Shown piece by piece: positions 1-64,000 of a DNA stretch of 64,000 nucleotides (position 1 is its first letter; each line of letters begins with the position of its first letter). This DNA comes from Takakia lepidozioides (taxonomy: Eukaryota > Plantae > Bryophyta), in NCBI GenBank assembly GCA_030704615.1, contig CM060732.1:69192001-69256000 (forward strand). The letters run 5' to 3'. The translations under genes and the position numbers were made by a program. The notes under the pieces are model-generated. The model was given only the letters and a program-made list of their open reading frames with translations, made no database searches and was not told the origin of the DNA.

Positions 1-1203
1 CATTGCAGTAGTGGAGAATATGTACTTCTTTGAAGCTACTACCTTTTGGCCAGGGCTTGGGTTCCAAATGTATTTGCATCACTGTATCACTCAATGTGGG
101 CTATGCACTGCACCTTCATGTAAAACATGCCATCTTGCAGCCTTAATGTTTTCGCCATCCTCCAATGGCTTTAGTGTGGCATTAATGTACCTTTTAATAA
201 AACTTGAACATTCACAATCCAAAATTGCATCATGTATCATAACACAATGGAATCCATATTTTCACAAGACTTGAGTACCGTAGAGGCCGTTCTATTTCGA
301 CGGACCCTGCCGGAATCATTAAATACATGCAGGTCGCCAGGTTCGGCAGGCTTAATGACAATATTAATTATTTCGTTCGGGCTTCATCCAATTTTTCAGG
401 AATTCGGCGCCCTTGGGTACTTTTCATTAAATTAGGTGGGTCATGTCAAGATTCACGTACAATTGAGATTCTGTGTGGCAAGTCATAATTATGGTTAGCC
501 ATAACTCTCTGGCAAGCAGCGTTTTTTTTTGGTGAATTTTCGCCGAATGGCGACCTCAAAAAATAGAAAAGAATATTCTGTAGCAAATTCCATGTTTTTT
601 CGTGGATGAAATCGCCAAATTTCTCCAAAAATAATAAAAATTATGGATGAATTCGCCAAATATGGATAATATGAATGGATGAAAGTATGGATGTGGATGA
701 TCTGTCCTAATTTGAATGGATGAACATAATTTATGCCTAAACTCTGGAGCCACTCGTGCTATTTTCTGAATTATAAAAAAAAAACTCTGCTGGCAAGCCA
801 TAGTCATGGTTAGTGGTAAACATTTTTAATAAATCTCAAACTTTGTTTTTTTTTATTTTATGTTTTCTTTTTCAAACTTGACGTTTAGGAGTTACCATAT
901 TGCTACCTTTTGTTTACAAAATTCATCTTTTTAAATGCAGATTATTCCCATATTTCGTCTACTCCAAGGGCAGAATTTTAAAATATTCGTTCTCTTTTAA
1001 AGTGAATTAATTAAAGACGAAATAGAGCGACCTCTACGGTAGACCCCATCAACAAATTAACAATTCATCCCATGCCGTGGGGATTACCCACCCCCTTTTT
1101 TAACCAATGGAACGTAGTTCTCAGAATTCGTCGCTAGTAGTGCGGAGCAACGCGAAGCCCTGGTAACATTAAAAACAATTGTTAGTCCTATTATCTAACT
1201 AAC

Positions 1204-1400
1204 AGTCAGTAGCTCAGTTGGTATAGTGCACTGAGTGCCACCGATCCTGGGTTCAAATCTTGCTGCTTGACGGGTGTGGTATGCTCTTCTCCCCTTCTCG
1301 CAAAAGCCTTCACGGCGAGGTTATTGTGAAAGAGGTTAATTTCTCCTCTCACTATCAAGGGGCCTGTCGCTACCGGTTTCCTTCACTAAAATGTATGTAT
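1204..1400 (+). mobile_element. tRNA-derived SINE (copy 1)
   Basis: Pol III A-box TAGCTCAGTTGG and B-box GGTTCAAATC. 3' body (GGGCCTG..TCGCTACC..GGTTTCC) is shared with the copies near 7925 and 52165-54388. Ends approximate. Confidence 0.65.
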
Positions 1401-1802
1401 ATACCGTACCTGCCTATGCTGTCCGATGATAATTAAATCCTGCCGAAAAATTTAAAATTAAAGCCCACACAATGCCGAATGTCAGGATTTCAACCCCAAG
1501 CCCTATTACCACTACACTAGCCATATACATGAGTTATATTAGCGCTTTTTTATTACTTATCATGATTACTTAATGTCAAAAAGCCCGCCGGACCGCTTCT
1601 TCGAGAAATATAAATTAGTCCGGCAGGGTCCTGACGAATAGCGTCGTCATACGGTATATATGTAGGGAAAAAAATAGGAGCAAAAAAATAATGAATATCC
1701 TAGTATTGGAAAAAATATATATCCTGGAAATTTTGACACTGACCGGACCAAGTACTTTAAAAGGGGTCCGGTGTTGGAACAGAATGAGATCAGGCTTTGG
1801 GT

Positions 1803-1811
1803 TTAGGGTTT
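1803..1811 (-). promoter_or_regulatory. telo-box (AAACCCTAA) upstream of the AspRS start codon
   Basis: TTAGGGTTT about 80 bp upstream of ATG 1886. Telo-boxes are typical of plant translation-machinery genes. Confidence 0.45.
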
Positions 1812-1885
1812 TGCGGGCTGTGGTGTGGCGTGGGAGGGAAGTTTTGAGAGAGACGAGCGAGGGAGGGAGAGAGAGAGAGAGAGAG

Positions 1886-4800
1886 ATGGAGGAGGTGAAT
1901 CCTTCGCTGAGTAAGAAGGCAGCGCAGAAGGCAGCCAAGAAGGCGGAGCGGGTGACCAGGCAGCTGGCGGGAGCGGCGATCAATGTGAAAGAGGATGACC
2001 CGTTGGCGGGCAACTATGGGGATGTGAGTTTGGAATCTTTGCAGAGCAAAGATGTTACAGGGCGGAAGTGGACTGAGGTGTCGGGGCTGGATGTTGAGCT
2101 GGAGGGGAAGACCGTCTTGATTCGAGGGCGTGTGCACACGGTGAGGGGCACGGGGAAGAGGGCTTTCTTGGTGGTGCGGGAGGCGGGCCATACCGTGCAG
2201 GGTGTGCTGTCGTTGGAAGAGAATGTTGTGAGCAAAGGTATGGTGAATTATGCCGGCAAGCTCAGCAAGGAGTCGATTGTCGATGTGGAGGGCATTGTCT
2301 CTGTACCTGAGAATCCCGTCGTGGGTACTTCCCAACAGGTTCTCCCTCTCTGTCTCTCTCTGTCTCTCTCTCTTGAGCCCCCTGAGACATGTTCTCGATT
2401 GGTAAATATAGGTTGGTGAGAGTGTGATTGCACTGGATGTGCAGGTAGAGCTGCAAGTACGGAAGGTGTATTGCATCAACAAGGCAGCATCAATGCTTCC
2501 TTTTAATTTGGAGGATGCAGCCCGGAGTGAGCACGACTTTGAGAAGGCAGAAGAGGTACATTTTGAGCTACGTCTCAATTTTTATCTTGGAGTCGAGGAA
2601 CATTGTCGACATAGCTAGAGACGTCCTTCCATTTGTTTTTAATGAGACGAAGACTCTCCCTGGTGTGATCTTGTCCTATGTAAAATGTACAGGGCACAAT
2701 GTCTAGAGACAAGAGATTCTCAGTCAGTGGATTCTTAGGGAAATTACTTCATGTAACTGACATTCTCACCCTCTACTCTACTGTCTCTGATGCCAATTGG
2801 TTCAACGATATTGCATTCTTTGTTTCTCACTCTGAATCAGTGAGAGCAGCACAGTGATAGAAAGGAGGATTGGGGTGTTTGCTCAGGAAGGAAAGCAGTA
2901 TGTGAGGGTGGGGCAAGACACAAGGCTAAACAACCGGGTCCTTGATTTGCGCACTCCTGCCAACCAGGCCATCTTTCGAGTCCAGTGCCAGGTTGCCACG
3001 GTAATATCTTAATTACTACCTCTGTTGCGTGTGCAGTGCAAGGATTTGGTAGGTGCAGGATGAGGAGGTGCATGAACAAGGAGTGGCAGGGAACAGTGAT
3101 AGAGAATGCAGAATTTGGGCTGAGTGAGCTGTGGCTGTGGGATTGGGCAGCTTTTCCGGCAGTGTTTACTGGACAAGGACTTTGTGGAACTGCACACACC
3201 TAAGCTCATAGCTGGGGCCAGTGAGGGAGGCTCGTCGGTGTTCAAGCTAGACTATAAGGGCCAGCCAGCATGCCTTGCACAATCCCCACAGCTCCACAAA
3301 CAAATGGCTATCTGTGCTGATTTTGGTCGAGTCTTTGAAATCTGTCCTGTCTTCCGGGCTGAAGACTCCTTCACCCACAGACATCTGTGTGAGTTCACCG
3401 GGCTTGATCTGGAAATGGAGATTAAGGAGCACTATTTTGAGGTGCTCCTCTACAACTGCTTTTGCTTTGTTTTATTTTTTTTAGTCATGGCTCCTTGATG
3501 CAACACTGTAGCCTTGGTATTGACAAGGTGCAACAGCAAGCGATTGACAAGTGGTTCTGGTGGGACAGGTGTTGGACCTGCTGGAGAGCATGTTTGTGGA
3601 CATATTTGATGGGATAAATGAGAAATGTGCTAAGCAGTTGAAGGCAATAAATGCACAGTATCCATTTGAGCCTCTTCAGGTGCAGTCTGCCACTTTCCAT
3701 GAGGATCCTTGGCACCATAGGCATTTGGATAACCATGTGGGAAGCAGTATCAGGAAATGCAGGCTTTGAATATTCCCACTTGAGGCTCAAGGATTGAAAT
3801 TTCTCATGATGTCCATAGGAAGTCTTGGTGTGTCAAGATGTGCTGATGCCAAGTTGTATGGATGGATGGCAGTATTTGCGGAAGACCCTTCGCATCAAAT
3901 TTAGTGAAGGTGTGGCACTACTTGAGGTTCGTTATGAGACCCATTGTGTTCTCTCTCTCTCTCACTCGCTTATGCACTTGCAAGGGCATTACTAAATAAA
4001 AAACAGAGGAGAGCCAGAACCCTTGACACCTCAACACCTACTCGGGACAGCTATGGAGGGCAGCCTGGGAAGTCCAACTCAGACAATGCTTACACAACCA
4101 GCCAGTGACAAAGTAGCCATAGAAACTATGCCGCCCGTGAGTAGTATGTGCAGACAGGAAAACACCCAGCGCTTCGGTCTAAGTGCAGTGAGAGCCACCA
4201 CAGAAACTCACTCAGTTGCAACCTACCTGTCATGGGGTGGGGGGATGGTGCACCATCCAAATGTATATGATGAATATATGTCTTTCCTCTTCTTTGCATA
4301 CACCTTCTTACATTGCTTTCTTCTCTCACATATTGAAAAATACATTTATATTTCCCATGAAACGTCCAACCCATGCAGATCATCTTGTAACTTTTGTCAA
4401 TACCTGCAGGAAGCTGGAGTGAAGGTTGATCCGATGGGGGACCTCAACACAGAAACAGAGAGGTTGCTGGGGAAGATCATCAAAGACAAGTAAGCTTCTC
4501 ACTCTCTCCCCCTATCTCGGGTACTGTATGCAAATGAAATAGGCTGCAACATAAGCTATGTTGGGAATGTATTGGTAATGTTGGCAAGTTTTCCTTTTAT
4601 CCAACTCTCTATCCCTAGTTTGTAAATCCAGGACTGACATGAAACACCCTATCATACCAGGTTCCACACAGACTTCTATGTGCTTCATCGTTATCCAGCG
4701 GCAATCAGGCCCTTCTACACTATGCCTTGTTGGGATGACCCCCTTTATAGCAATTCGTTTGACGTTTTCATTCGAGGTAGCTGTCCCTCTCCCTTCAGGT

Positions 4801-6220
4801 GTCCTGGAGATGTAATGAATCCTTTCATTCTTCTTTCTCTGCCTCTCCCTTTTGTCCAGAGGGTGATATCAACTAGCCTGTTACATCACTGCTCAATTTT
4901 CTATAACCGATTATTCCTGGTGCTGTGTGAACACTAGTGGAAGTTTGGTCAGGTCTGGTTGCCATTGCCAACGTTTACAGGTAGCAGTGAGTTTTGTCAT
5001 CCCTCGCCTGTTGTTGTCTCCTCTCCTGGTGGATGCCATGCTGCTTCATTGGGAGAGAGTGAGTGTGGGGATAATGCAAGCAGCATAGTATTATACATGA
5101 TCTTGAAGTGGGTGATAAACAACCTCTTCGTTTTCATTTACAGAATGGTTTGTTTGTGAACAGGAGAGGAGATAATATCCGGGGCCCAGCGTGTACATGA
5201 ACCAGAGTTGCTTACCAGGCGAGCAAGAGAGATTGGAATTGACGTTAGCACACTATCCACTTATATTGATTCTTTTCGGTACTCTCTTTTTGCACCCTCT
5301 GCTAATTTTGTGGTTAGCTAAAATGCCCTCTCTCTGTTGGGGCCCTGTAGACTTATGGAATGGCTTTCTTTCCGTCTTTGTCTCCGTCTCTGTCTCTCTC
5401 TTTTTTTGTAGCCACGAGACTACAGCAAACATTGTCTTGTAAGTGCATTCTCCATGTGGAGCAGCTTACCTAATTGGTGGTTATCTGAATGGGTGTTTAT
5501 TGATACGCTGTTGTACTGTGTCATGGATAGTTCCTCCTGTGTTTTTGTGCATGCTGGATGTCAAATACTTGAAATCCTTGCTGTCATGTTAGAACTCTGG
5601 CAAGTTCATGTTGTGTCTCATATTCCCTTCTGGTGTCACCAACTGGCACCTTGAGGGTTGGTATCTGCTGGAGACTTCTGCTGTGAAGCTACAAATATAG
5701 CTGAGAAATAGTCAGCGAGAGTTCATGTAATTGATACACAGTCTACAGCCCTAAAGGTAGCAAGCAAGAACCTGAAGCCCCTGTAATTCGGAGCAAGAAT
5801 AGTTGGAAAGGGATGCAGAGTAATCATAGCCAACACTGATTCAACAGCAGGGAAAGTTTTTCATACTTTCTGGCAGTACTTAACCTGGAAGATTCCCAGC
5901 ATCCAATATATGACAAATTGTGTTTCCTTGATGATGTCTAGCACAGCAACAGACCTGCATTATATTAGATCTTAGGAGAGGTTCATTTATGTTTAGTAAA
6001 CAAGTCTGATTGACTCTACGGTTTCTCCAGAGAATAAGGGGAGGGTGAAAGTGAACATATGTGCCAAATGGTAAGCCTGTGTGGAGGGTGCAGGTGGGGA
6101 GCGGTGCCACATGGAGGTGCTGGAGTAGGATTGGAGCGGGTGGTGATGCTCTTCTGTGCTCTCAATAACATTCGCAAGACCTCACTGTTCCCTCGTGACC
6201 CCCAGCGGCTGGCCCCATGA
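1886..6220 (+). CDS. AspRS: Cytosolic aspartate--tRNA ligase (class II), about 10 exons: 1886-2338, 2445-2555, 2887-3000, 3151-3441, 3570-3679, 3873-3926, 4410-4489, 4661-4776, 5164-5278, 6095-6220
   Basis: OB-fold N-terminus; [13 protein letters not shown]; [11 protein letters not shown]; [20 protein letters not shown]; RPFYTMP; [10 protein letters not shown]; [30 protein letters not shown] junctions keep the frame. Confidence 0.95.
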
Positions 6221-7603
6221 GATGACCTATTTTCTTAAAATGGATTGATTTGACACGACTCACCAAAGGAGTTGAAGAGGTGTGTTCATTACACCACCTA
6301 CCATTGTTGACCTCAAAACCATCTGTGGGAAACCCTATGATCTGCCGTAGAGCGTCTCATTCTTTTCTACGTTTTCCGGACCACAAATTACTGAGTAAAA
6401 ACAGCTTTTCAACTATCAGAATATGGAAATTATACTTGACAGTGCAGGTTGATCGATCATCTACAGTGTCTCCACATTATATTCTTCATGACGGAAGTTT
6501 GCAGATTAAAAGATCTGTCATGTTGTTCAATTAACTAGAGCATTGCATTTGAAATTTCGAAGTGAGTGAAGTTTGACATGGAGGTATGTTTCAAGCATCC
6601 TGCCTTTCCATATACTGGGTTGCTGACCCATGTGAATGCATCAACCTTATTGGAGCTTGTTGGTGTTGTTGTTTCATGCTTGCACGTTGGAGAGCATTGA
6701 GGGTTGGGATTTTGACGGCAAAACATAACCTAAAATGTAACCTACTGAATGAACACTGCACAGATGAGGAACTTCTTTAAACTGCATAGAGGACAATACA
6801 TTTTATTTTGGTACTGAACAAGGGCAAAGTATGCCCAAACCAAACACCATTAATTATTGTAGGGCCTGATCCCACATCCCAAAAGAAAGCAATCGGCAAA
6901 ATATGCCCACTGTTGTCTTCGGATATGAATGGAAAAAGTCCTAACACTTCAATAATTCCCGTTACTATCCCTTGAATTAAGTTATAGGCTTACATCAATT
7001 CATAGATACCTGTTGCCTTTGAACACTCTGGATTATGAGTGCCAAGCACTGGAGCCATTGATACTCAATATGTTCCCATGGCAGACTGACTTCGGAGTCA
7101 TTGTACCATCATTATGATGGTACATAACTACCATAATCACCATAACTACCTTATTGATGTACCATCATATGATGGTACCATTAAGTAGGTGATGATATAA
7201 AGTTACAAGCTCTTTTACACTCTATGAAACTCTGCAGGAGAGAGAGTGACATGGGTTCATTGGTGTAGCCTGTTGCTTTTCTAAAATGAAAAGCCATGGT
7301 TTCTTTAGTCAGAGCCATAATCCAATTAGGCCTAGGACTTTCTAACCTTCAGTAGCCAAATAGCACATAACTCTTAACACTTGGATGAGAGTAAGCTGTA
7401 GAAATAGTATGAAAGACGAGATTAGTGCTTGATCCACTCCGAACTTACCAGCACGACAGAGACAGACATAGATTGAGACTGTCGAATTCTAAGATCCCTA
7501 CTCTTTAGCAGATGGAGAGAACAATCTCTGCTGTAGTGTGCAAAAATATGTAAGTGATAAGATTTAAGATGTTCAACTGCTGTGTCCTCAGTCATCCATG
7601 CAG

Positions 7604-10600
7604 TTATTTCTGAAAGTTGATGGAGTAGGAACCCGTGTTAGGATCCTTGACAGCCTTGAAATTGTCAACATTCATCCCAAAGCGCCCCAACAGAGAGTTT
7701 CCCAAATCTTTCAGCTTTCCTGCTCAGTCAAACGAACAAACGGGCACTTCTGAGTATTGAAGACTTCTTACTACAAACACAGATACATTGATCGTTTAAT
7801 AAGAATTATCAAAACAAGTCAACATGCATCCTCCACAGATACACACATGCCTGCATAGCTTCCTTCACATACAAAGAGCAAACTATAGCCACCCTTGAAT
7901 TCTTCGATATCAAAACCTTACCACCGGTCAGTAGCTCAATTGGATAGTGCCACTTGGAGCCACACAGGTGATTCAGGGTTCAAATCCTGCTACCTTGTTG
8001 GATGTGGAATTGTCTGGAATTGTGGCTGTTGGGCCTGGGGTCCATGCCTCCATGGGCTTTATGTGAAAGATCATTTTTTCCCCCCCCTCCTCTTGTAAGG
8101 GCCTGAATTGTGAGCTGTCGCTACCAGGTTTCCACTTTAAGAGACTTATTATAAAAAATAAAATAGAACTGTTCCCATACATTGAGTCATAATACACATT
8201 TATGAATGAACCCAAGATCACAGATATAATCTGATTATGCACAGCTTTCGTTAATGTGCAAAACATGTGGCGTGTGTACTGGGATCCACATGCATTTTTC
8301 ATTGCTTTCAAAAAACTCACCCTGGTTTGCAGATATTAAAAACAAAGAGGGAGTGTGCAACTTACCAAGCATCTCCTCCTTCATCTTCTCCCGTTTCGCC
8401 TCAGCCAAAGGCTCCAGCCGCCGAATGGTTTCTCTAGCTTGTCTGTTCCCAGAATCTAGCTCCACCACCACCTTCAAATCTACACACCCAATGGACACCA
8501 TTTCCAACTAATGCACCATAAACATAACTCAAATCCTAGGGATGCTGTTTCTCTCCTTGCTCAACATCCAAATGGCTACATTCTGCCCTTTTAGTTTGAT
8601 CATGCCGCTGCCAACCCACCGAGGTCAAATCTATGTTCAGGAGTGCTGAGATCGCCTTATGCATTCCAGCATACCATAAACGCCACCTTCAAACCAACAC
8701 CTGAAACTCATCTGATGCACTGTCATTGTCTGTACATAGCACTCAGTAATTTTGGCAGAGTTCCATACCCTGGAAATTGGTGAGGGTCAGTAAATCCTGG
8801 AGGAACTATCCCATCCTCAGTACTGTCACAATCAATTTACACAGGAATAGCCAACGAGGATTTGCCTGAAAACTCCAACAGGAGTTTTGATGGAAATAAT
8901 TCATCAACCACTGTTAATCCTCCTCACCCTCCTTTAATATCCTGCATCAATTGCGGTTGTTCCGCCTGTCCGACTCACGTGAAGTTGCACCCAAACCCCA
9001 TTTCCACCTACTTTATATTCTTCAAACAATCGTGCATGCCCCCACATCCGTTAATTACAGTATGGAACTGCCACCCAGGAACCAAGCTATTCAATCCTTT
9101 AGCCCCAAGTCCAGGTAGTACCAGTAAGAGCCTCCTCAAATCGCTCAAGTTTCTCATTAGCCTGAGCCCGACGTGTCAGTGCCTTGATGTATTTTGCATC
9201 TAGTTCAAGTGCTTTTGTGGCCTCTTTCACTGCTCCGTCATAGTTCTTCTGCAGAGTATCACCACCCAAACCACAAGCCTTGTCAATCTGCCTTATAATT
9301 GGTAATAAAACGCAAAGCAACGACACCCATATGACATTTCAAACCCTCAAACACTCATCGAGGATGGCAGCTCCATGACACATGGCTTCCTGGATGTGAT
9401 CTTACGAGTACATAGGTTATTTTAGAGAAGGGATTGGGGTTCAAAAGACACTTGATTGGTTTCACAAATATGTGCCCAGATAATGGAAGTAATCTTAGCA
9501 GTCAGCTACCAAACAGAACAATTGATATGTAAATTAAATTCTGTGTATTATACTTATGTACGTGATTTTGGTGAGAGAAAGAAATGAGAAAGACCCATAC
9601 TAGAGAGAGGCAGGGTAGGAGGGCAGCAACACATACCAGCTGAAGTAGGCAAATTGCACGATTGGAGTAACACATAGCGCGGGTCTCCTTTGCACTTGGA
9701 TGATCAGGTGCACTTTCCAAGGCAGTAGAATAGCATTGCATAGCCTCCACAAACTTGCCTGCTGCATACAGACTGTTGCCCTCTGCTTTCAAGGCATTGG
9801 CTTGCACTAAGGCCCTCTGAAACCATCTCAACCAATGGGGTGTCACAACCAAGCCAAGTTCAGCTATTTTCACAGGAAGTTAGATTTAGTGAAACTGCTA
9901 TATCTTACAAGAATTTGTTTTCCCAAATGTTCAATATGATCGCTTTGTGATAAAATTGAAGCTCCACCTAAGACTCCATGCATCCCGAATAAGCAGCTCA
10001 CTCTGTCTCCAACTATGGGAGTGTGAAGTTGAAATAGCAAGTGGAGTATGCATGAATGTAGTCCCCTGCTCTCTCTAATCCCAATATTCAAAATCTGTCT
10101 ATCAGGTCATTCTGGATTTGCTTGATATGAAGTTTCATTTTATGGTGTTGCCGGCTTTGTAACCTGGTTGTCATTGCCTTTACTATAGATCATGTGTCCT
10201 CTTCCTTCTACATCTCTTCCTATATCTGGCTCTCGCTCCTACCATTACTGTGGCTTGACAGGTGATGGTAGTCCAATGGAATCAATAAACAGGTTCAGTT
10301 TCAACATACACCCAACACTTCTTACAAAACTTCCAGACCGCATATAGACCTTAGAGCAGTGGTGAAGAAAGGGGGCCTTCACCCATGCAGTCAAATCAGC
10401 TCCAAATGGGCACTGAATTGTACAAGTCTTCTTAAGGCAGCCCGACAAAGAAGTTATGACTCCCACTCATGAACAATATGATGTTCGTGTGTGTAAGGAA
10501 AGATGGTTCTATGAAAGCTCATGTGACTGATGGTCTTTCTCAAACAGAGATGTTACAAGTTAGTCATTTACTAAGTTTACCAACTCACCGAACATTGTTC

Positions 10601-11918
10601 TTCTTCTGTCAAGGCATCCTCGAACTGCTCTCCTGTACTTCTGGATGTTGTCGGGATGTTTTCATCATGGCTCTTCGCATCGACATCAGAGTTGGTCTCA
10701 AGTGGGATCTCTTTGTCCTGGCTCTCCCCGTCAGCATCATCATTCTCATCACCCTCACTTGCAGTCTCCCAACCGTCCCCTTCCCCTCCATTGGTCTCTC
10801 CCTTCTTGGAGTGGGTCTCCTGCTCAGTTTCTGAAAGTTTGATAGATGATGTGTTACCAACATATCTTCATAAACAGTTCGACGCCAATAAAAATTCACC
10901 TCTCATATTTCCACCATCTTAAGGATTCAATTCTGGCAACAAACCTCCCTTCTTAGAAAGCCAACGGTGGCATGACTCTTCTCTTGTACAGCTTTAGGTT
11001 TTTCACTGTCTCCAACCATTCACGGGTGCATGCGCCACTAAATTCTATCAGTCCATCACCCCTTGTGCCCTCAAAAGCAAACAAAACCCTATAGAGTAAC
11101 AGATCAACAGTCAGTATTGTACAACTGTAACTTGTATAGCTCATCCCAGACAATTGGCTGGCACCTTTTATGATGAAACCCCACAACGGTTGTGACAAGT
11201 GGAAGCAATAATTGGACTGATTCATTTTAGCTCATTTAACCACACGTTGAAACATGTTCGATCTCACGCAATTTCAGGCCTTCAGACGATCGATCTTATA
11301 CAAAAATTCTCGTCCGCAGATCCCACGACTTTGAAGCTGTGAATGTCAATTCTCCTAACAATATCCGGAGAGAAGTGGACGCTTTCACGACTATATTGAG
11401 GTTTCACTTTTCACGTCCACAGATGCAGCGACAGGAATAAGCAGCTCTCGTCTTTACCCCAGATCTGTGTCAACGTCACACAAAACTCTCACACGAGTGA
11501 CCTCTAATTGCATCGATCCCAATGCCGCTCGGTTCCGGACTGCCAATGCAGCCACTATCAGCATAGATTTGCTACAGCATTGACTCTTATTGTCTTCGTT
11601 CAGCGCCGTTACCAATGCAAGTCCTTCCAAGACGTTAAGATTTGATTAACAGAAAATACATAGAAAACCCTAATATACCGTGAGTAGCCCGATCACAGAT
11701 ACAATGTCAAGGAGAACTAGAGATGAATCAGACAGCTGATCCCTACCAGCACCGGTCGCCACAGCTCCTGCCTCGCTCGGTGCCACCGATGCATTTCCAG
11801 GAAAATCCTTTGGCTTGGTGCTCACCTCCTGGAGTTTGAAGCTCGATGTGGATTCTTCTCTCTGCTCAATTCGCTCTTCCTCCACCTTCTCCTCTTCCAC
11901 AGGATCAATCTGCACCAT
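7604..11918 (-). CDS. TTC1: Tetratricopeptide repeat protein 1 (TTC1)-like, multi-exon (approx. 11918-11730, 10832-10590, 9817-9638, 9249-9121, 8480-8366, 7719-7604)
   Basis: Acidic N-terminus MVQIDPVEEEK; TPRs ANALKAEGNSLYAAGKFVEAMQCYSTAL, CYSNRAICLLQL, YIKALTRRAQANEKLERFEEAL; C-terminus EKMKEEMLGKLKDLGNSLLGRFGMNVDNFKAVKDPNTGSYSINFQK*. Confidence 0.88.
7925..8165 (+). mobile_element. tRNA-derived SINE (copy 2) in a TTC1 intron
   Basis: A-box TAGCTCAATTGG, B-box GGTTCAAATCC, shared 3' body and A-rich tail AAAAAATAAAATA. Confidence 0.65.
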
Positions 11919-12162
11919 GATGTTCAAACACACAAAGGCCTATGCCTTACTTTAGTTTTCTTTCTCGCTCTTCTCACCTTTTCTCTTGCTTCTCTGCCCA
12001 TCCCATTTGAGAGCATTCAGTAACGAGGGATATACCAGAATATGCTACATAACAGACTCTGTAATGGATTCTAGGATCAATGAATTTTCCTTTTGCTCAG
12101 AGTTGAACTATGGTAAAGGGACAGCCGGTCTTGTGGCTGCGAGGACGAGGGAGACGAGAGCG

Positions 12163-12519
12163 ATGGAGGGAGGGTCGCATGGAGAAGAGAAGCAAGAAGA
12201 GGAGGGGGTGGAGAAGGTGAAGCCCATAGTGAAGCAGGCGCGGAAGCTTCTGTATCGCAGGCTGCGTGTGGGAGTGGAGGACGGAAGGGTGTTTGTGGGG
12301 AAATTTCACTGTCTGGACAAACAAGGGAACATAATTTTGTATGACACGCTGGAGTTCAGGCAAATTCCTGCTCCCTCTGCATCCTCTGCACCGGTGATGA
12401 AGGAGCTCGCTCCCATGGAGCAGCGCAGCCTGGGCCTTGTTCTCATTCCAGCTCGCTGCCGCACTTCGTGCTGTGTTGAGTGCTCGCTTGACGAGCAGCT
12501 GTCGTTGCTTTCTCTTTAA
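12163..12519 (+). CDS. NAA38: LSm-domain protein, NatC auxiliary subunit (NAA38/LSMD1/Mak31)-like, intronless
   Basis: Sm1 motif RKLLYRRLRVGVEDGRVFVGKFHCLDKQGNIILYDTLEFR and Sm2 motif RSLGLVLIP..CRTSC. Confidence 0.8.
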   Translation: MEGGSHGEEKQEEEGVEKVKPIVKQARKLLYRRLRVGVEDGRVFVGKFHCLDKQGNIILYDTLEFRQIPAPSASSAPVMKELAPMEQRSLGLVLIPARCRTSCCVECSLDEQLSLLSL

Positions 12520-14738
12520 TCCTCTCCTCAACGTAGATGGAGTAATTGGACGGGAAAGCGACGGTGGTTGGGTGTGTTTCACGGATGGTGCTATTTACGT
12601 CTTTCATGGTTCGTTTTACCAGATACCGGTGGTCTACCATGCTCCACAGCAATTGATCCATTGGTTCGAGGGAGAGGGTATCCAGAGATTGGATCTAGGC
12701 GACATGGTCGGTTATCGCTGTAGGGCTCACTGGAGCTGGTGTCAGATAACCAGATGGAAGCCAGACATGGCAATTTGGGAGGAAGATGGTTGCACCTTTT
12801 GCTGGGTCATGAGCGTATGTGCAGAACTTGTTTCAGATGATGAACTTCACCCACTTGTGCATCAGTGTTCTCATGGTGTAGACAGGAACGGGGTGCCTGT
12901 ATATTACAGGAGTTATCAACTACTTCAAAAATATCGAGTGAGACAGGTGGAACCGAGATGCCATGGGAGCCCGAGTTGTGGCTTCACTGTTTGTTTTTTA
13001 AGCTCTCTTGGGTGGATGTAGATCACGTAAAGGCTAATCTTGCTGAGGGAAGGGCCACTATGTGTTAGATTGTCTTCTTCCTATATCCCATTATGCACAC
13101 AGCTATGCTCTACAGCTTTCACTGGGATAACTTGTAGTACTTGTGTGTGTGTCTCTCTCTCACTGTTTTATCCATGCACTCAAACCCCAACAGGCCTTCT
13201 TGAGCTTTGCTTGGCTCTTTCACTGAAAGAAAAGTTGAATATGGACATCTTCCAGCACCTAGGCCACTTGTATTGGGACTGCATCATGCTCTTGCAACAC
13301 ACAATATGAATGCTAGGAATACAATAAGAGACTCGAGGCAATAAGGCAATTTAGCTCTTCCTCTCATTGCCAAGTTTGGCACAACAATTTCAAAACTGAC
13401 CTTATCTTGACGGTTTTCCAGGGTTGTGATTGACCTCATGCGATACTCATCATGGTTCAATGAAGTGGAGACCTCTCCACAGCACTAGTAGATCCTTGTT
13501 ATAATCACACTGTCAGGCCCTCTTTGAAAGAACCTCAAAAGGCAGTCACCCCTTTAGAAATGAAACCGAATACTTTGGAGTCTAAGTACCAAAGTATTTA
13601 TAAACCTGATGGTATGCGGTTGGAAGGCCAGAATCAACCTCAGTAAGGTTAGTCCCACTTATTCCACCCAAACAGAGTATGGGGTCAGATGTAAGTACAG
13701 CTTTCATGTCAACCTGAAGTCGGGGGCCTAGCCCCTAACATGGCAAATCCCTTTTACATTCCCTACACTCCCATCTCCAAAACTAATGCATAGGATTAAC
13801 ACACAATATCAGAAACCCTGAATCCGAAAAATTGCGGCTTCTGAGATAATATGATGTTCAATAGTAGTTTCTATCAGGCCTTAAGCCGAAAGAATAAAGA
13901 GTACAGAAAGCTAAGGAAAGCTGTTAAGCCCCCAGCTCTCTGCTTTGCTACAGGCCCCATATGAGTGTGGGTATCACTTGCTATTTGTTTGCTAGCTGGC
14001 GCTGTGTGTTGTGCTTTTCGAATTTGTTGACAGGGGCGCAGCACTAGTTGGCCATCTCCTGCTTTTGGCACTAGGTGCTTATGTTCTAGGGCTTCAATCT
14101 CTTCTGCTCTTTCCAATTGGTAGCTTACTTTTGGAAGGAAGTTAGACCGACCACACTTATCCTGCCTGAGCTGCGTTCTTGTCACTCACACTTTGGGGTC
14201 ACTCACTTTTGGGATTTGCATTCCCTGATTCGACTTTTTGCTCCATTAAGTTTGTTCCTAGGTGTGCCCTTTTAACAAATTAGAGAGGGTGATCGAGAAT
14301 GAAATTAAATGAAATGGAACTTATAGGGTCCGCAGAAAGCTCAGAGAGCTTATGGGAAAAATGGAACAAGAAACAAGAAAGCAAAAGGACTGGAGCCGAA
14401 AGACTGGAGCCGAAAGCAGCCAGGGGAGAAAATGGGAGGAAGGAAACTTATTACATCCGAGAGAGAGAGAGAGAGAATGAAGGAAAGCCACAGATAAGTA
14501 GACGGATGTGGGGGCCCAGTCTGAAACTGTACCTGTCGCTCAAAGATAACGTGTTAAAGCCGTTGCCGTTGTTGGCAACTCTTAGTATAGCAGGCCCTCC
14601 CACCAACTTGTCATCACCTGTCTTATGCCTGATTCATGAGTAACAAGAGCATCATGAATTGTAAATACTACTAAGTAGTATTCCAGTAATACTTGATTGA
14701 CATTCCAGATTATCTACAATTACTATAGATGAAACTAA

Positions 14739-15018
14739 GCCTCTCATTTTACAATAATAGGGTCATGAATGCAAGCGTGCAAGAAGGACGGTCGGCCCAT
14801 CGTCCGTACAAGGGGCGCCCCCCACCCGCGCCCACCCGCCCGCCGCTGCTGCCGCGGTTGTACCAGCCGTGGCTGCCCCTCCCGGGGTCCGTCCACCGGC
14901 CGCTCCACTGGGGCGGGTCCGCTGGGGCTAGTCCGCTGCGGCAGGTCCGCTCCCGCTAGTCCGCCCGCCCGCAAGATCTGGGCCGTCCAGGACAAATCCC
15001 ATCGCAGCCCTCCAATTT
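14739..15018 (+). repeat. Left TIR of the MULE
   Basis: Reverse complement of 38689-38978 with scattered mismatches and indels; GC-rich. Confidence 0.9.
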
Positions 15019-15153
15019 AGGGCCTTATCTCTGCCGCCTGCCATCTACCACCAGCTGTAAACGTGGGTCCTGTTTCTCCGTGCACGTTCTCCATCGTGTC
15101 CTACAGCGCTTTCGTTGCACGTTCTGGAGCGTGTGTTCTGCACTGTACAGGGC

Positions 15154-18100
15154 ATGGACGTAGGAGCGGAAGCCGACGACATGCAGCAATTTGAGAGCTG
15201 GCTTATACGCCCTCTTCGACAAAGTTTGCAAACACCAAAACCAGGACCTTTCAACAATAAGGACCTCAATTGGAAGTGTGAAACGCAATATGGGTTTAAG
15301 GGGGTGCAAGTGTGTGTTAAAAAGGCCTGTATACCTTGGGAGAGAGTTGCAGACTTCATCCATGGAGAGGAGAGTGTAGAGGACTACCCCACTCAATATT
15401 GGGTACATGTGCACAGTAAAGTGGACGCCGGAGTGCGGAAAGCTCCCGGAGGAAACAGCTTCTTGAGCAGTATCATGTGTGCACCATCCTCATTGTGGTT
15501 TAGGGATGTCACTACATTGTTGTTGTGATTTGTATTTGTCTCCGACTGTGGCTTCCATAAGATCATAGGTTGATATTTTGTACGGACCCGACGACAAGCG
15601 GCGCACGGTCAATGCAACTGTCGAGGATCCAAAAGAAAAGCGTGGAGGTCCGGATGTGGGTGCTGGCACTAAACACCCGCATAAAAGCCCAAGAATGAAG
15701 AAGTCAGACTATGGATAGTCGTACAAGTGCGGGTGTCTTTGTTGTTTCAAAGTGCAACAATCTTATCTTGCCCCGGACATTTGTGTCCTCACATACTACA
15801 ACAACATGGAGCACGTCGATGCCCTAGGGAAACCCTCCCATGGCAAGACCGCAGAGTTCGGGAACACACGGGCAGCCTACGCACACCGCATTAGCGAGGA
15901 ATTGAAAGCCTGGGTCGTTGAGTGTTTGTGCCGAGGGCTCACGGTCGCACAAATCATGATGGAACACAAGGAGCACGTCATGAACAACACAGGTTTGGGA
16001 GATGCATGGACACTTGATGATTTCCTTCTCGAGCAAGATGTCCGCAACCTGGCTGAGAAACGGGCGTGGCAGACGTTCAAAAAGCATGCCAACGATGCCG
16101 ACAGCGTCCGCATGTGGAAAGACCTGAACCCCGCATCAGCCTTCTTCTATCGAGAAGAAACATTGGCGCCAACCTTCAAGCATTACGATGGAGATTTGAC
16201 ATTCACTATTGGCATTCAAATTGAGTGGCAGAAGCAGAGAATGCTTCAATTGGGACATGCGCGTATCGTTGCATGCGATGCAACCTTCGGTACAAATCAC
16301 CACAAGGTACGATTCATCCCTCTTACCATTTCTGCAAATCAATTGTTTGTAGGATGTTGCACATTGGAACCAACTGACATAGAGACATAGTGCATCTGAA
16401 CAGTTCCCATTGTACAAGTTGATGGTTTTCGACGAGTGGTTGAACGGTATACCAGTTGCGTACATCATATCCGCCAGGAATAGGACAACAGACCTGGTAC
16501 CGTGGATGACAGCCTTGCGTGACCGACTCCACGCAGATATGCCAACCTGGCGACCCAATGCCTTTCATTGTCGATGATGCGGACGCTGAAATAAATGTTA
16601 TAAGGTGAGTCTTCCATACCTCAACAGACACCTACTGTCAAAGTCCTCTGGCATGCAACTGTCGTCATAGTGTGCTCTGCCAGAGTCTGTGGCAGAGTGG
16701 CGTGCGACAGTTCCCTTAGAGCCTTGCATGCGCGAGTCTGCTGGCAGGTTGGACTAAAACTAAGTCGCGTGGGCAAGCCAACTTGCCCGACCAAGTCAGT
16801 GGCAGACTTGCCCGGCCGAGTCCGCTGGCAGACTCGTCATCCGAGTCCGCCAGAAGACTCGCAGGGGCAAGTCTGTTGGCACCCTTCATGGGTCTGCTGG
16901 CAGACTTGGGAGGGGAAGTCGGTCCGCCAGACCCGTAGGCAGTGTCTTGCGACCAAGTTCGTTTAGGGGTTGGTGTGGAGTCTGCTTTGGGCTATTTGGC
17001 TGGCAGACACGCCTGCGCCAGAACCCTGGCAGAATTGCATGCGCGAGTTCGTTGGCAGACTCGACTCGGAGAGTCCGCTGCACACTCGTGTGGGCGAGTC
17101 CGCTTGCAGTCAACGAACCAACTCCGCTAGCAGACTTGCGTGGGCGAGTCCGCTGGTACCCTGAACGGGCCGAGTCCGCTAGCAGATTCGTCAGGCGGCG
17201 TCCGACACAAGACTCGCGGGCCGAGTCCGCTAGCACGCTTCATGGGTCTGCTAGCAGACTTCGGAGGGGAAGTCAGCCCGCCACACCCCACCCGCAGGCT
17301 ATGTCTTACCACCAAGTCCGTTTAGGGGTTGGTGTGAAGTCTGTTGGAGGTCTCTAGCACTCGGTTGGTGTCCACCGACAATGGGGGGGTTCCCTCTGAA
17401 GTGCCTGATGTGGATGTGTTATGTGCAGGATTACTTTCAAAGGAGTCCTCATTTTCCTGTGCCTTTGGCATGTCCGCAAGGCATGGGTAAAGCAATCATG
17501 CCAGAAGACCAAAGATCCCGTCACTGCAGCAAACGTGTTGAAGGATATGGGAAAACTTAATTAATGTAGAGGTGGACCAAGCGATCCCAAAAAAACGCTT
17601 CTATGGGTTGCCAAAACAATCAGGGACATGAAAAAGAAATATCGGAATGCCCGGGAATTTTTAAAGTACATCGACAAGGAATGGTCTCCTAAAATAGCAA
17701 TGTGGTGTACTGCTGCTCGTCATGTTCCACATGCCAGTCAAGACACAAATGCTAGCATTGAGGCATACCATGGAAACTTGAAGGCTAGACTGAGGATGGG
17801 GAAAGGCAAAATGACTGGTCGAAGAGTCGATTGGCTAATATGGGAACTCACGGGCCGTGTGCTCACACACTACTGGTATGCAATTCATTTGAAGACGAAT
17901 GGGTTCATACAGAATGACAAACAGGAAAAGTACATATCTAGCTCTGTGCTAGCGGCCAGGGACATTCCAGCGAGCAATGTGACTCTACCCTTGGTGGAAG
18001 GACAACCAGCGTATGTGCTAAGCAGCAATCACCCAGAGACAACCTACATTGTTTACAACCCTGGATCGGATTGGGCTTCTTCCACTTGCCCATGGGCAAT

Positions 18101-18600
18101 GAAAGGCAATTTGTGCAAACACCAAGTGAAAGTGCTGAAGTTGCTTCATCCCGACTTGCAGGATGGACTCATAGTGCGTGCATGTGGCACGACGCTCGGA
18201 ACCATACATGGAGGATTGCATAATCTGATGTTGGATGAAACAACTGTCGCAGGGGAGGTTGGTGCGATGGACAGACCTGTGGAGGATTGTGACTTCGCAC
18301 CCCGAGAGGAGCCCGTCTACGTCCCACTGAGTATGGCCGAAGGTCAGATATCTTTGTATTGAGGGTGATGACAAGTACCTCGAGACACATGTGTTGTCAT
18401 GCCTTCGAATCTGTACAGGGCAGCTTATTGATGTCCTAGCCAAAATTGCTAATGGGATGCTACATCCTCGTGCAGCAAAACCTTTCCGACCTGTTGACGA
18501 CAATAATAATTTGTCTCTGAAAAGGAAGAGGGATTTCGTCGAAGCATGGAAAACCCGACCCAGAGTCTTGCGGAGAACGCGCAATAGGTGTATGCCCCAA
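15154..18600 (+). pseudogene. MULE DDE transposase with SWIM zinc finger (spliced, disrupted)
   Basis: CDATFGTN (D), IVDDADAE (D), CLWH (CxxH), TNASIEAYH (E). SWIM-like ..STCPWAMKGNLCKH has lost its first Cys. Introns near 16307-16403 and 16604-17429; premature stops near 15716 and 17560. 3' end approximate. Confidence 0.85.
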
Positions 18601-19598
18601 CTCCTGCAACGAAAATATACACAAGAATTGTTAAGGTTTCAGACCGTTGGGCGGGACCCAGGTAGACATCATACTCACACAGCAAAACAATGTTATGCCA
18701 TCATAGTCCGTGCAGAGAAATCATCAGAGCTCAGAGCGCCCCACCGACCAGTTGTGGAAGACTGGGCATTCTGCTCAACAGACCGCGGAAATTGCCAAAC
18801 AGACTACTAAGCAGACTGCACACAAGTACATGATAACACTGCCAAGTCTGCTGATGGTTTTCGGCTAATTCAGACACAAAAACAGTCTTGGCCCAATACA
18901 CTGCGTAGTCTGCAGAGCCCAACAGACTTACAGTATGGACAGACTGGGTGGTCTTCTGCACTAACCACCGAACTGCTCCCACGGAGCGTACTCGCCCAGA
19001 CACGGAGCCCAACTGCACACATATACATTGTGCATCAACGTGCCACCCACTCTGCCGAGCAGACTGATGAGCGGCGAGCAGACTGCGCAACAGACTTCTT
19101 AGCATGCAACAGACTAGCCTGCAGACTGGTCAAACAGACGGAGACTACTGTAGTCTGCTAACAGTAGTTAATAGTAGAACCAAGTAGTCTGCTCAAGTGA
19201 GGACGTGGGGTGGTTGTCTACTAAACTGTATTGTTCGGCCATTGTACGACTTCTTTTGACGAACTTGCATAGGTGGGGACAGTATGAGTGCATGTAGGCC
19301 TTCATCTCAGAAAATATTACATACATTCAGAATGTGAATTGAAACAACAATGAATGTATATATTTATTTCCTCAAGGGAGCAGTTTTTCTGCATCGTCCA
19401 AACCACGGCGGATATACTTTACACACTGCAATCGCTGCAGTAACGGAAACCTGAAATTAAACCACCTTGGTGTGAAGGCTTGTCCTCTCTCTTTGGTTTT
19501 CTGCCTATCGCCTTTCAGCCAGTCGTAATACCCTTCAATGAAAGACATCACGTAAAACCCACACTCCCAACTGAAAGGTTGTTGGGGCACTTCGAGAG

Positions 19599-19925
19599 TG
19601 TCAAGTTATTTTACCACTAGTGTGAAACTAGCTAGGAAATAGCTAGCTTTTACATATTGACATTTGGGATTGGCCCAAGTGTCAATCCAGGGGTCAAGGC
19701 AGATTTAGGCCCTGGAGTGGTTATCTTCACGGCAAGCGCGGGAGGCTCATCCTTCTCGAGTTGAGCCTCACCGCGCCTAGCTATGGCGCCGTAGTGTGGA
19801 TTCCCCATGGCGTGGGGTGCACTTGGCTTGACTTGTATTTGAGTGATGAGGTTATATATGCATGAGTTTATGCTTCAGCTTTGTGAGCTCGCATGAGCTT
19901 GTGCTTGTATTCTTCTTCTTTATCA
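19599..19925 (+). repeat. LTR segment A, 5' copy (327 bp)
   Basis: Near-identical to 30453-30778; I see one substitution and one 1-bp indel. Confidence 0.95.
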
Positions 19926-19938
19926 CTCGAGAAGGATG
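19926..19938 (+). other. Putative primer-binding site, not tRNA-like, complementary to the LTR
   Basis: CTCGAGAAGGATG directly follows the LTR end ..TTATCA, lacks the TGG of a tRNA PBS, and is the exact reverse complement of 19748-19760. Confidence 0.6.
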
Positions 19939-20785
19939 TGGTGTGCTTGCCAAGCTCCTGAAACCCTAAGGCTTACATTTCCAGCCACAAGACACTTCTC
20001 TTGTGGTGCAAGAGCTCTTCTTCCAAGCTCTGAAACCCTAGGTGCACATTCCATGGCCTTGCCGCACCTCTTAGCTCCTGTTCCAGCCCTGCTCTTGCCA
20101 TGACAAGAGCCCTCTCAATGCTGAAGCTCGAGATTGAAACCCAATCTCACCATACTCCACAAAGTGCACTGATTTGCCCCAAGCCAAATCAGCCCTTTCG
20201 CTTGGTCTTGCAATCCTTCACACAATGACAACTCGCATTCCCAAGTCCAGTTCTCAGCTTTGCCACCAAAGCCACTATAACCTGCTCTTGACTGGTCCTC
20301 TTCCCAATCGTGCTTGCTCATGCATGTACACAATCTGAAACCATCAAGGTGCTCTGGAATTACCTACAGTATGGTGCTTTCATCTCTGAAGCTGAAGATC
20401 GAATGCCAAGGTTTACCACCTCGTAACCCACATCGCCTCCGCTTCTAACAACCAAGAGCTCCACGGTGCTCCTTGCATAACAACTTGGTTTCTCTCATTC
20501 TCAAGCAAAAACCACAAGTGCTACAACTAACTCGTATCTAGCACTCATAGATACGAGCTCATCTTTCTCGAGTGATAAAGAAGACTTGGTTTGTGGCAAC
20601 CACCTCATGGCTTAGGGCTACTATGGTGGTGTGTGGGAGCCGAAAGAGCAAGGATACCTTGCTGATTTCCTCACAGCCACCATAGCTCGGTGGAAAGAAG
20701 CCTAGAGTCCAAGAGACACAAACCCTAGCTTGGCGTGGCTAAACCCCTTGGAGAAATGGCTAAACTGCCAGAGCGGCCATGTGTG

Positions 20786-21965
20786 GGGCTGTGACAGGCT
20801 GTGGCAAGCTGTGACGGGCTGTGGCAAGCTGTGATGGGCTGTGTCAGGCTGTGACAGGTTGTGCCCAGTGGCCTTTGGGGCTGTGACGGGCTATGCGGGG
20901 CTGTGACAGGCTGTGCCCTGAGGCCTGTGGGGCTGTGACGGGCTGTGACAGGCTGTGGCGAGCTGTGACAGGCTGTGCCCAGTGGCCTTTGGGGCTGTGA
21001 CGGGCTGTGACAGGCCGTGCCTGATGCCTTTGGGGCTGTGACGGGCTGTGAGGGGCTGTGACGGGCTGTGTCAGGCTGTGGCGAGCTGTGACGGGCTGTG
21101 ACGGGCTGTGGCAAGCTGTGACCGGCTGTGATGGGCTGTGATGGGCTGTGACAGGCTGTGCCCTGTGCCCTGTGGGGCTGTGACGGGCTGTGTCAGGCTG
21201 TGACAGGCTGTGCCCAGTGGCCTTTGGGGCTGTGACGGGCTGTGCGGGGCTGTGACAGGCTGTGCCCTGAGGCCTATGGGGCTGTGACGGGCTGTGACAG
21301 GCTGTGGCGAGCTGTGACAGGCTGTGCCCATGGCCTTTGGGGCTGTGACGGGCTGTGAGGGGCTGTGAGGGGCTGTGACAGGCCGTGCCTGGGGCCTTTG
21401 GGCTGTGACGGGCTGTGAGGGGCTGTGACAGGCCGTGCCCATGGCCTTTGGGGCTGTGACGGGCTGTGAGGGGCTGTGACAGGCCGTGCCTGAGGCCTTT
21501 GAGGCTGTGAGGGGCTGTGAGGGCTGTGACAGGCCGTGCCCTAGGCCTTTGAGGCTGTGACGGGCTGTGATGGGCTGTGTGGCAAGCTGTGACAGGCTGT
21601 GATGGGCTGTGATGGGCTGTGACAGGCTGTGCCCTGTGCCCTGTGAGGCTGTGACGGGCTGTGAGGGGCTGTGACAAGCCGTGCCCATGGCCTTTGGGGC
21701 TGTGAGGGGTTGTGAGGGGCTGTGACAGGCCGTGCCTGAGGCCTTTGGGGCTGTGACGGGCTGTGAGGGGCTGTGACAGGCCGTGCCCATGGCCTTTGGG
21801 GCTGTGACGGGCTGTGAGGGGCTGTGACAGGCCGTGCCTGAGGCCTTTGAGGCTGTGAGGGGCTGTGAGGGGTTGTGACAGGCCGTGCCTGAGGCCTTTG
21901 AGGCTGTGACAGGCTGTGAGGGGCTGCGACAGGCTGTGCCCAGTGGCCTGTGGGACTGTGACGGC
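20786..21965. repeat. 10-bp minisatellite (GGGCTGTGAC / AGGCTGTGAC) with higher-order units, in the retroelement leader
   Basis: About 1.2 kb of GGCTGTGA cores interspersed with GCCGTGCC..GGCCTTTG spacers. Confidence 0.95.
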
Positions 21966-22907
21966 CTGACCAGTGAGCTGTGTGGGCAGGTGGGGTCTGT
22001 GGTGGCCCGTGTTGACTGTGGACGGCCTGTGCTGACTCGTGGAGGCACTGGTGGACTGCCTAAGGACTGGCATGTGTGGAAGGCCGAATTTTGAAGCTCG
22101 TGGAGGGCGGTTTGAGGAGTATCTTCATGATATTCCCATGGTCATGCAAGTGAGGGATAGAGAGGAGAGGAGAGAGTGTTGGGATGAGAGCATGCTGGGG
22201 TTAGGCATTGCTTTAGCTTCTCTTCCTCGTAGTTTCCACCCTCTCATTAGGCCAAGACCTTTCCGTAGGTGGAGGCAAGAGTCAGTCCGGGTTTGGGCTG
22301 GGGTGTCCTTGCAGGAGCAACACCGTGGAGTTGTTTTTGGTGTGGGGGAGTTGTCGTTCTGATTTCTTGTGTTTGGATCCCCTCCATACCTGCATGCTTG
22401 ACTGTGCGCCATGCTAGTTTGTGTGGGCGCTTGTTTTTATAGGTGATTGGTCCGGATTTGATCACCGGCCAGTCCTAGAGCATGCTGTCGATGGTGAGGC
22501 TGGGGTGATGACCAGCCAGACCATCATTTTTCTCCTGTGGTGAGGTTGGAGGTGATGACCAGCCAACCATAGGAGTGCTTGCGGTGGATGCAGGTACAGG
22601 TGTAGGCTATGTTAGGAACTTAGTATTCCAAACCATAAGCCGCAACAGGTTCTCTACCCGGTTACCTTGTGGAGAGGGGGTTAGGGACATGTTCATGACC
22701 GGTTGAGTGTCAACACGGAGGTGCCACTAGTTGCTGGGGACAGTGCCGGTTCGAGCACTAGCGATACTAGTGGGTACACGAGACGAGGTGTGCGGTTTAG
22801 GCCACCTTCACCTCCTGTGTCTTCTACGGAAGGTTCTGATTCGGATTGTGAATCAGGAGGACTCATACCGGGTGCAAGTTGTTTCTTTGCCATTGTTGTG
22901 GGACACA

Positions 22908-24150
22908 ATGGAGGAGATGTATGGAGCTACCAAGGGGCCACGAAGGTACTCTGGGGCGGTGGGCACCATCGAGTTGGATGATTTTATCCAAGAGTTTGAT
23001 AGTTGGTGTGATTTGCAGCAAATGCGCAATCCACAACTATTTACGCCGTTCATGGCATGGAAGGGGCTGTTTCAGCACCTTGAGGGGCCGCCTATGGATG
23101 ATTACCATGAGTTCAGGCGGGGGCATGAGGTTGAGATCGAGGAGTGGAGGATGTACTGGTCACCCGACTATGTCTCCATCACTAGGGGCACTAGAGCCAC
23201 GAGGGCAGTGGCTACACCTGCCGCTGCACCGGCAGCTTCAGCAAGCAGCAGTGGGACTGGTGGTACAGTAGCTACGACGTCCACCCAAGCCACTACCGCA
23301 CCAGCACTAGCACCCGTGCCTGCCTTCAACCCTGTTGTGGAGTTCTTCGAAGAGTTGAGAGGGAACTACCAAGGGGTGAGGACAGAGAAGTTGCGGAGCT
23401 TGCAAGAGTTCCAACGGAAGCCGACCGAGAGCTTGAGGGAGGCTTTCACTCGCATGAGGCGCTTGATAAATGTAACCCAAGGGGTTACGGAAGCTCAGGC
23501 AGTCCAATTCTGGTATGGGATATTGGACAAGGAGCTGAGGAGAAGGGTGCGGGTGCGGATGCAACTCTCCTACAAGCGGCCCAACCCACCTTAGCAAATG
23601 TGTTTTTGCTGGCAGAGCGGATAGAGCTCAACATGGTGGAGGAACGAGTGGTCATGTGGGATTTGCTAAGGAGACACCACGGGGGTAGTGGTGCTCCTAG
23701 CCAACCACTACCTCAACGTGCTCAAGGCAACAAGGGGGCTCAGGTGAAGCTCAGGGAAGGGCAGAGAGGACCTCAGATGCAGGGGTCTCTCCCTTCATTT
23801 GCTGGCCAACAACGGGCGGATGTGGTGTGCTGGACATGTGGAGGACCCCATGTCAAGAAGGATTGCCCAGAGGGAGGCAAAGGGCCGGCACATGCACAGC
23901 CTGCACAGTTGCAGTGTGGGCATTGTGGCAAACACGGGCATGGAGAGGCCAGTGTTATGGTTTGCATCCTGAGTTGCGCCCAGGCCAGTTCCAAGGGAAC
24001 AATGGTGGCCGGGGGCGAGGTGGAGCAGCCCAGAGAGGACGAGGTGGCCAGCCACGTGCAGGCCAAGGGCAAGCTCAACGTGGCCAAGGACGCGGAGGTC
24101 AGGGTGTTGACCAAGGCATGGCCAACCGGCTTCAGCAGCTAGAGCAGAGG
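22908..24150 (+). CDS. gag: Gag with two CCHC-type zinc knuckles (frameshifted)
   Basis: LDDFIQEFDSW, FQRKPTESLREAFTRM; knuckles CWTCGGPHVKKDC and CGHCGKHGH... Confidence 0.8.
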
Positions 24151-24879
24151 CTCGCTGCCATGGCTACAGCTCAGGTGGTACCGGCTCTAAGGCCGGATGG
24201 TCCACCTCCTGCTCCTGAGGGAGGAGATATGGGAGGCATGGGATTCATGTGTGGAGCAGCACTACCACTAGTGCAGGTGGAGTCTGCTGCAGCCGTGACT
24301 CGAGGAGCAGCACGAGTTCCTGAGCCACGAGGTGCAGAGGTGGAGTTGGATCCACAGCGTGGGGAGGCAAGCCGTCAGGCTAGGCTTCCTCAGTCATTCA
24401 CATTGGCGGAGACAGTGTCGACGCCATCCATGGCACCTAGTTCTCGCCCGACTGTTACCGAGGCGGAGGTTACTATGCCATTGGGGAGAGCTACACGGGT
24501 AGCACCACTACCTAGTGTTGCCAAGGCTACGGCAGCTAGTGTGCTGCTAGGAGCGGCCACATCTGTGTGCCAGGCTCCATTGTTCTCGGCTACCATGATT
24601 GCGACGCCGGGGGTAAGACCAGCTGAGGTGTTCAGGCTGGCAGCTACACTCTGTGAGAGTGGGGAGGTTACTTCATCTTCTGCGGAGATAGTGGGAGGTG
24701 TAGTGCCGGAGGGATCCTCGGATTTGAGGGTCAAGACTGCCACGGCGGCGCCATGGCAAGCTGCAGCTGCCAGGTTGATGGAGCTGCCAGCTAGGCCAGC
24801 CATTGAGCGCGCCATGGTGACACCTGGAGTTGTCATGTTAGACAACCAGGATGGCATTTTCTGTTTGAGTGGACCGGCA

Positions 24880-25260
24880 GGCAAGAGAGGTACCGGCCAC
24901 TGCGGTCTTGTTGGACTCGGGAGCTCAGCCACTGATGCTGGGCAGAGCTGCTATTGCAGGCTTGGGCCTCACGGAGGCGGATATGGAGCCTTGTCCTTTC
25001 CAGATACAGACGTCTCTGGGAGGATCGGAGCAGGCTCGGGGCATGACACGGTGAGTTGGCTATCAGACTACGGCCGGATCACCCTACAGATGGCTCAGTG
25101 ATGCGAGCCAAGGCCATTGTGACAGACGCAGTCTCATACGATGTCCTGGTTGGTGGGGCAGTGTTGTACCCCATGGGCTTCACCCTGGATTTTTGGGAGG
25201 AGTCAGCTTCCTATAGGCCTGCATGGCAGTCAGGGGAGGGCCGGCGTGTGCAGCTCCCTG
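24880..25260 (+). CDS. Retroviral-type aspartic protease domain
   Basis: AVLLDSGAQ catalytic motif and YDVLVGGAVL (ILG-like) motif, split by a frameshift. Confidence 0.8.
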
Positions 25261-25619
25261 TGACGTTCATAGGAGGAGTTGCGGTTGCCCAGCGAGGCAA
25301 GATGCCGACACTAGCAGCATTCACAGCGGCAGTGAGTTGGGCCTAGAGAGTTGCTTGAGGGCAATGCTCATTCAGAGGATGTACCACCTCCGGAGAGCAG
25401 GATGACATGTATGGTATGGCGGAGTTGCCTACCATGGTTGCTCAGACTCCATTGTGGGGCACGAGCAAGGATTTGCAGCGGGATGCTGATCGACGGGTGC
25501 AACAAGCCTGGGTGGAGGCTTTTGTACCGTCAGGAGAGGAGGAGAGTGTGGGGATTGCACCAGGACCACCTCAATTGTCTCCATTGGACACCACACCTAT
25601 TGTGTGGCAGTATCCGGAT

Positions 25620-26590
25620 GAAGGCATTTGTCTTCTGGACTTGTTTGGCGGGATCAGCACCGGATTGGCTGCTGTGTTACAGGCAGGTGTACGAGTTCGG
25701 CGTTACCTGTATGTGGAGAGGGATGAGACTGCACGACGCGTTTCACTTCGCCATGTTGCTCAGTTGGTGCAGCGGTACCCTGAGTTGTTGTCGGTGTCTG
25801 CAATTCGTGGATATCAGCAGGCCTTGCCAGCAGACATTTCGTTGCTGGGGGCGCAGGATTTGGAGCGGGTTGGCTCCATTGATCTGGTAGTGGCAGGTTG
25901 GGCCCTGCCAAGGGCATTCATCAGCCGGGCATGGCAATGGATTGCGAGACTCGAGGTCGGGTCTGTTTTGGGAGATGGTGCGGGTTTTGCGCCACTTGCA
26001 GCTTCATCAAGCTGTATCTCCAGCATACATCTTGGAGAATGTGCCACTGATGGGCGATTCTCGGGCCAGGGTGATGGCCAGTGTGCATCAAGTCCGGTCG
26101 TGGCTTGGGTCAGCAGTGTTGCTAGATGCAGCTACAGTGGGGTCACGGGCTCATCGTCCACGGCTATGGTGGACTAACATGATGCCACCCGCACTGCTCA
26201 AGCGTGCATTTGATGGGGTGCAGCGGCCAGCACATCTCACAGTGGATAACATTCTGGACACAGGGAGGCAGTCTCACGTGTGAGACACGATGACCGTTCG
26301 CCTTTGGCAGTGGTCAACAAGGTGGGTCAACCACGAGCAGCATTACCTACACTGCTCAGCTTCCCAGGATCGCATGCTTTCCGGGATAGTGGACCTGGCC
26401 TCCTGTGGGATGCTCAGTTGCAGCAGTTAGTGGAGCCTAATGCTGACGAGCGTGAGCGGGCAATGGGTTTTACCACTGGTACCACGGCGGTGTCGTCTCT
26501 TTCTGAGGCATCACGTCGTCAAGTGTTGGGGCAAGCAATGGATCTCAATTGCTTGACCTGGATTATCAGCTTGGCTCTAGCTGAGCAACG
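25620..26590 (+). CDS. C5-cytosine DNA methyltransferase domain (DNMT3-type) within the retrotransposon polyprotein
   Basis: Motif I LDLFGGIST; II YVERD; III ADI; IV DLVVAGW-PCQG (one extra G at 25902); VI ILENV; VIII AHRPRLWWTN; IX ERERAMGF; X RRQVLGQAMD. Confidence 0.9.
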
Positions 26591-27030
26591 CAGAGTGCGG
26601 AATACACTTCCCTCAATGGTCTCTCTGCCTACCGAGACGGTACAGGCAGTGAGTGGGGGCGAGCATATGAGGACCACGGGGTGCATGCATCCATGGCACA
26701 CGTGGGAGGTGCTCGAGGTTCAGAGGGAGTTGGCAGCCAAGGCGGCTGTGATGGATGAGGTTGGGGATTCTTCTCGGTTGAGGAGGTCCTCAAGGATGAG
26801 ATGATGGGGCAGGATGAGGCCTTGTCATTGACTGAGCAGGTAGGGAGTACTGCTCAAGAGGTTGCAGCATAGCAACCACGGGACGCGTCCTCTACCTCTA
26901 AGCCCACTGGACTTAAGGTTGTAGTTACGGAGGACAATTGGGAGCCTGACATTGGACCCATTGTCACCGGAGAGAGAGACGACGTATACGGCGGTTCCTG
27001 AGGGCTTACAGGAATTGCTTTGCCTTCAGT

Positions 27031-28380
27031 TTGAAGGACTTGGGAGCACTGAAGGGTCAAGAGATCCGTATTGAGTTGGCCACTGACACGCCAATCTTTC
27101 GGAGACCCTATAGATACAGTGACATGGAGAGGTCTTTGATTCAGATGAGGACTCAAGATCTCTGGGAGGCAGGTTTGGTGGAGCTCTCTGGTGGAGAGTA
27201 TGCTTCAGCCACAGTGATGCCAGCCAAGAAGGATGTCTATGGCAATTGGACGGAGAGACGTATGTGCGGTGATTACCGGCCTGTAAATCGTCAGACCAAG
27301 TCCGATAAGTATGCCATGCCAACACCAGAGGAGATCTTTGATGCCATCGGGCATGCTAAGGCCTTTAGCACTTTGGATTTACGATCCGGATATCACCAGT
27401 TGCCAATCAAGGAGGCGGACAAGCAGAAGACGGCATTCTGGGGGATCAATGAGCACGGCAAGGATTGCCTATATCAGTGGCGGTTCTTACCATTTGGGCT
27501 TAAGAATGCTCCTGCAGAGTTTCAGAGAGTCATGGATAGGATTCTAGCAGGGGTGGACTTTGCTCGGTGCTACATAGATGACATCATCATCTTTAGTGTT
27601 ACGATGGAGGAGCATGAGAGACACCTTCAGGTGGTATTGGAGCGCTTGAGAGCGCACGGATTGAAGTTGCATCCGGGGAAGTGCAAGTTTTTCCACAACC
27701 AGATTGAGTATCTGGGTCACATGATATATCCTGGAGGATTGGGGGTACAGCAGACTAAGGTAGAGGCCATTGCACAAATTCCACGCCCCACGGATGTGAG
27801 CCGAGTTCGAGCTTTCATGGGGTTGGCAAACTATTATAGACGGTTTGTCAAGGGATTTAGTACCATTGCAAAGGCTCTAACCAAGCTGACCAAGGTGGAC
27901 AGGAGTGGCAGTGGGAAGATGAGCAGGAACGAGCTTTTCAAGAGCTCAAGGCGAGGTTGACCTCGGCGCCTATCTTGAGACGACCTATCAGGGGGCGTCC
28001 CTTTCAGCTGCATACGGATTGGAGCATGCTGGGGCTTGGAGCGGTGCTCACACAGGTGGATGATGAGGGAAGAGAGTTCGTAGTGGCTTACGCTAGCCGC
28101 TCGAACAACGCTGCAGAGGCTAAGTACAGCTCATATGAGGGAGAGTGCTTAGCTGCAGTGTGGGCCGTGGCACACTTCAGGTGCTATCTATACGGCAATC
28201 TTTTCACCCTTGTCACGGATCACCAGCCACTCAAGTGGTTGATGGAGTCAGACAAGCTTACGGGGAAGCTTGCACGGTGGGCACTTATACTCCAGGAGTA
28301 TGACTTTCAGGTTGTGCATCGACCGGGTTTGGTCAATCGGGATGCGGATGGATTGAGTCGCAATCCATGCATGAGCCAGC
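27031..28380 (+). CDS. pol: Reverse transcriptase and RNase H
   Basis: RMCGDYRPVN, LDLRSGYHQ, PFGLKNAPAEFQ, YIDDII; RNase H LHTDWS, YEGECLA, TDHQPL, ADGLSR. Confidence 0.95.
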
Positions 28381-28599
28381 AGGATGACACTGGAGCTCGT
28401 GGCATGGTGAGACGGACGAGGAGATGGTGCCGGGATGGCACGCATCTGCATTTTTGTGTATCTTGGCATCGGGAGGTCAGATTGGACCTACAACAGGGAT
28501 GACTGTAGACGGAGTGTCTGAGGACCCTGAGGCTAGTGATGAGCTAGGTGGTGCCAGAGATATACATGAGGATTCGGCTGTGTTGGACTACCTCCGCAC

Positions 28600-30002
28600 G
28601 GGAGACACGGCAGCCATTGTGACTGCCAGGGAGAGGGATCGGATCCTGCAACGAGCCAAGAGGTTCAAGTGGGAGGGGATACACCTACTTCGAGTGTGGG
28701 AGGATGGTCGGGTGAGGATTGTGCCTCACCCCACACAGCGTGCACGGTTAGTGCGGCATGCCCATGAGGAGTTGGGGCATTTTGGAGTGCGACGCACTCA
28801 CAGTTTACTGCAGGGGCAGTATTGGTGGCGTGGTATGCATACAGAGGTGCAACAGTTGTGGCTAGGTGCATGGTGTGTGACAGGGTGCGTGCTTCATTCA
28901 ACGCCCCTACACCACAGTTGCATCCTTTACCTATCATGGGATTGGGCTACAGGTGGAGTCTTGACTTCGCAGGACCGTTGCCACTGACTATGCGCCACCA
29001 CAGATATGTGTTGGTGATGGTGGAGCACTTCTCCAAGTGGATTGAGTTGGTTCCATTGCCTGACAAGGCTAGTGAGGGGGCTGCGTATGCATTCTTGGAT
29101 CGTGTGCTTAGCCGATTTGGTGCTCCAGCTGAGGTACTCACGGACCAAGGGAGAGAGTTCTTGGGGGAGTTTCAGGCTTTGTGTGATAAAGCCTTGATAG
29201 ACCACCGCACCACTTCTCGGGATCATCCTGAGGCCGATGGCTTAGCAGAGAGAGTTGTTCAGACGGTGAAGAGGGGTTTGCGCAAGTATGGCTTGCAGAA
29301 GGGACACCTAGGAGATTGGGATCTTCAGGTTCCTTGGTTAGCCATGGGCTACAGGTTCAGCAAACAAGCATCACTTGCCTCCTTCTCACCATATTTCCTT
29401 CTCTTTGGCCGAGAGCCGGATTTGCCTGCAGCCATTCGTAGGGACACTGCTCAAGTCCTTAACCTTGACGATCCGGACGTGTGGGTACGTGCATGTGATC
29501 AGCGTGCAGAGTTGTTCAAGAAAGTCATGCCCATGGCTTTGAGAACCTTGCCATTGCACAGCACCGTGATACGTTGAGGTATGCCACTATACGTGGTGGA
29601 GGATATCGTCCTGGGGTTCGGAGGTTTAGCCCTGGTGACTATGTTTATTTGCAGCAGACTGCTCCTACGACTCTGGATGTTACTGCAGGGCGTGTTATTC
29701 TGAGGGTTCGAGAGGTGTTGCCCTCAGGGGTCCTGATCTTGGAGGGTCGGGATGGCATGACTTGGAAGGACCATGTGCGTAATTGTGCGCCATGTCACCT
29801 TCCCAATGTCGATGGCAGAGTTGACCCAAACTTGGCAGTGGTACCTGCAGGTTTGAGGTGCATGCTCTGTGGGTCTGCCAAAGGGGCAGCCACCATGCTG
29901 GTGTGTGATCGATGCTCAAGGGGTTGGCATATGGGATGCTTGACACCACCTCTTGAGAAGGTTCCTGACGGAGATTGGTTGTGTCCACACTGCTTGGGAT
30001 AG
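28600..30002 (+). CDS. DDE integrase with C-terminal PHD finger
   Basis: HHCC (AHEELGH..CMVC), WSLDFAGP, LTDQGREF, GLAERVVQ; C-terminal C4HC3 CMLC..MLVCDRCSRGWHMGCLTPPLEKVPDGDWLCPHC. Confidence 0.92.
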
Positions 30003-30249
30003 TGGCAGTGGACATGACTGGAGGCAGCTAACAAGACATGGGAGGCCAAGCTCATAGGAGTCAATACATGAGATCCCAAGCTCAAGTTCACAGGTTGCAA
30101 GACGGCGACTAACGATGGGGCAACTCTTGCACCCGGCCTCTTGATCTATCGAGTTTGAGTGTAGTAGGGATAGTGGTGGAGGACTTAGTGAGGCTATGGT
30201 CACTATCACATCTTGTGGCTACCTGGACTTAGAGGGACCTAAGCACCAG

Positions 30250-30262
30250 CTAGGGGGGCGAT
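30250..30262 (+). other. Polypurine tract
   Basis: TAGGGGGGCGAT immediately before the TG that starts segment B. Confidence 0.65.
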
Positions 30263-30778
30263 TGTGTGGACTAGTGACTGCCATAGTGGGCAGCGTAGTG
30301 GCAGCCTAGTGACTGACTAGTTGTAGCCTAGTGGTTGGACTAGTGGCTGGACTAGTGGTAGACTAGTGGTATACTAGTGTGTGGTGTGCACATGTGTTGT
30401 GTGGTTTTGGACAGCGATGTAGTTGTGTAGCGATATGTATGCGCACGACAGCTGTCAAGTTATTTTACCACTAGTGTGAAACTAGCTAGGAAATAGCTAG
30501 CTTTTACATATTGACATTTGGGATTGGCCCAAGTGTCAATCCAGGGGTCAAGGCAGATTTAGGCCTGGAGTGGTTATCTTCACGGCAAGCGCGGGAGGCT
30601 CATCTTTCTCGAGTTGAGCCTCACCGCGCCTAGCTATGGCGCCGTAGTGTGGATTCCCCATGGCGTGGGGTGCACTTGGCTTGACTTGTATTTGAGTGAT
30701 GAGGTTATATATGCATGAGTTTATGCTTCAGCTTTGTGAGCTCGCATGAGCTTGTGCTTGTATTCTTCTTCTTTATCA
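30263..30778 (+). repeat. Complete 3' LTR (B 30263-30450 + GC + A 30453-30778), 516 bp
   Basis: Starts TG right after the PPT and ends ..TTATCA, the same end that precedes the PBS at the 5' side. Confidence 0.85.
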
Positions 30779-30779
30779 T

Positions 30780-30965
30780 TGTGTGGACTAGTGACTGCCA
30801 TAGTGGGCAGCGTAGTGGCAGCCTAGTGACTGACTAGTTGTAGCCTAGTGGTTGGACTAGTGGCTGGACTAGTGGTAGACTAGTGATATACTAGTGTGTG
30901 GTGCACATGTGTTGTGTGGTTTTGGACAGCGATGTAGTTGTGTAGCGATATGTATGCGCACGACA
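30780..30965 (+). repeat. Second copy of LTR segment B at the extreme 3' end
   Basis: Near-identical to 30263-30450 (a 2-bp indel and one substitution seen); followed directly by TSD AGAG. Confidence 0.93.
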
Positions 30966-33900
30966 AGAGAGTTGAACTGAAATGCCATTACTTCATCCCA
31001 TTGTGGAGTCCCAACAGCATATCCAAAGCACCCTGCATGCACCTTCCGAATCCAACCAAGGAGCTGTATGCAAGTATGCAGTTCCCTCTGGGAGTTCAAG
31101 TGGGTGTAGGCGCTTTTCCTTAGGTCGATGATAATGACGCTCCAGTGGCACCTTCAATGTAAAAATGAACATGCCCGACAATTTCATTAGTCCCAAGCCC
31201 AACAGACTCTGCAGACCAATAGACCAACATACTCGGCTGTCCACATGGCCAAATGCCTAGCAGACAAAGTACTCGAACAGATGCAACGGACTAGCAGTCT
31301 AGCAGACCAACAGTCCAAGAGTGCAGGAGTCCAACAGACCATCACGTCCAATTCACACGAGAGTCGAACAGACCATGACAGGGCCTGCACACACAGAAGA
31401 CTGGGCATTTAGCAGACTCCAAAATGTGCAACCAGTCCGTCGGGTCTTACCCTTGCAAGACCGGCACCAACATATGAGTGCAGTCTTTAATGTCTTTGTC
31501 AAGTCGCGCAGGAGTCAAGGCACCATCAAGGTTTGCCACCAAAGTTTCGCGTGGGGCTGTGTCGAAAGTCTGGAAAACAGACCACGTTGACGTTGGCAAA
31601 AGAGCGACAGTGCCATACGTCCTCGAGTCTAGGGTGTTCTCGAAAAAACGACACCAGACATCCAAAAATTTGTTCGAGCACTCCGACTCAACCACGTTCA
31701 GTGCTTTCATGTCTTCCGGCGCAATGCCACATCGGAACCGCGAGTCTCCTTCGAAAAAATACACCATGCTATTCCCAGCGGCTATATGTATGGACATCAA
31801 TCGCCAAAATCGACTTTCAATCCTGCACATACAGTCAGACCCCACCAAGACACCACTCATTTCATAAAGTCCAAAAACATCAGTCTGCTGCACAGTCTTA
31901 GCAGACCGATGAGGGGACCTGAATTACCAGAAAGTCCAAAAACCGAAGTCAAGACAGACTCTTAGCAGACCAACTCTTAGCAGACCGACCAACAGACCCG
32001 ACAATCGGACAGTGGATAGTGGACATTCGGACAATGGACTGCATTGTCACAGCAGACCAAACAATAGACCTGACATTCGACAAAGTCGACAAACACAACT
32101 GTGGGGCACAATCATAGCAGACCGAGTAGAGGCCTCACAAGACTACAGACAAGACGCCAGTAGACTGCCAGAAGATACATACCTGCAAAGGCAACTTTAA
32201 GATAACACGACCAAGCAGCAGACACATATGACTTACTTCTTCGACGCAAGTAACTCTGCCACATCCTTGTCCATGTCCAAACACAATCAGCGGTCCTTGT
32301 TCATAAACACATCAGACTTGCCTTTCCTAGCTGGTCTCTTTTGAACATGACCCTCTCCAGTCTCCTTGACCGCCTCAATGACTGGACGTTTTTGGGCTTT
32401 TCCTCTTTTTGCTCGAACGGAGGTGCTCTCTACCGCAATGCCTGGGACGACTAGCCCAGACTGCCGCAATATTGCAGTTCTGCTGCGCAACAGAAGAATG
32501 TAAGTCGGTTTGTTGACACTTGCCGGTCCAATCCTTGCAGCCTCATGAATGGCATGCGTTGAACTAACACGAGAATCGGGCGGTGTGAGCAGACCGCCTG
32601 TCTTTGTCGTTGACCCAACATTAGCAGGAGCATGAGCAGACGGAGACGGCAAAGACAAAGTCTAGTTGCGGACGTCCTCAACTATCGCCTCATGGAAACT
32701 CTCATGGGCGGGCTGTACAACAGTCTGCTGGAAGGACTGTTGAGTAGCCGCATTGGATGGGTCAACTGCAATCTCCCCAATAGTCTGTTGGACATACTTT
32801 GAAGAAGTCTCCTTGGAAAACTCAAGTGCAGTCATCTGTTCAATCTGCTGGGGAGGGTCTGCTGTAGTCTGCTGGGAAGTGTTTGCTGCAGTCTGTTGGG
32901 GGTGTGTCTGCTGAAGTTACCCGGACAGAGTCATGTGCAGTCTGGTGGGCAGGGCCTGCTTCTGCAGTCACCTGGGCAGACTCATGCGCAGTCTGGTGGG
33001 ACGGGTATGCTGCTGCTGTCACCTTGGCAGACTCATGCGCAGTCTGGTGGGCAGGGTCCGCTGCTACAGTCCCCTGGGCAGACTGGTGGGTAGAGTCTGT
33101 TGCAGTCTTCTGGGCAGACTCTCTCAGCTGGGCAGTCACCTCGGCGGTGTCTTGTGTTGTCTGCTGACCAGAGTCTTGTGAACTCGTCTGAGAAGACTTG
33201 TGTGTAGTCTCTTGGGCAGAGTATTGTACCAGCAGACTATCAATTTTACCATCAAGTAAGCCTGCTGATAGAACAGACTCGGGGTTGAAAGTGGTGGGAA
33301 GGGTGCAATCAGAGACATGTAGAGCCGGGTTTGCTGGACTTCCCTCATTGGATTCTGCTTATCGGTCTATGATGCGGTTTACTGGTCTACAGGTCGGTTC
33401 GCTCACTTCAAATTCATCGATGACTCTCGCCAATGAACGAACAAAGACAGGGCTAAGCTCAAAAGTCATACGGGATGATGGATACTGAGGATTTACCAAG
33501 GTCATAGTTACATCGTATGGGCCAAAGTGTGTGGGAGAACTTATCCGGCGGGGGAAAGTCGATTCTGGCACCATTGACAAAGGGTTGGCAGACATTAAAA
33601 AGCTGGGTTTGGCAGATGATGTCCGTTTAAATTGGGTCAAATCAGACATCCACTGTTGGTCAGACCGTTGAATGTGCCATTGTCCCGTTATAACAGACTC
33701 AGTAACAAATGTTGTGGGCAAGTCATGGATGACAGTCTGTGGAGGACAGTTTGTGGAGGGTACTGTTTGGCAGACTCCACTGAGGTCTGCTGTGAGGTCT
33801 TTTGGGTCTTCTGGCCATGCTGGTTTGCAATGGGAGTGTCCTTTTCAGTGTCATCCTGAGTCTTCTGTTCAGTCTGTTTACGAGTCTCCTGGTCACACGC

Positions 33901-36900
33901 GTCTTGAGACTCCACGGTAATCTGCTGATTTCCCAAGGCAGTCTCCTCCATGACATGTCTTGTCTGCTCAATTTCCATGCCAGTCTGCTGAGACTCCAAA
34001 CTAGTCTGCTGAGACTGCATACCAGTCCGCTGAAAATCCCCGGCAGTCTCCTGAGACCTCCCCCCAGCCTGCTGGACCTGGCCAGCCTTACGGACAGTCC
34101 CCTGGTTTTCATGACCCTGCACAGCCAGGACAACCTCTCTGGCAGCCCTGGCAAGGGAGTCGAAAGCACTCAGCAAGCGATTTCCAGGTCCCGATGTCCG
34201 CCCTGCATGCAACACAAAAAACGATATAAACACATGCGGTGGAGGATCGGCGGGGGGGAAGCAGTGAATGAGACAGAGGAGCACGCAAGTACCTTCCAGC
34301 AGATTTCCAACGAGTCCGATGTCCTTAATTTGGCGGTCCAGTAGTGCGGAATCAAGGTGGGCAAGCGCGGAACTGCGGTCGTGATGCGGCGTTCCAGACC
34401 ACAATACTCTGAACACGTCTGGTTTGAGCAAGACAATGTCAAACACAACACGCTCCATTACATACAAGAACCACAACATAGCCTCATCTACAACAGACTC
34501 TTGTGCTTGTGATCCATCTGTAACAGACTCTCTTGCCTGTGATCCATGTAGGAAGTCTTGCCGAAGAGTGGGCAAGTCCTTCAGCAACTTCTTGTATGAT
34601 GTGAAATTTCCAAATTGCATCCACCGATGCTGCAGGAACGATGATGCCATCCGGTCAAAGTGGACCGCACTCACTGCGGACAAGTGCTTCTTGTAGACAC
34701 CGAACATTGGGTGTGCCATAGCCATATGCCGCACCTCCTCCGGGCGAGGGTCATCCATAAGGAGGAGCTGAAAAAGGAGTGGCGGTTCATTTCCTTCACT
34801 CAAAGAAGAAACAGCAACTTTCCCTGCTTGCTCCAGAACATGGTTGGCTTCTTCCGTAGTATACTCCATGGAATAGAGATAAGGGACAAAAGGCCACCTC
34901 CGGCCCGTTACAATGTGGTGCAGGTCACTGTACCAGTCCACATGGGCACTTGTGTCACCAATCTTGAAGCGGGGAAGTTTAGGATCCTCTGCGTTCTTCG
35001 GCGCCACCGGTAACGGCGATCTCCACACCCCAAAAATGCCCACAGTGGAGGGGAAATGGGCATAGACTTCACCCTGTCCAATTGGCCCAGTCTCAGGTAT
35101 GAGGTCTGCTGAGGCGTGCTTCGATCTGCCCAGGTGCGAGGAGTTCTGTTCATGATTGCTGGCGTGTGCTTCACTGTGGTTTGGTGTGATGAGGTCTGCT
35201 AGGGTCTCTTGAGGTATGTTGTGGTCTGCTGTGGTCTCCTGAGGAGTGATGAAGTCAGCGGTCTGCTGGAGGGGACCTGCCAACTCCGTGTCAAGTTTGT
35301 TTATGGCGGCTGCTGATCCGGGCTATTTCATCATGTACTCGCGAACCCGCTGCACTTCAAGCCGCACCTCACGCACTTGCAAAGGAGGTTCCTGACGTGG
35401 CGTCCGCCAAGTTGATATGACTTTGCGAATAGACTGAGCTGTGTGCTATGCAGCAAAAGGAAAATGAGCTTCATCGAACAGACCGGATCCATTCGACTGA
35501 GTGAATTTAATAACACTCAGTAGATAATCAATAGACCATCAGCAGCCCACAATACTCAGCAGACCATGATATTTAGCAGACACTCATACCTTAGCAGACA
35601 ATCTGGACTTCAGCAGATAAAAACATTCAGAAGACCTAATTATGGACGTATGCAGTCTGCTGAAGTCTTCCACAGATGAGCAGACTACGCGACAACACAA
35701 GAAATAGGTCTGTCGGCTTCACCACAAGTCGGTTCATACGGGAGCTGGCTGCAGTGCAGCAAAACACACATGATCCATTGGGCATTCGGAGCTCTAAGAT
35801 CTCTCAGCAGACCACAACACTCAGTAGACCATGGCAATGAGCAGACGACTGCCTTTAGCAGACTCCAGAGACTGGGGCAGAATAACTAAGAGACCGAACT
35901 ATGGACGTGCATAGTCTGCTGAAGTTTAGCAGACTGATCGATAGTAGTATAAAAAAAATGCAGAAAATTGCAGGAATGGTTTGATAGCATTACCTCGTCA
36001 AGTATGTTGCCCGCATCGCCATCATGCATGGCATTCAACCACTTTTCTTTGGCTTCCCGAATACTTGATGTTATCCGTCATGTCTGCACATATCTGAAGA
36101 AAAAGGGGAAGAACTGCGGATCGTCTTGGGGTGGGCAGACCGGTGGGAGAACGCCAAACCAAAGTAGGTGCAATGTTCCCGGGCAGGCTGGACCAGCAGA
36201 CTTGTGGGTGGTCTTTTCAGGTCCCATATTCGGTCTGCCGCAGACCAGGTGCCTCTGGGGTGTGGGCAAGAGAGGTGTTGTCGTCGAGGCTGTCTATGAG
36301 CATGTCCAAGTTTGTCCTCACAGATAAGGCAATATCCATTGCACTGGACAGTGGACCTTGCCCTTCGAAGTCATTATTTCGGATGATGTCGGTACGCTCG
36401 GCAGACCGGCCGGGCAGAACATCGGCAGACTCAGACTCACTGGAGGAACTGATAGGTATAGTCTGCCGGGACTTTCTGGTCTGGCGCGCATCGAGCGGAT
36501 TCCCATGTAGGCCCGCAATGCTTGCATCCCAAGCAGAACTTGCCTTACGTGCTTCGGACGGACCCCCCTGCAGGACTGACAGATTTGCATCGCGAGCAAA
36601 CCTTGCCGCTTTCGCTCCCGCTTTTTTTTTTGCCCCATCACTGAATTTTCACTTGCGGGGAGGCACAGGCACTTCCTCCAGTCTGCACAGTTGCATCCTT
36701 GCAGCAGCCCGCCAGTACCGTTGGCGCAATTCCTCTGTACTTCGCGGAATTGGGTTTGCGCCGCGACTATTGAAAACAGCCTCATCTTTAGCTTTGTGCG
36801 ATACCGGTATGGGCCATGACTTGAAATTTGGTGGAATGGTGCCCTTGCAACCTATGTCCACACAATGGCGGTTCAACTGGATTTTATCCTTTATGGCTTC

Positions 36901-38688
36901 CTCACATAAAGGACATCTGAGCCTATCCTTCTTCCATTCTGGGTTCTCCTCCTTGGCTACATGGAGATCAATACATGCTTCCACTATTTTGCGATCATAC
37001 TCCTTTGGCGAGTACCAATATCTTCGCAGCTTCTTCAAACGCGTGACGTGCACAAAGTCGATCCAGTCGGGTCCGCCCTTCGCGCAGGCTTCCTCCATCG
37101 CCTATACAACACAACAAAAAGGCAGAGGGACCAACAAAAGGGAGAAGTGCAAAGAATGGAGGAAAACAGAAAGTGCGAGAACCGGCGAGAACGAACACTA
37201 CATATGAGGACAGACAGAGAAGCCACAGCAGAAGACGAGGAACGCAACGGGCTACGGAAGCAACGGTCTTGGCGACTATTGGGGTCTAAGATGACTCTCC
37301 AAATCTGCGCGCAGAAAGAAGTCTGCGCAAGGAAGAGAGACGTTGACATAAAAACAGACCACAGCACCGGCGGGAAGACGAAGTTGAAGTTCAAGCTGAC
37401 CCGGGAGCGGAAATGCAGTACACCCACGGCACGACGTGGCACGCCATGATTGACGCCGCCACCGCCGCCATTGCATTTACTAGGTCTACCCAGTGCACAG
37501 CAGATCGAGTGAATAGCAGATAGAGTCCAGCAGACTAGAATCAGCAGAGCGATTTGAGCAGACCAACACGTAATCCACTAAGCAGGTCCACCCAACTGCA
37601 ACAGGCTGACGACGAAACAGATTATACAAAACAGACAAACTGGTAGGTCAACAGACTGGCAGGTCAACATGGTCATTGTTCTGTCGCCCTTTGTAACAAG
37701 CTGCAGGCAGACTAGACTGACGGTGCGACAGAGACAACAGACTAGCTGAAAAGACTGGCAGAACAATAGACTGGTAGACGGAAGGGTATACAGCCAAATT
37801 TTCGACGCGGCACCATGGTTTCACAGTAGACCAGCGTACACAAACGCCGCAAGACCGTTGTCAGGACAGACTAACATCACAACAGACTCACGAACATATT
37901 TCAGGCCGATGTGAGGACACAGCCTCCCGAAGAGGCTCCGATTACCAGACCAACGAAGCAAGACACACGAAGCAACATACATATGGGTATCCAGGCCGAC
38001 AAGTATTTGCTGTCGAACCCGACTTTTTTACAGGGAGACCCATACTACAGATGTGAGATAGTTCAGGAGTCTGAGGCTAACACAGCCCAACAGACACAAT
38101 TGACAGACTGACGATAACTCTGCCCAAGACACACATAACACTTCATGGCTGGATATGGGATTTGCAATGTTTTTACACACCCTCATGTGCATATGCTTTG
38201 GCGATTTTTGCTATCATCTTGCCCATGGGTTACCGTTCCAAACTGAGGAGGTGATCTGACGGACGGATGCGGCTACCTCAACATGAATAATTATAAAATT
38301 GAACGACACCATATCCCAAATGTAAACTAAGGTCGTCTTTAGGCAGACTTGTAATCGGTCCGCCCAGTGGAATAAATCCTAACAACACATTGGCCATTTT
38401 GCGATGACCGGACAGAGGCCAAACCAAGTGGGTAAAACGCATTACATGTACAATGAAATCGCAAAAACGGCCCCACCAGCAACAAAAAAAATGACGAAAA
38501 TAGTGGAAGCATATGCACGATCGTGGCTGTAGGGCTCCGACTCCTCTCCTGCCCTTCCACATCATGACAAAATGTCACGAAAACACAAAGACACGAACAC
38601 TGTGCCAGGCAACGACTACCGCCCGCACGCACCGCAGTTTCGTACAACAAAGAGCAACATCCTGATGGCAATGGCGAGATAAGCTCCC

Positions 38689-38978
38689 AAATTGGAGGGC
38701 TGTGATGGGATTCATCCTGGACGGCCCAGATCTTGCGGGCGGGCGGACTACCGGGAGCGGACCTGCCGCAGTGGACTAGCCCCAGCGGACAGGCCGCAAC
38801 GGAGCAGCCAGTGGACGGACCCCGGGAGGGGCAGCCGCAGCAGCAGCGGCGGGCGTGGGCGACCGCGGGCAGCGGCGGGTGAGGGGCGCGGTAGGGGGGC
38901 GCCCCTCGTCCGGACAACGGGCCCACCGTCCTTCTCGCACGGTTGCATTCATGACCCTATTATTGTAAAATGAGAGGC
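38689..38978 (-). repeat. Right TIR of the MULE
   Basis: Inverted copy of 14739-15018, followed by TSD TGAAACTAA. Confidence 0.9.
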
Positions 38979-41900
38979 TGAAACTAATGTCAAAAGCCGA
39001 CCAGATTTCCGAGCCACAAATTCTAAGGGTAAAAGAACTTATGTCTGTTTCTATCGATTTTCTATAGGTGGAGTCTGATCCTGGGCTGAAAGCTAGAAAA
39101 CAATTTAGATTAAGTTACCATCTCGAGGTCGTTGGAGTGCTGAGACGACAAACGTAAAAGCAAAGACATTGAGGGAACAGACGAACACACTTCCTTCCGT
39201 TCTTTGATTAACACAGTTTTACACAAAATTGACTTATGAGGGTGAGTAACCAGCATTGATACAACTTTTCTAATGGGAAGTAAGTGGCTGAATGAGGTCT
39301 TGTGAGTACGTTTAAGGGTGTTGTCTGATGATGAGTCGGGCATGACAGACGGCTAATGAACATGCAAGTGTTTTGGAATCTGGAAACGCTACAACCTCGA
39401 GCAGCGCTGTGGTAATTAGCTTCACTACTACAACCTCATTTACTGTGTATTTCTACTTTCTAGGACTTTGCATGCCACTCCTTGTTACAGTGTTGGTTTG
39501 TTACTCTCTCTCTCTCTCTCTTTTCCCTGCAAGGGAAGTCTCACAGTAGACTTCTAATGATGAAAATTGATTTGTGCAGAGGCTTTTCAACAGTTTGAAC
39601 AAATGCATCAAGAAGGTGTGAAGGCAGACATGGGGCGGGGTGGCATGATGTAGGGTTAGATAGGGTGAGAGGAGCTGAGGCTACATGTAGTGGGGTTACA
39701 CTTTTGGGGTTACAGTGGTGAGGATTAATTTACTGTGAGCTGCTTGTTTGAAAGACGTTTTCTTCTTCAAGTTGGCCAAAAGTTGTTTGATAGATCTTCT
39801 GTTTCACAGGACAATGAATGCAGGTACTACTTTGGTGCAACCGCACATACTCCAGCTTACCATGTCCATATATAGTTCAAATTGACATACGGATATGATA
39901 TAATTCATGTTTCTCACATGTGAACTGGTAGCAAACTGGAGGCCCAATGCATGCAAAGGAACAGACAGAACCCCAAGTTGGGCCACAGTCTCAACCTACA
40001 AAACTCTGCACCAACCCATAGCTCAGCACCAGAGCTGGCATAATCATGTGGATGTGTCTACAACACACACAATGTCATGTACATAAAGCTTGTTAACTCA
40101 ACGAACAATAGTCCAATAATTTAGGGCAAACAGAAAAAAACTTAACACTCAAAAATCACATGCCCATGATAATGATCAGCATGACAAATCCTGGAAACAC
40201 CCTTCCACTTCCCAGATAAGTACGAGGTGATTGCCAACTGCCTACAAGAGTTTGGGCTGTCTAGCACAACCTGTGTAGCCAACTTACACTCTCATACCTC
40301 AGAATCAACGAAGTGAAGTTGCCCTTTTCCCCAGGCATAACAGCACGGAACTTGCACCAACTGACATGAAAAAAAAACTGGCAGACAAAAATCGGAAAGT
40401 TCATGCCAGATGTCCACACAGCAGAAACAGACATAGTGAGAGAGGTAGGCCAGGCTGAGGGCTGTCTCTTTAGGCTCGTATGGGAACCTCGGGGCACTAA
40501 ACCCGAACCAGGTTGAGTGTTAGGGGGTGCAATGCTGCCGCCAATGGCTGGTAGGACTGGATGGACACAGGCTTTGCTGGTACTAGTAATTGTGCTCTAG
40601 AAGACATGCATCTGGTTGGTTCTCTGCTTTGGTACAGGCGTGGGTTCCAATTGCTATTTGTTGGCTAGTTGGCACTATGTGCTAGACTTTTTGAATTTGC
40701 TGACAGGGACAGACACTCGTTGCGTCTCCTGCTTTTGGCATGTAGTTATTGACATTCAGCAGTTGGAATCCGACCTTTACTTGTATCATTGTTTCCCAAG
40801 CAGCCCTTCCGCTGACGATTAATCTAATGTACTGAGTGAGCACCCCAGAACTTCCGAGCCTTCGAATTCGACATTTCAGCTTCCTTCGCTTCAAACTCAA
40901 GTTGGACCTTCTCCTCACATAACTACTGCAGACCAGACAGAGCGAAGAATTCCGCCTCATCGTTGACGGCCGTTGCATTGCCAACCCAACTCACACCCTC
41001 TCTCCCTCTCTCTCCGATTGAGCCCTCAACTCTCACCGGAAAATAAACATTTCAGAAACGGACGGTAGGTAGGTAAACGAACGTACACATACACATACAC
41101 ATGTATACATATATATCTATACATAGCTAAATACCTGCCAGGTATCAAGGTAGGTAGGTAGAGCATATAGGTATGCCGTAGATTTCTCAGGTAATTTTGG
41201 ATAACGTAAGTAGAAAGCAGTGTGTGTGAGACTTTGATCAAACTGTCAAATGCGGCATCTCCGCATTGCTTGCTACATTCCTTGTGAATTCGAGGATTTG
41301 AAAGACAGTTGATAGTTAAACAGCCATTCAGACAACCAAGCCATCACCCTTGTTGACAGTTATCATTTTTGACGGCCGTTGCATTGCCAACCCAACAAGC
41401 AGATTTTGCTACCCAACAAGAGTCGCCTACTCCTCCCTCATATGGAACTCCTAAGAAGTAAATATTTCAATTTAAATCTAGAACCCTCATTATTTCCAGT
41501 GACGGTGGGAGAGTGTGTGAGTCGGAAGATTGGAATTAGATTCTCACTAAGGAATAAGGAGAATGGTGTGGCATGTGGTGAAAACAGGCAGGGTTATAGC
41601 AGTGGATGTAAATGAAGGGCGGCTGCGTATCCTCACAGAGGCCGCTCAGCAGCAGGGCGTGGATGACATTGTCACTTCATGCCACTAGACGACCTTCGTG
41701 ATTTTGCGGTGCCCATGAATCCTTTAGTTAATTTTTGCTGATGTTTAGCCATGCTTTTCTTTTCCAACCATAAGTTACAGACTGCCATGGTTTTGTCAGG
41801 TTCAGTCCACATCATATGGCAATCTTCAAGACTTGAAGCCTAGAGAGCTTGCATGATGTTCAAATTTAGGAATTTGGGATCTCTTGTTGATTTGCGGTGT

Positions 41901-42092
41901 ATTGCTACAAAATGGTTGTAAACAAAACATTTAGACAGTTTAATTATCGACTACATGGTCGCATTTGTCACTATTGTCTTCGGCAAGTAATAGAAGAGGC
42001 CCTGGAGTTTAATGCGCAATCAGCGGGGCTGCCTACGTGGCCCCCCCCCCCTGGCGGCTCCTGCGTTGGTCACGGTCGCCGCGACGCATCGC

Positions 42093-43530
42093 TCCATGTG
42101 CAACATCCTACGAACAATTGATTTGCAGAAATGGTAAGAGGGATGAATCGTACCTTGTGGTGATTTGTCCCGAAGGTTGCATCGCATGCAACGATACGCG
42201 CATGTCCCAATTGAAGCATTATCTACTTCTGCCACTCAGTTTGAATGCCAATAGTGAATGTCAAATCTCCATCGTAATGCTTGAAGGTTGGCGCCAATGT
42301 TTCTTCTCGATAGAAGAAGATTGATGCGGGGTTCAGGTCTTTCCACATGTGGACGCTGTCGGCATCGTTGGCATGCTTTTTGAACGTCTGCCACGCCCGT
42401 TTCTCAGCCAGGTTGCGGACAACTTGCTCGAGGAGGAAATCATCACGTGTCCATGCATCTCCCAAACCTGTGTTGTTCATGACATGCTCCTTGTGTTCCA
42501 TCATGATTCGTGCGACCGTGAGGCCTCGACACAAACACTCAACGACCCAGGCTTTCAATTCCTGGCTAATGCGGGGTGCGTAGGCTGCCTGTGTGTTCTT
42601 GAACTCTGCGGTCTTGCCATGGGAGGGTTTCCCTAGGGCATCGATGTGCTCTATGTTGTTGTAGTATGTGAGGACACAAATGTCTGGGGCAAGATAAGAT
42701 TGCTGCACTTTGAAACGACAAAGACACCCGCGCTTGTACAACTCTCCGTAGTCCGACTTCTTCCTTCTCGGGCCTTTATGCGGGTGTTTAGTGTCAGCAC
42801 CCACATCCGGACCTCCACGCTTTTGTTTTGGATCTTCGACAGTTGCATTGACCGTGCGCTTGTCGTCGGGTCCGTAGCAGCATTGATACCTATCAAATGG
42901 AATTCAAAGCCAAAATATCAACTTATGGACTTATGGAAACCACTGTCGGAGACAAATACAAATCACAACAACAATGCAGTGAGATCCCTAAACCACAATG
43001 AGGATGGTGCACACATGATACTGCTCAAGAAGGTGTTCCCTCTGGGAGCTTTCCGCACTTCGGCGTCCACTTTACTGTGCACATGTACCCAATATTGAGT
43101 GGGGCAGTCCTCCACACTCTCCTCTCCATGGACAAAGTCCACAACTCTATCCCAAGGTATACAGGCCTTTTTAACACGCACTTGCACCCCCCTAAACCCA
43201 TATTGCGTTTCACACTTCCAATGGATGTTCTTATTGTTGAAAGGTCCTGGTTTCGGTGTTTGCAGATTTTGTCGAAGAGGGCGTATAAGCCGGCTCTCAA
43301 ATTGCTGAATGTCGTCGGCTTCCGCTCCTACGTCCATGCCCTGTACAGTGCAGAACACACGCTCCAGAAGAACCTGCAACGAAAGCGCCGCAGGACACGA
43401 TCGAGAACGTGCACGGAGAAACAGGACCCACGGCTGGTGGCAGATGGCAGGCGGCAGAGATAAGGCCCTAAATTGGAGGGCTGCGATGGGATTCGTCGTG
43501 GACGGCCCAGATCTTGCGGGCGGGCGGACA
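42093..43530 (-). mobile_element. Truncated, inverted second copy of the same MULE family (inner TIR plus 5' part of transposase)
   Basis: Closely similar to about 14960-16365 (MDVGAEADD.., QQSYLAPDICVLTYYNN.., CDATFGTN); lacks the outer TIR and the 3' part. Confidence 0.9.
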
Positions 43531-43633
43531 CGCGGACACGCGGACTAGAGGGAGCGCACACAAGGGCCCTACTAACTAAGTTATTAGGGTTACTTGAACG
43601 GGCCGCAAGAAACAAGATACGGGGAATATACTG

Positions 43634-45460
43634 ATGGCAAGGTATGTGAAGCAGGGATATTATAGGGAAACCCTTGAGACCTTGGACACTACCCTAGATG
43701 ACATGTATGCCAAATGCGAGAGCATCGAGGATGCAAAGGGAGTGCTCAACAATATGGCTGAACGAAATGTGGTTTCATGGGGTGCAATGATAGCAGGGTA
43801 TGCCCAGCAAAGGTTTGGGATGGAGGCTTTGGAGATCTGTGAGCAAATGATGCAGGATGGGGTGAAGCCCAACCAAGTCACATTTGTCTGCATTTGCAAT
43901 GCGTATGCCAGCCTGGGAGCTCTGGAAAAGGGCAAAGAGGTCCATGCTGACAGCACGAAAGCTGGAATTGTGCCAAATATCGTCTTGGATACATCCCTTG
44001 TCGACAAGTATGCCAAATGTGGGAGCCTCAAGGATGCAAAGGGAGTGTTCGACAATATGCCTGTGCAGATATGCCAAGCATGGCTTTGGAATGGAGGCTT
44101 TGGAGACCTATGAGCAAACGATGTGGGAAGGGGTGAAGCCCAACCAGATCACATTGGTTTGCGTTTGCAATGCATGTGCCAGCCTGGGAGCCCTAGAAAA
44201 GGGCAAAGAGGTCCATGCTGACATCATGAAAGCTGGAATTGTGCCAAATGTCATCTTGAACACTACCCTCGTGGACATGTATGCCAAATGCGGGAGCATC
44301 AAGCATGCAGAGGGGTTGTTCGACAATATGGCTAAACGAAATGTGGTATCGTGGGCTGCAATGATCACAGGATACGCCCAGCATGGGTGTGGGATGGAGG
44401 CTTTGGAAACCTATGATCAACTGATGCAGGAAGGGGTGAAGCCCAACCAGTGAACATTCGTGTGTGTTTGCAATGTGTGTGCCAGCCTGGGAGCTCTGGA
44501 AGAAGGCAAAGAGGTCCATGCTGACATCATGAAAGCTGGAATTGTGCCAAATATCATCTTCGATACTACCCTCATCGACATGTATAGCAAGTGCGGGAGC
44601 ATCAACAACGATGCAAAGGGAGTGTTTGAAAATGTCTGAACGAGATGTGGTTTCATGGAATGCAATGACCGCCAGAATGGTTGTCGTAGGGAGGTCCTAC
44701 AACTATTTGAAGGGATGCAAAAGGAAGGCTTGAAGCCAAACAATTTCACCTTTATGTGTTCTCTCTGCATGCAGCCATGGGGGGCCTACTAGATGAAGGC
44801 AGACACTTCTTTGATTCCCTGAGTCAAGATCATGGCCTGACTCCAACAGTGCAGCACTTAGGCTGCATGGTGGACCTTCTTGGCCATGCAGGGCGATTGG
44901 ACGAGGCAGAGGATTTGATCAATAAAATGCCAATCAAACTGGATGTTGGGGTGTGGAGGGCCTTGCTTGGTGCCTGCAGGAGTCATGGCAATGTGGAGGT
45001 GGCAGAGCGTGCGGCAAAATGTTTTCTCGAGTGGGATGGACAAGATGCTGGAACTCATGTGTTGCTATCGAACATCTATGCTGTAGTTGGTAGGTGGGAC
45101 GATACTGCTAAGGTGAGAAAAATGATGAAGGTCAGAGGTGTCAGAGAGGAGCCAAGTTACTGCTGCATTGAGGTCTGGGATAGGGTGGATAACTTCGTTA
45201 TCGATGACAAATCACATCCGCAAATTGAGGCAATCTATTCTGAGCTGAGAAAATTGTCTGGGCAGATGAAGGAGGCAAGGTACATGCCTGACACGCACTC
45301 GGTATTTCACGATGCGGAGGAGGAGCGGGAGGAATTTTCTCTTTGCCACCACAGTGAGAACCTGGCCATTGCTTTTAGGCTGAAGAACCTACGGGTGTGT
45401 GGTGACTGCCACACGGCCACTAAGTTCATCTCAAAGATCGTTGTCCGTGACAATCTGTAG
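43634..45460 (+). pseudogene. Degenerate PLS-E-DYW PPR paralog
   Basis: Same repeat unit as 47717-50500 but with frameshifts, stops and deletions; HHSENLAIAF (HSEK to HSEN), truncated DYW domain. Confidence 0.88.
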
Positions 45461-46739
45461 TCTAAATGGTGGAAGATGCGCATGAACCTTGTTATCAACT
45501 GATAAGACATACTTCACTGAGGGATTACCATGGGCCATGTGGTGGTAAACCCTTGTCAGTAGCTATCATCCTTGGGACACAATTATCTAGAATAGTGCAG
45601 AGCAACCATTGCCAGCAGTACCGAGAGATGGATTAGGACAGCAAAAGATCATTGCTACCTGCAAAGCATTCGGTATGGAACCTTGCTCTCGCACTATGCT
45701 CCTCTAGCTCCCATTTTTGAACAAATTTGATATTTGCAGTATTGTTAGGAGATCTTTCCGTCTATTCTACATAAGACAATTGTTGTAAACTATGCCCGAA
45801 TCGTGTATTGTTACTCAGGACAGAACAGAACACGAAACTCTCTAGACACTCGCCATGCATGGCACTCCTCAGATAGTCGTTTGCGGCCGATATCTCTGCG
45901 AGGGTGCGCCCTGGCGGGTTGATGACCCTGCTGGGGGCAGAGTTTGGGGAGGCGGGGGTTTGGGAGTGCTCTCTAGTCGGCAGAGAGTGGTCAATGCAGC
46001 TCCCACGTGCGCTATCGTGGTCAAGAGAGATGTATTTACCAGGGTGGTCACTCGTTGTAGTGCTCGAAGAGAGAGGACTTCTCATAGGGCTAGGCGAAGG
46101 TGAGTGCCAGCCAGGGTCGGAGATTGGTCCATGCTCCAAACAGAAAGCATGAAAAGCATTCTCCTCATCAGTAAGGCTACTCCTCGGATCCACCCGCGTA
46201 GTGTGTCCGTAGGCCAGAGAAGCAGTAGTCGTTACAGGCCGAACTCCTTCTGCAGATGTGGATCTGTCACTGACTGTGCGTGAGCCTTGCAAGAGATCAA
46301 ATAGCACATAATAGGAGAGCCCCTTCTTTTGTCCCTGCAGCCCTCACAGCCAAAGAACAAGCAGTCAAAAATTTATATCTTCCTCTCGCTATCCACATCT
46401 ACCCTCATTGGTGAAATTTTATCAATATTGATTGAACCATTGTGTTCTGAAGTGGCCAAGTGGAGTAGGTGGACTTTGTCCCCCTACTCCACTTCTACTC
46501 TATTTGCCTATTACCAATGAATCCATCATGATGGGGTGGACATCACATCCAGACATGACCGCAACAGACTCATTAGGAGAGAGCTTATGGAATTACATGT
46601 CAAGAGAACTTGGAAGCTACCCAATCTCACGACAAAGCTCCACTTCTATCGAGAGACATTCTTGGTGCTCTGAGATGATAGAATCTTGAGGCCAAATTAC
46701 CTTTCAGCATCCTTGTCTCCTTCCCTCCTGAGGGCATTG

Positions 46740-47140
46740 GGGCGGTTCAGGGTGGGTTCCCACAACCTACGGATAGAGACTGGCAGATGGGAAAACCTGC
46801 AACGGGAAGACCGCCTATGTCCAACTTGCATAGGGCGCATGCGGGAAATTGAAACTGAATAAGACTTCTTCTACTGCCCTCTATATTACGAGATCCGTGG
46901 GAGATTCCACTGTTTATTCAGTAGAACCCAATCTCTCACTGAAGTCTTCCACTATGAGGATCAGAAATGCTTGGCAGCTTACCTGCACAAGGCCTTCACC
47001 CTTAGACAATCACTAGAACATTAGTTCTTATTCTTGGGTTCTGGTTTTGTTTCCTCTCTCATGTTTTCTTCCATTTTGTCCCATAAGCTCTATGAGCTTT
47101 CCGCGGACGTTATAAAGCACCATTTCATTTCAGTTCATTT
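46740..47140 (+). mobile_element. 3' relic of a non-LTR retrotransposon (RTE-X/L2-like)
   Basis: RIETGRW..REDRLCPTC..IETE..FFYCPLYYEIR C-terminal Cys motif followed by an (ATTTC)n-like tail near 47121-47140. Confidence 0.55.
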
Positions 47141-47716
47141 CCCCCAACCTTGAATTCCATGCACAAACTTGATGTTATAGTGATGCCGCATCAATCAATA
47201 ACAGAATACCCAAATACTATTACAATCACTATGTGAACTTTCAAGCGGCAACCATGGGGTTGGATCCTGGTGGGTTAAGGCTAGCTTTCGACAGCATCCA
47301 TGCAAGTAGTCAAGGGCTCTATCTGAAGCAGCACCGTCAGAAACATGCAAACATGTCCAAATACAAGATGCTGAACAAACTTGTGCACAGGGCTGCCCCT
47401 CTAATCAAGCTCAATATAAGACGTATGCACTTCCATCGTCAAGCCTTGGAGAAGCTTCACCACCCACCCACACCAGAATTGGGACCACACTCTGATTTCC
47501 TTCCGCTATCACCAGTCAAAATCCCTCCTTCAGTCGAGTGCAATTTTGGGCTGACTTCCCACCTATGCTGCGTAGACCCCACTATCAATTCCTGTGAATA
47601 TGCCACAGGAGATGCCCTCAACAGTGCATCATGGTCAATATTCTCAGCAAATGGTGGATGAACTGAGTAGCTCCACAGATCAATGAATGAGGCAAGATAC
47701 CCAGAAAAACATCTTT

Positions 47717-50500
47717 TCACCAGTAATCCCCACAAGAACAAACCCCATCTTCAAAGTGGTGAAAGCGGTTAGCGTCCCGTACAACAATTTCTCGGCCGAC
47801 AATCTTTGAGATGAATTTGGTGGAGGTGTGGCAGTCACCACACACCCGAAGATTCTTGATGAGACGGAGAGGCGTCCTAGGGCTTGTGCTGATCAACCCA
47901 AAACCAATGGCCAGCTTCTCACTGTGGTGGCAAAGAGAAAATTCTTTTTGCACCTCCCCCACATCATGCAATACAAAGCGCGTGTCAGGCACATACCCTG
48001 CCTCCTTCATCTGCCCAGCCAATCTTCTCAGCTCAGCATGGATTTCCTTAATTTTGGGATGCAATTTGTCATCTACAACAAAGGTGTGCACTCTGTTGCC
48101 AACCTCGATGCAGCAGCGACCTGGCTCCCTTCTAACCCCTCTGAGCTTCATCATTGTTCTAACCTTTGCACTATCATCCCACCTGCCAGCTGCGGCATAG
48201 ATGTTTGATAGCAACACGTAAGTCGCGGCATCCTGTTCATCCCACTTGAGAATAGATGTTGCTGCACGTTCAGCCATCTCCACATTGCCATGGATTCTGC
48301 AAGCTCCAAGCAAGGCCCTCCAAACCACAGCATTTGGTTTCATTGGCATTTTATCAATGAGGTCCTTTGCCTCATCCAGTCGCCCGGCACGTCCAAGAAG
48401 GTCCACCATGCAGCCAAAGTGTTTTATTGTCGGAGTGACACCATGAGCTTGACTCAGGGACCCAAAGTAGCGTCTTCCTTCATCCAGTAGGCCAACGTGG
48501 CTACATGCGGAGAGAACACATATAAAGGTGATAGTGTCTGGCTTCAAGCCTTCCATTTGCATTCCTTCAAGTAGTTGCAGAGCTTCCCTATGACAACCAT
48601 GCTGGGCATAGCCTGCGATCATACCGTTCCACGACACCACATCTCGTTCAGCCATATTGTCGAACACTCCCTTTGCATCGTCAATGCTCCCACATTTGGC
48701 ATACATGTCCACGAGGGTACCGTTCAGAATGACATCTGGTACAATTCCAGCTTTGACGATGTTACCATGGACCTCTTTGCCCTTTTCCAAAGCTGCCAGG
48801 CTCGCACACGCATTGCAAACGCAAACAAACGTGACGTGGTTGGGCTTCACCTCTTCCTCCATCATTTGCTCATATGTCTCCAAAGCCTCCATCCCACGCC
48901 CCCTGTGTGCATATCCTGCAATCATTGCGTTCCACGACACCACATCACGTTCAGCCATAGTGTCGAACACTCCCTTTGCATCTTCAATGCTCCCGCATTT
49001 GGAATACATGTCCACGAGGGTGTTGTTCAGAATGACATCTGGTACAATTCCAGCTTTGAGGATGTCCCCATGGACCTCTTTGCCCTTTTCGAGAGCTGCC
49101 AAGCTTGCACACGCATTGCAAACACAAACAAACGTGATGCGGTCAGGCTTCACCCCTTCCCGCATCATTTGCTCCAAGGTCTCCAAAGCCTCCATCCCGC
49201 GTCCCTGCTGTGCATATCCTGCGATCATCGCATTCCATGACACCACATTTTGTTCAGCCATATTGTCGAACACTCCCTTTGCATCTTCAAGGCTCCCACA
49301 TTTGGCATACATGTCCACCAGGGCAGTGTTCAGAATGACATCTGGTACAATTCCAGCTTTGACGATGTCACCATGGACCTCTTTGCCCTTTTCCGGGGCT
49401 GCCAGGCTTGCACATGCATTGCAAATGCAAACAAACGTGATATGGTTGGGCTTCACCCCTTCCCGCATCATTTGCTCATAGGTCTCCAAAGCCTCCATCC
49501 CGCACCCCTGCTGTGCATATCCTGTGATCATCGCGTTCCACGACACCACATTTCGTTCAGCCATATTGTCAAACACTCCCTTTGCATCTTCAATGCTCCC
49601 ACATTTGGCATACATATCCAGCAAGGCAGTGTTCAGAATGACATCTGGTACAATTCCAGCTTTGACGATATCACAATGGACCTCTTTGCCCTTTTCCAGG
49701 GCTGCCAGGCTCGCACACGCATTGCAAACACAAACAAACGTGATGTGGTTGGGCTTCACCTCTTCCTCCATCATTTGCTCATAGGTCTCCAAAGCCTCCA
49801 TCCCGTGCCCCTGCTGTGCATATCCTGCGATCATCGCACTCCACGACACCACATCACGTTCAGCCATAGTGTCGAACACTCCCTTTGCATCTTCAATGCA
49901 CCCACATTTGGAATACATGTCCACGAGGGTGTTGTTCAGAATGACATCTGGTACAATTCCAGCTTTGACGATGTCACCATGGACCTCTTTGCCCTTTTCC
50001 AGGGCTGCCAAGCTCGCACACGCATTGCAAACGCAAACATATGTGACATGGTTGGGCTTCACCCCTGCCCGCATCATTTGATCATAGGTCTCCAAAGCAT
50101 TCGTAGCACACCGTTGCTTGGTAAATCCTGCCAACATTATATTCCACGTGAACAAAGATCGTTGAGGCATTCTGTTGAACACTTGGTGAGCATCCATGAT
50201 GCTCCCGCACTTGACATACATGTTGACAAGGGTGTTGTGTAGAAAAACGTTTGGCTTGAATCTGCTTTGTATAATGTGAGCGTGCACCTGCTTTCCAGCT
50301 TCCAGGCCTTTCATCTTGATGCACTTATGCAAGAGACAGACATACGTATCTGAATCTGCTGAAATGCCTCCTCCTTGGTTTAAAGTCTTTAGAGCCTCTG
50401 TCAGTCTGCCTGCCTCACAAAGCATCTTCACATGCCCAGAAGTCCCAGAAGAGGCATTGTGGACTCCCTCTCTTGGTCCTCTTTCAGGAGCTGTGGTCAT
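47717..50500 (-). CDS. PLS-class PPR protein with E1/E2 and intact DYW deaminase domain (organellar C-to-U RNA editing factor)
   Basis: Uninterrupted frame; five near-identical P-L-S triplets; PG box EPGRCCIEV; HHSEKLA, CGDCH, ..CSCGDYW*. First in-frame ATG at 50500; the frame is open to about 50670, so an upstream exon is possible. Confidence 0.95.
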   Translation of the reverse strand: MTTAPERGPREGVHNASSGTSGHVKMLCEAGRLTEALKTLNQGGGISADSDTYVCLLHKCIKMKGLEAGKQVHAHIIQSRFKPNVFLHNTLVNMYVKCGSIMDAHQVFNRMPQRSLFTWNIMLAGFTKQRCATNALETYDQMMRAGVKPNHVTYVCVCNACASLAALEKGKEVHGDIVKAGIVPDVILNNTLVDMYSKCGCIEDAKGVFDTMAERDVVSWSAMIAGYAQQGHGMEALETYEQMMEEEVKPNHITFVCVCNACASLAALEKGKEVHCDIVKAGIVPDVILNTALLDMYAKCGSIEDAKGVFDNMAERNVVSWNAMITGYAQQGCGMEALETYEQMMREGVKPNHITFVCICNACASLAAPEKGKEVHGDIVKAGIVPDVILNTALVDMYAKCGSLEDAKGVFDNMAEQNVVSWNAMIAGYAQQGRGMEALETLEQMMREGVKPDRITFVCVCNACASLAALEKGKEVHGDILKAGIVPDVILNNTLVDMYSKCGSIEDAKGVFDTMAERDVVSWNAMIAGYAHRGRGMEALETYEQMMEEEVKPNHVTFVCVCNACASLAALEKGKEVHGNIVKAGIVPDVILNGTLVDMYAKCGSIDDAKGVFDNMAERDVVSWNGMIAGYAQHGCHREALQLLEGMQMEGLKPDTITFICVLSACSHVGLLDEGRRYFGSLSQAHGVTPTIKHFGCMVDLLGRAGRLDEAKDLIDKMPMKPNAVVWRALLGACRIHGNVEMAERAATSILKWDEQDAATYVLLSNIYAAAGRWDDSAKVRTMMKLRGVRREPGRCCIEVGNRVHTFVVDDKLHPKIKEIHAELRRLAGQMKEAGYVPDTRFVLHDVGEVQKEFSLCHHSEKLAIGFGLISTSPRTPLRLIKNLRVCGDCHTSTKFISKIVGREIVVRDANRFHHFEDGVCSCGDYW

Positions 50501-50507
50501 GGTCGAG

Positions 50508-51630
50508 GTGCCTGATTTTATCAGCTGTGCCGCTGCTGCTGCTGCTTCCAGTTGACCATCTACCCATGCAGGTTTCTTGGAGCTATTGATCCACAGGGAA
50601 TCATAGGTAATCTTGTGCTTGAAATCAGGCCCTCTTGGATGAATCTGGACCCACACTCTATCCTTGCTCCTTCAGCTATCCATGCCTCTGCACAAATCAT
50701 GCATACATCCTCGCCTTGCTGCTAGCAGCTGACAATGACAGCCTAGATTTGTTCTAACAAAAACCCTACTTATCACACTAGTTCCTATGCTGAAGTGCAC
50801 CTGTTTCTCTTGTAATCTAACAGGCATTCACCTTGTTGCCTTGATTGTCCCACCATTGAATGGGGTCGGAGAAGTATTCATTCCAAAGCTTCTCCTCGTC
50901 TCTGTTATCTGTTTTTGGATACTTTCCTGTTGCCACATTGGCAGTAACATGTCAAAACATTCCAAACACCATAGATCCACCCAATGAGTCAACTCGCAGA
51001 ATTCAACATGAGAAATTAGGGTCAAATCTGATAAGAGGGAAAAACAGGCTGAAATGTGTTGAAGAAGGTGACCTTTATTAGCAGTGCCTGATTTTATCAA
51101 CTGTGCTGCTGCTGCTGCTGCCGCTTCCAGTTGACCATCTACCCATGCAGGTCTCTTGTAGCTATTGATCCACAAGGAATCATAAGTAATCTTGAGTTTG
51201 AAATCCGGCCCTCTTGGATGAATCTGGGCCCACACTCTATCCCTGCTCCTTCAGCTATCCCTGCCTCTGCACAAATCATGCATAGATCCTCACAACGTAG
51301 AGTCTTCCAGCAAACACCCCAACCCTACTTATCACACTAGTTCCAATTTTGAATTGCGTCTGCTTCTCTCTGTAATCGAACATGCATTCACCTTTTTGCC
51401 TCGATTGTCCCACCATTGAGTGGGTCGGAAAAGTATTCATTCCAAAGCTTCTCCTCATCTCTGTTATCTGTTTTAGGATACTTTCCTGCTGCCACACTGC
51501 CAGTAACATGTCGAAATCACTCCAGACCACTATAGATCCACCCAACGAGCTAACTTACAAAATTCACATGCAGAATCAGGGACATTCTTATGAGAGGGCA
51601 AATCAGGATAAAATAGGTTGAACAAAAAGG
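50508..51630. repeat. Tandem duplication (about 575-bp period) of the PPR gene 5' region
   Basis: 50508-51070 aligns with 51084-51630 (GTGCCTGATTTTATCA.., CCCACACTCTATCC.., AAGTATTCATTCCAAAGCTTCTCCTC). Confidence 0.85.
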
Positions 51631-52164
51631 TGCCCTCACCACATTGTCCTTGACTTTGTCTCATGACCGAAGGAGGATTCAACCGAACATCAACCCAAAA
51701 GGACCTGTTGGGTGTGCTGCTTGTGTCTGTAGTCAGGTAATGTCGGATTGGTCTGTGAAAACCACCACGGTGCAGCTGAGCAGCCATAGATGGAAACACG
51801 ACCTCCTAAGAGCAACCTGACCCTTAAACACCAAGGAAAAATACCAAATCGTGATATTGACAAACTCTTCACCTCGTACATTAAGAAAAGCCACACCTTA
51901 CGATTGCGGTTGTCCCACCATCGTGAAGGATCGTTAAGAAACTCATGCCAGCTCTGCTCCGTGCTCCAAGGTGGACTTTTGTGCCCGCAACTCCGACAGC
52001 ATCAACATTTTGACAAGTTCCTTTACGGAGGGGTGCTAGTGAGCTTTCAACAACATTCATGCAAGTCGCTTTGGGCTCCATTCGACTCTACACAACGAGG
52101 AACATACGAACATGTCCAAACTACACAGATGCTAAACCCGCTTATGGCTGCAGTCTGAAGATTT

Positions 52165-54388
52165 TTATTTTATTTTTTAAACAAAATATAAAATTTTAAA
52201 GAACCTGGGAGCGACAGCCCACAATTCGGCCCTTTGGGCAGGGGGAGAAATTAATAACCCCCTTTCATATATGGGCCATGGAGGCACAGAGACGATCAAC
52301 GCCCAGACATACCATCACTAACAATCCCACACAGGGGGCAGGGCAGCGGGTTTGAACCAGTGTTGTGCGGGTAAATAGATTTTTGCTTATCCTCCGGGTA
52401 AGGATAAATAAAAATCAGAGGTTTATTTATCCTCCGAGCAGCGTTTTTTTCATGCGCGAAATTTCGGCACTTTTCGATCCAGAAATTGGGCTCACGAAAT
52501 TTACATAGGAATTATGGGTTAAAATATGGCACTGTTTCGCATTAATGCCCTCCCTAATGCCATCATGTTGCTGCAATGAGGACACCGCATGTACAACTCT
52601 CGCACAGGGAAAGAGCCACATGCCATTTGGGTTCGTTAGATCCAAATGATCTTTGCCTATCGATTTCTAGAAACCCTGCCAGCGCAAGGTGCAAAGCCTT
52701 GGGTTCAAACTCTTCCCACTTTCGCCAAGGGGTTGACCTATGGAGGGAACTCTCATTTAGGTTTCGCTTACCCGCCTAGTATCCGTGTCATGCACCTCCA
52801 TTTAAGCATACTTACACCGCCTCTTGCACTGGCACATGAGGCTTTGAGCAGAGTTGCTGATCCTGCACAAGATTAGTCATATTTGTCAATGGATTGTATC
52901 CATGTGACAGAGTTGTGCTAGGCTTTGCAAGACGCAGTGTCGTTGTTACTTAGAAAAAATTACCTCCTTTGTCACTCCCACAAACCGAACACTACATGAG
53001 TTGAGTTCGCATAAAACTCATCAAACATTCTTGACAGTAGCCACCGGTTCGAGATCACATGCCACAGAGTCGCCAATTGATCTTCCTCATAGGCAAGCCA
53101 GGAGCCAACGTGGCTCAAGTTCTTAAATGAAAAAAAAAAACGGCCTCCAAGTAAGGGTAAATCATTTGTATGTCCATTTATCTATCCTACGGATAAGGAT
53201 AAATTATTTATATGTCCATTTATTTATCCTACGAGTAAAGGGTAAAAGCCAATATTTTTTATCGGGTAAAGATAAATGATTTATCCTTTTTATACCCGCC
53301 GGGTAAATAAAAGATATATTGAAGGATATATTAGTTTGTTATGCTCAACTCAAAATAACTAACTAATTAAGGTAATCAATTTATGGTCTATTTTTTGGTT
53401 TAGTATGAGGCTCATCGTATCATTTTTTTGAATAATATGAGGGCAAAATATATATATATATATAATATATATATATATATATGAGGCATGATCAGAGCGT
53501 GTGTCTTCACACCAAAGATAATAATCAATAAAGCCAAATAAAACCGTGTACGAGTGCCTTGTCCACGGAACTAGTGCCTCCGAGATCTAGGTAAGAGATA
53601 ATAATGAAACAAAATAATGAAAGATAAACTAGTGCCTCCGAGAGATCCGGGTAAAGATAATAATGAAACAAAGGGAAGAATTGATTCAATTGTGATGGCA
53701 TTTCACATTTGTAAGGTAATGAAGTGAGGCAATTCCATAGGCTATGGTTGGTAGCTTAAAATAAGATAAATAATTACCACTGTAATATCCACGGATGACG
53801 AAATAGAACAATTTGTCCCAGAGGAGATGGTCCATAATGGAGCATGCCCCGAGAGCGTCATTCCCTGTCAAGGTCAGTAGAGTTTCCAGTAAAATTGTAG
53901 CTGAATTACTTGCTGTCGGAATGGGCAGGCCTTAACAGCTCTGACTTCCAGGTTGCACTACACACGCACAAGAGTGGGACACTGACAGAGTATCACTTGG
54001 ATTTCTCAAGAAGCTTTAAAATTTAAGTCTCAACATTTATATGGCAACATAGTCTTCATAAAGCAATAAGGGTGCAACTCCTATCTGTAGTTTTTCATTT
54101 ACCCTTTTTCTTTTTGCCCTCCAAAATATTTATTTACCCGTGGGTAAATGGTATATGGAAACTATTTATCCTTCAGACGGGTAAGGGTAAGGGTATCTCA
54201 GATTATTTACCCGTCTGAAGGGTAAGGGTAAGGGTAAATGAAATGGGCCAATCCGGGTAAATCATTTACATTTATCCTGTCCGGGTAAATTAGGATAAAT
54301 CATTTACCCGCACAACACTGGTTTGAACCCCGAAACACCAGGGCCACACACTGTGCACTAACCAGCTGAGCTACCAGCCGATGTGCAA
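52165..54388 (-). mobile_element. tRNA-derived SINE (copy 3) split by the hAT insertion
   Basis: Minus-strand head TAGCTCAGCTGG..GGTTCAAAC at 54321-54388; body and A-rich tail continue at 52357-52165. Confidence 0.75.
52358..54320. mobile_element. Non-autonomous hAT-type DNA transposon (1963 bp)
   Basis: Perfect 19-bp TIR CAGTGTTGTGCGGGTAAAT; 8-bp TSD GTTTGAAC (52350-52357, 54321-54328); many subterminal GGGTAA/TTACCC motifs. Confidence 0.9.
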
Positions 54389-54399
54389 AGATTTTTTTT

Positions 54400-56640
54400 T
54401 TTAAATAAAAAAAAGGGACGGAGGCCCTAAAAATCATATTAAAGAAAAAACGGGAAAAAATAACCCGTTGGGATTCAGCCGTAAACCGTATGAAGGGGAT
54501 ACCACCCCCTGACCAATAAACCCCTAAGAACACTCTAGACCAAGGAGATCAAGAGTGGGGGGAAGCAAAACATCTGATAAGATGCTAGACTAAACTCAAG
54601 AAGACTACCAGCAGGAGCTAATGGGAAAGCATAGCCAAAGCTCAGGTCAACATAACCGCGCAGCTGGGCTAAGTTCCCTTAATCATAAGAGGAAAGACAA
54701 GGCCACAGTCACAACAAAGCTGCAGCAACTAGCCGCAAAAACCTAAGGCCCGAGAAGACTAAGTCAGAGAAGACTAAGCCAAAACCAGATTAGGGCTCGA
54801 ACACCAGGTTGGACTAAGGCCAGAAACAGGCTAAGGTGAGAAATATCCGACTAGAACAAAGGACCAAAAACGCGAGAACGTGGAAACTATACCCAAAACC
54901 AGAAGGGCATAGATCAAGTGCATAAAACTAAAAGTCTAAATGCGTCTTGATACGATCTGCTCGGCCTTTGCGGTGGCACCAATTCACATCCATATCCAGA
55001 TTCTGGCAGGGGACTGCCATTCTTGGGGGAGTTGATCATGCCAGGAGATCCTAGAGTCCGAGTGATGGGTGCAGAGGAAGTTGCCCTTGGCCCGAGAGGT
55101 GTCGAAGTCTTGAAGCAATTGAACCCTTCTCCTGTCTGAACACCTGCCAATGGCTGCCACAAGAGCAACCCACGCTTTTCTCCCCTCAGACATCAAATCT
55201 GAAAATATGCCAAAAAGGATCAGATTGATGTTGAGGTGCCCTCCTCCATAGATAAAAGCACATCTACATTTCCATATCTACCAAAGGGTATGCACTTGCA
55301 AACAACACCAAACAGAGCAAGCAGCAAAGGCCGAAGACTGAGCGAGATTGAGCAGAATGCAATCAGGAGAGAGGGGGGGAGGGTGTGCCAGTGGGCATAG
55401 AAATTTGTGACCCGAAGCCAAACAACATTAATGAGAGAGCGATGAATTAAGCAGTGCTCAATAGACTCCGGCAAAGAGTGGGAACAAATGAGGCAAGGCA
55501 GCCTGATCGAGGCATGGGGGGAAGCCATTAAAAGAATGTGATTTAGGCTAACTTCCAAAGAAAAGCGCTGACTTTGGCAGCCCGTTCTTTACGCCAGACC
55601 TGCTTCCAAACCCACTTCCAGGCAGGGAGAGCCAAATTCAACCCCCACTTTTGTTCGAGGCCTGAGTGCGGGGTTTGGGAGGCCTCAAGAGCTTGTAACC
55701 CATCTTAACATAATACCCAAAAAAGAGGGTGTGTTTCGGGTCCATCCATCTCCACTCGCCAGGGTCAAATTGAAGCTGAGTAAGGGGTGCTCTGAGAAAC
55801 CATAGGAAGGAGGAAGAGGCGAGCCAATGAATCTCAGCACCAGGGGGGGGGGTGAGGATTACAAGCACCATCCACAAGGTTGAAAACTTGGATGTCATAA
55901 AGCCCTGCAATTTGGAGGTGAACGAGACCAGCATAGGAAAGGGAGCCCCATCTATTGGCCAGGAAGCCGTACCCCGATGCAATACTGTCTGAGCAAGACA
56001 TTAACAGGACTACATGAAGGGAGCCTTGTGAGCAACCTTTCCAGGCAGGAAGGATACCACGTGATGCAAAGCCTCCGTTACGAACAACAGATTATCCAAG
56101 ATCATACGATTTTTAAGGAAGCCAGATTGCTCAGGTTTGATGAACTTAGGGAGCAGCTTTTGAAGACGAAGGGCCAAAGATTTAGCAATAATTTTGTAGA
56201 CAGAGTTCAATGGGGTAATGGGGCGGTAGTTAGAAACCAAGTCTTTGTCCTCTTTCTTAAAAATCAAAGTGATGATTCCCATGGACAGCTGCGAGGTCAT
56301 GATTCCGACAGAGAGAATATGATTTGCCATCTGCAGGAAGTCGTCTCCAATTTTTGACGAGAGAGCAGCAAAGAATTCTACCGGCAAACCATCGGAACCA
56401 GGAGCTTTACCAGGCTGAAGACTATTAACTGCAGTGTCAAGCTCATCAATGGTAAAATGAGCATTTAAGCTCAGAGCGTCGACATCTAAGAGCAAGCTGG
56501 GGATTGAAGCAATAGCAGTAGCTTGATCCTTAAGCCTCGAGGGGGAGGAGATAGGTAAGCTGAACAGATTGAGAAAGTAGAGCACAGCTGAAGAAGCCAT
56601 CTCTTTAGGGGAGAAAGATGCAATACCTAGTGAATTCTTA
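54400..56640 (-). mobile_element. Degenerate L1-type LINE (RT N-terminal part and zf-RVT region)
   Basis: KAPGSDGLPVEFF, LIFKKED..NYRPITPLNSVYKIIAK, EQSGF..R.ILDN at 56010-56600; CLIC..ESIEHC near 55450-55500. Internal deletion; ends approximate. Confidence 0.8.
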
Positions 56641-59144
56641 AGAAAAATGATACGCTATTATCTTAAAATGAAAGCCGAGACAAAGGCCCATAAAATTAAA
56701 TTTAAAAGGGGGGACAGGGATATAACCCTGTGGTGGCCATGAAGGCAATACAACTGGGATACCACCTGTGTCTAGAGTTCACACCAGAAAAACTAGGGGA
56801 CAGGAGGGAACATAAATGAAGAGCTACAAGACATAACCCTGAGAAGCACTTAACTAGAGGAATTCTGAAGAGGCAAGAGGATGCAAGAGAAGAAGGAAAA
56901 GACCAAGACTACGAAAGAGGCAAAAGGCTAAGCCCCGAAGTCTAATTGAGCCCAGCTCTTGAGAGAGCGGATTTAACGGTGTCTCCAATTAACCTCTCCA
57001 TCTCCATGTCACAAGATGGACTCCCATGAAGAGGGGAGAGAGTCATGCCAGAGGATGCTCGAATCTGACAACCTGGTGCAGAGGACGTCGCCTTTTCCCC
57101 AGGAGAAATCAATAACTTCGAGAAATTTTTGCCTCCTAGACTTTGAACATCTGCGTAGATCAGCAATAATCACCCCCCAAGATTCTTCCCCTCGGTCATC
57201 AAGTCCATATATATAACCATAATGGATCTGATGTTGGGGCTTCCTCTCCGTAATTAAAGCCACAATGTGATTTCCAAATCTACCATAAAGAGTGAGCCCG
57301 GAGAGAAGCCCAAACCGTGCATGGAGACCAATCTCCCCATTGAGAACATTAAGCAAAGCTAGAAAAGGATAACCAGAAGGAGGGCATTGCCATTGGGAGT
57401 AAAAATTGAACCATATCGTAAGAGGTTTGTACACAAACCCACATGTCCCAGAGTAACGTATGATGGCAATGACATTTTCCTCTTACAGTTATTGTACTAT
57501 AAAAGTGCTAGGGTTTCTCATTGTTCCGCACTCCTCGTGACAACTTCAGCGAACAATATCCAAGAAAATGTGATGCATTCAAAGTTCAACATGGTGGTCC
57601 TTTGGGGGTAAAGTGGCATCATAAGTTTGCTTTGCAACATCAGTCTTCTTATTCTTACAAATGTCATGTATCTGTTAGAGAGTCGGTCGATGTGTATTTT
57701 TAATATATTGATAGATCTCTTTTTCAGATTGTACAAAGAATAAAGATGAAGCAACAAGTTTGAAAATGATTATTCATCATCAAATGTCAACGTTAAATCA
57801 TACCCATGTACAACATCGTAATATATATAAATTGAAACGTGCTCACTACAAAAATAAAATCAATTTTAAAAGTATTTTAACAACTTTATATTAAATATGC
57901 TTGAGCATTTAGAATAATTATAACTTCATGTCAAATCATACGTAGTTTATTTTGTTTTCCCTTTACTAAACACTTGGACATGTTCTACTATCTTATTTTA
58001 TCAGTATATGGATAAATACAGTAGTATTAGTAGAGTCTGTGAGATGTTGACCCTTTTACAAAGCTAGTTCTGGATGCCAGCCCATCCTAATAGAACTCGG
58101 TCCAATTTTTCATGCTTATCTGACTAGTGGACGGAACTGGGTGTTTATAATTAATGGGCGAGCATCTATATCTATTTTTGCCTCCTTCATGACTGATGCG
58201 TACACAATATAAAATTTTCTTTACCTGGGTGGTATAGTACAACAATTATAAGAAGAAAATGTCACTCTTCCAGTGATATAATACGAGGTTTGACTTCCCA
58301 AACCCACATGGCGTGGAGTAGTCACGTATCATAGGTCACCATGGCAATGACATCATCTTTTCAATGTACTACAAAATATACTATAGCTCCGCACTCCTAG
58401 TCAGGACGACTTCAGCAAACAAAGGAGGTGGGGGCGGGAACACAAAATTAAAACAGATAAAAAAACTTTATGTACTTTGAAATGGATGAACGGTGACCAA
58501 ACTGGGATAGCACCCTACATCGGCACCTTACAGAAGCCTCCATAACAAATTGACTGACGATTTTTCAAAACACAGATGTCAATTTCTTTACAATCTTCCT
58601 AGACACCTTCACATTAATGTTAGTTGAGCATCCAACAAGTACGCAAGAAGCAGATAAGAGAAGAAAGATGTATATATATTTCAAATACACCACTACAGAA
58701 GAGGCACCTAAGAAGACCTGCACATTTAAACTCTATGTTGCTTTGTTCTGAATTCCTCTAGTGATGAATGGAAATTTGCTTGGTTTGTGGACTCCCTATG
58801 GTGGTCTTTTTTGAGTTTGTGGTTATGGTGGAGGTGTCTGTTTTTATCCACTGTACTAAGATCTAACTCGGCACCTTCAACGCGAGGAGTTCCGAGTACG
58901 AAAGGGTACTAGCCTATGTGACTGTTTGGGAAGTTGTACATTGTTTTCTGTTTTTTCATATCTATTTTTTAAAGGACTTTGTGATACGCATCATCTCATC
59001 CAAAAGAGAATGACAAACAAATTTAACACTTTTCATTTATTTATGCTTATTCAGCCATCATTTTATATTCCATCCTCGTCCTTTCATCCCCTCTTGACTT
59101 TGCCAATGTGTACAATATAAGAATTTTCTTTACCTTGGTACTAT

Positions 59145-60738
59145 TGTCGCACACCTCAGTTCGGTAAACTCCCCTTCAAGTCATAGTTACTCGCTTTGAT
59201 GCGCGCGCCTGACTCCCAACCTGGCCGCCGGGCCAACTTGGAGTTTCGGCTGCTCACCGGGACATAACGGTCCCCTTCCGCTTCCCTCTAAACCCTCCAC
59301 CTATTTGGGACTAGGAGAATTCCCTTTGGTAGATGGCAGTCCGGAACAGCTCCCCACTCTTTGGTCGCTTTCCGGCTCGCTCGCTTACTCACTAGTTTTT
59401 GGTCACCAACGGGCTTGCACCGTTCTCGGGGTTACTACTCCCTATATATACTTCTGTAGCTGTCCGCGGGGGTTTCATAACCAGCCATGCCATTTTATGG
59501 CGAACCACCACGAAAACCCTCGACTCCCGGTGGTGAGTCGCGGTGAGTCTTGGCCCACTCACCGCGGCCCCAATGGACCGTGATGAGTCCCAAGACTCCC
59601 CACGACTCCCACCTCGAGGTCTCCACCCCATGGTGAGTCCTATGCCACCCCCACTAAGTCCCACTAAGCTACCACCACCCCTTGTGGAGCCACCTCCACC
59701 GCAACCCGGTGTGCGGGGCTCCACCTAGTGAGCGCCTCCGCCTCCTTGAGTGCCTTGGGCACTCAAGGGTGCTTCAGCCCCCCATACCTATCGCTGCCGC
59801 TGCCCCCACCACAGGGGCAGCCCCTCATGTGTCCCGACCCCCTGCCCTCAAGGCAAAGGGCCGCGACACACACCCCTACCAACAGGGAGTCGATGTCCTC
59901 ATCGACTTGTCCATTTTGTAGAAACGAACATCCAAGTTGTGGCGTCCCACATCAAGGAGTTTGTTTCCGTACCATGGCGTCCCATGGCAAAGAACCAAAC
60001 CCCACACTTGACTCCACTCTCCACTAGCTAGTTCGGCCGACTTCCTCCAAGTCCCGGCCAAGGGTGGAGCCTCTCCAGCTCCTCCCAGTGCACTCTTCTT
60101 GGCCTACTTCAAGGCCAAGGAACGATCCTCCCCGAGGATCGAATCGCCTTACTGCAACAACATTGCTTGCGATCGCTCATGATGCCGCTTTTGGCATCAC
60201 CTTGAGCAAGGGTTCACCTGGAACCCTCTTTGACTAGGAAGATAACCTTGAACCAACCGTGCGCCCCAATCACTACAATTGGGTCCGCCTTGGAATGCTG
60301 GCCTGAGGTACGGGAACACGCCGAAGCCGCACTACGACTTCGTCCCGAGGCTACACGATTATAGTACGTGAACGGAAGCACGTAGCTTCCGCGTTAGCCC
60401 GCACTACAAGGCAACCCCCTCGGTAGCGCAGTTATAGTACGCGCACGCGCCAGGTGCGCACTAGCACTTGAACTCCCAAATAAGGCGCAAGTTTCCTTGC
60501 CCCTTGGATGGGAGTCACCCGATTTCGGCACTGCGCAAACACACGATTAACCCAATTTACCTCTCCCACTTTTGTAAGCTAGCATGCATTCTACACACCA
60601 GCCAACCACACCATGCATCACCATTCCAAACACAATAGGACGCACAATATTTGGAACCCATTTCCTTTATCACAAATTTTTGTACAATACAAGTTTTTGC
60701 AATCGGATTCCTGCTAGCTAAACCGGGCTAAGCATGCA
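59145..60738 (-). repeat. Putative 3' LTR of the chromovirus (about 1.6 kb)
   Basis: Begins TG after the PPT and ends ..GTGCGACA where GC-rich sequence meets the AT-rich flank. The partner LTR is outside the window. Confidence 0.6.
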
Positions 60739-63700
60739 TTTCCTCCCCCACGCTCCAAGGTTGATGTCCCCATCAACGCTTCTTCCGCTTTTGAGGTCGC
60801 CCTTCGAACGCTGCAACTGCCTCGGATGCGTTCCCATTTCTGAGGCACGCACCCAAGATGCCTCCACAAGATGATAGCCCTTCCATTTGACGAGATACTC
60901 CGTTTCTCGGTTCTTGAACCTCCTCGACTTAAGTATTGCCTCCACCTCGTACTCGGGTTCATTTTCATGATCCAACAGCATAGGTGGCGGACGCAACACT
61001 TGCTGCCGATTCGGACGTGCTTCATCTTTGAAGTAAGGCTTCAAAAGGGAGACATGGAATACTGGGTGCACCTTGCTGTTTGCTGGCAGCTCCAATTCAT
61101 ACACATCCTCATTCATAACCCTCCGAATGCGAAAGGGACCCGCATACGGAGGTACGAACTTCGGACTCATTTCCGGAGGTAGTCGAAAATTCTTGATGTT
61201 CAACCAGACCTCTGTGCCTGCCTCAAACTTCACTTCCCTCCGCTTCCGATTCGCCTGCCTTTCATACCGTTTCCTAGCTTTGGCAATGTTGTACTTTGCG
61301 AGCTTCAACAAACGCTCGCGTTCTTCCAGTACCGCCGCTACTGCCGGTTCCTCAACGTCCTGGGCGGCCCAACTTGTCGGCACCAGAGGTGCTTTTCCAT
61401 AGACCAACACAAAAGGGGAAACTCCCGTCGCGGAGTGTTCTGTGTTATTATAAAGAACTCTGCCGCGTCTAAGTGTTCCATCCAGTCTGATTGGTCTGCC
61501 GACACGTAATTCCGCAAGAATTGCTTCACTACGGAATTCACTCTTTCCGTTTGGCCGTCCGTCGTAGGTCGGAAGGCGGTGCTCATCTTCAGCCTCGTCC
61601 CCATCTTCTTCCAAAGTGCTCTCCAGAATTTACTCGTAAACTTTGGATCGCGGTCCGAGACAATATCCTTCGGGACTCCATGATGCTTTAAGACGTGGGC
61701 GAAGTAAAGTCGCCCTGTCTCCTGCGCGTTGCCGTCTCCTTGGTGGGGATGAAATGGGCCATTTTACTGAACCTATCTACCACCACCATGATTGCATCGA
61801 ATCCTTTTGACAGCGGCATAGCAGTCATGAAATCCATCGAGACGCTTTCCCAAGTCCCCTCTGGAATCGGCAAGGGTTGTAACAGCCCCGCTTGCTTTTT
61901 ATACTCGCTCCGGTTTTGTTGGCATGTGGTGCATGTCTTGACATACTCCTCTGCCTCCTCCCTCAGTTTGGGCCAGAAATACTCTTTCTTCAAGAGTGCC
62001 GCAGTGCGCTTGGCTCCACCGTGGCCCGCAAGCGGGCTATCATGGCATTCTCTCAAGAGACTATCCCTGATCCCTCCCTTTGGCACATAGAGACGTTTTT
62101 GCTTATACCGGAGCAGTCCGTTTTGCAAGTGGAACTGCGATTTAACCCCCATTCTCAAGTTCTGCATCACGCACTTTGCCAGCTCATCCTTCCGGCAAGC
62201 CTTCCGGATCTTCCTTTGGAGCGCCGTCTCGCCCTTGTACACCAACAAGAGCTGCTGCTTTCTACTTAAAGCATCGGCCACCACATTGTCCCGTCCCGGT
62301 TTGTACTGGATATCCACGTCGAACACTGCCAAAGTATCTTGCCACCTAAGTTGTTTTGGGGACAACTTGGGCTGCGTGGCAAAATACTTCACCGTGACAT
62401 TGTCCGTGAACACCTTCACTGGGTTGGAACCAACATAGTGGCGCCAGAGTTCAAGGCAATGTACCACCGCCTTCATCTCTTTTTCGTGCGTCGGCCACCG
62501 TCGCTCCACTTCATTCAGTTTCTTACTTTCGTAAGCCACTGGACGTCCATCTTGCATAAGTACACCCCCAATTGCGAAGTCCGATGCATCTGTATGAATC
62601 TCAAACGGACGATCGAACTCCGGGATTTTTAAGACTGGAGCTTCCGTCATCCGCTGCTTCAATTCAGCAAAAGCTTGGCCACAAAATGTGTTCCATACCC
62701 AGACTTTGGATTTACACAGAAGGTCCGACAGCGGCCCCGCGATCTTGGCGAAATTTCTCACATACTTCCGGTAATAGGAGGCGAGTCCTAGGAAGGATCG
62801 CACTCCCGGGACCGAAGTCGGAGGCTCCCAGTCCAAGATCGCCCTCACCTTTCTGTCATCCATTTTGATCCCATCCTGTGTAATCACGTGCCCCAAGAAC
62901 TCCACTTTTGTGACCCCGAATTCGCACTTTGAAGCTTTGGCATACAGCTTCCCTTCTCGCAATTTTGGAACACCCTTTTGAGGTGCTCCAGGTGCTCCTC
63001 CTTTGTTTTCGAGTACACCAAGATGTCGTCGATGTACACGATCACAAAGTCATCCAACCACTCCTGGAAAAGGCTGTTCATCAGCGTGCTAAATGTCGCT
63101 GGTGCATTGGTGAGCCCAAAAGGCATCACCAAGAACTCATATGAACCATACCTTGTCCTGCACGCGGTCTTCTCCTCATCTCCTTCCGCCACCCGAATTT
63201 GTGATAGCCGGAGCGCAAGTCGATCCGGCTGAAATACTTCGCTCCTGCCAACCGATCGAAGAGGTCGTCGATCCTTGGCAAAGGGTACCGGTTTTTGATA
63301 GTCACCTTATTCAGAGCCCTGTAATCGACACACATCCGCAGCGTCCCATCCTTCTTGTCTGCAAATAGCACCGGGGCTCCGTAAGGTGACTTACTCGGCC
63401 GGATGTACCCCTTTGACATTAGATCTTGAGCTGAGTCTTCAGCTCGACCAACTCTTTGTGGCTCAACCGGTAGGGCGCCTTGGCAGGCGGTTCCGATCCC
63501 GGTATCACCTCAATTTTGTGGTCAACTCCTCTTCGCGGTGGCAAGCCGCTTGGTAAATCCTCCGGCATCACATCCTGGTATTTCTCCAAAATCCCCTTGA
63601 TCCAATCTGGGCTCGGCTCCCCATCGCCTTCTCCTTTCACTTCTCTAATGTAAAGCAAAAACTGGGACTCGTGTGTCTCCTCCACGGCCCACTCCTTTGC

Positions 63701-63985
63701 TGATAGAAGGTTTATTCGCCCTCCCACGGATTTGGGCGTTTCCGACACTCGTAAAACCTCGCCACCATTCCCACATGGCAGCGTGACTACTCTCTTGCGG
63801 CCATCTATGACCGCTCCGGATTTGCTCAAAAAGGTCATTCCCAAAATGAGATCCACTCCATCGATCTCGCAGATAGTGAAGTTCTCACGTCCCTCCCAAC
63901 TCCCCAGTTGAGGAACATCAAACGCCAACCTTGTCGCCAACTGAGGTTCTCCTTTGGCAGAGCGCACCTCAATAGAGGCCCCCAC
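60718..63985 (-). CDS. pol: Pol polyprotein (frameshifted): protease end, RT, RNase H, integrase, GPY/F, chromodomain
   Basis: DLILG; [10 protein letters not shown]; YIDDIL; TDASD; [13 protein letters not shown]; SMDF; TDGQTER; YAGPF; [19 protein letters not shown]...ASW. Confidence 0.92.
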
Positions 63986-64000
63986 GTCACTTGTCGGGGA

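Follow-up and report, generated by a model that had tools for sequence, protein, structure and literature searches.

Why would a transposon carry an enzyme of the class that silences transposons? This question has stood since 2018, when the enzyme from a Klebsormidium element was reported to be inactive in yeast, and it is raised again by a locus in the genome of Takakia lepidozioides. We analyzed a stretch of 64,000 nt (CM060732.1 of assembly GCA_030704615.1, positions 69,192,001 to 69,256,000, forward strand), which we call the window. A first-pass annotation, made from the sequence alone, had described a DNMT3-type cytosine methyltransferase (DNMT) within a retrotransposon there. We find that this domain belongs to a Ty3/Gypsy element whose layout is Gag-protease-DNMT, a stop codon, and then reverse transcriptase (RT), RNase H, integrase, and a PHD finger (Table 1). 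Below we consider how the element is built, what the domain is, how far the family extends, and what the enzyme might do.

Table 1. Features of the Takakia element, in window coordinates.
Feature	Position	Strand	Evidence or detail
Left target-site duplication, 4 bp, AGAG	19595..19598	+	sequence; empty-site joint in runs X1 and X3
Repeat A1, 5' end of element, begins TG	19599..19925	+	327 bp
Tandem-repeat array in 5' leader, 10- and 51-nt periods	20766..21993	+	families D1 and D2
Gag part of ORF1, including zinc knuckles; frame broken in this copy	22908..24140	+	PF03732, E = 6.8e-4, below curated cut-off
ORF1, aspartic protease (LLDSG near 24,908); frame breaks	24800..25300	+	sequence; alignment A1; relatives match PF13650/PF13975
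ORF1, C-terminal DNMT3-like C5 cytosine methyltransferase	25620..26590	+	frame breaks near 25,900 and 26,277
In-frame stop, TAG-CAA-CCA	26870..26878	+	type I readthrough motif UAG-CARYYA
ORF2, reverse transcriptase and RNase H	26977..28379	+	PF00078, E = 8.4e-34; PF17917, E = 7e-37
ORF2, integrase: zinc-binding part, DDE core, C-terminal part	28541..29840	+	PF17921, E = 8.4e-11; PF00665, E = 3.5e-14
ORF2, C-terminal PHD finger and stop	29853..30002	+	PF00628, E = 1.6e-11
Repeat B1, internal copy of 3' end	30261..30450	+	repeat comparison
Palindromic B1/A2 junction, GACA-GC-TGTC; internal head-to-tail copy of both termini	30447..30456	.	sequence
Repeat A2	30453..30778	+	repeat comparison
Repeat B2, 3' end of element, ends CA	30778..30965	+	comparison with B1
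Right target-site duplication, AGAG	30966..30969	+	sequence; empty-site contigs

A Ty3/Gypsy element with split repeats

The element spans 11.4 kb (19,599 to 30,965), starts with TG, ends with CA, and has AGAG on either side. It shares with Ty3/Gypsy elements the order of Gag, protease, RT, RNase H, and DDE integrase, as well as the TG...CA ends and the target-site duplication; the position of the chromodomain is taken by a PHD finger, and our RT tree was built without reference RTs. We found no tyrosine recombinase in the window element; a DDE integrase is present. In the available part of the REXdb paper (PMC6317226), the terms PHD and methyltransferase do not occur.

In place of two full LTRs, the element has split direct repeats, arranged as A1...B1-A2-B2. 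A1 and A2 differ by one substitution and one homopolymer indel over 327 bp, and B1 and B2 differ by one substitution and one 2-bp indel over 190 bp, for a total of two substitutions and two small indels in 517 aligned bases (about 99% identical). Also, contigs that join 19,595 to 30,967 were found in runs X1 and X3 (one contig in each run; both runs are from one sample), so an empty site exists, either as an allele or as a paralogous locus. The similarity of the repeats and the empty site in the reads both support a young insertion, as the first-pass annotation had proposed.

Of the related loci described below, 24 extend as far as the PHD finger, and we examined 23 of these for split repeats: the repeats were whole in three, partial in four, and absent from 16. 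The B1/A2 junction is in the same place in seven relatives, four of which have the same GC spacer. All three complete relatives have a DDE integrase and are flanked by 4-bp duplications, one of them with a mismatch.

Judging by eye, we saw no TGG-type tRNA primer site directly 3' of A1. At the expected location of a primer-binding site, the end of A1 (19,912 to 19,938) pairs with 20,560 to 20,586, 650 bases downstream, in an inverted repeat of roughly 26 bp; this pairing is a candidate for self-priming. Farther into the 5' leader, the tandem-repeat array is G-rich and extends for 1.2 kb, and contigs from each of the four runs cover it.

The family is abundant in the host. In run X1, 110,296 contig records align to the element, which is a measure of depth and not of copy number.

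In the aligned coding parts of the window copy, we counted 12 or more breaks in the reading frame but no premature stop codon, and a PPR gene of 984 codons elsewhere in the window is unbroken. Combined with the nearly identical repeats, so many frame breaks suggest that these may be uncorrected long-read errors in a repeat. Contigs from other copies, in all four runs, have in-frame length variants at both of the sites where the DNMT domain is broken. Despite its frame breaks, the Gag part can be aligned to the Marchantia protein P0017, with 61% identity.

Other features of the window

The PPR gene (47,720 to 50,671, minus strand) has 303-bp repeats, and its E, E+, and DYW domains agree with the host being a land plant. 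An inverted paralog, which is broken, lies at about 43,600 to 45,460 on the plus strand. An unrelated Gypsy element with a chromodomain (60,721 to 64,000, minus strand) is cut by the end of the window, and its CpG ratio of 0.90 is higher than elsewhere in the window. Two inverted repeat copies (15,122 to 16,364 and 42,096 to 43,369) are 94 to 95% alike and contain an open reading frame without a Pfam match. Another open reading frame (17,565 to 18,359) has no Pfam match and has a pattern of Cys and His residues that we take to be SWIM-like. Finally, the open reading frame at 1,619 to 2,416 on the plus strand matches an OB-fold family (PF01336, E = 9e-8).

The domain is DNMT3-like

The motifs of C5 methyltransferases occur in their canonical order between the protease and the RT, as had been claimed: motifs I (LFGGIS), II, IV (PCQG), and VI (ENV) are followed by VIII (AHRPRLWWTN), IX (ERERAMGF), and X (RRQVLGQAMD). 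In the window copy, these motifs are spread over three reading frames. The first-pass annotation had repaired the domain by removing one G from a run of G's. There is indeed a break at that site, but the second break was missed. Similarly, the domain had been described as part of a retrotransposon polyprotein: the retrotransposon is there, but no single continuous frame joins the domain to the RT, because a TAG intervenes. A comparison to PF00145 had been suggested as a check, and the middle piece of the domain does match this family, with E = 1.6e-9, which clears the curated cut-off. Scanned separately, the two outer pieces had no match in Pfam.

Which kind of C5 methyltransferase is it? When we compared a profile of the family to the PDB, the best match was DNMT3A (E = 4e-17), followed by DNMT3B and DNMT3C. 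Matches to DNMT2 (E = 6e-6 to 4e-3), DRM2 (E = 1e-4), and HhaI (E = 9e-4) were weaker, and neither DNMT1 nor CMT was among the 51 profile matches. The circular permutation that is the hallmark of DRM is absent, as the motif order is canonical. A predicted structure for a relative, P0010 (pLDDT 87, pTM 0.88), is most similar in fold to DNMT3A and DNMT3B (E = 8e-18), with 21 to 23% identity to the animal enzymes. By its motif order, its sequence, and the fold predicted for P0010, the domain is a DNMT3-like C5 methyltransferase, and the original preference for DNMT3 over MET1, CMT, or DRM holds up.

The same motifs had been cited as resembling DNMT3. DNMT3A and DNMT3B are the best matches in the PDB, but phage methyltransferases have similar words in motifs VIII to X. 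With one query, four phage enzymes scored 45 to 60 bits, as compared to 48 bits for DNMT3A; with the profile, phage enzymes scored 50 to 62 bits, as compared to 65 bits for DNMT3A. Because phage enzymes score about as well as DNMT3A does, it does not follow that the domain descends from a host DNMT3.

We also looked for depletion of CpG or CHG as a footprint of the enzyme. The element did not differ from its flanks (CpG ratios of 0.51 to 0.64 and 0.54 to 0.62, respectively).

The methyltransferase is a conserved part of the family

Using the middle piece of the domain, we identified 42 relatives among 533 candidate proteins, including proteins from Marchantia, Calypogeia, and Sphagnum. A scan of metagenomes yielded 93 stretches that encode a relative, and the best 80 of these were used for the statistics on loci. 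Among viral contigs, there were 35 pattern matches and no relatives. All 80 loci have the same gene order as the window, and 24 of them reach the PHD finger. Thus, the domain is present well beyond the window copy, both in these loci and in named genomes. The catalytic cysteine persists as well: it is conserved in all 73 of the loci that cover it and in 378 of 383 proteins. Among the proteins, the glutamate of the ENV motif is conserved in 380 of 394, and the arginines of motif VIII are conserved in 366 of 391 and 370 of 386. The proline of motif IV is less constant.

To quantify selection, we used the 65 loci (of 80) with enough coverage of the DNMT. Relative to the window copy, pS was 0.735, which is saturated, and pN was 0.194. 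The values for RT were similar (pS = 0.722 and pN = 0.169; 32 loci), and pN for the spacer between DNMT and RT was 0.354. Since synonymous sites are saturated (dS was finite for just 39 of the 65 loci), the resulting dN/dS of about 0.1 for the window DNMT is rough. Among the metagenome copies, which are mostly decaying, the median dN/dS was 0.59 over 1,993 pairs; when the comparison is restricted to pairs whose dS exceeds 0.5 (58 pairs), it is 0.24. These rough estimates support purifying selection on the DNMT, as on the RT: its pN is close to that of RT and below that of the spacer. The claim that the domain is a selected trait of the family is therefore sustained. Contig coverage over the DNMT is also about the same as over the rest of the element, in all four runs.

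A conserved stop codon follows the methyltransferase

The TAG that separates DNMT from RT (at 26,870) is in frame, and in the relatives, the homologous stop is 216 bases before the RT motif and in frame with the RT. We found a stop codon at this site in all 53 of the loci (of 80) in which the anchor was found (36 TAG and 17 TAA); the anchor pattern imposed part of the context of the stop, and the 53 loci, being numerous and much alike, do not count as independent lineages. Consistent with the stop being real, gene-called relatives (for example, P0017, P0012, P0003, and P0042) terminate soon after their DNMT. The DNMT is therefore at the C-terminal end of ORF1, and we predict that it is produced at the level of Gag.

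In the window, the stop is within a type I readthrough motif, UAG-CARYYA (as given in the available part of PMC5382211). The exact CARYYA context was found in the window and in one of the 53 loci; most of the others have CAA-CCC. Those CAA-CCC loci whose sequence we inspected continue to an ATG, so in these, ORF2 may be expressed by reinitiation or from a separate RNA. We also considered whether a 3' hairpin might stimulate readthrough. A hairpin is strongly predicted in the window (z = -3.8), but it is not conserved (the median z in relatives is -0.48, and just 3 of 41 are below -2), and a control window folds as well. We therefore rejected this candidate.

The family extends to chlorophytes, in two layouts

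A profile search returned 573 clusters with E of 1e-30 or below, of which we checked a part. The longer relatives fall into two layouts. In the first, Gag, protease, and DNMT precede the RT; this layout is found in bryophytes, Closterium, and Klebsormidium nitens. In the second, the order is RT-RNase H-DNMT-integrase-PHD; it is found in Tetradesmus, Hariotina, Chromochloris, Haematococcus, and Cymbomonas (proteins P0147 to P0225) and is complete in 86 of 363 proteins. The chlorophyte DNMT is in Pol, beside the integrase, so the wider lineage does not depend on dosage at the level of Gag. No seed plants were named among the matches listed (42 of 42, 120 of 310, and 102 of 102).

The window domain is 75% identical to those of Marchantia and Calypogeia, 37 to 40% identical to those of Closterium and Klebsormidium, 35 to 43% identical to enzymes with the chlorophyte layout, and 27 to 31% identical (over partial alignments) to phage enzymes. 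A protein from K. nitens (GAQ93235.1, or P0340) is collinear with Marchantia P0017 across the protease, the linker, and the DNMT (569 columns, 29% identity, E = 1e-54), which points to one capture. Its methyltransferase is 38% identical to the window domain. From its species and its layout, we infer that P0340 is one of the copies described by de Mendoza 2018.

Our most careful tree has 47 rows, hand-picked from over 400 proteins and loci; host DNMT3 is not among them. In this tree, the window domain groups with Marchantia, Calypogeia, and metagenome copies (support of 100/99), the chlorophyte enzymes form a group (100/99), and the enzymes from elements are grouped apart from the phage enzymes; the tree does not fix the deeper branching order. 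The Gag-protease-DNMT layout did not form a supported clade in the free tree, nor was a single clade rejected (p-AU = 0.26). Our first trees, built with FastTree, failed to separate the layouts (supports of 0.25 and 0.40 for DNMT and of 0.81 and 0.66 for RT). We had intended to root the RT tree with a second, more distant element, which lies upstream of the family copy in locus L009 (1 to 2034; 44% identical to the window in RT and 61% in RNase H), but by its RT, it fell inside the family group.

Given the collinear cassette, the 38% identity, and the grouping apart from phage enzymes, the sequences indicate that the window enzyme and the K. nitens enzyme share a common descent. We are confident that the window element belongs to the Gypsy-DNMT3 lineage. 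The first-pass annotation had suggested an ancient streptophyte lineage. It is ancient, but it is wider than the streptophytes, as it reaches the chlorophytes.

What might the methyltransferase do?

We lean toward the view that the enzyme is made at the level of Gag, is packaged in the particle, and methylates the element's own cDNA before integration; judging from sequence features, this seems somewhat more probable than not. Most ribosomes would stop at the TAG, and a minority would read through to make RT and integrase; if termination exceeds readthrough, as proposed, then DNMT would outnumber both. The protease would free DNMT inside the particle, beside the newly made cDNA. The methylated cDNA might resemble the host's heterochromatin, or might arrive already silenced, and the host would then suffer less harm. 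The PHD finger would steer integration, and the element would use the internal B1-A2 copy as a template to restore its two ends, instead of relying on a tRNA primer and true LTRs. Methylation of cDNA was previously proposed for DIRS elements by de Mendoza 2018 (PMC5890265). As reported in the available part of that paper, SymbioDIRS-Dnmt3 enzymes methylate CG de novo in yeast and KnitGypsy-Dnmt3 does not; since DNMT3B also failed in yeast, the authors considered the negative result to be inconclusive.

Alternatively, the enzyme might act in the nucleus, either free or with the integration complex, and methylate the insertion site or sister copies of the element. The PHD finger might then bring the enzyme to chromatin that lacks H3K4 methylation, as the ADD domain does in animal DNMT3. 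The chlorophyte layout, with DNMT directly before integrase and PHD, would fit this idea, as would the best PDB matches for the PHD finger (29,853 to 29,999), which are the fingers of CHD4, KDM5B, PHF12, KDM5A, and ATXR5. Several PHD fingers of these types bind unmethylated H3K4. However, the land-plant layout has a stop codon between DNMT and integrase-PHD, and in Ty3 biology, the protease normally cleaves the domains of the polyprotein apart. We consider nuclear action to be rather unlikely, and we give still less credence to the idea that the domain is kept for something else than methylating DNA cytosines; it might, for example, methylate or bind the RNA of the element, or bind the ends of the cDNA during split-repeat strand transfers. 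Such a role would account for the inactivity of KnitGypsy-Dnmt3 on yeast DNA (in the available part of PMC5890265) and for the glutamate that replaces the proline of motif IV in 124 of 382 relatives. But the similarity to DNMT3 in fold and sequence is far above the similarity to DNMT2 (see the E values above), and the catalytic cysteine, the glutamate, and both arginines are each kept in over 93% of proteins.

As to origin, the first-pass annotation had also raised an independent capture. We considered the case in which a land-plant element recently acquired a host DNMT3. Our tree leaves some room for this, as it lacks plant host DNMT3s and does not support the Gag-protease-DNMT group as a clade, though it does not reject one either (p-AU as above). 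The collinearity of the protease-linker-DNMT cassette with the K. nitens protein argues against it, and so does the identity of the whole domain to the enzymes of Klebsormidium and Closterium, which exceeds that of the modeled relative to animal DNMT3. Furthermore, DUF3444, which host plant DNMT3s carry at the C terminus (PMC6453930, available part), was not matched by the window pieces or by the four relatives that we scanned, and de Mendoza 2018 set host Dnmt3 apart from the KnitGypsy clade (PMC5890265, available part). A recent capture is thus very improbable. The numerous frame breaks could also be taken to mean that the domain is just a passenger, that is, a one-off insertion, a neutral remnant, or an assembly chimera. 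This explanation is refuted, for practical purposes, by the shared gene order in 80 loci and in named genomes, by purifying selection, and by the even contig coverage in all four runs.

More speculatively, returning to the packaged enzyme that we favor, the family could be a Ty3/Gypsy clade that has mostly escaped description, that matches the green plants in age, and that is now both active and abundant in land plants, with a replication and epigenetic toolkit of its own. Such elements would replicate without a tRNA primer; would combine a DDE integrase with split repeats and a palindromic end-junction; would carry a DNMT3-like writer that is dosed to the level of the capsid by readthrough, so that copies are born methylated; and would be targeted by the PHD finger. 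The writer would have moved once between Gag and Pol and might be of phage-type origin. We view this full picture as possible but doubtful.

Comparison to known systems

The most similar element that has been described is KnitGypsy-Dnmt3 from K. nitens, with DIRS-type repeats and Ka/Ks below 0.2 (de Mendoza 2018, PMC5890265, available part). Like the window element, it is a Gypsy element with a non-permuted DNMT3-like domain under purifying selection, and our split repeats are consistent with its DIRS-like repeats, for which the legend of Fig. 4c gives no finer detail. In contrast, the window element is from a land plant, is at high copy, and has close relatives in liverworts and Sphagnum. The main text of that study places the domain in the Pol ORF, does not contain the term PHD, and mentions no stop before the RT, though the figure may show otherwise. 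The term Gypsy-DNMT3, which we encountered in two papers, is used for streptophyte elements in 10.64898/2026.05.21.726589; in their available parts, that work and PMC12344493 mention the streptophyte elements without detail.

SymbioDIRS-Dnmt3 from Symbiodinium (PMC5890265, available part) is also a DNMT3-like enzyme in a retrotransposon, but this is a DIRS element and not of the DDE-integrase type. The one protein that we found from S. kawagutii (P0227), which may belong to such an element, is 28% identical to the window domain over 187 residues and has a long branch. Ngaro/PAT-like elements, VIPER, and TATE have split direct repeats in the same A1...B1 A2 B2 arrangement (PMC6681497, available part), but the window element differs in having a DDE integrase, TG...CA ends, and 4-bp duplications.

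Chlamydomonas Gypsy-7a_cRei and other PHD-bearing algal elements (10.1101/2022.06.16.496473, available part) are, by description, alike in having a PHD finger in a Gypsy polyprotein; Gypsy-7a_cRei differs in that it has LTRs, and DNMT is absent from the domain legend. The host plant DNMT3s (PpDNMT3a/b; PMC6453930, available part) and human DNMT3A share the motif order, the fold, and the patterns of motifs VIII to X, but the window domain lacks DUF3444, PWWP, and ADD and is fused to Gag instead of being a stand-alone gene. Finally, the EpiLTRs of Cymbomonas and Euglena are LTR elements that combine a DNMT with a chromatin reader (10.64898/2026.05.21.726589, available part). Their DNMT is sister to DNMT4 and is accompanied by DAM and a chromodomain, and the authors separate EpiLTRs from Gypsy-DNMT3.

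Our literature search, which mostly did not cover subscription journals, found no description of the land-plant or chlorophyte members, of the stop, or of the PHD finger; supplements may hold such records. In particular, the family is not described from land plants in the available parts of PMC6317226, 10.1101/2021.11.30.470311, 10.1101/2022.06.16.496473, PMC6453930, PMC8557442, 10.1101/363937, or PMC11982613.

Implications

Overall, the Takakia element extends the range of the known Gypsy-DNMT3 lineage and is not a new kind of element. It is of interest for the size of the extension, into land plants, along with the conserved stop, the combination of an integrase with split repeats, and the relatives in Marchantia. 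Close relatives in Marchantia polymorpha (such as Mp_4g09160) have all of the motifs intact in the annotated protein, and genetics, methylomes, and methylation mutants are available there, so the question of why transposons carry such an enzyme is directly testable. In particular, the conserved stop predicts an excess of DNMT over RT and integrase. Split repeats would probably hide elements of this kind from LTR finders. In bryophyte genomes, the family may add methylation that is made by the elements themselves, and it may inflate the number of DNMTs that are annotated.
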